From positions 891,492-955,491 of the forward strand of contig CM074822.1 of the NCBI GenBank assembly GCA_037447605.1: DNA of 64,000 bases. Reading direction: 5' to 3'. The position numbers and the translations under genes were made by a program. Below are positions 1-64,000 of the stretch, in pieces (the first letter of the stretch is position 1; every line of letters starts with the position of its first letter). Under the pieces are notes generated by a model, which was not told where the DNA came from, ran no database searches, and saw only the letters and a program-made list of their open reading frames with translations. This stretch comes from Zygnema circumcarinatum SAG 698-1b (Eukaryota; Plantae; Zygnematophyceae).

Positions 1-233
1 GAGGCATTGGAGATGAAAACATCTACAAACGAACCATACTTTGACTTTATGGATGGTAAATACTGGGGGAGCAGTTTTGAATAGCCCATCCCCCCCTTCT
101 CCCTCCCCCCCCCCCTTCTCTTTCCCCCCCTCTTTCCCCCCCTCTTTCCCCCCTCATCCTTGTTTTATATTTCACATTTGGCCCTTCCAATCCCATTCTG
201 ATCCTGTCGATTGTGTGGCGAATTGCGGTGCAG

Positions 234-709
234 TTTTTCCAATCGATGCTTTTGGACGAAGGCGATCGAAATTTGGACTGCGACAGGAGATGTGGACCAC
301 TGCTTCATTGTGGGGGCCTACTTCCACTACGCAGGAGGGTTCGAGCCTCCGCAGGTAGCCACTAAAGCATAAAATCAGCAAGAAATAATTCATTTTGGAG
401 TTACGTAATATTTTATACTATAGATTAATGGATAAAAACAACACTTGTTTCAAGTATATGTAATTTGGAAAAATTATGATTTCTGGAGGATATTTCTGCC
501 CTCTTAGTAGCAGTGGTGCAGAATGAGAGAGGGGAGAGAGAGATAGAGAGTGGGAAGAGAGAGGGGCGGAAAGAGAGAGAGATGGGCGGAGCGAGATTGG
601 AGGGGAGAGAGAGAGGGGAAGAGAAGGGAGAGAGGAGCGGGGAGAGAGAGAGGGGGAGGGAGAGAAAGAGGGATAGGGGCAGGAATAGAGAAAGAGGGGG
701 AGAGAGAGG

Positions 710-753
<44 letters not shown>

Positions 754-865
754 TGATTGTTAATTTTGTGGGGATGTGCTGTGGGTGAAGGCATTGGATA
801 TTTCCCCTGCCCCGGGAAGGAGCGACCCCATGTATGTCGTCTTTTCGAGGAAGCTGGCGGCGTGA
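234..865 (+). CDS. 3' part (last two exons, 234-354 and 791-865) of a class I SAM-dependent methyltransferase (Methyltransf_11, plant/cyanobacterial type); 5' exons lie outside the window
   Basis: Splice cag|T at 234 and CAG|GT at 354/355, then aag|GCA at 791 and TGA at 863-865. Spliced product FSNRCFWTKAIEIWTATGDVDHCFIVGAYFHYAGGFEPPQ-ALDISPAPGRSDPMYVVFSRKLAA* matches the recalled C-terminus of plant plastid SAM methyltransferases (FSNRCFWTKA...YFHYAGGF...DISP.PGRSDPMYVV.SRK). Confidence 0.8.
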
Positions 866-1198
866 GGCCGCCTCTGAAGGGGCCAAAAAAGAAAAAAGAA
901 TACCTAATTTTTGAAGTGGGAGTCATTGATTTTCAAACGTCATTTTTTTCTTTTTTAAACATTAATTTTTTCTTCCTAAGGACGAGCCAACGGTGCATTG
1001 TAACACTGTTCTCGCTGACTTCAAGAAGCGCTGTTCTAGTTTTACGGATTATGTACTGAACGGATAACTGAACGGACATAGAACGATGTAAAGTAAGGAG
1101 CACATGCCATCATTGTTTTTTTGTCGTATTTGATGCAAATCCATGGCAGCATGTCCATGCATGCATGCGGCAATTCAATCCCCCACGGTGGACCAGTC

Positions 1199-1290
1199 CC
1201 TCGTGGTTCCCCATGTTGCTGCTTTTGTCCATGCACATGTGATGGCATCATCGCCATGCGTGAGATCAATGCAATTTTCCCTCTCCCTTT
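1199..1290 (+). repeat. ~90-bp dispersed repeat, copy 1 of 3
   Basis: CCTCGTGGTTCCCCATG...GCTTTTGTCCATG.ACAT.TGATGGC...CGCCATGCGTGAG.TCAATGC.ATTTTCCCTCTCCCTT recurs at 18564-18648 (minus) and 37637-37722 (plus). Confidence 0.8.
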
Positions 1291-1738
1291 TTCACATGGA
1301 GGACTATGTCTATGACTAAATCTGAAACTTGAAGGTATTTGGAGCAGAGCTGGTGGAGGTTATCAGTGGAAATATTGTGTACAAACCAATTTATATACTC
1401 ACAAGCCACGCAAGCTAAAAATTAATGGGTTTTTTGTATTTTTTATGTTATTTTCTGGTTATCGATTCCACCTTTTTTTTACCCGTTCTTTCACGTTTGC
1501 ATTCAGTTGGTGCATCGATGATGCGTGAGTGGACGAACAAGGAAAAGATGACATGTGGACACATGACCTTGCGTGTACCATCCAACATTTTGAACATTAT
1601 TTTCACTCGAACCAAACTATGCATACTAAATCAAGAAATGGACCTTCTTGAAAAGCAAACGTTCTTGTTCGGTTTAGAGTTTTTGTTTTTTTGTAAATAA
1701 ACAGTTTAATAATTTAATTTTCTCATCGCTCTCATCAA

Positions 1739-1812
1739 GTCCTCTTGGTGTAGTTGGTTATCACGCTAGTCTCACACACTAGAGGTCCCCAGTTCGAGCC
1801 TGGGGGAGGACA
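1739..1812 (+). tRNA. trnV-CAC: tRNA-Val (anticodon CAC)
   Basis: Full cloverleaf: acceptor stem GTCCTCT/GGAGGAC, D arm GGTGTAGTTGGTTATCAC, anticodon stem CTAGT/ACTAG with CAC at 1773-1775, T arm CCCAG-TTCGAGC-CTGGG. AT-rich upstream region with CAA just 5' of the gene and T-runs downstream (Pol III terminator). Confidence 0.97.
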
Positions 1813-1940
1813 CTGGTGTAGAGACGCCTTTTACCTTTTTCTTCGCGTTTCTGCTCTACGTACCAAAAGTACATTACCGTACTGTCCCCCGCCACGCAAC
1901 TGACAAGCATGGAACGCCTGGCAAGGTGTACCCTGTCGTA

Positions 1941-2635
1941 CAGTAGGGGGTCCTCATATTTTCCACCCTGGTTCCGGCCAAAATGAGGCGAAAATATTAA
2001 TTTTGCATATATAAGGTTCGCGTTACGAATAGACGGGCGGTATTATGTTAGAGTTCATGTTGGACCGTACGTATCGTACCGTACCATATCGTACCGTATC
2101 GTACTGTATCATTGCATCGTATCGTGACATATCGTGACGCATAAGCGTAGTTTTTAGGACTGTTGTTCGTCTCATTGATGTTTCCGTACTACGGATAGTA
2201 CCGTATCGGGGAGTGTCGTATCGTATCGACCATATCGCGGCGTATCGTATCGTATCGAAATCAAGAAGGCGGGGAGAAGAGCGAGCGCCTCATACGGCGG
2301 CACGAGCGGGGAGATTAGGTGAGTTTTGCGTAAGCCCGTAACGGCTAGTACGGACCGTACGGACCGTACGAATAACACAAGTTACCGTACAAAAAGGTGG
2401 TTTCGGCAAAATCGGGGCGAATTTCTTGGGGACGCACTGTACAGGGTGGAAAATATGAGGACTGCTGACTGTACAGTAACCGGATCCCTCGAATCGCACG
2501 GAACCAACGTGGCAAAAACCGGAAACCACACCGGAAACTGGCTACTACTATTAGGACTACTAGGACTATTAGGACTACTACTGGCTACTACTAGGACGCA
2601 CTCCTTAGGGTGGTAAATACGAGGACCCCCCACTG
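1941..2635. mobile_element. Non-autonomous Tc1/mariner-type element (695 bp), TA target duplication
   Basis: TA|CAGTAGGGGGTCCTCATATTT ... AAATACGAGGACCCCCCACTG|TA: 21-bp TIR with 2 mismatches, CAGT termini and TA flanks. The interior holds (CGTAT/CGTAC)n and (CTACTAGGA)n microrepeats and no transposase ORF. Confidence 0.7.
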
Positions 2636-3261
2636 TATCCCTAAAACCCTTCCGTACACCTTAAACCCTCCACCTCCCATTCATAACCCTAAAACCCCTC
2701 CACCTAACACTCAGGTGGTTCGTAGGGTTTAGGGCTGATGGCCGTACGGCCGTACGGCCCGCCTCCTACCGTACAGTTTTGTGGGTTTAAGAGAGCTCGA
2801 AATTGCTGAATGGGGGATGAGCTGCTGCCAACGAGGGTTTAAGGGTTCGGAGTGTAGGGTTGTAGGGATGGTTGTTAGTGTAGTATTTAGGGTTCAGGAT
2901 GTAGGTTTTAGGGTCCATACCATCCCTCCATACATGCACATGCACATGCATTTTTTTTTCCTTTTTAGACACCTTCCACCTCCTTCACTCTAACTTGTGT
3001 CTCAATATCTGAACCTCTTTCCTTCGCCAAAACTGCACTTCACGAAACTAAAAAAAATGATCTTGTTCACAAACAGAGGGTGGAAAAGAAGATCCATTCC
3101 AATACCCTGTAGTGTATGATACAATTATAGTCCACGTCAGCCCAACTGCTTTACGTGGCAGCCTTAGATTGGCCCATGCCATCATACGTGCCTTTAACGC
3201 ATCCAGCCCACACTTGCTGTGTCTAACGGCACACCCCAAAGCATATCCCTCTCTTCAAGGC

Positions 3262-3430
3262 TCAAGTGACTAACCAAGTCAGGTGACTATCAAGCTAAAG
3301 AAACTAACCAAGTAAAAATAGAGTCAACTGACTAACCTAGTCAGGTGACTTTCAAGTAAAGCGACTAACCAAATAAAACTGGTTATCAAGTCAAGTGACT
3401 AGCAGAGTCATCTGACTAACCGAGTCAACC
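3262..3430. repeat. Degenerate ~60-bp tandem repeat rich in GACTAACC/AAGTCA
   Basis: TGACTAACCAAGTCAGGTGACTATCAAG at ~3267 recurs as TGACTAACCTAGTCAGGTGACTTTCAAG at ~3328, with further partial copies. Confidence 0.6.
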
Positions 3431-3460
3431 ACAGACGTATGGAGAGAAGATTCACACCAT

Positions 3461-3597
3461 TCACAACCCTCACTTCACAACCCTAAACCCTAAACCCTAA
3501 ACCCAAAACCCAAAACCCTAAACCAGAACCCTAAACCCTAAATCCACAACCCTAAACACTAAATTCACCACCCTAAACCCTGAATTCACAACCCTAA
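3461..3597. repeat. Interstitial telomere-like tract (CCCTAAA plus TTCACAACCCTAAA variants) overlapping the ethylene receptor stop codon
   Basis: Repeated AAACCCT units interleaved with TTCACAA. Confidence 0.8.
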
Positions 3598-6500
3598 AAA
3601 GCCGCACAGAGCCTTCCCCAGCTCGTCCTTAGCCACAGGTTTCGCAATCACTCCGTTTATGCACAGAAACTGACATCGCCCGCGCGTGAGCTGTTCCGTG
3701 TTGGCCGTAAACGCCACCACCAACGGCCGCGATTTGCCGACATGTGCACCGTAAATCCTCAACGCAACTTCCAGGCCGTCCATGGCCTTCAGGCTCAGTT
3801 CCAACAGAACCAACTGAATTCCGTGACATGGAACGGCCAGCAAGGCCAGCCCCTCCGGCCCGCTGGCAGCCACTTCCACCTGCATATTAAAAAAAAAAAA
3901 AAAAAAAAAATGGAAGGCCGCATGTGCAAATGCTGATACGGGTTCATACATTTTTAGGATAACTAACTTCGTCTCTATCTAACATCGATTTTTCCCCCTG
4001 TTTTAGGGGTTAGGGTTACGGTTAAGAAGAAAAAAAAAAAAAAACTCGTCGATGAATGCATGGAGAGGGAGAGGGAGAGGGAGAGGGAGAGGGAGAGGGA
4101 TGCCCTTACCTGACATCCGAGCGATTCCAACATGTTTCCGGTTGCAATCCGACCGTTCAGATCTTCGTCGATCACCAAAATACGCGTTCCATGTAAGCGG
4201 CGCCGTAACTCCGTTTCCGGAAACTGAAACGGAAGTGCCCTTAACGGACTCCATGTCGCCAAGCTCGGCTGTGCCGCTATTCCGAGATGTGTGACAGCTG
4301 TCAGGATTTTGTCCTTTCCGTTGGGTTGACTTTCAATGGAGACATCTCCACCATGAAGACGGCAAAATCCGCGACACAGCGCCAGTTTGAGACCTGAATT
4401 TATCACCCAAAAAAAAAACGAAAATTAAAAGTAAGTCATTACCTGGCGATGACTGTTAAGAAAAATTAGTTTTTTTTTACCAATTAATGAAATAGGAAGG
4501 ATCCCCCCAAGCAAGGGTTGCTTTGAAATTGAGACTACTGATTAAGTCAAATCTTCAGTTGAATGAGCGTTCACCCTAAACCAATCTAACCTCACTTCAC
4601 AACCCTACACCCTGAATTCACAACCCTAAACCCTAAATTAAACCCGAACTTCACAACCCTAACCCCTAAATTCACAATCCTACACCCTAAATCCACAGCC
4701 CTAAATCCTAGATTCAAAACCCTAAACCCTAAATTCACAACCTGAACCCTAAATTCACAACCCTAAACCCTAACCAATCGATTAAGTTACAAGACATTCG
4801 ATAAAGTCATCGCAAAAGGTGCATTAAACCCTCTTCCCCCCCTTTTCCTCACCTAAAGATGAAGACCTCTCCTCTTTCCGAGCCTCTCGTCCACCTCCTC
4901 CCTCTCCCACTCCCTCTCCCTCTCCCTCTCCCTCCCTCTCCCCCCCCTCCCCTGTAGATATCGCCCTCCACTCTCCCCCCCCATCATCCGAACTCCAAAA
5001 AACCACTCTCAAATAGAAAGATGGGGGCCCCAAAACACTTCCATTTGGGTGCTCATATTCGAACCATTTCCCTCCCTCAAACCTCAAGCAGCCTCCCTCT
5101 AAGGGCCCCTCCTCCCTCCCTGAACCCCCATTTTGTCGTACACGGGAGACTCCCACTACCACTCTCCCTCCCCTGGGAGAGGACCGGCAGGCGAATTCCA
5201 TCAAGTAAGAAGTCACTTGGAGAAGCTTCCGCCTATCTCCCAATCCGGCGATCGGGACCGTCGGATCGATCCGGATATCGACGGCTATGAGACGCTCCAA
5301 GATGAGAGGGTTTAGGGTTTTTCGGGCAGCGGAAAAAAGGTCGTGAAGGAAAAAAGTTTGGAGGTCTAAAGAGGCGGAGCCGTGTTCGAGGGAGGAGTAA
5401 TCGATGACGTCATTGAGGAGGAGGGAGAGAGAGGCGGAGCTTGATATGACATCAGCAATGGCTGAGTGATTGGAGGATTCTTGGGGGTGTTCAGAGTTCT
5501 GCAAAAAGCACAGAAAGAAGGGGCTGTAGTGTAAATTGAAATGGATTTAATTTTAAAAAAAGGTGGTTGAAGGGGAGGGAGATGAGATAGGGGTCGGGAG
5601 ATGATCGAAATTTTGTTTCACATGAGGGTTTGGAAAGAGAAAACAAAAAAAGACTCACCTGCAGAGTTTCGAGAAAACTCGAGATCCGATGAACGGGAGG
5701 ACTGACCTCCTCCGTTATCATCTGCAATGCCCTCAGCAATATGCAAAATTTTGAATTTTACCCAGAATGTGTAATCCCCTTCCCCCTCCCCCCCTTACCC
5801 CCCCCCCCCCTACCCCCCTCCCCCCATCCCCCTCTCCCCCCTCCCCACATCCCTCTCTTCCCCCTCCCTCTTCCCCCTCCCCCTCCCCCCTGCCCCCTGC
5901 CCCCATCCCCCACCCCCCTCCCACCCTCCCCCCCTCTCCCCTCTCCCCTCTCCCCTCCCCCTCCCCCATCCCTTCCTCCCCTCCCCCCTCCCTCCCGCCC
6001 CCTCCCCTCCCCCCCTCCCCCTCCCCCTCCCCCTCCCCCTCCCCCCTCCCTCCCTCCCTCCCTCTCCCCCTCCCCCTCCCCCTCCCCCCTCCCTCTCTCC
6101 CCCTCCCTCCCTCCCCCTCCTCCCTCCCTCCTCCCATCTCCCTCCCTCCCTCCCCCTCCCCCCCTCCCTCTCCCCCCTCCCCTCCCCCTCCCCCCCTCCC
6201 TCTCCCCCTCCCCCTCCCCCTCCTCCCTCCCCCTCCTCCCCCATCTCCCCTCCCTCCCCCCCTCCCCCCCTCCCCCCTTCCCCTCCTCCCATCCTCCCCC
6301 ACATCTCCCCCTCCCCCTCCCCCCTCCCCCTCCCCCTCCCCCTCCCTCCCCCCTCCCCCCTCCCCCTCCCCTTCCCCCTCCCCCCTCTCCCCCTCTCCCA
6401 TCTCCCCTCCTCCCTCCCCCATCCCTCCCTCCCCCTCCCCCTCCCCTCCCCCTCTCCCCTCTCCCCTCTCCCCCCACCCCCTCCCCTCCCCCCTCCCCCC

Positions 6501-9500
6501 CTCCCCTCCCCTCTCCCCCTCCCCCTCCCCCCCTCCCCCCCTCCCCCTCCACCCTCCCCCTCCCCCCCTCCCCCCCTCCCCCCCTCCCCCTCCTCCCTCC
6601 TCCCCCATCTCCCCCCTCCCCCTCCCCCCTCCCCCCCCTCCCCCTCCTCCCCCTCCCCCTCCCCCTCCCCCTCCTCCCCCTCCCCCTTCCCCCTCCCCCT
6701 CTCCCCTCTCCCATCTCCCCCCTCCTCCTCCCCCATCCTCCACCCCCCTCCCCCCCTCCCCCTCCCCCTCTCCCCCTCTCCTCTCCCCCCACCCCCTCCC
6801 CCCTCCCCCTCCCCTCCCCTCCCTCTCCCCCTCCCCCTCCCCCTCCCCCTCCCCCTCCACCCTCCCCCTCCCCCTCCCCCTCCCCCTCCTCCTCCTCCTC
6901 CCCCACATCTCCCCCTCCCCCTCCTCCCCCCTCCCCCCCTCCCCTCCCCTCCCCCTCCCCCTCCCCCTCCCCCTCCTCCCCCTTCCCCCTCCCCCTCTCC
7001 CCTCCCCTCTCCCCTCCTCCCTCCCCCAGCCCTCCCTCCCCCCTCCCCCCTCCCCCTCCCCCTCTCCCTCTCCCCCTCTCCCCTCCTCCTCCCCAACCCT
7101 CCCTCCCCCTCCCCCTCCCCCTCCCCCTCTCCCCCTCTCCCCCTCTCCCCCCACCCCCTCCCCCTCCCCCTCCCCCTCCCCTCTCCCTACCCCTCCCCCT
7201 CCCCCTCCCCTCTCCCTCCCTCACCTTGAGAAAGCTGTGGTGCGTCTCCCTCAGCCTGCTCGCCTCCCTCCCCGCCCTCTCCAACGCTCTGTCCCTCTCC
7301 TCCACCTTCCTCTCCGTGCTCTGCCACAGCTCTCTCATCGCTGCGTGGGAAACCGCTATTGCAACTTGGTCTGCCACTACCTCCACAAGGGAGAGTTCGT
7401 TCACATGCCAACTCCTATTCACTCTATTTGGCAAAGCTAGGGTCAAAATCGCAAACTTTGTCTCTTCCGAGGAGAGACTCTCTCCTCTGCGAGAGAGAGT
7501 CTCTCCTCCCATGTGAAGGAGAGGCACTCTCACAGCTGCGAGAGCTCCTCTCTCACAGGGTCTCCCCGAGAGGAGGGCCATGGCGGCGGCGAGTTCGGAG
7601 GAGGAGGAGATGACTTGGGCGTTAGGGTTTGCTATGACTCGCCGTACGGAGGGGTCGTGGGAGGGGATGGGAGAGGGAGGGAGGGAGCGGGAGAGGAGGA
7701 GGGAGTGGAGCAGTTCCATGTGTGATCCGTCGCGGGAGGGAGCAAAGAGGCAGCAGTTGCTGAGGTTTAGGGTTCGTCCCAGCTCCGCCAAAGTGCTTTT
7801 TAGGACTGCGTTGGAATCTTGGGACATGCATATCTGACAGAGAGAGAGAGAAAGAGAGAGGGAGGGAAAAAATAAGGAATGGAAATTCATATCTGACAGA
7901 GAGAGAGGGGGGAGGAAGGAGTGAGAGGGAGAGAGAGCGAGAATAAGGAATGAAAATGCATATCTGACTGAGCGAGAGGGCGAGAGAGAGAGAGAGAGAG
8001 GAGGGAGGGAGAATTAGGAATGGAAATTCATATCTGACAGAGTGAGGGGCTGGAGGAGTGAGAGGGAGAGAGAGCGAGAATAATGAATGAAAATGCATAT
8101 CTGACTGAGGGAGAGAGCGAGAGAGAGAGAAAGAGAGAAAAGGATAAAGGAATGAAAATAAAGAATCCGGATATAAGAATAGGATGGAAGGTTGGTCAGG
8201 GGAGGATGCATGCCACATGTCCTTTTCTGATTGGTGAGCATGCCACGTGTCCTCACCTGATTGGTGAGCATGCGCACCATGCGGCCAGTCTCCTCCTGAC
8301 ACTTCATCAGTCCAACTTCGCGGTCGAGCTCCTCCGCTTTGTGCTTTAAAAACATTTCACGAATTTTCAAAGCCAGGAGGTCCGGAATCACCTGTCACAA
8401 AAAAAAGAAAAAAACAAACAAACAAAAACAGAAAACTAAGGAAACAACCTAATGTGAATGGGCGAGGTTTAATTATTAGAAATTAAAAATAATTCCTTAA
8501 AGTATTTTCAATTCTACACCCACCCCCCCCCTCCCCCCTTTTGACTGAATATGGGAATCCTGAAAGCGGTCAACGCTCACATGGAGAAGGACGAGCGCTG
8601 TAACGCACGAAACTAGCGCACATAGAACCTTCACAACTGTGGCTGCCACGTGGACATGCAACGAGCTCTCTCCCACTGTCCACATGCTCATCGCGTGCGT
8701 AATTCTGCAAATAATTACAAAAACATCACATACATATATGTTGTATATATACATATATGTTGTACAAAATAAAAAAAAGATAGAGAGAGTTTCCGAAACG
8801 TGTGGGTGGGCTCTAAAGCACAGGCATTCTAACCGTGGGAAGAGAGAAGAAGGCCTAAACAAGAGAGACAATGGGTGCAGGAAAACTGAACTGAATTTTT
8901 TTGCATGGAACGGGAAGTGGGTTGTCACCCGCAGAGCACGATGAAGGCGCTGAAGAGGAGGAGAATCCACCGGAAAGGGAACACCTGCGACTTGCTCATG
9001 AAGTAGAGGAGCTCCAAGGGGATGCTGGATAGGGAGGGGAGGAGGGAGAGGGAGAGGGAGAGGGAGAGGGAGAGGGAGAGGGAGAGGGAGAGGGAGAGGG
9101 GGAGGGTGTAAGTGGACGAAATTAATCGACTGATTCCTGACTCCTTTCATCTCATCTCACTCGCTCCTCCTCTCCCGTTCCACGTTCTCCCCCTCCCATC
9201 GCCTCTTCCCCCACTCCCTCCTCCACCCTCCCTCTTCCCTCCCCCCTCCCTCCCTCTTTCTCTCACTCTCTTTCTCTCCCCCATTTCTATTCCATCTCCA
9301 CCCCCCTCTCACTCCCCCATCTGCCTGCCAGCTCGCCTCCCTCTGCAGCCTTCCTCTTCCCTCTCGCTTCCTTCTTCCTTCTCTCCCACCGTAGCCATCC
9401 CCTAGAAAGGGGGGGAAGAGGCGCGAGAGGGAGAGAGAGAAAAAGAGAGAGAGCGAGAGAGAGAGAGTTAGAGAGAGAGAGACAGAGAGCGAGAGGGAGA

Positions 9501-9753
9501 GAGAGAGAGAGAGAGAGAAAGAGCACCCCTCCCCTCCCCACCTGAAGTAGGCCAAAGCGATCCAAAAGTCGGAGAGGAACTGCGCGTGGAACATCCATGC
9601 CTCTCCTCCGTACACTCCTCCGTACCGCCCTCCATACGGTCCGTACCCTCCTCCGTACGCGCGCGCGCTGCGGTCGAGCGAGAGGGCGAGCGCGGCCCCG
9701 CCAAGGACCAGCGCGGCGACGACCAGGCCCACGCTCCACCGGAACCGCTCCAT
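3586..9753 (-). CDS. ETR: Ethylene receptor (ETR/ERS family): N-terminal hydrophobic leader, 3-TM ethylene-binding domain, GAF, degenerate His-kinase, pseudo-receiver; ~820 aa, 9 exons
   Basis: Exons (minus) 9753-9542, 9024-8929, 8704-8581, 8391-8257, 7833-7225, 5721-5659, 5498-4853, 4393-4110, 3879-3586. All junctions are GT/AG and phases are consistent; total 2463 nt. Motifs [113 protein letters not shown] parallel Arabidopsis ETR1. Confidence 0.95.
4575..4775. repeat. Interstitial telomere-like tract within intron 7 of the ethylene receptor
   Basis: Repeated CCCTAAA / AATTCACAACCCTAAA units, the same composite unit as 3461-3597. Confidence 0.8.
5778..7220. repeat. ~1.45 kb nearly pure C/T tract (G/A on the sense strand) filling intron 5 of the ethylene receptor
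   Basis: Runs of CCCCCT/CCCTCT with almost no G. It produces the long Pro-rich and Gly-rich spurious ORFs in the track. Confidence 0.9.
7829..8110 (-). repeat. Five tandem copies of a polypyrimidine tract plus CAG|ATATG splice-acceptor unit in intron 4 of the ethylene receptor
   Basis: CATATCTGAC(A/T)G on the plus strand at ~7829, 7888, 7959, 8029 and 8096, each followed by a GA-rich tract. Confidence 0.8.
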
Positions 9754-11515
9754 CCCTCCCCCTCTCTCTCTCTGTCTCTCTCTCTCTCTCTGATCGACAC
9801 TCGCTCTACCTCTCTCTCTCTCTCTCGCTCTCTCTCTGATCGACACTCGCTCTCCCTCTCTCTCTCTCTCTGATCGCCACTTGCTCTCCCTCTCTCTCTC
9901 TCTCTCTGACCGCCTCTCGCTCTCGCTCTACTATTCCCCCTCACTCTTTCTTCTTTTTCGGCCTCCCTCTCACACTATCACCCGCCCCCTCTCTCTTCCT
10001 TTCTCTCCCAACCACTCGTTCCCTCTCCCCCGGCTCTCCCTCTCTCACTTCCTTTCCTTCTCCCTCCTCTCTCTCTTAATTTCTTTCACCACCTCCCTCT
10101 GTCCCTCCCTTATTTCGCCCTTCCGGTCACTCCCCCTCTCCCTCCCCCACTTCCTCTCTCTCTCCACCCACTCCCTCTCCCTCTTCCTACCCCTCCCTCT
10201 CTCTCTCCCCTCTCTCTCCCTCTCTCTCTCCCTCCCTCGCTCACCCCTCGCCCTCTCTCTCGTCCTCCCTCTCCCTCTCTCTCTCCCCCCTCTCTCTCTC
10301 TCCCTCTCTCCCTCCCTCTCCCACTCCCTCACTCTCTCCCCCCTTTCCCTCTCTCTCCTCCCTCTCCCCTCCCCCGCCCTTTCCCCCTCTCCCCTCCCCC
10401 GCCCTCTGCCCTCTCCCCTCCCCCGCCCTCTCCCCCGCTCCCTCTTCCTCCCCCGCCATCTCCCCCGCCCTCTCCCTCTCTCCCCCGCCTCTCCTTCCGC
10501 CACGTCGCCGTCGCCGTACCGTACTGCCGATCGTAACCGTACGATTGATTGTGGTTCCGTACAGCCACCAATTTCCCATGAGCTGACGTGGCAGCCCGCG
10601 CGTGCTCTCACCGACAAGGTTTTACCGTACGGCCACGTCATCAGGGCGGTTGCCTCATTCAATGAAGTCCGAAAAATCTCGGTTCGCAGGGGCGGTAATA
10701 TATGTCTTTTTGAAAGTACAACAATAGTGTGTCGTCTTTTCACGATGGCCTTCATTTATAACAACAAAATATCATTGTCGTCATGAATATAACCAATCGG
10801 AGGACGGCAAGTGGCACATTTTGGCACATGTGTCGAATCCCGATCTGCACACGTGGCGTATTAGAGGGACGCTGTAGAGCTGTGATTGGTGGACCATCCT
10901 GAATAGATTTTACCGTACGGACAGGGTCGGACGAGGCCGCTTACGGAGCACATGCTCCCGGTCCCGTTGAAACGTGAAACTGGATTTGAAAGAGCATGGA
11001 ACGCACGTGCCGGCAACTTCACGCGGTTCTATGTTCTGTTTCTATGGCAGTTCCGCTGCCACATTTTAGCCATTTTGACATGAAAACGCCACGTGTCGTC
11101 ACGGAGCAATTCGACCGTTGGACAGAAGGACACAAAAGAACGAAAAGTTTGAACAAATTTGGAAGTTATAACAATGTTCGCCCATTGAAGGCGGTGGCTC
11201 TAGGGCCAACACGCCAAGAAGGCACAATGGCTCCACAACAACATGGTTCATGCATGGTCCAATCTCCCCAAAAGCCAAACATGACTTACAAAAAAGTTTA
11301 GTCAGCTACTAATAAAGTGCTTCACAAATGGACCATTGGTACAAAATAGACCATGGTCAACGGTCAATAGTCAACGGCCAATGTTCAATTAGTACAATCA
11401 ATGACTAGACCTTACTGGGTTCAGAAATTTGAAGGTTAGGTTAGGGTTTAGAGGTGCGGTCTGAGGCCCTTTTATTCTCTCTCTCTCTCTCTCATATTTT
11501 ACAGCGAGCGAGCCC

Positions 11516-12912
11516 TCAGTCGACTGTGGCCGCGCTGGCGACATATGTGATGTAGACCGTCCAGATTAACGCTGCGCAGTTATTCCCCAGGGGCTGCATT
11601 CACATGCGCACCACACACAGGCCGTCAAACTGTGACATGGAACGGGCAGCGACCTGAACTAATTCATAGTCCGAGAGAGAGAGAGGAACATACGGCAAAG
11701 ATTCAAAGAGAGGAGTAATGGAATACCATGGAATCACAACCGCAAACGAGAGGGAGATAGAGAGAGACTGAGAGCAAGAGGGAGGGAGGGAGGNNNNNNN
11801 NNNGAGGGGAGGATGGGGAGGGAGGGAGGGAGGTACGTACCTGCAGGCGTACAGGGACATATCGGAAATTGAGGATGTCGCAAAAGGGCCAATAGCAGAG
11901 CCCCTTCACAAGGGTCGGAATAAGATCTCTCTTTAACCGCATCCCTATCTCATGCACCGTCTCGCCTGCGGGCCAACATTCCAAACCAATGCCATACAGT
12001 ACCTACCCCATTAAGAGTTCTTTTTCTAAAATTTTTTTTTTTTTTTTTGCCGCCTTATCTTACGTTAAGAACAGACGGAGCATTTGCTTCTACAAAAGTT
12101 GCAGATTTTTTGGACTCCTTAACGGTTTTTAGGGTTTCTAGAGAATTTTGAACCCCACCTTGAGCCGCTCCATTGATGGAGAAGAAAGTGGCGGTGAAGG
12201 CGGGTCCATATGAGACTTGGCCGAGAGCCATTTTCAGAATTGCACTTGTAAAATCTGTTCCCGGAAGTATTCTTGACATTAATCCGTACCACAAATGCAG
12301 GGAGGGCCCCCACATGAAGAGACCAATTGCAGCCATTCTGGCGAGTCTTGCCGAGTCTATCACTTTTGGGGCATCAGAGAGGGGAGGGAATTCGCCTTCT
12401 ATGGTGAGAATCTGGAGAGAAAATAGAAGAGGGAAGCAGTGGAGGGGGGTCCAAAGTTGGTTTCGTTTGGCAGAATTGCATGGCAATGTACTATTGGAAG
12501 TAGGAAGGCAGGTGTGTGTGGGATGAAGGAGAGATTGGGGGGGGGGGGGAGGGGAGGTATGAGAGGCTGGGAGAAGGAAGGAGAAAGGGGAGAGGAGGAG
12601 GAGGGGAGATAGGAATAAGGAAGAGTGAGGGAGAGGGGGGGCAAGGGAGGCAGCAGGGGGAAGTAATAGAGAGGGGATGGGAGGAGGAAGGGAGGACAGC
12701 AAGAGACGAGGGCAGGAGCGATATTGAGAATGTGAGAGAGGAGAGAGGGGAGGTGGACGGAGAAGAAGACGAGGGGAGAGAGTGAGGGAAAGAGGCGAAA
12801 GGGGGAGGAGCAGGGAGAAAGGCAGAATAAAGAGAGGGAGAAATGAAGCCCCTGACTTGTCCAGCTTTTAGAAGACTAATCGATTGAGAGTTAGGGAGAG
12901 AAAAAGAGGGCA

Positions 12913-12949
<37 letters not shown>

Positions 12950-13923
12950 AGAGAATCTCCCTAAACTTATTAGCTTACTTTACAACAGTTCATCATTTAC
13001 AGATCTAACTTTACAGTGACAATCTCTTCTCACTTTTTAAAGAAAGAGATTCTTAACTGCATTCAACTTTACTGGAATTTACAAACAAGGAAATTTAAAA
13101 TCAGATATACTAAAAAGAAAGTAAAGTAATTAATCCGCACTAAAGGCCTTTAAGTTGAGCCTTCTCCCACCTGAGTCGTCACATCTGCCACCACAAAAAT
13201 GCTCGCTGCTGTCACACTTTTCGTCAAAATTGGCTTTGTCTCCAACATGCGCAGATACCAATTAATCAAACCGCCTTCAGTGGTGCCACGTGGCACCTCT
13301 GGAGTGGCCACTGCCGCTCCCGCGGGCTTCACTCCCTGCGTCTGCAGCGTCCGAGATCTGCTGTACCTCCGAATAAGCAATGGAAACCCTAACATTTCAG
13401 CTTTTTTAGTGCTTGGGCTCATAGTTAAGCTCGTCCATATCGTGAGGGATCTCGACGACATTTTCTTTTGAAAGACCCGAGCGACATCCCCAATATGCTT
13501 AAAGGATGATGATGATGATAAAGATGATGATGTCAATAAAGATGATGATGTGGGGAGTGTTCGGGCTGAAGCAGCAGACAGAGAAATGCACTTCTGGGAC
13601 ATATGAGATGCCTTTATTCCCCAAATTAGGGCAAATTTTGAGGTGGAATCGGAGGGAAAAGATGAAGAAAGGAGAGATTTTGATATATGGGAGTCATGTC
13701 CTGGGTTTGAAAGGTGGGGCTTGATGGGGTTGAAGGCCTGCTTAGCGGCTGGGAGAGAATGAATAAAGGAAATATTACAGTTTTGAAGAGATTTGTGAAG
13801 GGACGTGGAAGGTATGTGATGTGGGGGGGAGGAATGTATGTGATGCCATGAGGCCTTATGTATGCTTGATGTCAGGGATCTGGATATGGTATTGAGGACA
13901 TGGCGGGACCAGGAGGGAGACAT
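11516..13923 (-). CDS. Mpv17/PMP22-family membrane protein with a long Ser-rich N-terminal extension (likely transit peptide); ~402 aa, 4 exons
   Basis: Exons 13923-13171, 12411-12159, 11965-11841, 11593-11516 with consistent phases. Motifs WYLRMLETKPILTKSVTAASIFVVADVTTQ, RLARMAAIGLFMWGPSLHLWY, KMALGQ, YWPFCDILNFRYVPVRLQPLGNNCAALIWTVYITY are typical of Mpv17/PMP22. Confidence 0.92.
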
Positions 13924-14197
13924 GGCAGAGCTTTTGGGACGAAGAAAAGAAAGGGGTAGAGTATAATTTTATAGAATAAGGGGGAAGACAGAGAGAGTGA
14001 GAGAGTGAGAGCGAGTGAGAGCCAGAGAGGGAGTGGGGAGAATGGGGGGCGAGAGTGTATGGGAAAGGAAGAGGGAGGCAAGTGGGAGAGAAATAGGGAG
14101 ATGAAGAGAGGGACAGGGAGAGGAAGAATGAGGAGAGCGTTTGTATGGGAATGGAAGAGGGAGCCAAGTGGGAGTGAGAGGGAGATGGAGGGGACTC

Positions 14198-14252
<55 letters not shown>

Positions 14253-15168
14253 AGAGAGACGATAGGCAGGGTGAGAGGGAGAGGAGAGCGGGAGTAAAGA
14301 AGGCCAATAGTGAGGAGGCGCAAAAGCAACGAGGCTGCAGAGGCAGCGGGAGTGGCGCCACTCCCTTCCGATATTTACGATATATCGAGAAAATATCGAG
14401 AGGGAGTGCAGGAAGGCTGCCACGTGCCGACTGCTCCTGAGCGTCACTCCCAGAACTGCGAACTGGACGTCGAATTCAGCCAATAGATATTCGTCACGTG
14501 TTCAATTGTGCACCCGTGGCAAGCTCTCATTGGACGATGCCCGACCATTGAGCTCGCTATGGTGACGGTGCACTGCGTCGCCTTCAACAAAACTTGACTT
14601 TTATATGCATGGATTCGCTGTTAATGTTCAGCAGAATGTGAGCTGGAACTGGTTGAAAATAAACATGCACATGTATACGCGAGTAAATCAAACCTAAAAA
14701 CTAAACTTCAGAACCAGTACTGTTTTCTCTCCAAATCGAATGAAAAACGCTGAGCTAAATGTACTAATTTGTAAAAACGAGCACCCTCCGTTTCTGTCAG
14801 GATTGAATTTCCCTATTGACTATTGGGAAGAAGATCTATGTGTCACCGTGATAGATTACTTCGCTGAAACTGGGCATGGAAACGTGCATGGAGCGACTGT
14901 AACGACCGTTCAACAAGCCGTAATGTACAGCAGCATGGAGAGGCTCCAGATTAGATATTGGGCCTTTCGCCACAGAATTCTTACTCGAGAATCCCTCCAA
15001 TGACAACACACCACGTGTACATTATGTCCACGTGACGAATTTCTATTGGAGGATGCTTCAGTATTAGACCCACAGCCCCTCTCCCCCTACCGTCCTCTCG
15101 CCTCCTTTTAAGCGCCCCACAAGCTCAGAAAGTGGAGTCCCCCTCCCTCTCCTCATTTCTGGCCAGCC

Positions 15169-15983
15169 ATGGCTTCCCTGCATGCTGCAGCAGCAGTTCC
15201 ATGGAGCCCCACATACCCCCAAACAAGCGCAAGTCTTACTCACATTTCAGGGCTAAATACTAAGTCATTTGCATTCTGCAAAACCTCACAAAACGCTCCT
15301 TCGTCATCTTCTTCTTCTTCTTCTCCTCCCCCTCCCCCCACCTTCAAGAAACGCTCTGCTCTGCCTCTGCCTCTCCCTCTGCTCCCTCCCTCCTCCCTTC
15401 AAAGCAGGCGCTCTCGGACGATTGCGGCTGCAGGGGGGGGCTCCTCGGAAGGTTCGGCGAAGGAGGAGCAGGGGGGGCCTCCAGAGAAGTCGAAAGTTGT
15501 TCGCCGGTCGAAGTCTGCAGCAGGAGCAGCAGCAGAGTCCGCACGTGCGGATGCTGACGTCAGTATGGTGATGAAGGCGGTGGAGGAGAGAGGAGTGAGC
15601 GTGGAGGGAGTGGCGAGGGTTGAGAGGGCCGCGGCTTTGGACGTGTCTGCTGCCCTGTAAGGAGGGGCTCTTGGGGAAGGCATTTTAGGGTTAATAAGGA
15701 AATTTTTAAGGAGGAATTGGGGCGTTCTGTGTGTGGCGGATTAGAGTGGTGGTTGTGAATGCGTACACTGGGGAAGGGAAAGTACGAAGACTGTAAGGTT
15801 GGATTTTTTCCTTTTCGTAGTTTACTTGCAGAATTGTTATCCACCATTATGTTTTGTTTTACTCACCTTCCTCTCCCTCCCTCTTCCTCCCTCCCTCTCC
15901 CTCCCCCTTTTTTCGTCTCCGAAGGGAGAGGGAGTGGGAGGGAGGGGGAGGGAGGGGGGATTCATCGTTCTAAGAGAGAGAGA

Positions 15984-16019
<36 letters not shown>

Positions 16020-17898
16020 CGCTGCATTTTGGAATTTTACGCCTTTTCGTTTTGCTGCGACTGAAAGTCTGCTTCTCTGCCACTATAATTTTAGAGGGTA
16101 GTTTTCTTATAGGATGCTTACTTCAGAGGATGAGGAAAACGAGGTAAGAAATGAAGTCATTTGGAAATGTCTGTTGTCTTGACGGCAGGCGAGTTGCAGC
16201 GCTGGCCGGAGGAGACATCGCCGGCATTCTCCTCTTTTCGTGGATTGGACGCGCAACTCATGTCTCCGCAGCGATAGATTTTGAGCTTGTGAAGACTGCT
16301 GATCCCTTCATTGCCGGTGAGAAGTATGATCCTTGAAGGATGGAATTGCTTCACATTAGCTTATGGATAGCAGGTATGTATGCACCTGGGAATGGACTAT
16401 AATGGCCAAAAGGGTCTCGTGCAGGCTTCCTAGAGAGACGTGAAGAGGCAAAGGGGAAGGAATGGACAGTGACAGAGAGAGAGAGAGAACGGTGGGAGGC
16501 AGAGAAAGAGAGAGAACGGAGGGAGGGCCCACAGAGAGAGGGAGAGAACGCTGGGAGGGCAGAGAGAGAGAGAAGGAGAGCGATCGGACGAAGGACAGAG
16601 AGAGAGTGAGAGAACGGAAGGAGGGCAGAGGGAGGAGGACAAGGAGGGTGAGGACTTCATGGACTCGAAAGAAGCTGTGTTTGGGAGCGGGCTGCCTTCC
16701 TGCAGTTCTGATTTTTCTCAATTTCCCTCGGCAATGTTACATCTATAGCTTTGACACCACAAGCATAATGAATCATCGGACGTGAATCCTTATGAAGCAT
16801 ATGCATTCCACTACCCAAACATGGGAAATTTAATCTGAGGTGATTTGCATTGCTTGCTTGTTCGCAGGGTGGATTACTGCTGCGTATTTTCTGGGAGACT
16901 ATCTGCCCGAAAAGGAGCCTCCCAAGGGAGTGGCTGCGGGTGCCTTATCAGGAGTCAAGACTTGGGCACTCGGCGTCCCTGTAAGAAACAAATGGTCTAT
17001 GCTAAAAACTGTCTGAGCTGGTCATATTTTCTCGTTTGGAGCATTGAAAAAAAAAAACAATCCATAACCAACCATGTAAAACTATAACCATGTATAACCT
17101 CGAGGTTCTCAACTTGACTCGGTTCGACTCGACTTTTGCTCTCACATGCCCTTAAATTTATGCCCTTAACTGTAGTCGTTCTTCTCTCTTCTGTATATGG
17201 ATGGATATGTGCAGCTGGGAATCGCAATCAGAAGCTTTATCAAGGGAGACTATCCTCAAGTACCCTTTGTAGCGGTCTCTATGGTCAGCACTCTCGTGCT
17301 TCTGGTCGGCTGGCGAGTTGCTTTTGCCGCAATTTCGGCCAATCAAGAGCAGACCAAGCAGTCGAAAGGCGGGAACCGGCAGGGAAATCCTTTCGAGTTT
17401 TTCGAGGTATGTGGGGCACCACCTGCATCATAGTTTTCTTGACTTAATTAAGGTTCTTCTCAGTCGTTGTGTGAATTAATCAATGGGTCGTTGCAGGGAA
17501 GTAGTCAGAGTCTGCCGGTTTGGCAGGAGGACAAGCAGAGTTTAGCGTTACTGTCTGTTTGTATGGGAAGAGAAGCACAGACACAGACAACGAGGGGGGG
17601 ATTCAGGATTTTAGTGCAGAGGGGGCTGAGATCCAAGACTATAACTTAGGGGGGGGCTGACCAATGTGAGCTGGGAAAAGAAAATCAAAATTCGAGTGTG
17701 TATTTTTTGCTATTAAACCTTCAAGGGCGATCAGTGGCTAACAGCTTTTCAAAATCTGAGGGGGGGCTAAACCCCCCCAACTTGTCTATGTAAGTCTCTC
17801 CCTCCATACAATGAAGAACCCACTTTGGGAAGCGAGCTGACCCTCTCTCACTTTTCTGGGGTGTGCAGTTGCTCACCTCTCTTGTGCGGAGATGGTGA
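15169..17898 (+). CDS. DUF3054-family plastid membrane protein; 5 exons
   Basis: Exons 15169-15656, 16189-16316, 16868-16980, 17215-17406, 17869-17898. Transit-peptide-like N-terminus; motifs LAGGDIAGILLFSWIGR, TADPFIAGWITAAYFLG, KTWALGVPLGIAIR, VLLVGWR, GNRQGNPFEFFE-LLTSLVRRW*. Confidence 0.88.
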
Positions 17899-18563
17899 GG
17901 TGCCCTCCAGCCACACTGCTGCGTTTTGAAGGACTTCAAGCAATTTTTCAGTCATTGGGCATCGGTCATTTTGGCCACATTTGTTGTTGGTCATCATCGG
18001 TCAATGCAACGCGTTGGTCGCTTCGTTTTTTTTTTTTGTCCAGGTATTGGGTTTTCTGAAGTACTTGTACGACCAATGAAAATGGTGGCAGGGCATTGAG
18101 GAGGACTATGAATAGGATTCAAGGTTTCTGTATGATACATAGGAAGGAGAGGTGTCGGTGTCTTAGCCATGACTGGCCGACCCAAAAGGTTGTCACAAAG
18201 GGAGACTTGGTTGAAAATAAAAGAAGAGAATATCTGACCAGTCCTATGTTGCTACTTTGTTCTTTTCCTTGCCAAAACCTATTCTGAGTCACCCAAGCTC
18301 TAAGCTCCTCATAATGGGAGGTTGAGCTCATACCATTTAAAAAAAAAGGGGGAGGGAGGAGGGTATTCTTCGTTGAGGGATTACAAACACGTCGAATCAA
18401 ATCAAAGCCATGAAGGATTCGCAACTATCTTGCATTTGATAAAGTAAATGGAAGAATTGCAGACTTTATGTGATGCATATGCAATTTGCCAGTTCTCGTG
18501 CTAGCGTCATGAGGATGGCCGACCTCCGTGAGTCAATATCCATATACTGCGAACAAAAGCCCT

Positions 18564-18648
18564 AAGGGAGAGGGAAGATGGCATTGAACTCACGATGGCG
18601 AGGCCATCAAATGTACATGATCAAAAGCATGATGTAAAACCATGAGGG
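18564..18648 (-). repeat. ~90-bp dispersed repeat, copy 2 of 3 (inverted)
   Basis: The reverse complement matches 1199-1290 and 37637-37722 (GCTTTTG.TCATGTACATTTGATGGCCTCGCCAT.GTGAGTTCAATGCCAT.TTCCCTCTCCCTT). Confidence 0.75.
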
Positions 18649-19026
18649 GTTTAAAGAGAGAATGGATGCGACACCGGGACTTCAGGACTTTACAATAGCG
18701 ACACACTCAGATTCACCCGCCAGGCATTGCTACTATTTTACTGATCGCTCCCTCCCAGCCCTCCCTCCCACTCTCCTTCCCCACAGTCCTACCGACCCTC
18801 CCATATGTACAATGCATGACCACGAAGACCCGAGCTCCTGAGACACAAAAAATTAAGAAAGCATGAGAGAAGCACGCAAGCTTCTATCTATCCCTCGACT
18901 GGAGCTGACAAGAGACTCGCATGAGGTCATTCCAAGCAGTATCCGATACCTGGCAAATACGGCAGTTATTGTTCGGCACTATTGTAGGCACACGGGTAAA
19001 CAGCAGTGCTATAAATGATGGATAAT

Positions 19027-20978
19027 TCAGAGAGGCCAAATCATGTGTGCATCCTGCACACACCCGATGCCTGCAGGGAAAGTTGGCGTGTTTGGACTCA
19101 GCAGCTTCCCACTGGTGACAGGCTCATGGATCACCCTCTCTTCTCCAGTTTGTGAAAACAGGTCTTCAGAGCAGCTAGCTGTTGTAGACAAGGCCCTGCT
19201 AGGGCTTGCTATGTGTGGGATAACTTGACTTTCAGAGCTGGCTGCCTGAGAGTCCGTTGACGTGATTGTTTCTTGCAAATAATTACACGAGCTTGCATCA
19301 AGCTTATCCATCCCCACAGGGGTAATCTGATGCCACAGAAAGAGGGTGATTAGTTTAACTCATTAATAAAAACTTCAAATTCAAGCTGATTAAAATTCAC
19401 TCTAAAAATGACAGCACTGACAACCTCACGCCTCAAATACGATGCAACGAGACGAAATTTACAGCTTGCACACCGTCGTTTGCAGTTAGATAGCAATTTT
19501 CTTTCGGAAAAAAGAGGGTGATTGGCATCAAGCAAGTTTGGCCGGTACTGTTAGCGACGAGCTGCTTTGGCCGAGTCCAAGTATGGACGCAGAGAGAGGA
19601 GGACGAGCAGGAAGTGGGAGGAGAGGGAGCGGGGTGGAATGGGACTGGAAATGGTAGTGAGGAGGCAGGAAAGGGCAACAAGACAGGAAGGAAGGTGGAC
19701 GATGGTGGATCGCTGCACTGTCAGTTTATCCACCAAAACTGATTCTATCAACATGTCGAGCTAGCATACACGACTCTAATCAGTGCACGTTCTAGGGAAG
19801 CTGCAGCACTGGTGCACAAAATACATATGGCAGCGTTCGTTCGTCTTGAAACTTGCATATTGGATTCAGCCTCACCTGGTAGATGTAAGGATCAGGACGA
19901 CCTCCAGAGCCGGACCGTATCACACTCTTGTTGTTGAGCAGGCTGCGCCAAGAACAAACATTTTCACTTTTCAGTCTTATTGCCAGCAGAAGAAACGGCC
20001 ATCTCCAATAGACTGAAATAAACACTGTTAAAGTGACCCGACCTCAAAGAATTTCTATGCAGACGAAGGTGAATACTCACAAGCGTAAAGCTTTGCTGAT
20101 GTCTGGAGTGTTGCCATGAGTTTGCCGAATCAGACTCTCTTTTACGCACCCACTTTTAACCTGCTTCAGCAGCTTCAGAGAAATGCGCTCAATACGACTC
20201 ACTTCATGTCCTCTAATAGGCTTAATAGTCACTTTTTTCCTGGAAAGCGACAGCACTTCTGTCTTTCTTCGCTTGCAGAGATCATCAACCTCGCCGTCAG
20301 AAGCCGTCCTGCTGTTAGACGATGGAGACGATTTGTTTGGCCTCTTGCGAAAAGCATTATCCTCTGGACTGCACTCCGACCGAGAACGTACAGCGTTGAA
20401 GGAAGAAGCGAGAGAGGTGGCAATTGGCTTGCTATGGCGCCGCTTTACAACCTGCCAATCCAAAGAGAAAAATGAGGCATCGTATTATTACTCAGGATCC
20501 AAACATCTGCTATGACACTCAATATGTATGAGATGTATTACAACGATATGACTTTGTTGCAAGTAAAAATCACCAGAAAGACCTCTCTTTACCTGTAGAC
20601 CTCTCCCTACCTATCCCTCTCCCTCTCTTTCCCCCTCCCTTTTCTCTCCTTTTTCCTTACCTCTGCGGGTCCAATCGCTACCCCTGATTTTGAGCTTGAA
20701 GGCGGCGATTTCACTTCACAGGCTACTTGAGCCAATTGTTGCAGCTTGTCGAGGGAGGTAAGGGTTGGAGACGTTTGAGAATCGTTAGCAGGAAACAACG
20801 AGTTCCACATGGGACTATAACAAAAGACCAGAGGCGTGTTGGAAATGCTTGCTCTCAGAGGTGAAAAACAGACACTGTGGTCTGTAGAAACAGCGGAATC
20901 ACTCTCATTTTTCCGACTTCGTTTTGTGCGCTTTCTGCAAGGATGTTTGCATTCCATGTCCTCAAAGTAGTGAGCCAC
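19027..20978 (-). CDS. Probable multi-exon gene of unknown function (Ser/Lys/Arg-rich, NLS-like clusters); structure unresolved
   Basis: Open frames 20978-20661 (ends GAG|GTAAG) and 20451-20081 (cag|GTT start, |GTGAG end) join in phase. Basic clusters RKRTKRSRK and KRRK; another Ser-rich frame at 19317-19027. No recognisable domain. Confidence 0.35.
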
Positions 20979-22155
20979 GTGCGGCTGGGATCAAGAAGCC
21001 TTTGCCTGAAGCCTGGCACGTACATCAATAACATGCACAAGTCAGGTATTCAGATCTTGACAATACAAAGCCAGAGGGTATTGTCGGTGTCTGTAATTGG
21101 AAAGACACTTCATTGCAGCTTGCCAATATTATGAGTTCCAATACATCCCACCTTCAAGCTTTTCCATCTGGAAACTCAGAAAGACATATCCATATTTTGA
21201 GGATTAAAATATTCTGAAGAGTTTACTGCGTCTTTGCTCGCCACAGGAACAACACCGCATGTCAATTTCATCTTAATCGGATTCTATCACGACAACCAGC
21301 ACAAGTAGGTGCCTACCTGAAGTTACAGCTCGCGGGATGACCAGCCTCGGTCGTCTTCCAGATTACAGCTTGAGCAGGAACTCCCTCCTTTCTGGATTTT
21401 TCGTAAACGAGAGTAGCTCTGCCTGATGCAACTTCCTACTTGCTGAAAGAATTTGAAAAAGCAGCAAGGAAAAATGTGTTGATAAGGAAATGCCAGGAAA
21501 AAACTGCCAAGATTTACAAATTTTATGTTGGATGTTGCGACCTTCGGATCAATAAGAGTATCCCTTCTCTGATGCAGCTGCTTTCTAATTCCTAGAAGGA
21601 CGTGAAAAAGCAGCAAAACTGGACAGATGCAATGATGCCAAGAAAAACTAACCAGTTCTACAAACTGTATGGAGAAGAACTGTGTGCTTGATTGTGTGAT
21701 TCTGCAGCATTATTCGTATAGTTCCTCTTTATGCGTCTGCTTTCCTCTTCATGCTCGCTCGCTTTCTCTCTGTCAATGCGGCTGCACTCCAAAAAAGCCG
21801 CCGACCCTGCGCCTGAGAGTTTCCAACTTTCAATTGCTTCAAACCATGGCGAGAGCTGCAGACGCGCCCCCACCAATGGCGACTGGCCACGTGTCTACAT
21901 TTTGTCCACGTGGCAAACTATAATTGCGCGTCCCGATTGGAAGAAATTTTCCCTGCAATTTGGAGCCGAGGCCCTCAAATTCTGCTCAAAAAATCCGCTA
22001 CTTGAAATTTTCACTTTTGAATTCGGCCGGCGGCATTTTGGGCTTCCGCGCCTCAAGGAAATTCAAATTAAACGTTCGTACAACATCGTACAATTTCGTA
22101 CGTATTCGTACAAAACCATTCGGTTGGCGATGTGTGCGTCGTAAAGTTGAATGCT

Positions 22156-22405
22156 ATGGTTGCTAGCCATTGGTTGCCAGCCATTGGTAGCCAGCCATTG
22201 GTTGCCAGCCATTGGTTGCTAGCCATTAGTTGCTAGCCATTAGTTGCCAGCCATTGGTAGCCAGCCATTGGTAGCCAGCCATTGGTAGCCAGCCATTGTT
22301 TGCCAGCCATTGGTTGCTAGCCATTGGTTGCCAGCCATTAGTTGACAGCCATTGATTGCTAGCCATTGCTTGCCAGCCATTGGTTGGCAGCCATTGGTTG
22401 CCAGC
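22156..22405. repeat. Tandem minisatellite, 14-bp unit (TGGTTGC[C/T]AGCCAT), ~18 copies
   Basis: Directly visible periodicity in 22156-22405. Confidence 0.92.
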
Positions 22406-22814
22406 GGTTGTAACGTTTTCCCTAACAGTTGTTTACCTTCAACAGATGCTTAAAAACCCACTCACTCCCACACTGAAAAAAATCTGCAGCTTTGTAAATT
22501 CGCTGCTGAGCTACAATTCGATTCATTTTTAAGGAGCGTTAATTTTTTTTTTTTTCGCACCATTTCTAAAATTGCCTCAATAAGGATACCAAGTTCGAAA
22601 GGTCTGCAGTGTGCTGATACCAAGCGACAAATGGGAGCTTCACAACCGTGGCATAACTGTAACTGACATAGAACATGCACAGTTTGAGCAGTTAGGGTTC
22701 ACACAGAGCCGTTGGACGAAAAATACTCATAAAAAAAAGAATTGGATCAATCTCTGTCTGAACCTCACATTCACTTTTTGGGATATTTGAACATGGAACA
22801 TGCGTTCTCCGCTT

Positions 22815-22815
22815 G

Positions 22816-22846
<31 letters not shown>

Positions 22847-23844
22847 AAAATGGAACGGTAACTGGAACTGTGAATCTTCACACGTAAATGTCCGCCATGG
22901 AGCTCGAAATCTCCTTCTTCAAGAGGATGGCCGCCGCCTCTTTCTCCACTTTCTCCCCACCTTCATTTAGCTGCGAGGCCTCTGATTGGCCGATCACATT
23001 TTTCAAAATTGACATTAAGACCTGCAGCGCCTCGATGTTGGGCCCCACCGCATGCTCCACTACCGACAAAAGGATGGCGGGAAAATGGCGAAGTTGGTTC
23101 TGCAAATACCGAAGATGAAGAATTAACTTCGGATTAAAAAAGGTGAGAGCAAGAGGGAGAGGGGGGGGAGAGAGGGGAGAGAGGGAGAGGGGGAGGGGGG
23201 GGGAGAGAAGAGAGAGAAAGAGAGGGAGTGAAAGAGAGGGAGAGAAAGTGGGGGAAGAGAGAGAGAAAGAGAGGGAGAGAGAGGGGAGAGAGGGAGTGAA
23301 AGAGAGGGAGAGAGAGTGGGGGAAGAGAGAGAGAAAGAGCGGGAGAGAGTGGGGAGAAAGGGAGTGAAAGAGAAGGAGAGAGAGTGGGGGAAGAGAGAGA
23401 GAAAGAGAGGGAGAGAGTGAGAAGAGAGGGAGTGAAAGAGAGGGGGAGAGAGTGGGGAGAGAAAGAGGAGGGAGAGAGAGCGAGTGAGAGAGAGAGGGAT
23501 AGAGGGAGAGAGACAGGGAGAGAGAGAAAGGGAGAGAAGGAGAGAGAGATAGAGATCGAGAGACAGAGAGAGAGGGGAGGAGAGAGAAAGAGAGGGGGGC
23601 GAAAGAAAGAGAGAGGGGGAGGGAGAGGCCATTTGATATCGTTACATAAGAAAGCTTTCTTAATCTTTTGATATTCTTTTCGTTTCAAAAACAGCCATAC
23701 ATAAGACAAAATTGCGGCCGCAAGACCATCCACGAGAGCGCCACGTGGCATGAACTCCGCCTCAAACTTTTTCGATTCGTCTCTGATTGCCGACTGCTCC
23801 CCAAAACAGTTCAAAAAGAACAAGGTGCTCCGCATTATAACATC

Positions 23845-23875
<31 letters not shown>

Positions 23876-24186
23876 CCTCCCTCTCGCTCCCTCTCTCTCC
23901 CCCCCTCTCCCTCTTCTCCCTCTTTTCCCCTCCTCTCCCCTCTCTCTCTCTCTCCACTCTCTCTCTCTCTCTCAATTAGCAAGCAGGGCAGCTTCAGAAA
24001 GAGAGACGGAGAAAGAAGCGAACAGGAAGGAGAGGATGAACCGGGATGGCAAGGAGAACGGGAAAAGAAAGAAAGCAAGAAAGCGTAGAGTAGAAATAGA
24101 GGGAGGAGAGAGAGGGAGCTTTTCAGCACCTTCCACGCATCGGTCTCAATTCGGAAAACCTGCCCTTCCTTCGCAGAATCTTCTCC
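22815..24186 (-). other. Direct duplicate (offset 1381 bp) of the 3' part of the PAC1 gene, ending at a 10-N gap; probable assembly overlap artifact
   Basis: 22815-24186 appears identical to 24197-25567, including microsatellite details. The ORF track gives identical peptides, and the junction is exactly the N run 24187-24196. Confidence 0.85.
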
Positions 24187-24196
24187 NNNNNNNNNN

Positions 24197-24227
<31 letters not shown>

Positions 24228-24258
24228 AAAATGGAACGGTAACTGGAACTGTGAATCT

Positions 24259-25225
24259 TCACACGTAAATGTCCGCCATGGAGCTCGAAATCTCCTTCTT
24301 CAAGAGGATGGCCGCCGCCTCTTTCTCCACTTTCTCCCCACCTTCATTTAGCTGCGAGGCCTCTGATTGGCCGATCACATTTTTCAAAATTGACATTAAG
24401 ACCTGCAGCGCCTCGATGTTGGGCCCCACCGCATGCTCCACTACCGACAAAAGGATGGCGGGAAAATGGCGAAGTTGGTTCTGCAAATACCGAAGATGAA
24501 GAATTAACTTCGGATTAAAAAAGGTGAGAGCAAGAGGGAGAGGGGGGGGAGAGAGGGGAGAGAGGGAGAGGGGGAGGGGGGGGGAGAGAAGAGAGAGAAA
24601 GAGAGGGAGTGAAAGAGAGGGAGAGAAAGTGGGGGAAGAGAGAGAGAAAGAGAGGGAGAGAGAGGGGAGAGAGGGAGTGAAAGAGAGGGAGAGAGAGTGG
24701 GGGAAGAGAGAGAGAAAGAGCGGGAGAGAGTGGGGAGAAAGGGAGTGAAAGAGAAGGAGAGAGAGTGGGGGAAGAGAGAGAGAAAGAGAGGGAGAGAGTG
24801 AGAAGAGAGGGAGTGAAAGAGAGGGGGAGAGAGTGGGGAGAGAAAGAGGAGGGAGAGAGAGCGAGTGAGAGAGAGAGGGATAGAGGGAGAGAGACAGGGA
24901 GAGAGAGAAAGGGAGAGAAGGAGAGAGAGATAGAGATCGAGAGACAGAGAGAGAGGGGAGGAGAGAGAAAGAGAGGGGGGCGAAAGAAAGAGAGAGGGGG
25001 AGGGAGAGGCCATTTGATATCGTTACATAAGAAAGCTTTCTTAATCTTTTGATATTCTTTTCGTTTCAAAAACAGCCATACATAAGACAAAATTGCGGCC
25101 GCAAGACCATCCACGAGAGCGCCACGTGGCATGAACTCCGCCTCAAACTTTTTCGATTCGTCTCTGATTGCCGACTGCTCCCCAAAACAGTTCAAAAAGA
25201 ACAAGGTGCTCCGCATTATAACATC

Positions 25226-25256
<31 letters not shown>

Positions 25257-27861
25257 CCTCCCTCTCGCTCCCTCTCTCTCCCCCCCTCTCCCTCTTCTCC
25301 CTCTTTTCCCCTCCTCTCCCCTCTCTCTCTCTCTCCACTCTCTCTCTCTCTCTCAATTAGCAAGCAGGGCAGCTTCAGAAAGAGAGACGGAGAAAGAAGC
25401 GAACAGGAAGGAGAGGATGAACCGGGATGGCAAGGAGAACGGGAAAAGAAAGAAAGCAAGAAAGCGTAGAGTAGAAATAGAGGGAGGAGAGAGAGGGAGC
25501 TTTTCAGCACCTTCCACGCATCGGTCTCAATTCGGAAAACCTGCCCTTCCTTCGCAGAATCTTCTCCTCTCACCGCCGCAGCAAATGTAGAATGCAGAAT
25601 CACCACTCTGCATCCAAAACCCTAAAACCCTAAAATCAGCTCACACCCACAGCCAACTTTCTATGAAGAATGGACAACTACACTGTAGTATACAATTGTC
25701 TTTTCTTTTTCAATTGGGAATACTTCCCGAGATTAAGACCCATTTTCGCAGACTAACCTTTGAGTGGTAATTACGTCAAAAAGTGCTCTTGTCCATTCCA
25801 TAGAGCGCTCTGCTGGAAGGCGGTGGGGCCCACACACTATCACAGTCTCTCTCCCAGTGGGGCCCACCCCGATAAGGTCACATTTCTCCTCCTTAATGAC
25901 ACGTGGTGCGTTCGGATTGGCCTGAGAACACAACAGACTGTCGATGCGGGTGTGAAGATGGAAATACTCAAACTTCCGTCCGAACGTTTTTTAATTCTAC
26001 ACCAAAAATCTCGGACTGGAGGATGGAGGAGGGGGATGAAGAGCATTAAGAGGGAGAGGGAGAGGGAGAGGGAGAGGGAGAGGGAGAGGAGAGGGAGAGG
26101 GAGAGAGAGGGGAGAGAGGGAGAGGGAGAGGGAGAGGGAGAGGGAGAGGGAGAGGGAGAGGGAGAGGGAGAGGGAGAGGGAGAGGGAGAGGGAGAGGGAG
26201 AGGGAGAGGGAGAGGGAGAGGGAGAGGGAGAGGGAGAGGGAGAGGGAGGAGGGAGAGGGAGGAGGAGAGGGAGAGGAGAGGGAGAGGGAGGGAGAGAGGA
26301 GAGGGAGAGGGAGAGGGAGAGGGAGAGGAGAGGAGAGGGAGAGGGAGGAGGGAGAGGGAGAGGAGAGGGAGAGGGAGAGGAGAGGGAGAGGGAGGGAGAG
26401 GGAGAGGGAGAGGGAGAGGGAGAGGGAGAGGGAGAGGAGAGGGAGAGAGAGGGAGAGAGAGGGAGAGGGAGAGGAGAGGGAGAGGGAGAGGGAGAGGGAG
26501 AGGGAGAGAAGAGAGAGAACAAAGCATCGAGGGTAGTAAGACTGCTTGACGAAAGAAATAAATCAACTGGGACGGGGCTGAGATGCGAAAAAAGGGAGTA
26601 AGAAATAGTAGCAGAACAGGGCAGAGAGAGAATATCATTGGCGGGAGGTGGAGGGAGGGTGGCCGGGAAGAGGCGCTGGAGAGAAAAAGGAGGTGGAAAA
26701 TGAAGACTTCATGTAACCAAATTTGACGAAAGGCGAGAATAGGGCGAGTAAAGAGATAAAGAACCTGAAGGAAAGCGAGCAGGAGAGAGTGCGACAAATG
26801 CTTACTGGATTGTATGCCGGGAGAGTAATCACTCCCAAATTAACCTTTTCGCATTGGAGACATTCAAGCAGCGCTTGGCTCGTGGAGGACAAGCCCACCA
26901 CCAAAACCTCACACTTCAATTTCGAGTGGAGCAGCGCCGACTGTCCCTCTTCCGATAGCTGCGACAAATCGAACCACCTCGGAAACAAAATCAAGCTCTC
27001 TCATCTTCAACAAAAAAAACCCACCAAAATAATTCCCCTCTCAAGTTTCCCTCACTCCATGCCGCGATCACCCACTCCACCTCCCCACACAGAAACCCCT
27101 TTCGTTCTCAAACTCACTCCCTCCCTCCCTCCGTCTCCCCCTCCCCTCCCTCCGTCTCCCCCTCCCCTTCCCTCCCACCTCCACCTTGCCCTCCCTCCGA
27201 CTCCCCTCCCACCCCTCCTCTCTGCCACTGCTCCCTTCCACTCGCGTCCCACCCCGCCTCTCTCCCACTCCCCTCCCACCCCTCCTCTCTCCCACTCCTC
27301 CCTCCCACTCCCCTCCCACCTCTCCTCTCTCCCACTCCTCCCTCCCACTTCTCCCTCCCACTCCCCTCCCACCCCTCCTCTCTCCCACCTCCCACTTCTC
27401 CCTCCTACTCCCCTCCCACCCCTCCCACCCCTCCTCTCTGCCACTGCTCCCTTCCACTCGCCTCCCACCCCTCCTCTCTCCCACTCCCCTCCTCCCTCTC
27501 CCACTCCTCCCACTCTCCTCCCACCCCTCCTCTCTCCCACTCCTCCCTCCCACTCCCCTCCCACCCCTCCTCTCTCCCACTCCTCCCTCCCACTCCCCTC
27601 CCAGCCATCCTCTCTCCCACTCCTCCCTCCCACTCCCCTCCCACACCTCCTCTTTGCCAATCCTCCCTCCCACTCCCCTCCCAGCCATCCTCTCTCCCAC
27701 TCCTCCCTCCCACTCCCCTCCCACCCCTCCTCTCGGCCACTCCTCCCTCCCACCTCCACAGCGACGCGTGCCGGCTCTCCTGCGACGCGCCAGAAGTCGT
27801 CGTCCTCCTCGTACGTGCGGGACGGTGGAGGGTCCTCCGTGATGGAGTCGTAGCCCGCCAT
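24259..27861 (-). CDS. PAC1: Proteasome assembly chaperone 1 (PAC1/PSMG1)-like protein, multi-exon
   Basis: ATG at 27861, exon 1 [24 protein letters not shown] (recalled plant PAC1 N-terminus MEDVLTE.PPPSR..EED..NF). Later exons include [50 protein letters not shown]; stop at 24259-24261. Not all internal junctions were resolved. Confidence 0.7.
26050..26510. repeat. (GAGAGG)n hexamer microsatellite in a PAC1 intron
   Basis: Near-perfect GGGAGA repeats over ~460 bp. Confidence 0.9.
27110..27753. repeat. Structured C/T-rich tandem repeat (CTCCCACTCCCCTCCCACCCCTCCT-type units) in PAC1 intron 1
   Basis: Recurrent 15-45 bp modules; G-rich on the sense strand immediately after the GAG|GT donor at 27754/27753. 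Confidence 0.8.
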
Positions 27862-28891
27862 GGCGCCCTCTCGCCTCCTCCCCTTGCGCCACGTGGCAGC
27901 CCGTCCGTCCGTCCGTCCGTGCCCTCTTCGGCTGCGTGGGAACCACGAGGACAGCCTCCGCCCGTGCTGGCGCCACTTTTTCTTGTGTGAACGCGTACGG
28001 TCTTCGTCGTTGTGGGATTCGGTTCCAGTGTGAACGCGTATCCAGTACCGTACTGGATATACTTACCCGATGATACGATACGATACGATATATCGGGATA
28101 TTGGTTGTCAAATTCAATGGGCTGCGGCCTGTACTCGGCAGGGGGAAACCACGAGTGGTCGTAAATTCGAGAGCAGTAATATTTTCCGAATATACAAGTC
28201 GCGATTATAATTTCGCTCGATTTGAATTCGTTAGCACTGTTCGAAAGTGCAGATTGCATAATTTATTAACTTCGAAACTTGCCTCCCCATGGTGCGACGA
28301 CTATGGGAAATGTGTCGCAGAGAGAGAGAGAAAGGAAGAGAGAGAGAGATAGAGAGAGAGGGAGGGCGAGAGAAAGAGAGAGGGAAGAGAAACCACATTT
28401 CACCAACAATCAACAGACTTCGTGTCACGTTTCCTGTCAGAGATTGAGGCGGATCTGCTGCTTTGCTTTGATCCACTTAACAATGACATAGAACCCTAGA
28501 AACCAGTTAGACAAACGTGTTAGCTTCCAATGCTCCCATGTTTTACATGCTAAACATACATGCTATTGCGCTTGTGGGAACTTGCACATGCCCTCCCATA
28601 CAACCAATGTACAATGTGAAATGATGTTGTGGCTCACGCCACCACTCTTGCAGGCTGCACAAGCTCCCAAGTCTACAACTACCCCCTCCCCACCTCGAGC
28701 CTACAAGAAAAAATATAATCACAAGAAGCCCCTCATGTATGTGCGCGTACCCCTCTAGGGCCCACACCCTATTGACCGCACACGTTCGAGGCACCACTGA
28801 GAGAGTCTCTACGAGACAACCCTTTCAAAAATGAAGGGGAAAAAACGCCCTCAGAGTCCAACCAAGGGGAGAAACTTACAAAGCAGAGACC

Positions 28892-31039
28892 CTACACTGC
28901 GATGATTGCAAAACCCACATAGCCAATGTGGAAGCGACGCGTGTACTCTATGCTGACCACCGTCCTCCATGGCGAACTCCCTCCCTTCGCCTGCGGGTTA
29001 TATGCATGGAGGGTTCGAAGGGGGTGAATTCCGTACGACCTCTCCTTTGCCGATCTCAATCCAATCACATAGAGCTCCCCCTTGTGCCCTGCGATTCCAT
29101 GAATGGTGTACGCCAGTTCCGTTGGCAATGGCGGCATTTCGATCACGCTCCATGTCCTAGTTTCCGTTCTGTAAACGCGGATGGAGGCGCGATCCTTTGC
29201 TACGGCGTAGAGCGTTCCGTCAAGGACGATGGGACCATGGAGCGGCCGTTGGCACTGGGCCACATCCTCTGCCTTGATGCCACGTGTCGAGCGGCCATTG
29301 GTCGCCAGCATGCCGTCCACCTGAGCCCAACAGCCGGACTCCAGGACTTCCGTACTGGAACTGCCCCCCTCGCAGTTCTCCAGCACGCAGAACTGGTTGC
29401 ATATAACGGCTCCAATGCAGGGGCCTCTCTTTGGGGCGAGGGGTTCCAAGGACCGCCACGTGTCATCAGCTAGGGAGTACATCTCAGCAGTGTGAAGAAA
29501 GCCCTGTTTCTCAGTTCACAGCATTTCATTCAAACCAGCGTACTTCAGTTTCTAAGCTTTACGCTTTCCGTTACAGCTATACAGCAGAAGAAGAAGAAGA
29601 ATATGCCCAAACATATGACTTGAGGAAACCCTAAGCATTCATCGCTGATGCTGGAATTACTCACATAGGAGCATGTTGCTAAACGGACTTCTGAAAGAAG
29701 TCCACCCTTACTACATACTTCGCATGAAATCGTTACTGTTTTCAGGTCTCGTACGCATGAAACTTTTCCAAGTCTGATCCCCCCCATTCTATCAAAAGGA
29801 AGTACGAAAAGGATTGTAAAAGAAGGGCAACCCACCTCACACAAATTGTGTCCTCCCGCAACATAGACATTGTCTCCGATCACTCCATAGGCAAAGTTGC
29901 GACGAGGAGTTCGCATTGCAGCTCCGGTCTTCCACCGGTTTGTGAGAGCATCATAGATCAGCACCTCATTCCGAACTACCATCTTCAGCTCACTGGTCTC
30001 TATGTGCAGACCTCCAATTACTAGCAACTGCAGTCCAACAGAAGAAGAAGGAAGAAGAAGAAGGAAAGAAAGAAGAAGAAGAAGGAAAGATCAAGAGACC
30101 GAACCATACCGCTTTCTGAGAACCTGCAAACCCTAATTGAACCCTAATTGTCTGCAGTAGTTCTACAAAACTGAAAGGTTTAACGCACCTTGTGGCCCAC
30201 TACAACGCATGCACAGTCGATGAGCAGATCGCTGTCCAACACTCCCGGCATGGGCGGCAGAATGTACCACTTGGCAGCACGTGGGTCGAATGCTTTGAGC
30301 AATGGGAACAGAGTTAGAACATAGAACCACTCTTCACTAGCATCTCCTGCTTTGCGCAGGTTGTAATACTCCTGTGAGTCTACAGCTCGCTTCCAGGAAG
30401 AGCATACGAGCCGCAAAAGAGGGTGGTGGGCTCGTGAAACATGTGCCAAACACTGCACACGAACATAAACAAATTTGTATTTCTTCAAAATTTCAATTTC
30501 TTTCAAATCCAAGCCAAGCTCAGCTTTACAGGTTGAACTGTGCTTCACTTCACTTGAAGTCCCATCCATCCTCCACTCATTCAACTCAATATTGTTAAGT
30601 TTTCCATGTTCAATTGATTGTTGGAGCCTCCGGAGAGGCTTCCCAAAAATTTGGTATGCCGCGTACTGTACGAGGTGCACGGTATTCTTTAGTAAAAGGC
30701 GAAAGAATAGTTCGCTATGCGCCTCGTACACGGCTGATAAATTTTTACACAGACGCCTTTTGCTTAAGTATCGCGGAATTGCTTTCTACGCAAATTACAT
30801 TGTGGGAGAAAAAACCGGAAAACGGGAAAGAGCGCGGCAAGCAGCTTTTCTTTCTGGAGGCTTACCTTCATAGCCAGGTCATCAGGAAGGCCGGAAATTA
30901 ATGGCGGATCTGACATGCTTGCTTCCTCCTCAGCTTCACCTAACACAGAAAGTTGCTGCGCCCTTGCAAGTTGAGGTTGCCCGGATGATGCCCACCATGC
31001 AAAGGGCAGCCGTAAAAGTTTCACCATCACATTTCCCAT
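28892..31039 (-). CDS. F-box/Kelch-repeat protein, multi-exon
   Basis: F-box LISGLPDDLAMK|CLAHV...LRLVCSSWK; EEWFYV; Kelch blades AFDPRAAKWYILPPMP, LLVIGG...LIYDALTNRWKTGAAMRTPRRNFAYGVIGDNVYVAGG, MYSLADDTWRSLEPL. Stop at 28892-28894; first in-frame ATG at 31039. Confidence 0.93.
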
Positions 31040-31771
31040 AATCTACTTGGAAGGCCGTTGGGAATGATTTTAAAGGAGCTTCTCGCAAAACCTGTTAAGC
31101 CTGTCATGGAAGGAAGAACAGTCAAGAATAAGAAAAAGAGAAAAAGATTGAACTAATACTTTGGAAGAGAGAGTTTCAACTCTTGCCGAGCCGCCTCTTT
31201 CAATGACAGGGGTTACATAAGAATCATCCGGCAAACCCTAAAACTAGAAGAATTGCACCGCGTAGGGCAGGCAAAACATGCCGCAAGTAACTCATAATAT
31301 CGCTAAACGCTGACCTAAAAAGAGTGAGCAGGTGAATTTAGAAGGTGGGCCTGGGTTTCCCTCTTTCAAGAAAATGGTAAAAGTGGGTAAAGATGCGAAG
31401 TGCAAGAGGAGGAGAAAGGAAGAGAGAGTGGGAGAGAACAGAGAGGAGGGAAAGGGAGCGAGAGAGACGGCAATAAAAAAAATAACAGAGGGGGCGCGGA
31501 GGAGAGAGGAGAGAGGAGAGAGAGAGAGCGCGCGAGAGAGAGAGAGAGAAGAAGAGAGGGGAAGGTAGTGGGAGAGAAGAGAGAGGAGGGGAGAAAGAGA
31601 GGGAGAGGGAGCGCAAGCGACGAGAGGAAGAGAGAGTGGACGAAACGCAGTGGGAACCTTTCCTTGATCAACACGTACCTCCGAATTCTACGAAAAAGAC
31701 AGATAGAAATAGAAAGAGAGAGAGGTAGAGCGAGAGAAAGAATGCGAGAGAGAGAGGGAGCAAGCGAGTGC

Positions 31772-31974
<203 letters not shown>

Positions 31975-32079
31975 CCTCATGAAACATACCTCTGATTTCC
32001 AGCGGGTCTGCAGCCCCATGCCTCTTCAGAAGGAGAAAACGGGAGGCGCCACCCTCACCCCCCCCAAAACTGTAATCCT

Positions 32080-32180
32080 GCCACGTGGCGCGCTGCTTGA
32101 AGCCACAATGCCACGTGGCGCGTCGTGAATCGAACGTGGATGCCACGTGGCGTGCTATAGCAGCCCTAGTGCCACGTGGC
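32080..32180. promoter_or_regulatory. Cluster of four perfect palindromic G-boxes (GCCACGTGGC) ~1 kb upstream of the F-box/Kelch gene
   Basis: GCCACGTGGC at 32080, 32110, 32142 and 32171 (spacing 30, 32, 29 bp). Confidence 0.6.
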
Positions 32181-32612
32181 GTGCTGGGAGCACTCCGCCA
32201 TGGCCTCCCTCCTTCCCACTCGCCTTCCCAAGTTTCAAGGTGGCCCAAAGATGGAAATTGTTTCCTTTCTTCACATATTGTTTCGGGCAGCAAGGAGGCT
32301 CAGAAAAGTAATGGCTAATGTGCTGATTCGGGAGTCCCAATTAGGGATGGCAGCACTTGCAGTTGAGAATAAAAATTCTAGTTTAATTTAAAAAATAATA
32401 ATAATTTTACGGCCATCCCTAGTCCCAACTCCCAATGGGGCGTGCAAAGGAAGGGAAATTTTATAATTATTCCGCTTCCTGAATGTTTAAGCTGCCCAAT
32501 GCTTCGGGCAGACCAGGGCTTGAAACGTGAAGGCCAATGTAGTGACCGGAGAAACTTTTTGTCGGGTCGGAGTTATTTTTTGTAAATTGTTTCTAGAACG
32601 GTTTTTTCGGGC

Positions 32613-32712
32613 NNNNNNNNNNNNNNNNNNNNNNNNNNNNNNNNNNNNNNNNNNNNNNNNNNNNNNNNNNNNNNNNNNNNNNNNNNNNNNNNNNNNNNNN
32701 NNNNNNNNNNNN
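32613..32712. other. Scaffold gap (100 N) truncating the RAP74 3' end
   Basis: Run of 100 N. Additional 10-N gaps at 11794-11803, 24187-24196 and 62572-62581. Confidence 0.99.
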
Positions 32713-35700
32713 AGCTCCTTAACTTGGCCACGAGGTCAGTGCTCTTGATGGGCCCGGACCGCAATATGGCCCGTACGGCCTCCTCACTGATCCCTCCCTT
32801 CCCTCCCCCTCTCCCCCCTCCGCTCGCCGCCCTTTTAGGAGGACTCACCTGCACCGAACTGCCCTCCTTCAAACCAGAAAGGGACCCCACATAGCCACGC
32901 ATAGTCAGCTCCCCCTTACATCAACAACAATATCCTCCTCCTCCTCCCCCTGCTAATAGACCCCCCTGCGTCAAACTACAAAGGAACCCCACATAGCCAC
33001 GCATAGTCAGCTCCCTTACATCAACAACAATATCCTCCTCCTCCCCCTGCTAATAGACCCCCCTCCGTCAAACTACAAAGGGACCCCACATAGCCACGCA
33101 TAGTCAGCTCCCATACATCAACAACAATATCCTCCTCCTCCTCCCCCTGCTAATAGACCCCCCTCCGTCAAACTACAAAGGGACCCCACATAGCCACGCA
33201 TAGTCAGCTCCCATACATCAACAACAACATCCTCCTCCTCCTCCCCCTGCTAATAGACTCCCCTCCAAACCACAAACGGACCCCACATAGCCACGCATAG
33301 TCAGCTCCCTCTTACATCAACATCAACATCCTCCTCCTCCTCCTCCACCTAATAGGGCAGGTCATGGCTATGGCTGCTACCTCAGTCTTGACCCGCTTCA
33401 AAGAAGCTCCCTGCTTCCCCTCCTCTGCTGCTGCTGCTCCCCCTCCCGCTTTCCTTTTCCCTCCAGCTTTGCCACTTGGCGTCGCCTTAGTGGTCCCCGA
33501 GATTCCTCCGGGCTCTTCCTTCACCACTGTCACCTTTTGAGGTCCCAAAAAGATAGGAGAGAAACCGATATCCAAGTCTGGCTGCTCATTCAAATTCACC
33601 GCAAAATGGAGAACAACAACCTCTAGTCAGGTGTGACTATCCCTTCTCTCTTCTTCTTCACTTGCAAAATGCACTTGATTCACAGAAGAGGGCAGTGAAA
33701 CACTTGAAAGAGGTTTAGGTTTTCCGACCTCTTCATCGTCGTCGCCTTCATTGTCATCCTCCTCCTCTTCCTCCTCCTCCTCTCCCTGTTCCTCTCTGTC
33801 TGTCTTAAACAGCAGCTTCTTCAGCTCCTTTCCTGACGAGCTGAGCCCTCCTTCTTCTGTTCCCTCCTCTCCTTCTTCCTCCTCTTCCTCCTGCTGTATG
33901 AGTGCCCTCGCCCAATAGCCCACCACTCAGCATCATGGAAAGCATCATACTGAACAAGGAGCCAACATCATATGTGTTTTCAGTTCTACCTTTGGGAGTG
34001 ACCTCACCTCCTTGATGGCTGGTGGAGGCGTCTCTCCACCTTCCTCCTCCCTCTCCTCCTTGTCGTTTCCAACTGCTTCATCGTCATCAGTGAATGTTTC
34101 CTCGTGCTCCCAATCATCACCTGCAACCTCTCCCACAGCCTCCTCCCTCTTACAACTCAATCACTCATTCACCTTCCCCTTAGAACAAAACCCACTTTCC
34201 CAGAAGCCACCCTTACATGACCCACCTTTGTCTCCTGCATCCTCGTCAGGCTCTACCTCCTCCTTAGGAGCCGCCTCCTCCTCCTCCTCTCCCTCCCCTT
34301 TCTGCCCCTTTCCCATACCAAGCCGATTCTTCCTCTCCTGATCATCCTCCGCATCTTCCTCCCTGTCAGATAGGTCGAGAGCGAACTCATCATCAACCTC
34401 GCCTTTTTTGGAACGAGACCCCCCTCCTCCGCCCCCCCCTTTCCCTCTCCCTCCCTCACCTCCCCCATCCTCTCCATCATCCGGACCCTTTGTGAGCCAT
34501 TTCTTGTACATATCTGCTTGCTTTCTCCGATTTTTCATCACTTCTTCCGCCTCCTCAAGGGACAGCGTCTTATAAGAAAGTTGCTTTTGGAAATTGTACC
34601 TGCCAGCCCGCTGCTTCCCTCAGACGTCAAAATCTTGATTGAAAATCTTCCCTTTTTCCCGTGAAAGTAAGTATGCAATGCAAGAGGGAGGGGGTAGGTG
34701 ACAGACAGAGAGAGAGAAGGAGAGAGGAAGACTGTTGATAGAGCGCTGAAGTAGTTATCAGACACATTTTCCGGCAAATTAATGAACACATTTTACTTAC
34801 CAGGCACTGGTGGGCATCGCCACAAAATCTTTCCCCTGCATGATGAGCAGAAAGAAGGAGGCATTTTGGCCTCCCTCAAGGAGCCCCTGAAACGTTGATT
34901 GGCCCACATCGTCTTCGAGAATCCAGGGCTTATTTTTCATACGCTCCTGCAAATCACCCGAAAATCGACTACATTCAAATTAGAAAAGTGGACAAATGAA
35001 TTAATCAAACAATCAAAAAATCAAAAAAACAAAAAAATTGTCAAGGTTAGAAGACCAGAAAAGCAGCCTCCACTCGTGATCTCTAGGAGGATGGTATGCA
35101 AGAAAGAGAGGGCAGAGAGAGATAGAGAGTGGGAGTGGGAGAGTGCAAGAGAGCGAGAGGGTGATATTGAGAGGGGGGGAGAGAAAGTGCGCCTTTACTC
35201 GGGCAGCGTCTGAAAGGTTTCTTCCTTGCGCACCCTCCCGGCACATGCTCCACCTTGTTCCTGACTTCTTTCCGAACGTTGGACTCCCTTGCAGAAACTT
35301 CGCAACATAGAAATTCCTGTTTGGCTGATTCAAGCGTAATGCAAATTCCTGCCACAAAAGAAAAATCCTGCCGTCAATAACCCACCCATATCTGGATCCA
35401 TCACTTTCCCCAATCAAGTACAAGCTAAGGCTCAAACGGAAAACCACTTCCAGTAATATGCAGGCCTTGCATGGGAGTGCATGATATCGCGTGCTAACCC
35501 TAATTTGAAACAGGGATTCAGTCATTGACTATGTGTGCGTAGTCATGCGTAGAATTAAGTAGAATTAAGTAGAATTCTTCTGATCCACGATTAACCCAAA
35601 TTGTTAATAGACAACTTATGTGCTTAGCATCTGTAACAAAGACATCCCCTAACCCTAATTTTACCCACGTATGCTCATAGCCAACCCCCCCATCCGCTCC

Positions 35701-36034
35701 TCCTTCCTCCCCAAAAGGCGAAGAGACACACCCTCCCCATACGTAAATCTGTACATACCAATAAATATTCAATAAGAATTGTAAAAATACTTAAAAAATT
35801 AACCCCAAAGAAATAAGATGCATGCGCCTCGTCCTCTACCTTGAGAAGGCGCGTGAGAGGCTCTCCGCATTGCTTGCAAGAGTCTCCCTTCTCCGCCATG
35901 GCCTTCCCGCAGGCGAGGCAGAGCGTGAGGTGTGTGCACTGCGAGGCGAAGAGTTCCCCTCCCGCCCCGCACCCCCCGCAAAGGGGCTGCAGCACCAGGG
36001 GGGCCATAGGCTGCAGCGCCAAGGGGGCCGCCAT
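32713..36034 (-). CDS. RAP74: Transcription initiation factor IIF alpha subunit (RAP74), plant type with N-terminal Cys-rich region; 3' end lost in the gap
   Basis: ATG 36034; CGGCG...CTHLTLCLACGKAMA...CKQCGEPLTRLL; NRNFYVAKFLQG; KNKPWILEDDVGQ.TFQG.LEGGQNA.FFLLIMQGKDFVAMP..AW|YNFQKQ.SYKTLSLEEAEE.MKNRRK; acidic region DWEHEETFTDDDEAVG; C-terminal winged helix ISEEAVRAILRSGPIKSTDLVAKL. Confidence 0.95.
32882..33345. repeat. ~99-bp tandem repeat, ~4.6 copies, filling a RAP74 intron
   Basis: GGACCCCACATAGCCACGCATAGTCAGCTCCC recurs at ~32882, 32984, 33082, 33181 and 33278. Confidence 0.9.
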
Positions 36035-36230
36035 GGCCTGCCTCCTCTCCTCCTGCCCTCGTCTCCTCGTTAAATTAGGGTTAGAATCGGTCACCAAGCC
36101 TCGTCCGGTCTTCCCGCTCCTCCATTAGGATCTATGGATGGGCACCATGGCACCGCAGAGGCATGGCATAGCATGGTGCGGCATGGCATGGCACCGCAGA
36201 GGCATGGCATGGCATGGCGCGGCATGGGAG

Positions 36231-37500
36231 GGCTAAAGCCATGCTGACTTGGCGCTTTGGGATTTGTGGTTGGTAGATCCACAAATAATTTAAAATTGGG
36301 TAGTGATATTTCCACCCCTTTTTTGGATCCAAACACCCCTTCCCGGCCGGGCAGATTTCAAAAAGGATTAAAAACGGAAAATGCTTTTTTCACACCTTTT
36401 TGGAATCGATACCCACATTCCGTCGGCTGATTTTATTTTTGCTAACCAAGGAAAATGATACCCCGTCACTGCATTTTGAATACTGTATCCCGCCTCCCTG
36501 AATTTTTTTTAGAGGGAAAGAAATATCTGCCTGCCCGAATCCACTCGGAGCGGAAGATCCGTCCGCCACGAGATCGTTCGCGAGTGTCCGTCCTGCACAC
36601 GTGTGTCAATCGCAGCTGTCGATTCACTCGCAGATCGCACCATGGCAGATCACCGTTCGATCTGCAGCCGGGTTCGATCTCAGCGAATGGAAAGCGCCCA
36701 CGAGTCCCGTCAAAGCCGGATCGCACTTGCGAGTGCGCGCGTCCCTCGGCCCGAGATCTCGTCATTGTCAGCTTCCAACCAAACAACATCTGCCACGTGT
36801 TACATATCGACGTGGAAAATTTTGATTGGTTCAAGCTCTCAATGTATGGAATTTTGGATTCCTCAAAGTTGCGACCGTACGATATTTGTACGGAAAAACT
36901 TTTGAGACGAGTTTGGCGGGATACGTGGGCACGTGCCATTCGCTGTGACCGAGCCCGGCTGCAGATCAAATAGTGATCTGCCAAGTTGCGATCTGCGAGG
37001 GAATGGACGGCTGCGATTGACCGCACGAGTGAAAAAAAATTCAGGTAGGCGGGATATTCAAAATGGGGTGACGGGTTATCATTTTCCTTGTTTCGCAAAA
37101 ATATGATCTGCCGATGGAGGGTGGGTATCGATTCCAAAAAGGTGTGAAAAAAGCATTTTCCGTTTTTAATCCTTTTTGAAATCTGCCCGGCCGGGAAGGG
37201 GTGTTTGGATCCAAAAAAGGGGTGGAAATATCACTACCCTTCAAATTTAAGAGTTTGAATTTGAGTGCTGAATCCATGCTGATTTGGCGCTTTGAGATTG
37301 GTGGTTGGAAGATCAACAAAAAATTTAAGATTTAAAAGTTTGAATTTGTGGGCTGAATCCATGCTGACGTGGCGCTTCGAGATTGGTGGTTGGTAGATCA
37401 ACAAATAATTTAAAAGTTAAAATTTGAATTTGAGGGCTAAATCCATGCTGACTTGTCGCTGTGGGATTGGTGGTTGGAAGATCAACAATTAATTTACAAT
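36231..37500. repeat. ~85-bp tandem repeat (4 units) upstream of RAP74, with the first unit split by a foldback element
   Basis: GCT.AATCCATGCTGA.TTGGCGCT..G.GATT.GTGGTTGG.AGATC.ACAA units start at ~36231, 37267, 37352 and 37436. Confidence 0.85.
36298..37239. mobile_element. Foldback/MITE-like element, subfamily A (942 bp), solo copy
   Basis: GGGTAGTGATATTTCCACCCC... and ...GGGGTGGAAATATCACTACCC with a ~115-bp near-perfect TIR plus longer imperfect arms. Flanks TTAAAATT / TTCAAATT (7/8 TSD match). Same family as 47344-49243 and 48136-49081. Confidence 0.92.
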
Positions 37501-37636
37501 TTGAAGGCAAATGATAACCCGCTCCCCGCCCCCCACCCTCCCCCCCCCCGTTTTGGATATCCCGCCTCCCTGAACATACAAAAAAATGAAAAGAAAAAAA
37601 ATAGAAGTATTGTGATTAGGTCCTTTGCGCCCATTT

Positions 37637-37722
37637 CCTCGTGGTTCCCCATGCTGCTTTTGTCCATGTACATTTGATGGCCTCGCCATGCGTGAGTTCA
37701 ATGCCATTTTCCCTCTCCCTTT
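37637..37722 (+). repeat. ~90-bp dispersed repeat, copy 3 of 3
   Basis: Matches 1199-1290 and the reverse complement of 18564-18648. Confidence 0.8.
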
Positions 37723-37769
37723 GGGCCCACACTCTCAGCACATGGTCAAACCACAGCGGCAACTTACAT

Positions 37770-38948
37770 CTATTGCGGTATCAAGTGCACTTTGAACTTG
37801 TCCATAAAAGCAGCGTTCGTAGATCTGAACAAGGACCCCAGCGAAAACTTCTTATGATCAATTCCGGCATCCACCAACGCCCTGTGTCTCAGCTTCAGCC
37901 GCTTCTCGAGGGAGAGCTTCAGTACGGACGAGTACATGTGGATGTCCTCCTTGCTACGGCCCATCTCAGTCAATACGAAGTCAATCTTGGACTTAATACT
38001 ATTCCAAGATCTGCTAAGCAGTAAGGGCTGCGCTTTCACCATTTTCAAGGCTGGAAGATCCCCAAAGTGCTGCTTTAGCTGTCTGTACGTGTTATCCATT
38101 GTGTCCCGTGGTACTAATAATATATTAGGGTTACTCTGCAGCACTTTCTGAGCTCTATCGGGCCCGTAAATCCCCTCTAATCCAGCCACACCATCCTTGA
38201 AGTGATGGCCCTTTCTTCTAACGATGAAGGGGAAAAGAACGAGCACATCCTCTCCTGCCTTGTAAGGGAAGGTCGACCTCACAGCCTCAACTCCCTCCTT
38301 TATTGTTTTAGGACTGTAGCAGAGAATGTTTGGGTAGCTCTCCAGCATAGCGCCTGTGACAGGGACGCCTAACTCCTTCCATAGACGAGCCTTCGCCTCA
38401 AGAGTCTGCACACGGTTAGACAAAACTCCCGGCATGCTTCCTATCACCTTCCCTACGTTTGTCACCTTCACAGTGTTCTGAAGGAACTTGATTACGCCTT
38501 CCTGCCTCTCATCTGAAGCGAGGAGGAAGTTGGAGTACAAGAGGCTGCGCTCTAAGGCGTTGAAAAAGTCGTGAGAGTTGACCCCATGGCTCTGGAAGAA
38601 AGCTACTTTAGGAAGGATATGCTTATAGCCCCTTATAAGGACACTCTTCCTCTTATCAACAATGCGGTGGACATCCTGCTGCGTGCATCCTAAGCTCACG
38701 AGAGCGTCCACTGCTTCTCGGAGAACCCTCGTCGAATCCGCAGCTCCTTCCTCGGCCACAGTGGCTCTGCCTGCACTCGCTTTGTCAAGTTTTTTTCCCT
38801 CCTTGCTGCTGCTGCTGCTGTATCCATGGCGCCCTTGAAGGGTCTGAGTGCAAGTGAGCTGTTCAAGGGATGGATGGTACCATGGTAGGCGGAACGGAGA
38901 TCCGTTCCAGACGGCCCGGCGAAAAAAAGGAAGAAAGGAAGCCGCCAT
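37770..38948 (-). CDS. mTERF: Intronless mTERF-family organellar nucleic-acid-binding protein, 392 aa
   Basis: ATG at 38948 (the track start at 38990 is GTG). Organelle-targeting-like N-terminus; repeated ~30-aa mTERF motifs (SMPGVLSNRVQTLEAKARLWKELG, SYPNILCYSPKTIKEGVE, AQPLLLSRSWNSIKSKIDFV) and terminal LSLEKRLKLRH. Confidence 0.88.
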   Translation of the reverse strand: MAASFLPFFRRAVWNGSPFRLPWYHPSLEQLTCTQTLQGRHGYSSSSSKEGKKLDKASAGRATVAEEGAADSTRVLREAVDALVSLGCTQQDVHRIVDKRKSVLIRGYKHILPKVAFFQSHGVNSHDFFNALERSLLYSNFLLASDERQEGVIKFLQNTVKVTNVGKVIGSMPGVLSNRVQTLEAKARLWKELGVPVTGAMLESYPNILCYSPKTIKEGVEAVRSTFPYKAGEDVLVLFPFIVRRKGHHFKDGVAGLEGIYGPDRAQKVLQSNPNILLVPRDTMDNTYRQLKQHFGDLPALKMVKAQPLLLSRSWNSIKSKIDFVLTEMGRSKEDIHMYSSVLKLSLEKRLKLRHRALVDAGIDHKKFSLGSLFRSTNAAFMDKFKVHLIPQ

Positions 38949-39026
38949 GGCGCGGACTTCTGAAGGATGCGGCCGCTGATAGAGAGTCACTTCCTCATTT
39001 CTTGTTGCACAAGGTTTCCAGCACTC

Positions 39027-39112
39027 AACCCTAATCTCTTAGACCCAACCCTGACCCTAACCCTTACCCTAATCCTAACCCTAACGCTAACCCTAACGCA
39101 AACCCTAACCCT
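39027..39112. repeat. Degenerate (CCCTAA)n hexameric telomere-like tract just upstream of mTERF
   Basis: ~13 AACCCT-type hexamers, 80-165 bp upstream of the ATG. Confidence 0.8.
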
Positions 39113-39474
39113 AACTTTAAGCATGAGCTTGACCTGACTCTGAAATCATTCGCCATATCTCTAATCTGAGCCCTCTCCTGCCCGATGTTATTCATTAAAC
39201 TTCTTGTTAGCAATGCAAAAATGAAATCAGAAAGTCATTACAGTACTGTAACCGAGGGAATCCAATACACTCCTCTGCGGTATATTGTCGGCATTATTAC
39301 ATGCATTATCACATTTGGCATTCCCATGGTGATATTAATGCACAATTCTCCCCCATTATCAACAATTGAACTCTCATTATTACTATCACAAGCGGAAGAA
39401 AGTGGCGCACTGAGGGATGCGATGCTACAGAAGTGCAAAAGCTCCGGCTTACTGTACTTCCCTCATTTCATAAA

Positions 39475-39917
39475 GGGTACTGCTAAATTCACACCTTTTT
39501 TGTCTAGATACACCCCTTTTTTTCGCCGGGCAGATTTTAAAATGGACAAAAAAAGTTTAAAAACGTAAAATGCCTTTTTCACACCTTTCTGGAATCGATA
39601 CACACCTTTTTCCGTCGGGCAGATTTTATTTTATAAAAAGGCAAATGAATGAAATAATACCCCGCAGCCCCACCCCCTCCTCATTTTGGGTATCCCGCCC
39701 TCCTGAATTTTCTTTGAGAGAAAAAAATATCAGCCTGCCCGAATCTGCTCGGAGCGGAAGATTCGTCCACCACTAGATCGTTCGCGGGTGTGGGCCCTTC
39801 ACACTTGCGGTGAATCGCAGCCGTCGACTCTGTCGCAAATCGCACCACGACAACCGTTCGATCTGCAGCCGGCCTCGGTCCCAGCGAATGGCGCGCGCCC
39901 ACGTCCGCGCGCGCGAC
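39475..39917. mobile_element. Solo left arm of a third foldback subfamily (C)
   Basis: Starts GGGTACTGCTAAATTCACACCTTTTTT and then follows the same arm sequence as subfamilies A and B (CGCCGGGCAGATTTT, GGAATCGATAC, GCCTGCCCGAATC, GATCGTTCGCGGGTG, CCGTTCGATCTGCAGCCGG). No right arm was found. Confidence 0.75.
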
Positions 39918-40023
39918 GCTTTTCCAGCCTTCAGAGCTTGGAAGATGCGTGTAGAGCGGGTGTAGCGAGTGCTACAGCCACCACGGTGCCCCGCGCACAA
40001 TGGAGATCTTCGTACGGTTATGC

Positions 40024-43000
40024 CGTACAGATTGTTCGTACAGTAGGTACCCTTTGTCTTTGGCGTTGGCTTTGGCGTTGGCTTTGGCGTTGGCTTTGGC
40101 TTTGGCGTGTACTGTACCTCAGATTGTACGGGCTGCTTGACACTTTGTCGGCGCGTCGCGTTTGCCTGTCGGACGTGCGCCGCGCGACTACCGCTGATTA
40201 CCCTGACCACTGACAAGCGTCAGTAGATTGGTCAGGTGGCGCCTCGCCATTGGCTAATTCTGCTCCCTCGCGCACGCTCTCGAGTGTATACGATGAAGCA
40301 AAGTCTGCCCCAATACATCTCACACCTAGAAGCACACCCCTATGAACTAAGTGCCAACACAAACATGCTAATCTAAACTAACTATATACACTAACAACTT
40401 TGGCAAGAGGAGGTGGAGCTTCGTGAGGATTCTCCGCGTGTGGAGAGCTGCCTCACGCTCTTGTGTTGGAAGCTTGGCATAAGCTTATGGGGGCTTGAGA
40501 TGGAAAGTTTGTTATTATAAAGGAGTTTTAGGTTGGGAGCTTCCTCCTTCGTTTTTCTATTCCGCCTCTTGTGTGTTGTGTATGCACTTGAGTGAAAAAT
40601 GAGTGTGAGTGCTGTGGGCACTGAGAGAGAAGTTTCCATGGACAGTGAAGAGGGGGAAAGGGTTTGGCGGCAATGAATTTGCCTCTAATCCTTCTGCCTT
40701 AGGGTTTTCAGGATTTTTAGGGTTTAAAGGGTTTTTAGGGTTTTTCTCACAATAATCTCTACACTAGAGGGAGCGCAATTTAAAAATGTACTTGTTCTAG
40801 ACACGACCGTAAGAAATAATTTTTCCCGTGAGAGTGAATTTCTAGTTCGACATGAATTTGTCCGTTTGGCTATCTAGGATCTCCTTCTCGCACCCTCGTC
40901 CTACGTGGCCCATAGTACGGCTTATATCACCTTTTACCCGTCGCTCCGGCTCCTATCCGCCGTCGCCGCGCGCGTGCAGGACCGCTCCGCGAGTGGCTCC
41001 GCCTTCAGCGGACAATCCACATTGTACAAAAACTGTACAGACAACCGCGGCTGCCTCGCACTCACGCGAGGTGACCGCGCTCCGATTGGCGGCGCCCAAG
41101 GGTCCCCCGCTTCGCGACAAACGGCTGCGGTACGGGTACAGGTACAGTACTGGTACGGGTACAGAGAATGATTCCCTTTGTCGCACGCGTCACGGCGCTC
41201 TCCCATTCAACCACTGACAGCGCCAGCTCGCACGCGCCAATCCCGGTGGTACCCGCCTCCGCCTCTCCGTCTCCCTCACCCCCTCCCTCTTCCTCTCCCT
41301 CCCCTTCTCCCTCTCCTCACTATCCTCTCCCTCTCCTCGCTCCCTTTTCCTCTCCTGTGCGCGTCGCCATGGCGTCCGCCGCCGCCCTCCTCCTGGCGGC
41401 CATGCTCTGCTTTGCCGCCTCTGTGGACGCCGCGCTCGTGAAGGCCGCTCAGCAGAGTGAGTGGCGCGCTCGCATGCATGCATGCCTGCATGACATTCAT
41501 GCCTGCATGCCTGCCTGTGGGAAGGAGGCTGACGGGGAGTGGGCGGGCGGGCGATTGCAGCGGCGTTGCAGGCTGTGAAGGCGAGTCTGCAGCTGACGGA
41601 TGCGAAGTTGCCGAACTCATGGAAGGCCTCCGCCGACTGCAGCGCGTGGCGCGGCATCAAGTGCGACGCTAAGGGGAACGTCATTTCGCTGTGCGCGCCT
41701 ACCCTCCCTCCTCCGGGCAGAAGAAAATAGATTTTTTTACCCTGCGCTCCTTATTGGGCGGGCTGGGGGAATTTGTCATCCTCTGGTTCTTTTTGTTTGT
41801 TTAAACCGTTTTCAAACTTCTTTTTGCTTCGTCAGAAGATCTTCCCGTGCCGGGCAAGGCGCCAATGTATTTCATATCTGCCCCTGCACATTGCTTCTCA
41901 TTTCGCCATCGTATCTGAGTGCACATTCCATGCGCGGCTAACGCAGAAAATGAGGCAACATTTTCTGCACAATTCTGAAAGTCGCGAAAACTCCTCCTGG
42001 CGACCATCACACTGACATTCGAAACTGTCGTTGTTACAGAGCGAAATGACATGTTCGACTTTTCGTTTGTTTCTAATATTCTCGTTGATGTTTTCTCACT
42101 TTTTTGCGCAGAACCATCACTCCAGTCTCTTTTTATATATTTGGCTTTGAGTTTACTCAAACAGTTCCCGATGTGTATCCAGTCACCAACAAGGGAACCA
42201 TCTCTCCAAAGATATCGGAGCTCAAAAATTTGGAGACACTGTGAGTTCTATTGAAGCCATCTCTAGGATAAGTGAGCGTGCTTCTCCTTCTGTTTGTCTT
42301 GATGGTTTTGGTTTCCTTAAAGTCATTCATGCTTGTGAATACGAATTCACCCTAAATTTTCAGCTTTCTCGTAACTTTCTGCCGACTTTGGAGCTGAAAG
42401 GCTTGGGGCTGCTTGCCGCTTGAAGTGACTAAAATTTGAGGTTTTTCGGAGGTTGAGAGATTGAAGTTGGTTTGAGTTTTGGACGCTCAGGGTTTTCGAA
42501 TTGTTTAATTGGTGGTGGCGTAGTTCTGAGTTGAAATCTTCCTCTCTTTATGCTTTCTGAGTAAATTTCAAGGCGGATGATGGGAGCTGCAGGATTCTTC
42601 TTACGTCTGGCCTGGTCGGAGACATACCGGAGGGTCTCGGAAATCTGAAAAAACTCAAATTTCTGTGAGAACAAAGCCCCACTACACTTCGTGCAGGAGT
42701 CGAATTCTGAGCATCGCCGTCATAACCGTGCAAATCTTTACTTTAATCTTTGGAGACTGCAGAGAGTTTTCCGGGTTCAGAAAATTCCTGAATCTAACGA
42801 GAAGAACTACAGGAGAAACTGTTTCTTACCACTTTGCTTTCTCTTGTGTGTTTGGGGATGCAGTGAATTGAGCGGGAACAATTTTCCTTCCAATCTGCCA
42901 AGCAGTGTAAAAATGTTGACGAGTCTGGAGTACCTGTATGCTGCCTACTCTTTTGTCCCCTTCGGCAGCTTACCCATTAGTAGGCAGTTAGTTGCATTTC

Positions 43001-46000
43001 AGGGGAAGACGACAAACTCATCAAGCTTCACCTTCTCCTTTCTTGAAGACATATTCCATGACGTGAAGTGTTCTGTCATGTGAAATTTAAAAGGCGTTAA
43101 GGGTTTAAGAGCGGTGGTGTATCACTAGTTAGGGTCAGAATGGCATTAGGGTTGCTGTTCCGATCGATGCTTTGAGTTGGGGTGTAAGGAGGGCCACTGA
43201 AAGTTCTCCTTATTCTCCTTTTCTCATATTCTTTTTATATTTGTCTTTGAGCGGATTGTCAGAGCTTGCAGCGACTGCAAGATGAAAGGGAAGGTCCCCG
43301 TGGGAATCGGCAGTCTCTTGAAATTGCAGTGGTTGTAAGTTCCCTTTTCCTTATCGGCGGCTACTTTTGACCATTTTAACATGAAGGAAAAGAATCTGGC
43401 GATCCTTCTTTTCTCTTTCTTTCAGAAAAACACTTTCTCTTTCAGCTGTAAGAACGCTTCCAGAAGTCGTGAATCTTTTGCATACTAGAATACTCTAATA
43501 AACGAAGCGATATTGTGAATATTCTTGATCAATCACGAGCTTCTCCATGCCGCTTATTTCAGGTGATCTCATGTGATTGATGCATTTCTTATTGCATTTT
43601 GCAGGGATTTCACCATCAATGCGTTAAGCGGTAAAATTCCGCCGGGCATTGTCAACCTGCCAAACCTCTTAACCCTGTAAGTGCTTCCAACGGTTGGCAG
43701 ATCAACTTTCATCTCTGCATTGAAACCCCCGAAGTCGCTTCTTATTGAAGCTTGTTCTGAAACGTTGGTGTGTTGCAGGGCACTCCAAAACAACACACTA
43801 AGTGGGGAAATTCCTGTTCGCTCCTCGAAGCTGAAACCATTGGAGCTTTTGTAAGCAGCCATAGTCAAAGACCTTCATCTTCTTTCCTTCGCTTCTTTTC
43901 CGGGCAATGTTGCCCATATCTATCTTAGCGATGTCGTACCCATGTCAGTGGGATGGTTCAAACGTTCTAAAACTTGCCTCTTCCTTGCTTAATGGGCGAG
44001 TTGTGGTCCTATTCCTCAGTGTCATGGGTATCAACAAGTTTTCGGGCGAAATTCCAAAGTGGGTCTTCACCACTCCGTTTGTGTAAGTTTGCTGACATGC
44101 AGAACCCACCACTCTGAATTGATCTACTGAGTTTCAGTGATATGGAGGTTTAAGGAGATTCCCTGCCTATGAAGATTCCCCTTTTTAACAGTTTTAGGGA
44201 AAACTGAAAACTGTGCTTTCATGCATGTAGGTAGCTGCACAGTGAAGGATAATTGAACTCGTTACCTTTCTATTTTGCACCTTCTATCTTACCCTTTGAC
44301 CTTCACACTTTCGCACTCTGCTTCTTTTTCTTTTTTCCTCTTCTCTCGCCTTCTATCTGTCTCTCTCCTTCTCTCTCTCTCTCTCGGTCCTTTTCCTTTG
44401 ATCTTAATTTCTCGATGTTTTCTGTAATCCACTTTGATCTCAGGCTCTTGTATAATAACCAGTTGGTTGGAAAAATTCCGAAAATTCCAAGCTCCGCCAA
44501 CGTTATGTAAGTGTAATATGATCAGGAAAGAATAAATGGTTGTATTTCTTTTATTGAAACTTAATTTTTACCTGGGAGTGAAGTGTTTTCACTGACATGC
44601 CAGCTCTTGCTGCACACTGAAATAGGTCTGTTTTAGGTTTTTTTTTTTTGTTTGTGGGTTGATTTGTGTTGTCCTAAGCTTCGTTTCATGTTCAAATCAA
44701 TTCGTTCTGTTTGTTTGCGTAAGCTTTAACTGATGCGCGGCTTGTACAGCTGCCGCCATTGGTCTTGCTCGGCTGCAAGGTTACGGCCACTTCAGGACGT
44801 CTTGGGTCTCAATGGGTTTCAGGGTTTTAGGGTTTTTAGGGTTTTTAGGGTTTTGAGTCATTTAATGTTTCTGATTCTCATAATAGATTGCCGTGGGTGG
44901 TTCCTTGTGACATTTTAAGAGTTGAATGGCGCTCCTCGTATGACATTGCCGTGAATTTGAGCGTTTCATGAAGAGTTCCTTTTTCTAACCATTGACCTCC
45001 TTCCCACTGACTCCTTGGAGGCTGCAGTGAGCTGAGCTCAAACTATCTATCTGGAGAGGTAGTCATTTCAGACGGTGGTGCAGAGTCCTCATATTACTTT
45101 TCGGGGAATTATTTCTCGAATATCACTGGAGGAAGTACCAGTTCTTTTATTGCTGGCGATGACAACTGCTTATCCGGAGCCCAGGCCGTGTACTTCGGAC
45201 CACAGAAGTCAAATAAAGTATGCAATAATTTCTGCAATGCAAAGCAGGCAGGCGGAGCCTGCGGGAAGAACGGAGTCTGCGGCCCCGCCGGCGCTAAGGC
45301 CCCGACATGCACCTGCAAGAAGGGGTACTTCACCTTCGTCAAGAAATTCACATGCACTAAAGGTATTTCCCCGCTTCCATTGTCACTGCCGTTTTTCCCT
45401 TTTTTTGTTCTGTTTCTATGATTGAGGGTGTGTTCGCACTCAAGGTTTCACACCTTGAAGTTTGCTTCGAGCAACGCGCTGTACTGTTTAGGTTTTGAGG
45501 GGTTTTGCAAGAGACTCGAGAACCCCTGTCCGGTTGAGTCCTGTTTGTACTAATTCTAGTCCCTGGATGTTCCTGTTTTCTGCCCCTTAGACGCGCCGCC
45601 GAGCCCTAGCGCCCCCGCGGTCGGAGGGAGGACTTGAGCGAGGGACTTCGAGGCGATGGGGCTTGACTTGACTTGACTTGACTTGACTTGACTTGACTTG
45701 TGCTTTGACTTTGAGTCTGGACGGGGAACTTGAAGTTCTTAAGGGATTGTTGGTCGCAAGGTCGGAAGACATGAGATACAAGAAGATCCAAGACAATGAA
45801 CAACTACAAACAATGGTGGAATGAAGTCAGGGGCAATCCTTAGTTATTTTTGCTTTGAATTGGATGGTGATAATGATCTGATGTTTTTGTCGTTGCCACG
45901 GCCATTAAGGAATGCATGGAACACATCACACGAACTAAAAAAGACAGTAGCTCTCAAAGTCGACACAGTCTGTAAAATTGTGAGAGGAGAGTACTGATTC

Positions 46001-46529
46001 TGTAGCTCGACAGATCGCAAGAAGGCCTCCGAAAGGCCACGTGGCATCCTGCAGGACGCCTTCGGTCCGACCGCCGCAGCCGTCCTCCAATGGAAACGCG
46101 CCACGTAAGCCGGAAGTATCTGGAAAAGTACCTCCAATGGGAAAGCGTCACATAAGCCCTAATTTCTCGTATAGTATCCCTTAACGGTAACGCGCCACGT
46201 AAGTCCTACTTATGCAAAACCAGCGTGATTGTGTTTATGAAGCGAACGGGACAACACGCCCGTCCTTGCTATATCGGGTTCTATGTGTGATTTTTTTGTA
46301 GTTGTTACAGTGCATAGAATTGTGGGCTGTTGAGGCAGAAATCTCTGAATCTCGTTTAACGGAGCTGAACTTCGGAGCGTTACTGTGTACGAATTCCACG
46401 TGGCATGCCATGAAGCTCTCGGGCGCCGGCGGTCGCTCAACGAAAGTCAAACCCTGACTTGCACGTGACGCGGTCGATCTCAGCCGTCGTGTGCACGTGT
46501 GGCGATGATCGACGGTCAGGATCGCCTCG
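40024..46529 (+). repeat. Segmental duplication, copy 1 (paralogous to 55186-61012)
   Basis: Collinear from CGTACAGATTGTTCG to GGTCAGGATCGCCTCG. Copy 1 carries an extra ~600 bp at ~40215-40820. Confidence 0.95.
41369..45637 (+). CDS. Secreted LRR protein with C-terminal EGF-like domain, copy 1 (380 aa, 11 exons)
   Basis: Exons 41369-41456, 41561-41690, 42112-42240, 42864-42935, 43263-43334, 43605-43676, 43779-43850, 44020-44082, 44444-44506, 45028-45362, 45591-45637 (1143 nt, frame intact). Signal peptide MASAAALLLAAMLCFAASVDA; LRRNT SWKASADCSAWRGIKCDAKGNV; 72-nt phase-2 plant-type LRR exons (LxxNxLSGxIP); C-x8-C-x5-C-x9-C-x-C-x12-C with CKKGY; no TM segment. Confidence 0.88.
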
Positions 46530-46930
46530 CCGACCCGCGCGCGCGGCGCCGCCAAAAGGCGGAACAATAACCGTGAAGCAGGGCTGGCCAGTGGCGAGAC
46601 GCCGCGTGGCTCTTGCTAGCCCGTGGCGTTTCGCCACGTGGCCAGATCACCGTTGTGTGTCAGCGCTAGAGGTATCTAGCGGGTTCACCGCGTTCGGCGG
46701 GTGGACTAGAAGTGTCGCGCCCGCGCGACGCGCGCGTGCGACGCCGGCGACGTCGTTCATGCGACACGCGCATACGACGCGCAGATGCGACGCGCGGCCG
46801 ACCGGTTGGCCTGTTGACTTTCGTAACTTTCCTTTTCCGTCTCTTTTTGTCCTGGTTTTAGGACAAACCTGGCACTGGCACAATCATGTAAAAATCAAGA
46901 ATCTAAATACTTAAATATCTAAATATTTGA

Positions 46931-47175
46931 AGTACTCCTCTCAAGGATGATCGCTATTTCATCGGAGTACTCGTTCTGTTTTAAAACATACTGACGTTGT
47001 GTTAAGTCTGACAAGCCCTATTCTTCAGAGGAATACTTCCGTAACTTTCCATTTTCGTCAAATTTTGTTAAGTCTGACCAGCCATAATAGGGGGTATGAA
47101 ACGTAAAAAACGTCAGTATGTTTGACACTAGAACGAGTACTCGGTGACATCGCGACCCTGCTGTAGAGGAGTACT
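46931..47175. mobile_element. Small degenerate foldback (245 bp, ~68-bp imperfect inverted arms)
   Basis: AGTACTCCTCT...GAGTACTCGTTCT...AAACATACTGACGTT is inverted at 47109-47175. Flanked by direct repeats of CTTTCGTAACTTTCCTTTTCCGTC. Confidence 0.55.
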
Positions 47176-47343
47176 TTCGTAACTTTCCTTTTCCGTCAAA
47201 TTTTGTTCGCGCCTCCGCGACGCGCGCGTGCGACAGCGGCGACGTCGGCTAAAAAAAGAAGGAAAATTCTATTCTCACACCTTTTTTGTCTACACACAGG
47301 CCTCTTTTCGCCGGGCAGATTTTAAAATAGCACAAAAAAAGAA

Positions 47344-49243
47344 GGGTAGTGATATTTCCACCCCTTTTTTGGATCCAAACACCCCTTCCCGGCCGGGCAG
47401 ATTTCAAAAGGGATTAAAAACAGAAAATGCTTTTTCACACCTTTTTGGAATCGATACCCACCTTCTTCCGTCCGCTGATTTTATTTTTGCTAACCAAGGA
47501 AAATGATACCCCGTCATCGCATTTTGAATACTGTCTCCCGCCTCCCTGAATTTTTTTTTTGAGGGAAAGAAATATCTGCCTGCCCGAATCCGCTCGGAGC
47601 GGAAGATCCGTCCGCCACGAGATCGTTCGCGGGTGTCCGTCCTTTACACGTGTGTGTCCATCGCAGCTGTCGATTCCCTCGCAGATCACACCACTGCAGA
47701 TCACCGTTCGATCTGCAGCCGGGCTCGATCTTAGCGAATGGAAAGCGCCCACGAGTCCCGTCAAAGCCAAATCGCACGTGCGAGTGCGCGCGTCCTTCGG
47801 CCCGAGATCTCGTCATTGTTAGCTCTCAGCCAATCAACATCTGCCACGTGCTACATTTTTGACGTGGAAATTTGTGATTGGTCTAAGATCTCAATGTACA
47901 AAATTTTGGGTTCCTCAGGTTGCGACCGTATGACATTTGTACGGACAAACGTTTGAGAGGACTTTGGCGGGATACGTGGACACGTGCCATGCGCTGTGAC
48001 CGAGCCCGGCTGCCGATCAAATATTGATCTGTCGTGTTGGGATCTGCGAGGGAATCGACGGCTGCGATTGACCGCACGCGTGAAAAAAAATTCAGGTAGG
48101 CGGGATATTCAAAGTAGGGTGACGGGTTATTATTTGGGTAGTGATATTTCCACCCCTTTTTTGGATCCAAACACCCCTTCCCGGCCGGGCAGATTTTAAA
48201 AGGGATTAAAAACAGAAAATGCTTTTTTCAGACCTTTTTGGAATCGATACCCACCTTCTTCCGTCGGATGATTTTATTTTTGCTAACCAAGGAAAATGAT
48301 ACCCCGTCACCGCATTTTGAATAGTGTATCCCGCCTCCCTGAATTATTTTTTTGAGGGAAAGAAATATCTGCCTGCCCGAATCCGCTCGGAGCGGAAGGA
48401 TGTCCGCCACGAGATCGTTCGCGGGTGTCCGTCCTTTACACGTGTGTGACAATCGCAGCTGTCGATTTCCCTCGCAGATCACACCACTGCAGATCACCGT
48501 TCGATCTGCAGCCGGGCTCGATCTTAGCGAATGGAAAGCGCCCACGAGTCCCGTCAAAGCCATATCGCACCTGCGAGTGCGCGCGTCCTTCGGCCCGAGA
48601 TCTTGCATATTGTTAGCTCCCAGCCAATCAACATCTGCCACGTGTTACAATTTTGACGTGGAAAATTTTGATTGGTCGAAGATCTCAATGTACGAAATTT
48701 TGGGTTCCTCAAGTTGCGACCGTACGACATTTGTACGGAGAAACTTTTGAGAGGACTTTGGCGGGATACGTGGGCTCGTGCCATGCGCTGTGACCGAGCC
48801 CGGCTGCCGATCAAATAGTGATCTGCCGTTTGCGATCTGCGAGGGAATCGACGGCTGCGATTGACCGCACGCGTGAAAAAAAACTCAGGTAGGCGGGATA
48901 TTCAAATGGGTCGACGGGTTATCATTTTCCTTGTTTCGCAGAAATAAAATCTGCTGATGGAGGGTGGTATCGATTCCAAAATGGTGTGAAAAAAGCATTT
49001 TCCGTTTTTAATCCTTTTTGAAATCTGCCCGGCCGGGAAGGGGTGTTTGGATCCAAAAAAGGGGTGGAAATATCACTACCCTATTATTTTCCTTGTTTCG
49101 CAGAAATAAAATCTGCCGATGGAGGGTGGTATCGATTCCAAAAAGGTGTGAAAAAAGCATTTTCCGTTTTTAATCCTTTTTGAAATCTGCCCGGCCGGGA
49201 AGGGGTGTTTGGATCCAAAAAAGGGGTGGAAATATCACTACCC
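47344..49243. mobile_element. Foldback element subfamily A (middle), inserted in the left TIR of element B; 946 bp after removing its insert
   Basis: GGGTAGTG...CACTACCC termini; exact 8-bp TSD AAAAAGAA at 47336-47343 and 49244-49251. Confidence 0.93.
48136..49081. mobile_element. Foldback element subfamily A (innermost, 946 bp), inserted in the right arm of the middle copy
   Basis: GGGTAGTG...CACTACCC termini; exact 8-bp TSD TATTATTT at 48128-48135 and 49082-49089. Confidence 0.93.
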
Positions 49244-50189
49244 AAAAAGAACACACCTTTCACACCTTCTCACCTTTTTTTTTTCACCTTTTTTTTCCCA
49301 CCTTTTTGAAATCGATACACACCTTTCTCCATCGGGCAGATTTTACCCCTTCTTGTTTTTTTCAAAGAAAAAAATATCGGCCTGCCCGAATCCACTCGGA
49401 GCAGAAGATCCGTCCGCCACGAGATCGTTCGCGGGTGGCCGTCCTTCACACGTGCAGAAACTATACACCGTCGATTCTAGAGCAGATCGCACCACGGCAG
49501 ATCACCGTTCGATCGGCAGCCGGGATCGGTTCCAGCGAATGGCACACGCCCACGTGTCCCACCCGAGCAGGCTCGACCGTACACAACTCGTACGGTCACA
49601 GCTTCGAGGAAAGTCTAAATTCCTTACATTGCGAGCTTGAACCAATCACCATCTGCCGCGTGCTCTTTTTAGACGTGGCAAACTGTGATTGGTACAGGCA
49701 CTCAACTTTAATTATTACGTTTTTTGACTTTCCTCGAAGCTGCGGGCGTACGCCTTTTGTACGGTCCTTGGAGCCGGCTTGGGTGGGACACGTGGGACAG
49801 AGCCCGGCTTCTGATCGAACGGTGATCTGCCATGGTGCGATCTGCGTGAATATCGACGGCGGAAAATTATTGCACGTGTGAAGGACGGCCACCCGCGAAC
49901 GATCTCGTGGCGGACGGATCTTCTGCTCCGAGCGGATTCGGGCAGGCAGATATTTTTTTCTCTGAAAATAAATGATAAGGAGTAAATCTGCCCGACAGAA
50001 AAAGGTCTCACGGCGCTCGGCCGCTCAGGACTAGTAGCGTGTATCGATTCCAAAAAGATGTGAAAAAAAAAGTGAAAAAAAAAAGGTGTGAAAGGTGTGT
50101 TCCTTTTTTGTCTATTTTAAAATCTGCCCAGCGAAAAGAGGTCTGTGCGTAGACAAAAAAGGTGTGAGAATAGAATTTTCCAAAAAGAA

Positions 50190-50522
50190 TTTAATGAAAA
50201 TGTGGTATAGTTGCCACGAGTCTGACGTTGCCACGTCGCGCGTCCAAATTTGTTGTGCTTTTCGTTGGATCGAATGCGCAGAAAATGGGGTATATCGCGT
50301 AACCATTCAGTAATTGCCAAATGTCGTTTTCTACGTACGACAGCGTTCGATTTGAATGTTTTATGTGACCTACGGCTTCGATTAAGTTGTCAAAGATGAA
50401 TTTAATGAAAAAGGGGTATAGTTGCCGCGAGTCTGACGTTGCCACGTCGCGCGACCTGATTGGTTGTACGTTTCGTTGGATAGAATGCGCAGAATATGGG
50501 GTATATCGCGTACCCATTCAGC
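50190..50522. repeat. Two ~115-bp direct repeats (50190-50305, 50400-50522) leading into the satellite
   Basis: TTTAATGAAAA...GGTATAGTTGCC.CGAGTCTGACGTTGCCACGTCGCGCG...TTCGTTGGAT.GAATGCGCAGAA.ATGGGGTATATCGCGTA.CCATTCAG occurs twice. Confidence 0.85.
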
Positions 50523-50536
50523 TTATGTGTTCGATC

Positions 50537-53500
50537 GGTTCCAAACCAGTCGACTGGTTGTCAACCAGTGGCATCCACTGGTTCCAAACCAGTCGACTGG
50601 TTGCCAACCAGTGGCATCCACTGGTTCCAAACCAGTCGACTGGTTGTCAACCAGTGGCATCCACTGGTTCCAAACCAGTCGACTGGTTGTCAACCAGTGG
50701 CATCCACTGGTTCCAAACCAGTCGACTGGTTGCCAACCAGTGGCATCCACTGGTTCCAAACCAGTCGACTGGTTGTCAACCAGTGGCATCCACTGGTTCC
50801 AAACCAGTCGACTGGTTGTCAACCAGTGGCATCCACTGGTTCCAAACCAGTCGACTGGTTGTCAACCAGTGGCATCCACTGGTTCCAAACCAGTCGACTG
50901 GTTGTCAACCAGTGGCATCCACTGGTTCCAAACCAGTCGACTGGTTGCCAACCAGTGGCATCCACTGGTTCCAAACCAGTCGACTGGTTGCCAACCAGTG
51001 GCATCCACTGGTTCCAAACCAGTCGACTGGTTGTCAACCAGTGGCATCCACTGGTTCCAAACCAGTCGACTGGTTGTCAACCAGTGGCATCCACTGGTTC
51101 CAAACCAGTCGACTGGTTGCCAACCAGTGGCATCCACTGGTTCCAAACCAGTCGACTGGTTGCCAACCAGTGGCATCCACTGGTTCCAAACCAGTCGACT
51201 GGTTGTCAACCAGTGGCATCCACTGGTTCCAAACCAGTCGACTGGTTGCCAACCAGTGGCATCCACTGGTTCCAAACCAGTCGACTGGTTGTCAACCAGT
51301 GGCATCCACTGGTTCCAAACCAGTCGACTGGTTGTCAACCAGTGGCATCCACTGGTTCCAAACCAGTCGACTGGTTGTCAACCAGTGGCATCCACTGGTT
51401 CCAAACCAGTCGACTGGTTGTCAACCAGTGGCATCCACTGGTTCCAAACCAGTCGACTGGTTGTCAACCAGTGGCATCCACTGGTTCCAAACCAGTCGAC
51501 TGGTTGTCAACCAGTGGCATCCACTGGTTCCAAACCAGTCGACTGGTTGCCAACCAGTGGCATCCACTGGTTCCAAACCAGTCGACTGGTTGTCAACCAG
51601 TGGCATCCACTGGTTCCAAACCAGTCGACTGGTTGCCAACCAGTGGCATCCACTGGTTCCAAACCAGTCGACTGGTTGCCAACCAGTGGCATCCACTGGT
51701 TCCAAACCAGTCGACTGGTTGCCAACCAGTGGCATCCACTGGTTCCAAACCAGTCGACTGGTTGCCAACCAGTGGCATCCACTGGTTCCAAACCAGTCGA
51801 CTGGTTGCCAACCAGTGCCGCCGATCGAAACAACCATTCGACTGGTTGCCAACCAGTGGCATCCACTGGTTCCAAACCAGTCGACTGGTTGTCAACCAGT
51901 GGCATCCACTGGTTCCAAACCAGTCGACTGGTTGTCAACCAGTGGCATCCACTGGTTCCAAACCAGTCGACTGGTTGCCAACCAGTGGCATCCACTGGTT
52001 CCAAACCAGTCGACTGGTTGTCAACCAGTGGCATCCACTGGTTCCAAACCAGTCGACTGGTTGTCAACCAGTGGCATCCACTGGTTCCAAACCAGTCGAC
52101 TGGTTGTCAACCAGTGGCATCCACTGGTTCCAAACCAGTCGACTGGTTGCCAACCAGTGGCATCCACTGGTTCCAAACCAGTCGACTGGTTGTCAACCAG
52201 TGGCATCCACTGGTTCCAAACCAGTCGACTGGTTGCCAACCAGTGCCGCCGATCGAAACAACCATTCGACTGGTTGCCAACCAGTGGCATCCACTGGTTC
52301 CAAACCAGTCGACTGGTTGTCAACCAGTGGCATCCACTGGTTCCAAACCAGTCGACTGGTTGTCAACCAGTGGCATCCACTGGTTCCAAACCAGTCGACT
52401 GGTTGTCAACCAGTGGCATCCACTGGTTCCAAACCAGTCGACTGGTTGCCAACCAGTGGCATCCACTGGTTCCAAACCAGTCGACTGGTTGTCAACCAGT
52501 GGCATCCACTGGTTCCAAACCAGTCGACTGGTTGTCAACCAGTGGCATCCACTGGTTCCAAACCAGTCGACTGGTTGTCAACCAGTGGCATCCACTGGTT
52601 CCAAACCAGTCGACTGGTTGCCAACCAGTGGCATCCACTGGTTCCAAACCAGTCGACTGGTTGCCAACCAGTGGCATCCACTGGTTCCAAACCAGTCGAC
52701 TGGTTGCCAACCAGTGGCATCCACTGGTTCCAAACCAGTCGACTGGTTGTCAACCAGTGGCATCCACTGGTTCCAAACCAGTCGACTGGTTGCCAACCAG
52801 TGGCATCCACTGGTTCCAAACCAGTCGACTGGTTGCCAACCAGTGGCATCCACTGGTTCCAAACCAGTCGACTGGTTGTCAACCAGTGGCATCCACTGGT
52901 TCCAAACCAGTCGACTGGTTGCCAACCAGTGGCATCCACTGGTTCCAAACCAGTCGACTGGTTGCCAACCAGTGGCATCCACTGGTTCCAAACCAGTCGA
53001 CTGGTTGTCAACCAGTGGCATCCACTGGTTCCAAACCAGTCGACTGGTTGTCAACCAGTGGCATCCACTGGTTCCAAACCAGTCGACTGGTTGTCAACCA
53101 GTGGCATCCACTGGTTCCAAACCAGTCGACTGGTTGCCAACCAGTGGCATCCACTGGTTCCAAACCAGTCGACTGGTTGTCAACCAGTGGCATCCACTGG
53201 TTCCAAACCAGTCGACTGGTTGTCAACCAGTGGCATCCACTGGTTCCAAACCAGTCGACTGGTTGTCAACCAGTGGCATCCACTGGTTCCAAACCAGTCG
53301 ACTGGTTGTCAACCAGTGGCATCCACTGGTTCCAAACCAGTCGACTGGTTGTCAACCAGTGGCATCCACTGGTTCCAAACCAGTCGACTGGTTGTCAACC
53401 AGTGGCATCCACTGGTTCCAAACCAGTCGACTGGTTGTCAACCAGTGGCATCCACTGGTTCCAAACCAGTCGACTGGTTGTCAACCAGTGGCATCCACTG

Positions 53501-54512
53501 GTTCCAAACCAGTCGACTGGTTGCCAACCAGTGGCATCCACTGGTTCCAAACCAGTCGACTGGTTGCCAACCAGTGGCATCCACTGGTTCCAAACCAGTC
53601 GACTGGTTGCCAACCAGTGGCATCCACTGGTTCCAAACCAGTCGACTGGTTGTCAACCAGTGGCATCCACTGGTTCCAAACCAGTCGACTGGTTGTCAAC
53701 CAGTGGCATCCACTGGTTCCAAACCAGTCGACTGGTTGCCAACCAGTGCCGCCGATCGAAACAACCATTCGACCGTTGCCAACCAGTGGCATCCACTGGT
53801 TCCAAACCAGTCGACTGGTTGCCAACCAGTGGCATCCACTGGTTCCAAACCAGTCGACTGGTTGCCAACCAGTGGCATCCACTGGTTCCAAACCAGTCGA
53901 CTGGTTGTCAACCAGTGGCATCCACTGGTTCCAAACCAGTCGACTGGTTGTCAACCAGTGGCATCCACTGGTTCCAAACCAGTCGACTGGTTGTCAACCA
54001 GTGGCATCCACTGGTTCCAAACCAGTCGACTGGTTGTCAACCAGTGGCATCCACTGGTTCCAAACCAGTCGACTGGTTGCCAACCAGTGGCATCCACTGG
54101 TTCCAAACCAGTCGACTGGTTGTCAACCAGTGGCATCCACTGGTTCCAAACCAGTCGACTGGTTGCCAACCAGTGGCATCCACTGGTTCCAAACCAGTCG
54201 ACTGGTTGTCAACCAGTGGCATCCACTGGTTCCAAACCAGTCGACTGGTTGTCAACCAGTGGCATCCACTGGTTCCAAACCAGTCGACTGGTTGCCAACC
54301 GCTGGTTAGCGACCGAACAACCATTCGACTGGTTGCCAACCAGTGCCGCCGATCGAAACAACCATTCGACTGGTTGCCAACCAGTGGCATCCACTGGTTC
54401 CAAACCAGTCGACTGGTTGCCAACCAGTGGCATCCACTGGTTCCAAACCAGTCGACTGGTTGCCAACCAGTGCCGCCGATCGAAACAACCATTCGACTGG
54501 TTTGGAACCAGT
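50537..54512. repeat. Tandem satellite, 43-bp unit GGTTCCAAACCAGTCGACTGGTTG(T/C)CAACCAGTGGCATCCACT, ~90 copies with occasional variant units
   Basis: Direct observation; one T/C dimorphic site. The variant unit containing GCCGCCGATCGAAACAACCATTCG occurs at ~51817, 52245, 53748, 54344 and 54472. Confidence 0.98.
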
Positions 54513-54518
54513 GATCCA

Positions 54519-54689
54519 ATGGTTGGCAACCATTAAATTGTCGGTGTACGGATCCTCGTGATTGTCGTATATATCAGAAATATTTTCCTCGCGACGCATT
54601 TTCCAGAAGTAATTTTAAAAAATTGCCGAAAATCGCATTTAAAAAATATTTAGATCCGTGACACCGACAATTTAATGGTTGCCAACCAT
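54519..54689. repeat. 171-bp module with ~37-bp inverted ends separating the two satellite blocks
   Basis: ATGGTTGGCAACCATTAAATTGTCGGTGTACGGATC ... GATCCGTGACACCGACAATTTAATGGTTGCCAACCAT (one indel); AT-rich core. Confidence 0.8.
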
Positions 54690-54705
54690 TTGATTTAATG
54701 GATAT

Positions 54706-55070
54706 AACCATTCGACTGGTTGCCAACCAGTGCCGCCGATCGAAACAACCATTCGACTGGTTGCCAACCAGTGGCATCCACTGGTTCCAAACCAGTCGAC
54801 TGGTTGCCAACCAGTGCCGCCGGATCGAAACAACCATTCGACTGGTTGCCAACCAGTGGCATCCACTGGTTCCAAACCAGTCGACTGGTTGTCAACCAGT
54901 GGCATCCACTGGTTCCAAACCAGTCGACTGGTTGCCAACCAGTGGCATCCACTGGTTCCAAACCAGTCGACTGGTTGTCAACCAGTGGCATCCACTGGTT
55001 CCAAACCAGTCGACTGGTTGCCAACCAGTGGCATCCACTGGTTCCAAACCAGTCGACTGGTTGCCGACCA
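54706..55070. repeat. Second short block of the 43-bp satellite (~8 units including variants)
   Basis: Same unit and orientation as 50537-54512. Confidence 0.93.
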
Positions 55071-55185
55071 GTAGACGTCCAACCATTGCCATCCAATGGT
55101 TGTCCAATGGTTGCCGATCCACTGGTCCGAACTGTGAAATATTGGGTAGCGAAAATGAGAGGGGCGAAAATATTGGGGGGGTCTA

Positions 55186-58100
55186 CGTACAGATTGTTCG
55201 TACAGTAGGTACGCTCTGTCTTTGGCGTTGGCTTTGGCATTGGCTTTGGCTTTGGCGTTGGCTTTGGCGTTGGCTTTGGCTTTGGCGTGTACTGTACCTC
55301 GGATTGTACGGGCTGCTTGACACTTTGTCGGCGCGTCGCGTTTACCTGTCGGACGTGCGCCGCGCGACGACCGCTGATTACCTGGACGCTGACAGAAATT
55401 CCCGTGAGAGTGAATTTCTAGTTCGACATGAATTTGTCCGTTTGGCCATCTAGGATCTCCTTCTCGCACCCTCGTCCTACGTGGCCCATTGTACGGTCGA
55501 GATCACCTTTCCCGTCGCTCCGGCTCCTATCCGCCGTCGCCGCGCGCGTGCAGGACCGCTCCGCGAGTGGCTCCGCCTTCAGCGGTCCCTTCGACATTGT
55601 ACGAAAAATGTACGGATAACCGCGGCTGCCTCGCACACACGCGTGGTGACCGCGTTCCGATTGGCGGCGCCCAAGGGTCCCCCGCTTCGCGACAAACGGC
55701 TGCGGTACGGGTACAGGTACTGTACGGGTACGGGTACAGAGAATGATTCCCTTTGTCGCACGCGTCACGGCGCTCTCCCATTCAACCACTGACAGCGCCA
55801 GCTCGCACGAGCCAGTCCCGGTGGTACCCGCCGCCGCCTCTCCGCCTGACCGCCTTCCCCTCTTCCTCTCCCTCCCCTCTCCCTCTCCTCCCTCTCCTCT
55901 CCCTCTCCTCGCTCCCTTTTCCTCTCCTGCGCGCGTCGCCATGGCATCCGCCGCCGCCCTCCTCCTGGCGGCCATGCTCTGCTTTGCCGCCTCCGTGGAC
56001 GCCGCCCTCGTGAAGGCCGCGCAGCAGAGTGAGTGGCGCTCTCACATGCATGACATGCATGCATGACATTCATGCATGCATGCATGCATGCCTGTCGGAA
56101 GGAGGCTGACGGGGAGCGGGCGGGCGGGCGAGTGCAGCGGCGTTGCAGGCCGTGAAGGCGAGTCTGCAGCTGACGGACAAGAAGCTGCCAAACTCGTGGA
56201 AGGCCTCCGCCGACTGCAGCGCGTGGCGCGGCATCAAGTGCGACGCTAAGGGGAACGTTATATCGCTGTGCGCGCATCCCCTCCCTGCTCCGGGCAGAAG
56301 AAAATAGTTTTTTTCTACCCTGCGGTCCTTTCTGGGCGGGCTGGGGAAACTTGGCAACCTCTGGTTCTTTTTGTTTGTTTAACCGTTTTTAAACTTCTTT
56401 TTGCTTCGTCAGAAGATGATTCTGTGCCGGGCAAGGCGCCAATGTATTTCATATCTGCCCCTGCACATTGGTTCTCATTTTTCGCCATCGTATCTGAGTG
56501 CACATTCCATGCGCGGCTAACGCAGAAAATGAGGCAACATTTTCTGCACAATACTTAAAGTCGCGGAAACTCCTCGAAACTGTCGTTGTTACAGAGCGAA
56601 ATGAAATGTTCGACTTTTCGTTTGTTGCTAATATTCTCGTTGATGTTTTCTCACTTTTTTGCGCAGAACCATCTCTCCAGTTTCTTTTTATATATTTAGC
56701 ACTGTGTTTAATCAAACAGTTCCCGATGTGTATCCAGTCACCAACAAGGGAACCATCTCTCCAAAGATATCGGAGCTCAAAAATTTGGAGACACTGTGAG
56801 TTCTATTGAAGCCATCTCCTTCTGTTTGTCTTGATGGTTTTGGTTTCCTTAAAGTCATTCATGCTTGTAAATGTGAATTCACCCTAATTTTTTTTTTCAG
56901 CTTTCTCGTAACTACCATTTGAGGTTTTCCGGAGGTTGAGAGATTGAAGTTGGTTTGAGTTTTGGGCGCTCAGGGTTTTCGAATTGTTTAATTGTGGTGG
57001 CGTAGTTCTGAGTTGAAATCTTCCTCTCTTTATGCTTTCTGAGTAAATTTCATGGCGGATGATGGAAACTGCAGGATTCTTCTTGCGACGGGCATAGGCG
57101 GAGACATACCGGAGGGACTCGGAAATCTGAAAAAACTCAAAATTCTGTGAGAACAAATTCCCACTTCACTTCGTGCAGGAGTTGAATTCTGAGCATCGCC
57201 GTTCATAACCGTGCAAATCTTTACTTTAATCTTTAATCTTTGGAGACTGCAGAGAGTTTTCCGGGTTCAGAAAATTTCCTGAATCTAACGAGAAGAACTA
57301 CAGGAGAAACTGTTTCTTACCACTTTGATTTCTCTTGTGTGTTTGGGGATGCAGTGAATTGAGCGGGAACAATTTTACTTCCAATCTGCCAACCAGTATA
57401 AAAATGTTGACGAGTCTGGAATACCTGTATGCTGCCTATACTTTTTTCCCCTTCGGCAGATTACCCATTAATAGGCAGTTAGTTGCATTTCAGGAGAAGT
57501 CGATAGACTCATCAAGCTTCACCTTCTCCTTTCTTGACGACATATTCTATGACGTGAAGTGTTCTGTCATGTGAAATTTAAAAGGCGTTAAGGGTTTGAG
57601 AGCGGTGGTGTATCACTAGTTAGGGTCAGAATGGCATTAGGATTGCTGTTCCGATCGATGCTTTGAGTTGGGGTGTAAAGAGGGCAACTGAAAGTTCTCC
57701 TTCTTCTCCTTTTCTCATATTTTTTTTTTTTCTTTATTGCCAGAGCTTGCAGCGAATGCAAGATGAAAGGGAAGGTCCCCGTGGGAATCGGCAGTCTCTT
57801 GAAATTGCAGTGGTTGTAAGTTCCCTTTTCCTTATCGGCGGCTACTTTTGACTATTTTAACATGAAGGAAAAGAATATGGCGTTCCTTCTTTTCTCTTTC
57901 TTTCAGAAAAACACTTTCTCTTTCAGCTGTAAGAACGCTTCCAGAAGTCGTGAATCTTTTGCATACTAGAATACTCTAATAAACGAAGCGATATTGTGAA
58001 TATTCTTGATAAATCACGAGCTTCTCCATGCCGCTTATTTCAGGTGATCTCATGTGATTGATGCATTTCTTATTGCATTTTGCAGGGATTTCACCATCAA

Positions 58101-61012
58101 TGCGTTAAGCGGTAAAATTCCGCCGGGCATTGTCAACCTGCCAAACCTCTTAACCCTGTAAGTGCTTCCAACGGTTGGCAGATCAACTTTCATCTCTGCA
58201 TTGAAACCCCCGAAGTCGCTTCTTATTGAAGCTTGTTCTGAAACGTTTGTGTGTTGCAGGGCGCTTCAAAACAACACACTAAGTGGGGAAATTCCTGTTC
58301 GCTCTTCGAAGCTGAAACCATTGGAGATTTTGTAAGCAGCCATAGTCAAAGACCTTCATCTTCTTTCCTTCGCTTCTTTTCAGGCAATGTTGCCCATATC
58401 TATCTTAGCGATGTCGTACCCATGTCAGTGGGATGGTTCAAACGTTCTAAAACTTGCCTCTTCCTTGCTTAATGGGCGAGTTGTGGTCCTATTCCTCAGT
58501 GTCATGGGTATCAACAAGTTTTCGGGCGAAATTCCAAAGTGGGTCTTCACCACTCCGTTTGTGTAAGTTTGCTGACATGCAGAACCCACCACTCTGAATT
58601 GATCTACTGAGTTTCAGTGATATGGAGGTTTAAGGAGATTCCCTGCCTATGAAGATTCCCCTTTTTAACAGTTTTAGGGAAAACTGAAAACTGTGCTTTC
58701 ATGCATGTAGGTAGCTGCACAGTGAAGGATAATTGAACTCGTTACCTTTCTATTTTGCACCTTCTATCTTACCCTTTGACCTTCACACTTTCGCACTCTG
58801 CTTCTTTTTCTTTTTTCCTCTTCTCTCGCCTTCTATCTGTCTCTCTCCTTCTCTCTCTCTCTCTCTCGGTCCTTTTCCTTTGATCTTAATTTCTCGATGT
58901 TTTCTGTAATCCACTTTGATCTCAGGCTCTTGTATAATAACCAGTTGGTTGGAAAAATTCCGAAAATTCCAAGCTCCGCCAACGTTATGTAAGTGTAATA
59001 TGATCAGGAAAGAATAAATGGTTGTATTTCTTTTATTGAAACTTAATTTTTACCTGGGAGTGAAGTGTTTTCACTGACATGCCAGCTCTTGCTGCACACT
59101 GAAATAGGTCTGTTTTAGGTTTTTTTTTTTTGTTTGTGGGTTGATTTGTGTTGTCCTAAGCTTCGTTTCATGTTCAAATCAATTCGTTCTGTTTGTTTGC
59201 GTAAGCTTTAACTGATGCGCGGCTTGTACAGCTGCCGCCATTGGTCTTGCTCGGCTGCAAGGTTACGGCCACTTCAGGACGTCTTGGGTCTCAATGGGTT
59301 TCAGGGTTTTAGGGTTTTTAGGGTTTTTAGGGTTTTGAGTCATTTAATGTTTCTGATTCTCATAATAGATTGCCGTGGGTGGTTCCTTGTGACATTTTAA
59401 GAGTTGAATGGCGCTCCTCGTATGACATTGCCGTGAATTTGAGCGTTTCATGAAGAGTTCCTTTTTCTAACCATTGACCTCCTTCCCACTGACTCCTTGG
59501 AGGCTGCAGTGAGCTGAGCTCAAACTATCTATCTGGAGAGGTAGTCATTTCAGACGGTGCAGAGTCCTCATATTACTTTTCGGGGAATTATTTCTCGAAT
59601 ATCACTGGAGGAAGTACCAGTTCTTTTATTGCTGGCGATGACAACTGCTTATCCGGAGCCCAGGCGGACGCCCAGACGTACTTCGGACCACAGAAGTCAA
59701 ATAAAGTATGCAATAATTTCTGCAATGCAAAGCAGGCAGGCGGAGCCTGCGGGAAGAACGGAGTCTGCGGCCCCGCCGGCGCTAAGGCCCCGACATGCAC
59801 CTGCAAGAAGGGGTACTTCACCTTCGTCAAGAAATTCACATGCACTAAAGGTATTTCCCCGCTTCCATTGTCACTGCCGTTTTTCCCTTTTTTTGTTCTG
59901 TTTCTATGATTGAGGGTGTGTTCGCACTCAAGGTTTCACACCTTGAAGTTTGCTTCGAGCAACGCGCTGTACTGTTTAGGTTTTGAGGGGTTTTGCAAGA
60001 GACTCGAGAACCCCTGTCCGGTTGAGTCCTGTTTGTACTAATTCTAGTCCCTGGATGTTCCTGTTTTCTGCCCCTTAGACGCGCCGCCGAGCCCTAGCGC
60101 CCCCGCGGTCGGAGGGAGGACTTGAGCGAGGGACTTCGAGGCGATGGGGCTTGACTTGACTTGACTTGACTTGACTTGACTTGACTTGTGCTTTGACTTT
60201 GAGTCTGGACGGGAACTTGAAGTTCTTAAGATATTGTTGGTCGCAAGGTCGGAAGACATGAGATACAAGAAGCTCCAAGACAATGAACAACAACAAACAA
60301 TGCTGGAATGAAGTTAGGGGCGATTCTTGTAGTTATTTTTGCTTTGGAATTGGATGGTCATAATGATCTGATGTTTTTGTCGTTGCCATGGCCATTAAGG
60401 ACTGCATGGAACTCATCACACGAACTAAAAACGACAGTAGCTTTCAAAGTCGACAAAGTCTGTAAAATTGTTAGAGGAGAGTACTGATTCTGTAGCTCGA
60501 CAGCGCAGAAAGGCCTCCGAAAAGCCACGTGGTATCCTGAAGACCGCCGTCGGTCCCGACCGACCGCAGCCGACCTCCAATGGGAACGGGCCACGTAAGC
60601 CGGAAGTTTTGGAAGAGCAACTCCAATGGGAAAGCGCCACATAAGCCCTAATCTCTAGATTAGTATCCCTTAATGGTAAGGCGCCACGTAAGCCCTACTT
60701 ATGCAAAACCAGCGTGATTGTTTAAAAGCAGCGAACGGAACAGGACGCCCGTCCTTGCTGCATCGGATTCTATATGCAATTTTTCCATAGTTGTTAAATA
60801 GAATTGTCGGCTGTTGAGGCAGAAATCTCTGGATCCCGTTTAACGGGTCTGGACTTTGGAGCGTTACTGTGTACGGATGCCACGTGGCATGCCATGAAGC
60901 CCTCGGGCGCCGGCGGTCGTTCAATGAAAGTCAAACCGTGAATTGCACGTGACTTGGTCGATCCAGCCGTCGATTACACGTGTTAAGATGATCGACGGTC
61001 AGGATCGCCTCG
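55186..61012 (+). repeat. Segmental duplication, copy 2 (paralogous to 40024-46529)
   Basis: Collinear homology including the promoter, all LRR exons and introns, the (CTTGA)n 3' repeat and the downstream GCCACGT-rich region. Confidence 0.95.
55941..60125 (+). CDS. Secreted LRR protein with C-terminal EGF-like domain, copy 2 (~381 aa, 11 exons)
   Basis: Same exon structure as copy 1. ATG 55941, last exon 60079-60125 (DAPPSPSAPAVGGRT*). The coding indels seen relative to copy 1 are in frame (-3 and +6 nt in exon 10). Confidence 0.86.
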
Positions 61013-61224
61013 AGCACTGCGCGCCGTGTCAGCGCATGTGGGCTCGCCCCTGCGCCCTTTCACCTTCAAAGACCAAAACGAGTTCTGCAGCAATAGCCAC
61101 TTGAAGCATTCTTTTGTGATTTTTAAATTAATAGGACATGTAGAGATAACGCTCTCTGCTTTCATAGCAAATCGCAGCGGTTTCACTTAAAAAAAGGAAA
61201 AAAGACAAAGAAGGGGCTTGAAAT

Positions 61225-63561
61225 ATGCAGGGGGCATGTACAAAGGGACCCAAAACCCTACTTTTAGCCGCACTTGTTCTGCAAACCTGGTTTTTTGAGA
61301 TGGGTTTCTGCCTTCGTTTCCGAGAGGACCTTGCTCCGTTAGAGCCTATCGAAGGGGCCTACTTTGGAGTGATTCCGCCAACAGAGGGATACCCTAATTT
61401 TGTGAAGTATGAAGGCAAGCAGCTTGGTTCGCCCCCAGTGGTCTATGTCACCTTCATTTCTATTCCGATGAATTTGGGGGATGTGGCGGCATTGAGACGT
61501 CACTTTCTTCAAGTAAGGGGTTTTTCTAACACTTCTATCATCTCGTCATCAACGTAATGAAGGTTGAATTTTGATCTACAATTGTTGATGCTGATGAAAT
61601 TTTGAACCTATTCTTGGCTTCTTCGAGTGAGGATTGGTCTAGTACACCACATATAATCAATTCGTTGACAACATAATGAATGTTTCATAATAAAAATTCA
61701 TAGTTTTGTTGAACATAGGTCGTGTGTTGATGCAAGCTTGATTTGATGCTTGGCAGGTTGTTTCGATTCAGGGTATCGCCCTCGTCACTTTGCAGCCTTT
61801 AAGGGGGTTAGAGGCAGTCACTGAGCAAGCTGTGCTGGAAGTTGGAGCGCTCATCCGCGAGTATGAGGTCCTGATCCAAACCTTCATAGCCCTCTTCAAG
61901 TGAGGATAAAAAGTTGAAATTTTAATCAATTTTAATTTAACTTGAAATTTTTTTTTTCAATTTCTTTTTGGGTTGAAAAATTGTACTCCTTTCTCCTTGT
62001 AAAAAGAAAAAGGGACCGATTCATCTGTGTTTTAAGAATAAGAAGAGCATGGCGAGGTGCTGACGAGTTTCTTAAGGATAGCTAACTAACTTACTAACTA
62101 GCAAACCTTTTTCGTTTCTGAAAATCGAGCAAATTTAAGATTGTGAATTATATAGCCTCCCTCCCTCCCTCCCTCCCTCCCTCCCTCCCTCGTTTTGCAG
62201 GTTTGGGGCCTCTGCACGATTGTTTCCTTTGGCCACGAAATGAACGGAGGGTGGTACCCGTGGGGGCAGAAGCCTTCAACATATGTCCCTGCATTCCGTA
62301 CGGTCTCGAGAGTGATAAAAAGCAGCACTAATCGAACAGCTATTGTTTGGGCGCCCAATGAAGGTGGAGGGTACCCATTTCCGGACGACCAGTAAGCCGC
62401 TTCTTTCTCAGAAAAAACGTAGAATTTCTTACAAACTCGGCTGGCTGAGTTCTTAGTTAGTTGAGTTCGTTGCGTTATGGGGGTAAGGGAAGGTTTGATA
62501 GCAAAAAATACACTCAAATTTCAGATCTACCTTTCCCAACTCACCCAACACTCCCCCTCCCCCTCCCCCTCNNNNNNNNNNCCTCCCCCTCCCCCTCCCC
62601 CTCCCCCCTTTGCATCTGATTAACTAACAAGACAATATAACTGTCTCGAATATCGATTGGCTGCACAGATTCAGTGCAAAGAATGGAACTTTGGACTTTG
62701 ATTTGATGGACACGAACGGCGATGGAGAGGTGAGCATGGCCGACGATATGTACTCCCCCTTCTATCCGGGGGACGATGCGGCGGATTGGGTCGGCCTCAC
62801 TCTCTACAATTGGGGGAAGGCTCACCCCACTTCAGCAAGCAATCAGCCGCCGGAGCCTTATCAGTTCTATAACAGAGTGGGTCCCTTATTATAATAACCA
62901 AAAGAAAATTCGCTATTCGTAAGCTTTCTTCATGCAGTCAAAAGATATGTAGACTTTTCTTATGAAGTATCTCGTTCTATTGCCCGCATAATTCACAGCC
63001 ACGCTGAAAATAAGGTAACTCGAACCAAAGGAAAGGCAGTGGAATGAAGAAAGTGAGGATGTCATTTTTAAGAAATTTGAGAATTTTGGATTTTTTGCAC
63101 ATGTGGGTTTTGTTTGACATAAGCCTCCGACTTTGATTTTGAAGGGAAGAAGGAGAGATTGAGAGAGGGAAGGAGGAGGAGGCAGGGGGCGCAGATAGGG
63201 AGAGGGAGGAGGTCCTGTTCGGGATCATAACTTGTACTGATACTAAGCTGGTCTGTTATGTTTTGCTTTTGTTTCGGTAATTATTTTTCCGTGTGGAAAA
63301 GTCACCCGAAAATCTTATGTGCACTGGATGTTTTGGTTTTTCCTTATTTTTTTCAGCTGACAGGAAACTATGCGGGAATCGCCGGCGACCAAACGGAGGT
63401 CCCGGACTTCTATCAAATGTTTTGCTCCAATGCTTCAGGGCGCCAAAAGCCGCTCCTTATAGCGGAAACATCTCAAGCCTATGATATGGGCAATAACATC
63501 AGCTCATATTCTTCTTTGGAACTGAAGGCAGCGTGGTGGACGCAAGTTTTTAATAGCCAAG
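61225..63561 (+). CDS. Secreted glycoside hydrolase family 26 (beta-mannanase-like) protein; continues beyond the window
   Basis: Exons 61225-61512, 61757-61867, 62201-62391, 62669-62876, 63357-63561 in phase. Signal-like N-terminus; GH26 motifs GAYFGV, FGHEMNGGWYPWG (acid/base Glu), VWAPN, YSPFYPGDD.ADWVGLTLY, KPLLIAET (nucleophile Glu), KAAWWTQVF. Confidence 0.85.
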
Positions 63562-63591
63562 GTGCAGAGTACTCTCCCCCCTCTTTTCTGC

Positions 63592-63812
<221 letters not shown>

Positions 63813-64000
63813 TCTGTCTTTCCTCCCTCCACTCCCTCCGTTTGCACCTTTCTCTCTTCCAAACTCCTGAACTCCCAAATTTTCTCCTTTTGCTTTGCTT
63901 TGCTGAACCAACCGTTCGGTTTGTTCCATTTCGTTCCATCTCGCTTCGTTCTCTTCGGTTTCGTTCGGATCCCCTCACAGTTCGTTTGTAGATGTGACAA

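Follow-up and report, generated by a model that had tools for sequence, protein, structure and literature searches.

How three foldback units of about 1 kb came to lie one inside another, and what kind of enzyme could have placed them there, are the questions raised by a short segment of the genome of Zygnema circumcarinatum SAG 698-1b, which we analysed within a window of 64 kb (the whole stretch of DNA examined, contig CM074822.1, positions 891,492 to 955,491). Cutting each unit out of the sequence between positions 47100 and 50400 established three nested, non-coding foldback insertions. The outermost, B (47261-50181), begins with GGAAAATTCT and is bracketed by the target-site duplication (TSD) AAAAAGAA, the copies of which at 47253-47260 and 50182-50189 are identical to each other. 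Within it lies A1 (47344-49243; first bases GGGTAGTGAT), again flanked by AAAAAGAA (47336-47343 and 49244-49251), and within A1 lies A2 (48136-49081, + strand), with the same first bases as A1 and flanked by TATTATTT at 48128-48135 and 49082-49089. Once the inserts and one TSD copy were removed, the units measured 946 bp (A1), 946 bp (A2) and 1013 bp (B), confirming every number given for the nest in the initial annotation, namely its coordinates, its exact 8-bp TSDs and its units of 946, 946 and about 1013 bp.

Read along the + strand, the nest opens with the terminal 83 bp of the B left arm (module 1, 47261-47343), the last 8 bp of which (47336-47343) formed the target of A1, and 78 nt of this terminus are 92% complementary to 50104-50181 at the opposite end of B. 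The left 792 bp of A1 follow (47344-48135), closing with the 8 bp targeted by A2 (48128-48135), after which come the complete 946-bp foldback element A2, the innermost and youngest insertion, the right end of A1 (49082-49243, composed of the second TATTATTT at 49082-49089 and the last 154 bp of A1) and the rest of B (49244-50181, composed of the second copy of the A1 TSD at 49244-49251 and 930 bp of B). With intact outer ends, B+A1+A2 (2921 bp) and A1+A2 (1900 bp) are composites that could, in principle, each transpose as a whole.

Rebuilt empty sites and a blind search agreed on the proposed triple nesting. The rebuilt A1 site aligned without gaps across the junction with the native sequence of A2 and of a further copy, A3 (described below), and the rebuilt B left arm was gap-free at the junction when compared with the reverse complement of the B right arm. 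No empty-site paralogue of B itself was found, the flanking 211-bp repeat spanning its right side only. When the full 64 kb were searched blindly for terminal inverted repeats (TIRs) matching at 17 or more of 20 positions and bordered by exact 8-bp direct repeats, only B, A1 and A2 emerged, apart from artefacts that the palindromic 8-mers TGGATCCA and CCGGCCGG create within TIRs. The nested structure is real and lies far beyond chance, and the nesting fixes the order of events as B, then A1, then A2. The locus is thus the product of three successive cut-and-paste insertions by two related non-autonomous foldback families, A (946 bp) and B (1013 bp).

The family extends beyond the nest. Six occurrences of the 21-bp A terminus were counted in the window, where none is expected, and the additional pair of termini bounds a fourth complete copy, A3 (942 bp, 36298-37239, + strand). 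This copy is flanked by TTAAAATT and TTCAAATT (a TSD matching at 7/8 positions) and sits within an 85-bp tandem repeat, which therefore supplies a natural empty-site control: the rebuilt site aligned through the junction with the neighbouring repeat units, one without gaps and the other with a single 1-bp gap several bases away. A truncated relative, C, represented by a left arm only (39475-39904, + strand) and starting with GGGTACTG, lies 527 bp upstream of an mTERF open reading frame (ORF), the protein of which has streptophyte relatives. Searches of the window using nhmmer with arm profiles recovered no members beyond A1-A3, B and C, and the motif CCGGGCAGATTT was confined, within the window, to these elements. 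All 4.5 copies fall within 14 kb of the 64 kb analysed. The region of the nest is repeat-rich, with a 4.5-kb satellite that begins 355 bp away and a 162-bp tandem repeat that occupies 48920-49243.

Consistent with the original description of the units as quasi-palindromic, A2 folded as single-stranded DNA gave a minimum free energy of -338.5 kcal/mol (z = -29.3) and the 930-bp part of B one of -355.6 kcal/mol (z = -38.1), against shuffles at about -129 to -130 kcal/mol. Terminal arms of 78-131 nt showed 92-98% complementarity and the inverted arms reached over approximately 450 bp, such that, as in foldback elements, arms account for most of each element, are internally repetitive and form a long single-strand hairpin. 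Alignment of the left arms with the reverse-complemented right arms revealed conserved blocks common to A, B and C. Asymmetries between arms, such as approximately 90 bp absent from the A right arm, were common to all A copies and are properties of the family rather than decay of single copies. Each arm opens with two tandem modules of approximately 80 bp, with the core CAC(A/C)CCTTTTTTG ... CGGGCAGATTTTA (alternatively written CAC(A/C)CCTTTTT(T)G ... CGGGCAGATTTTA); a hidden Markov model of the terminal module matched the second module in every arm, and modules 1 and 2 within one element were 52-68% alike. The second module of A starts with GGAAAATGC, and its first 21 bases agree with the outer end of B at 18 positions; the layout of the A end is that of a tandem TIR. 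We also considered the inner A module as a fossil nested insertion. The 8-mers beside it, TTAAAAAC and GTTTTTAA, are inverted rather than direct and hence do not form a TSD, which argues against this origin, and tandem duplication of the module is the more likely source.

The termini of the elements read GGGTAG, GGAAAA and GGGTAC, and a convergent CCAAT-N9-CCACG pair marks the centre of every complete element (47830-47881 in A1, 48624-48675 in A2, 49642-49692 in B and 36779-36829 in A3). With up to one mismatch, CCAAT-N9-CCACG was found 33 times in the window against 3.2 expected, an approximately 10-fold enrichment, and convergent pairs of the same layout also occurred outside any inverted repeat (14480-14533, 14997-15049 and 21873-21927). 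The elements are CpG-rich, with an observed/expected ratio of 1.2 compared to 0.68 for the window. [quoted passage not shown]

The elements encode nothing that resembles a transposase. Ten ORFs inside them gave no Pfam matches, and the ORFs varied between copies, none being conserved, in agreement with the lack of coding capacity first noted. Pfam, run on the 88 ORF segments of the window that reach 90 aa or more, detected no transposase domain, DDE_Tnp_IS1595 included; the domains present were host-type only (Kelch/F-box, Mpv17/PMP22, parts of an ethylene receptor and a RING finger), with the mTERF domain found by a separate search. Both observations support the earlier assignment to a non-autonomous TIR family. 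Rfam returned 0 matches to the nest at E-values up to 1, and a scan of the nest for bacterial promoters and terminators remained below the shuffle expectation. A metagenome scan for a conserved 22-mer of A and B returned 0 matches, as did scans of viral sequences and of prokaryote genomes for the family. Five metagenome loci retrieved with a degenerate TIR pattern (L001-L005) were rejected as relatives, since blastn aligned at most 17 bases for L003 and L004 and nothing for the other three, as expected by chance. L005 is a human-gut-metagenome contig, which we do not regard as human DNA.

The recency of the nest had been overstated. The A copies, previously called near-identical, share 93-96% identity, that is, they differ by 4-7%: A1 and A2 are 95.7% identical (41 substitutions), A1 and A3 93.3%, and A2 and A3 93.6%. 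Private substitutions numbered 18 in A1, 16 in A2 and 40 in A3, equivalent to approximately 2% private change in each of A1 and A2, and CpG transitions contributed 8 of the 74. The outermost 60 bp or so are identical in all six A ends. Since exact 8-bp TSDs are still likely to survive after approximately 2% private change, their presence says little about recency, and the claim of recent activity was stronger than this divergence allows.

Target sites were uniformly AT-rich, as had been proposed. The 8-mers flanking the family members (AAAAAGAA twice, TATTATTT, TTAAAATT and, beside C, TTCATAAA) contained no more than one G or C in 5/5 cases, a composition found in 5.4% of the 8-mers in the window, giving a chance of about 5e-7 for all five. 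The TSD was 8 bp long in 4/4 complete insertions. The nest began with B, which arrived at a AAAAAGAA site, followed by A1 in an A-rich linker 83 bp inside the B left arm and, last, by A2, which entered A1 at a T-rich linker 154 bp away from its right end, with every insertion duplicating 8 bp. A DDE transposase made elsewhere would probably have been supplied in trans to elements that encode nothing; it would bind the repeated terminal modules of approximately 80 bp, two per arm, excise the element and, at insertion, cut AT-rich DNA with a stagger of 8 bp. Copies may have accumulated inside one another because a preference for AT-rich targets meets arms with many A/T runs, in which the A/T-rich linkers next to the modules make good targets, and short-range reinsertion near the donor may have added to the nesting, given the clustering of copies within 14 kb.

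Which transposase superfamily mobilized the elements is the less certain part of this history. On the basis of element structure and of what is usual for the taxon, we favour a Mutator-like (MULE/Foldback) DDE transposase, at a probability of roughly 0.6. MULEs generate TSDs of 8-11 bp and carry TIRs of 14-500 bp, and Spectre makes TSDs of 8 bp (PMC6446971); the MULE Muta1, placed among the foldback types, has subterminal repeats and TSDs of 8 or 9 bp (PMC5225508); tandem-TIR MULEs of plants carry an outer TIR copy followed by an inner one (PMC3310237); and the foldback MULE family Tm1 has members that contain nested inserts (PMC3169594). The 8 bp seen in all four complete insertions fall at the low end of the MULE range (PMC6446971), and the terminal arms of 78-131 nt, the inverted arms of approximately 450 bp and the two tandem modules per arm have the character of long MULE TIRs. 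Against this reading, exactly 8 bp in all four cases contrasts with the 9-11 bp of most MULEs and the 8/9 mixture of Muta1, and the GG ends, 8-bp TSDs and long TIRs are equally in keeping with Merlin (PMC8101967).

The closest counterparts of the A and B elements that we considered lie among foldback elements, namely Tm1 of root-knot nematodes, derivatives of Muta1 in Aedes, and Drosophila FB, with which they share long, composite inverted arms made up of recurring motifs (PMC3169594, PMC5225508), non-coding MITE-like members and TSDs in the range of 8-10 bp, as well as, in the case of Tm1, nested insertions inside members (PMC3169594). They differ in that the TSD is strictly 8 bp here and mostly 9 bp in Tm1 and FB, that the arm repeats are two modules of approximately 80 bp rather than many units of 12-15 bp, that targets are AT-rich, whereas Tm1 and Muta1 display no preference, and that the A and B elements have no linked transposase. 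Plant tandem-TIR MULEs (PMC3310237) likewise place outer and inner terminal copies in tandem at each end, with an inner copy that lacks a flanking TSD and an element size of approximately 1-1.4 kb; their TSDs, however, are 9-11 bp and their TIRs at least 100 bp each, compared to modules here of approximately 80 bp that are 52-68% alike.

A transposase from another superfamily that produces 8-bp TSDs, whether hAT, P, Novosib or Zisupton/KDZ, would account for the strictly 8-bp duplications, and we rate this origin as rather unlikely. Elements of the hAT superfamily have (C/T)A(G/A)NG termini, insert at nTnnnnAn targets and generate 8-bp TSDs, and subterminal repeats are also known among them, for example in Ac/Ds. 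The TSD length fits this pattern, whereas the GGGTAG, GGAAAA and GGGTAC termini depart both from those of hAT and from the CATG of P, none of AAAAAGAA, TATTATTT and TTAAAATT conforms to the hAT target pattern on either strand, and neither hAT nor P typically has arms of several hundred bp. The hAT reading is therefore disfavoured on the grounds of its termini and targets.

A Merlin/IS1595-type DDE transposase acting on elements of the same anatomy and nesting history appears less probable again, and the initial annotation had taken the combination of GG ends with 8-bp TSDs as its hallmark. That combination does occur in Merlin, which has 5'-GG termini, TSDs of 8-9 bp and TIRs of 24-462 bp (PMC8101967), and the GGGTAG, GGAAAA and GGGTAC termini, the strictly 8-bp TSDs in 4/4 insertions and the long TIRs all fall within this description. 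As a diagnostic feature, however, it proved too broad, since it also fits MULE and foldback elements (PMC6446971, PMC5225508). Reports of Merlin from Streptophyta are nearly lacking, with none found by blastp and the record limited to a single Repbase entry, from Selaginella, plus a few tblastn matches of doubtful status (PMC8101967). The window, moreover, is devoid of the IS1595-type transposase domain, and the literature consulted contained no description of foldback, MITE-like Merlin derivatives with tandem modules.

A different question from the identity of the Mutator-like enzyme favoured above is whether AT preference suffices to explain the nesting. AT-rich 8-mers are 1.9-fold denser within family members than elsewhere, and family members hold approximately 7% of the AT-rich sites in the de-nested window; two of the three A insertions nevertheless lie in family arms, in a single window that was picked for being odd. 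AT preference would thus ease self-nesting and does not, alone, predict this proportion. Nor does a plain AT preference explain why B and A1 have the identical TSD AAAAAGAA, a sequence that, with its complement, makes up approximately 0.8% of the AT-rich sites in the window: the shared target reflects either a preference for an A5GAA-like motif or chance at the per-cent level. Both observations would fit true self-targeting, in which a transposase tethered to resident terminal modules directs insertions into the adjacent A/T linkers, a scenario that we regard as doubtful. If it did operate, such homing would build composite, multi-module ends and could explain tandem-TIR elements like A, with an outer A-specific module and an inner module resembling the B terminus. 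Least credible of all is a nest produced by assembly mis-joining or collapse, or by recombination or replication slippage between repeats, since, for all the repeats in this region (the 162-bp tandem repeat and the satellite), mis-joins arise inside shared sequence and not exactly at element termini beside duplicated 8-mers, each of the three junction pairs restores a full-length unit and gapless host sequence, the 41 sites that differ between A1 and A2 mark distinct copies rather than one collapsed copy, and an insertion 154 bp from an end should leave exactly this 162-bp repeat.

Nesting is commonplace among non-autonomous DNA transposons and, in plants, is common among MITE-like elements. 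Small non-autonomous MITEs of grasses are reported (Jiang and Wessler 2001, Plant Cell) to insert often into one another, a habit attributed to an AT-rich sequence that suits their own target choice. The elements described here are likewise small, non-autonomous, AT-rich at their targets and inserted in one another, differing from the grass MITEs in that Tourist and Stowaway use TAA or TA targets rather than an 8-bp AT-rich site, and in being 3-4 times longer. The nest is ordinary transposon behaviour in a repeat-rich genome of the green lineage, for which no new mechanism is needed, and the A and B elements are a new family of a known kind of transposon.

Overall, the locus provides a clean, datable series of insertions (B, A1, A2) in the genome of a streptophyte alga. 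The nest fixes properties of the transposase, which staggers its cuts by 8 bp, uses AT-rich targets and would bind a region of two modules, and the exact termini are now available for a genome-wide search for the autonomous partner. The CpG richness of the elements and their central CCAAT-N9-CCACG pair, which also occurs at non-transposon sites, would fit, as a pattern read from sequence, the spread of promoter-like modules. Ultimately, this possible connection to gene regulation is the sole aspect of the family that may hold some wider interest.

The 1013-bp foldback transposon B (47261-50181) and the A-family copy that it hosts, A1 (47344-49243), were found to carry an identical 8-bp target-site duplication, AAAAAGAA (47253-47260 for B and 47336-47343 for A1), with the match between the two reaching 10 bp on the left side (AAAAAAAGAA). 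Counted across the window, this 8-mer and its complement account for approximately 0.8% of AT-rich 8-mer sites. The nest formed by B, A1 and the second A copy within A1 (A2, 48136-49081) lies, together with a 43-bp satellite (50537-55072), between the copies of a direct segmental duplication of approximately 5.7 kb (40823-46529 and 55399-61012, 90-95.6% identity). A tandem duplication of 1371 bp (22816-24186 and 24197-25567) was also detected, its two copies 100% identical and separated by a 10-bp spacer, which reflects either a very recent event or an assembly duplication.

Two further elements flank an mTERF open reading frame on the minus strand (38948-37773, Pfam E = 1e-27), with the truncated relative C (39475-39904) positioned 527 bp upstream and the complete A-family copy A3 (36298-37239) 534 bp downstream. 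Convergent CCAAT-N9-CCACG pairs, in the same layout as at the centre of each foldback element, were additionally identified at 14480-14533, 14997-15049 and 21873-21927, none within a long inverted repeat, and may represent host promoter modules. The window also encodes a tRNA (1739-1812, plus strand) and a U5 spliceosomal RNA (30624-30735, minus strand, 92.7 bits). Telomere-like repeats form interstitial arrays at 3479-3598, 4596-4773, 39043-39115, 40699-40745, 44817-44854 and 59299-59336, and their units are of three types (AACCCTA, ACCCTA and TTTTAGGGT).

The observed/expected CpG ratio was 1.2 within the elements (36298-37239 and 47261-50181) compared to 0.68 for the window, and CpG transitions comprised only 8 of the 74 private substitutions, those specific to one of A1, A2 or A3. 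Together, these values hint that decay through CpG methylation is not under way in these element copies.
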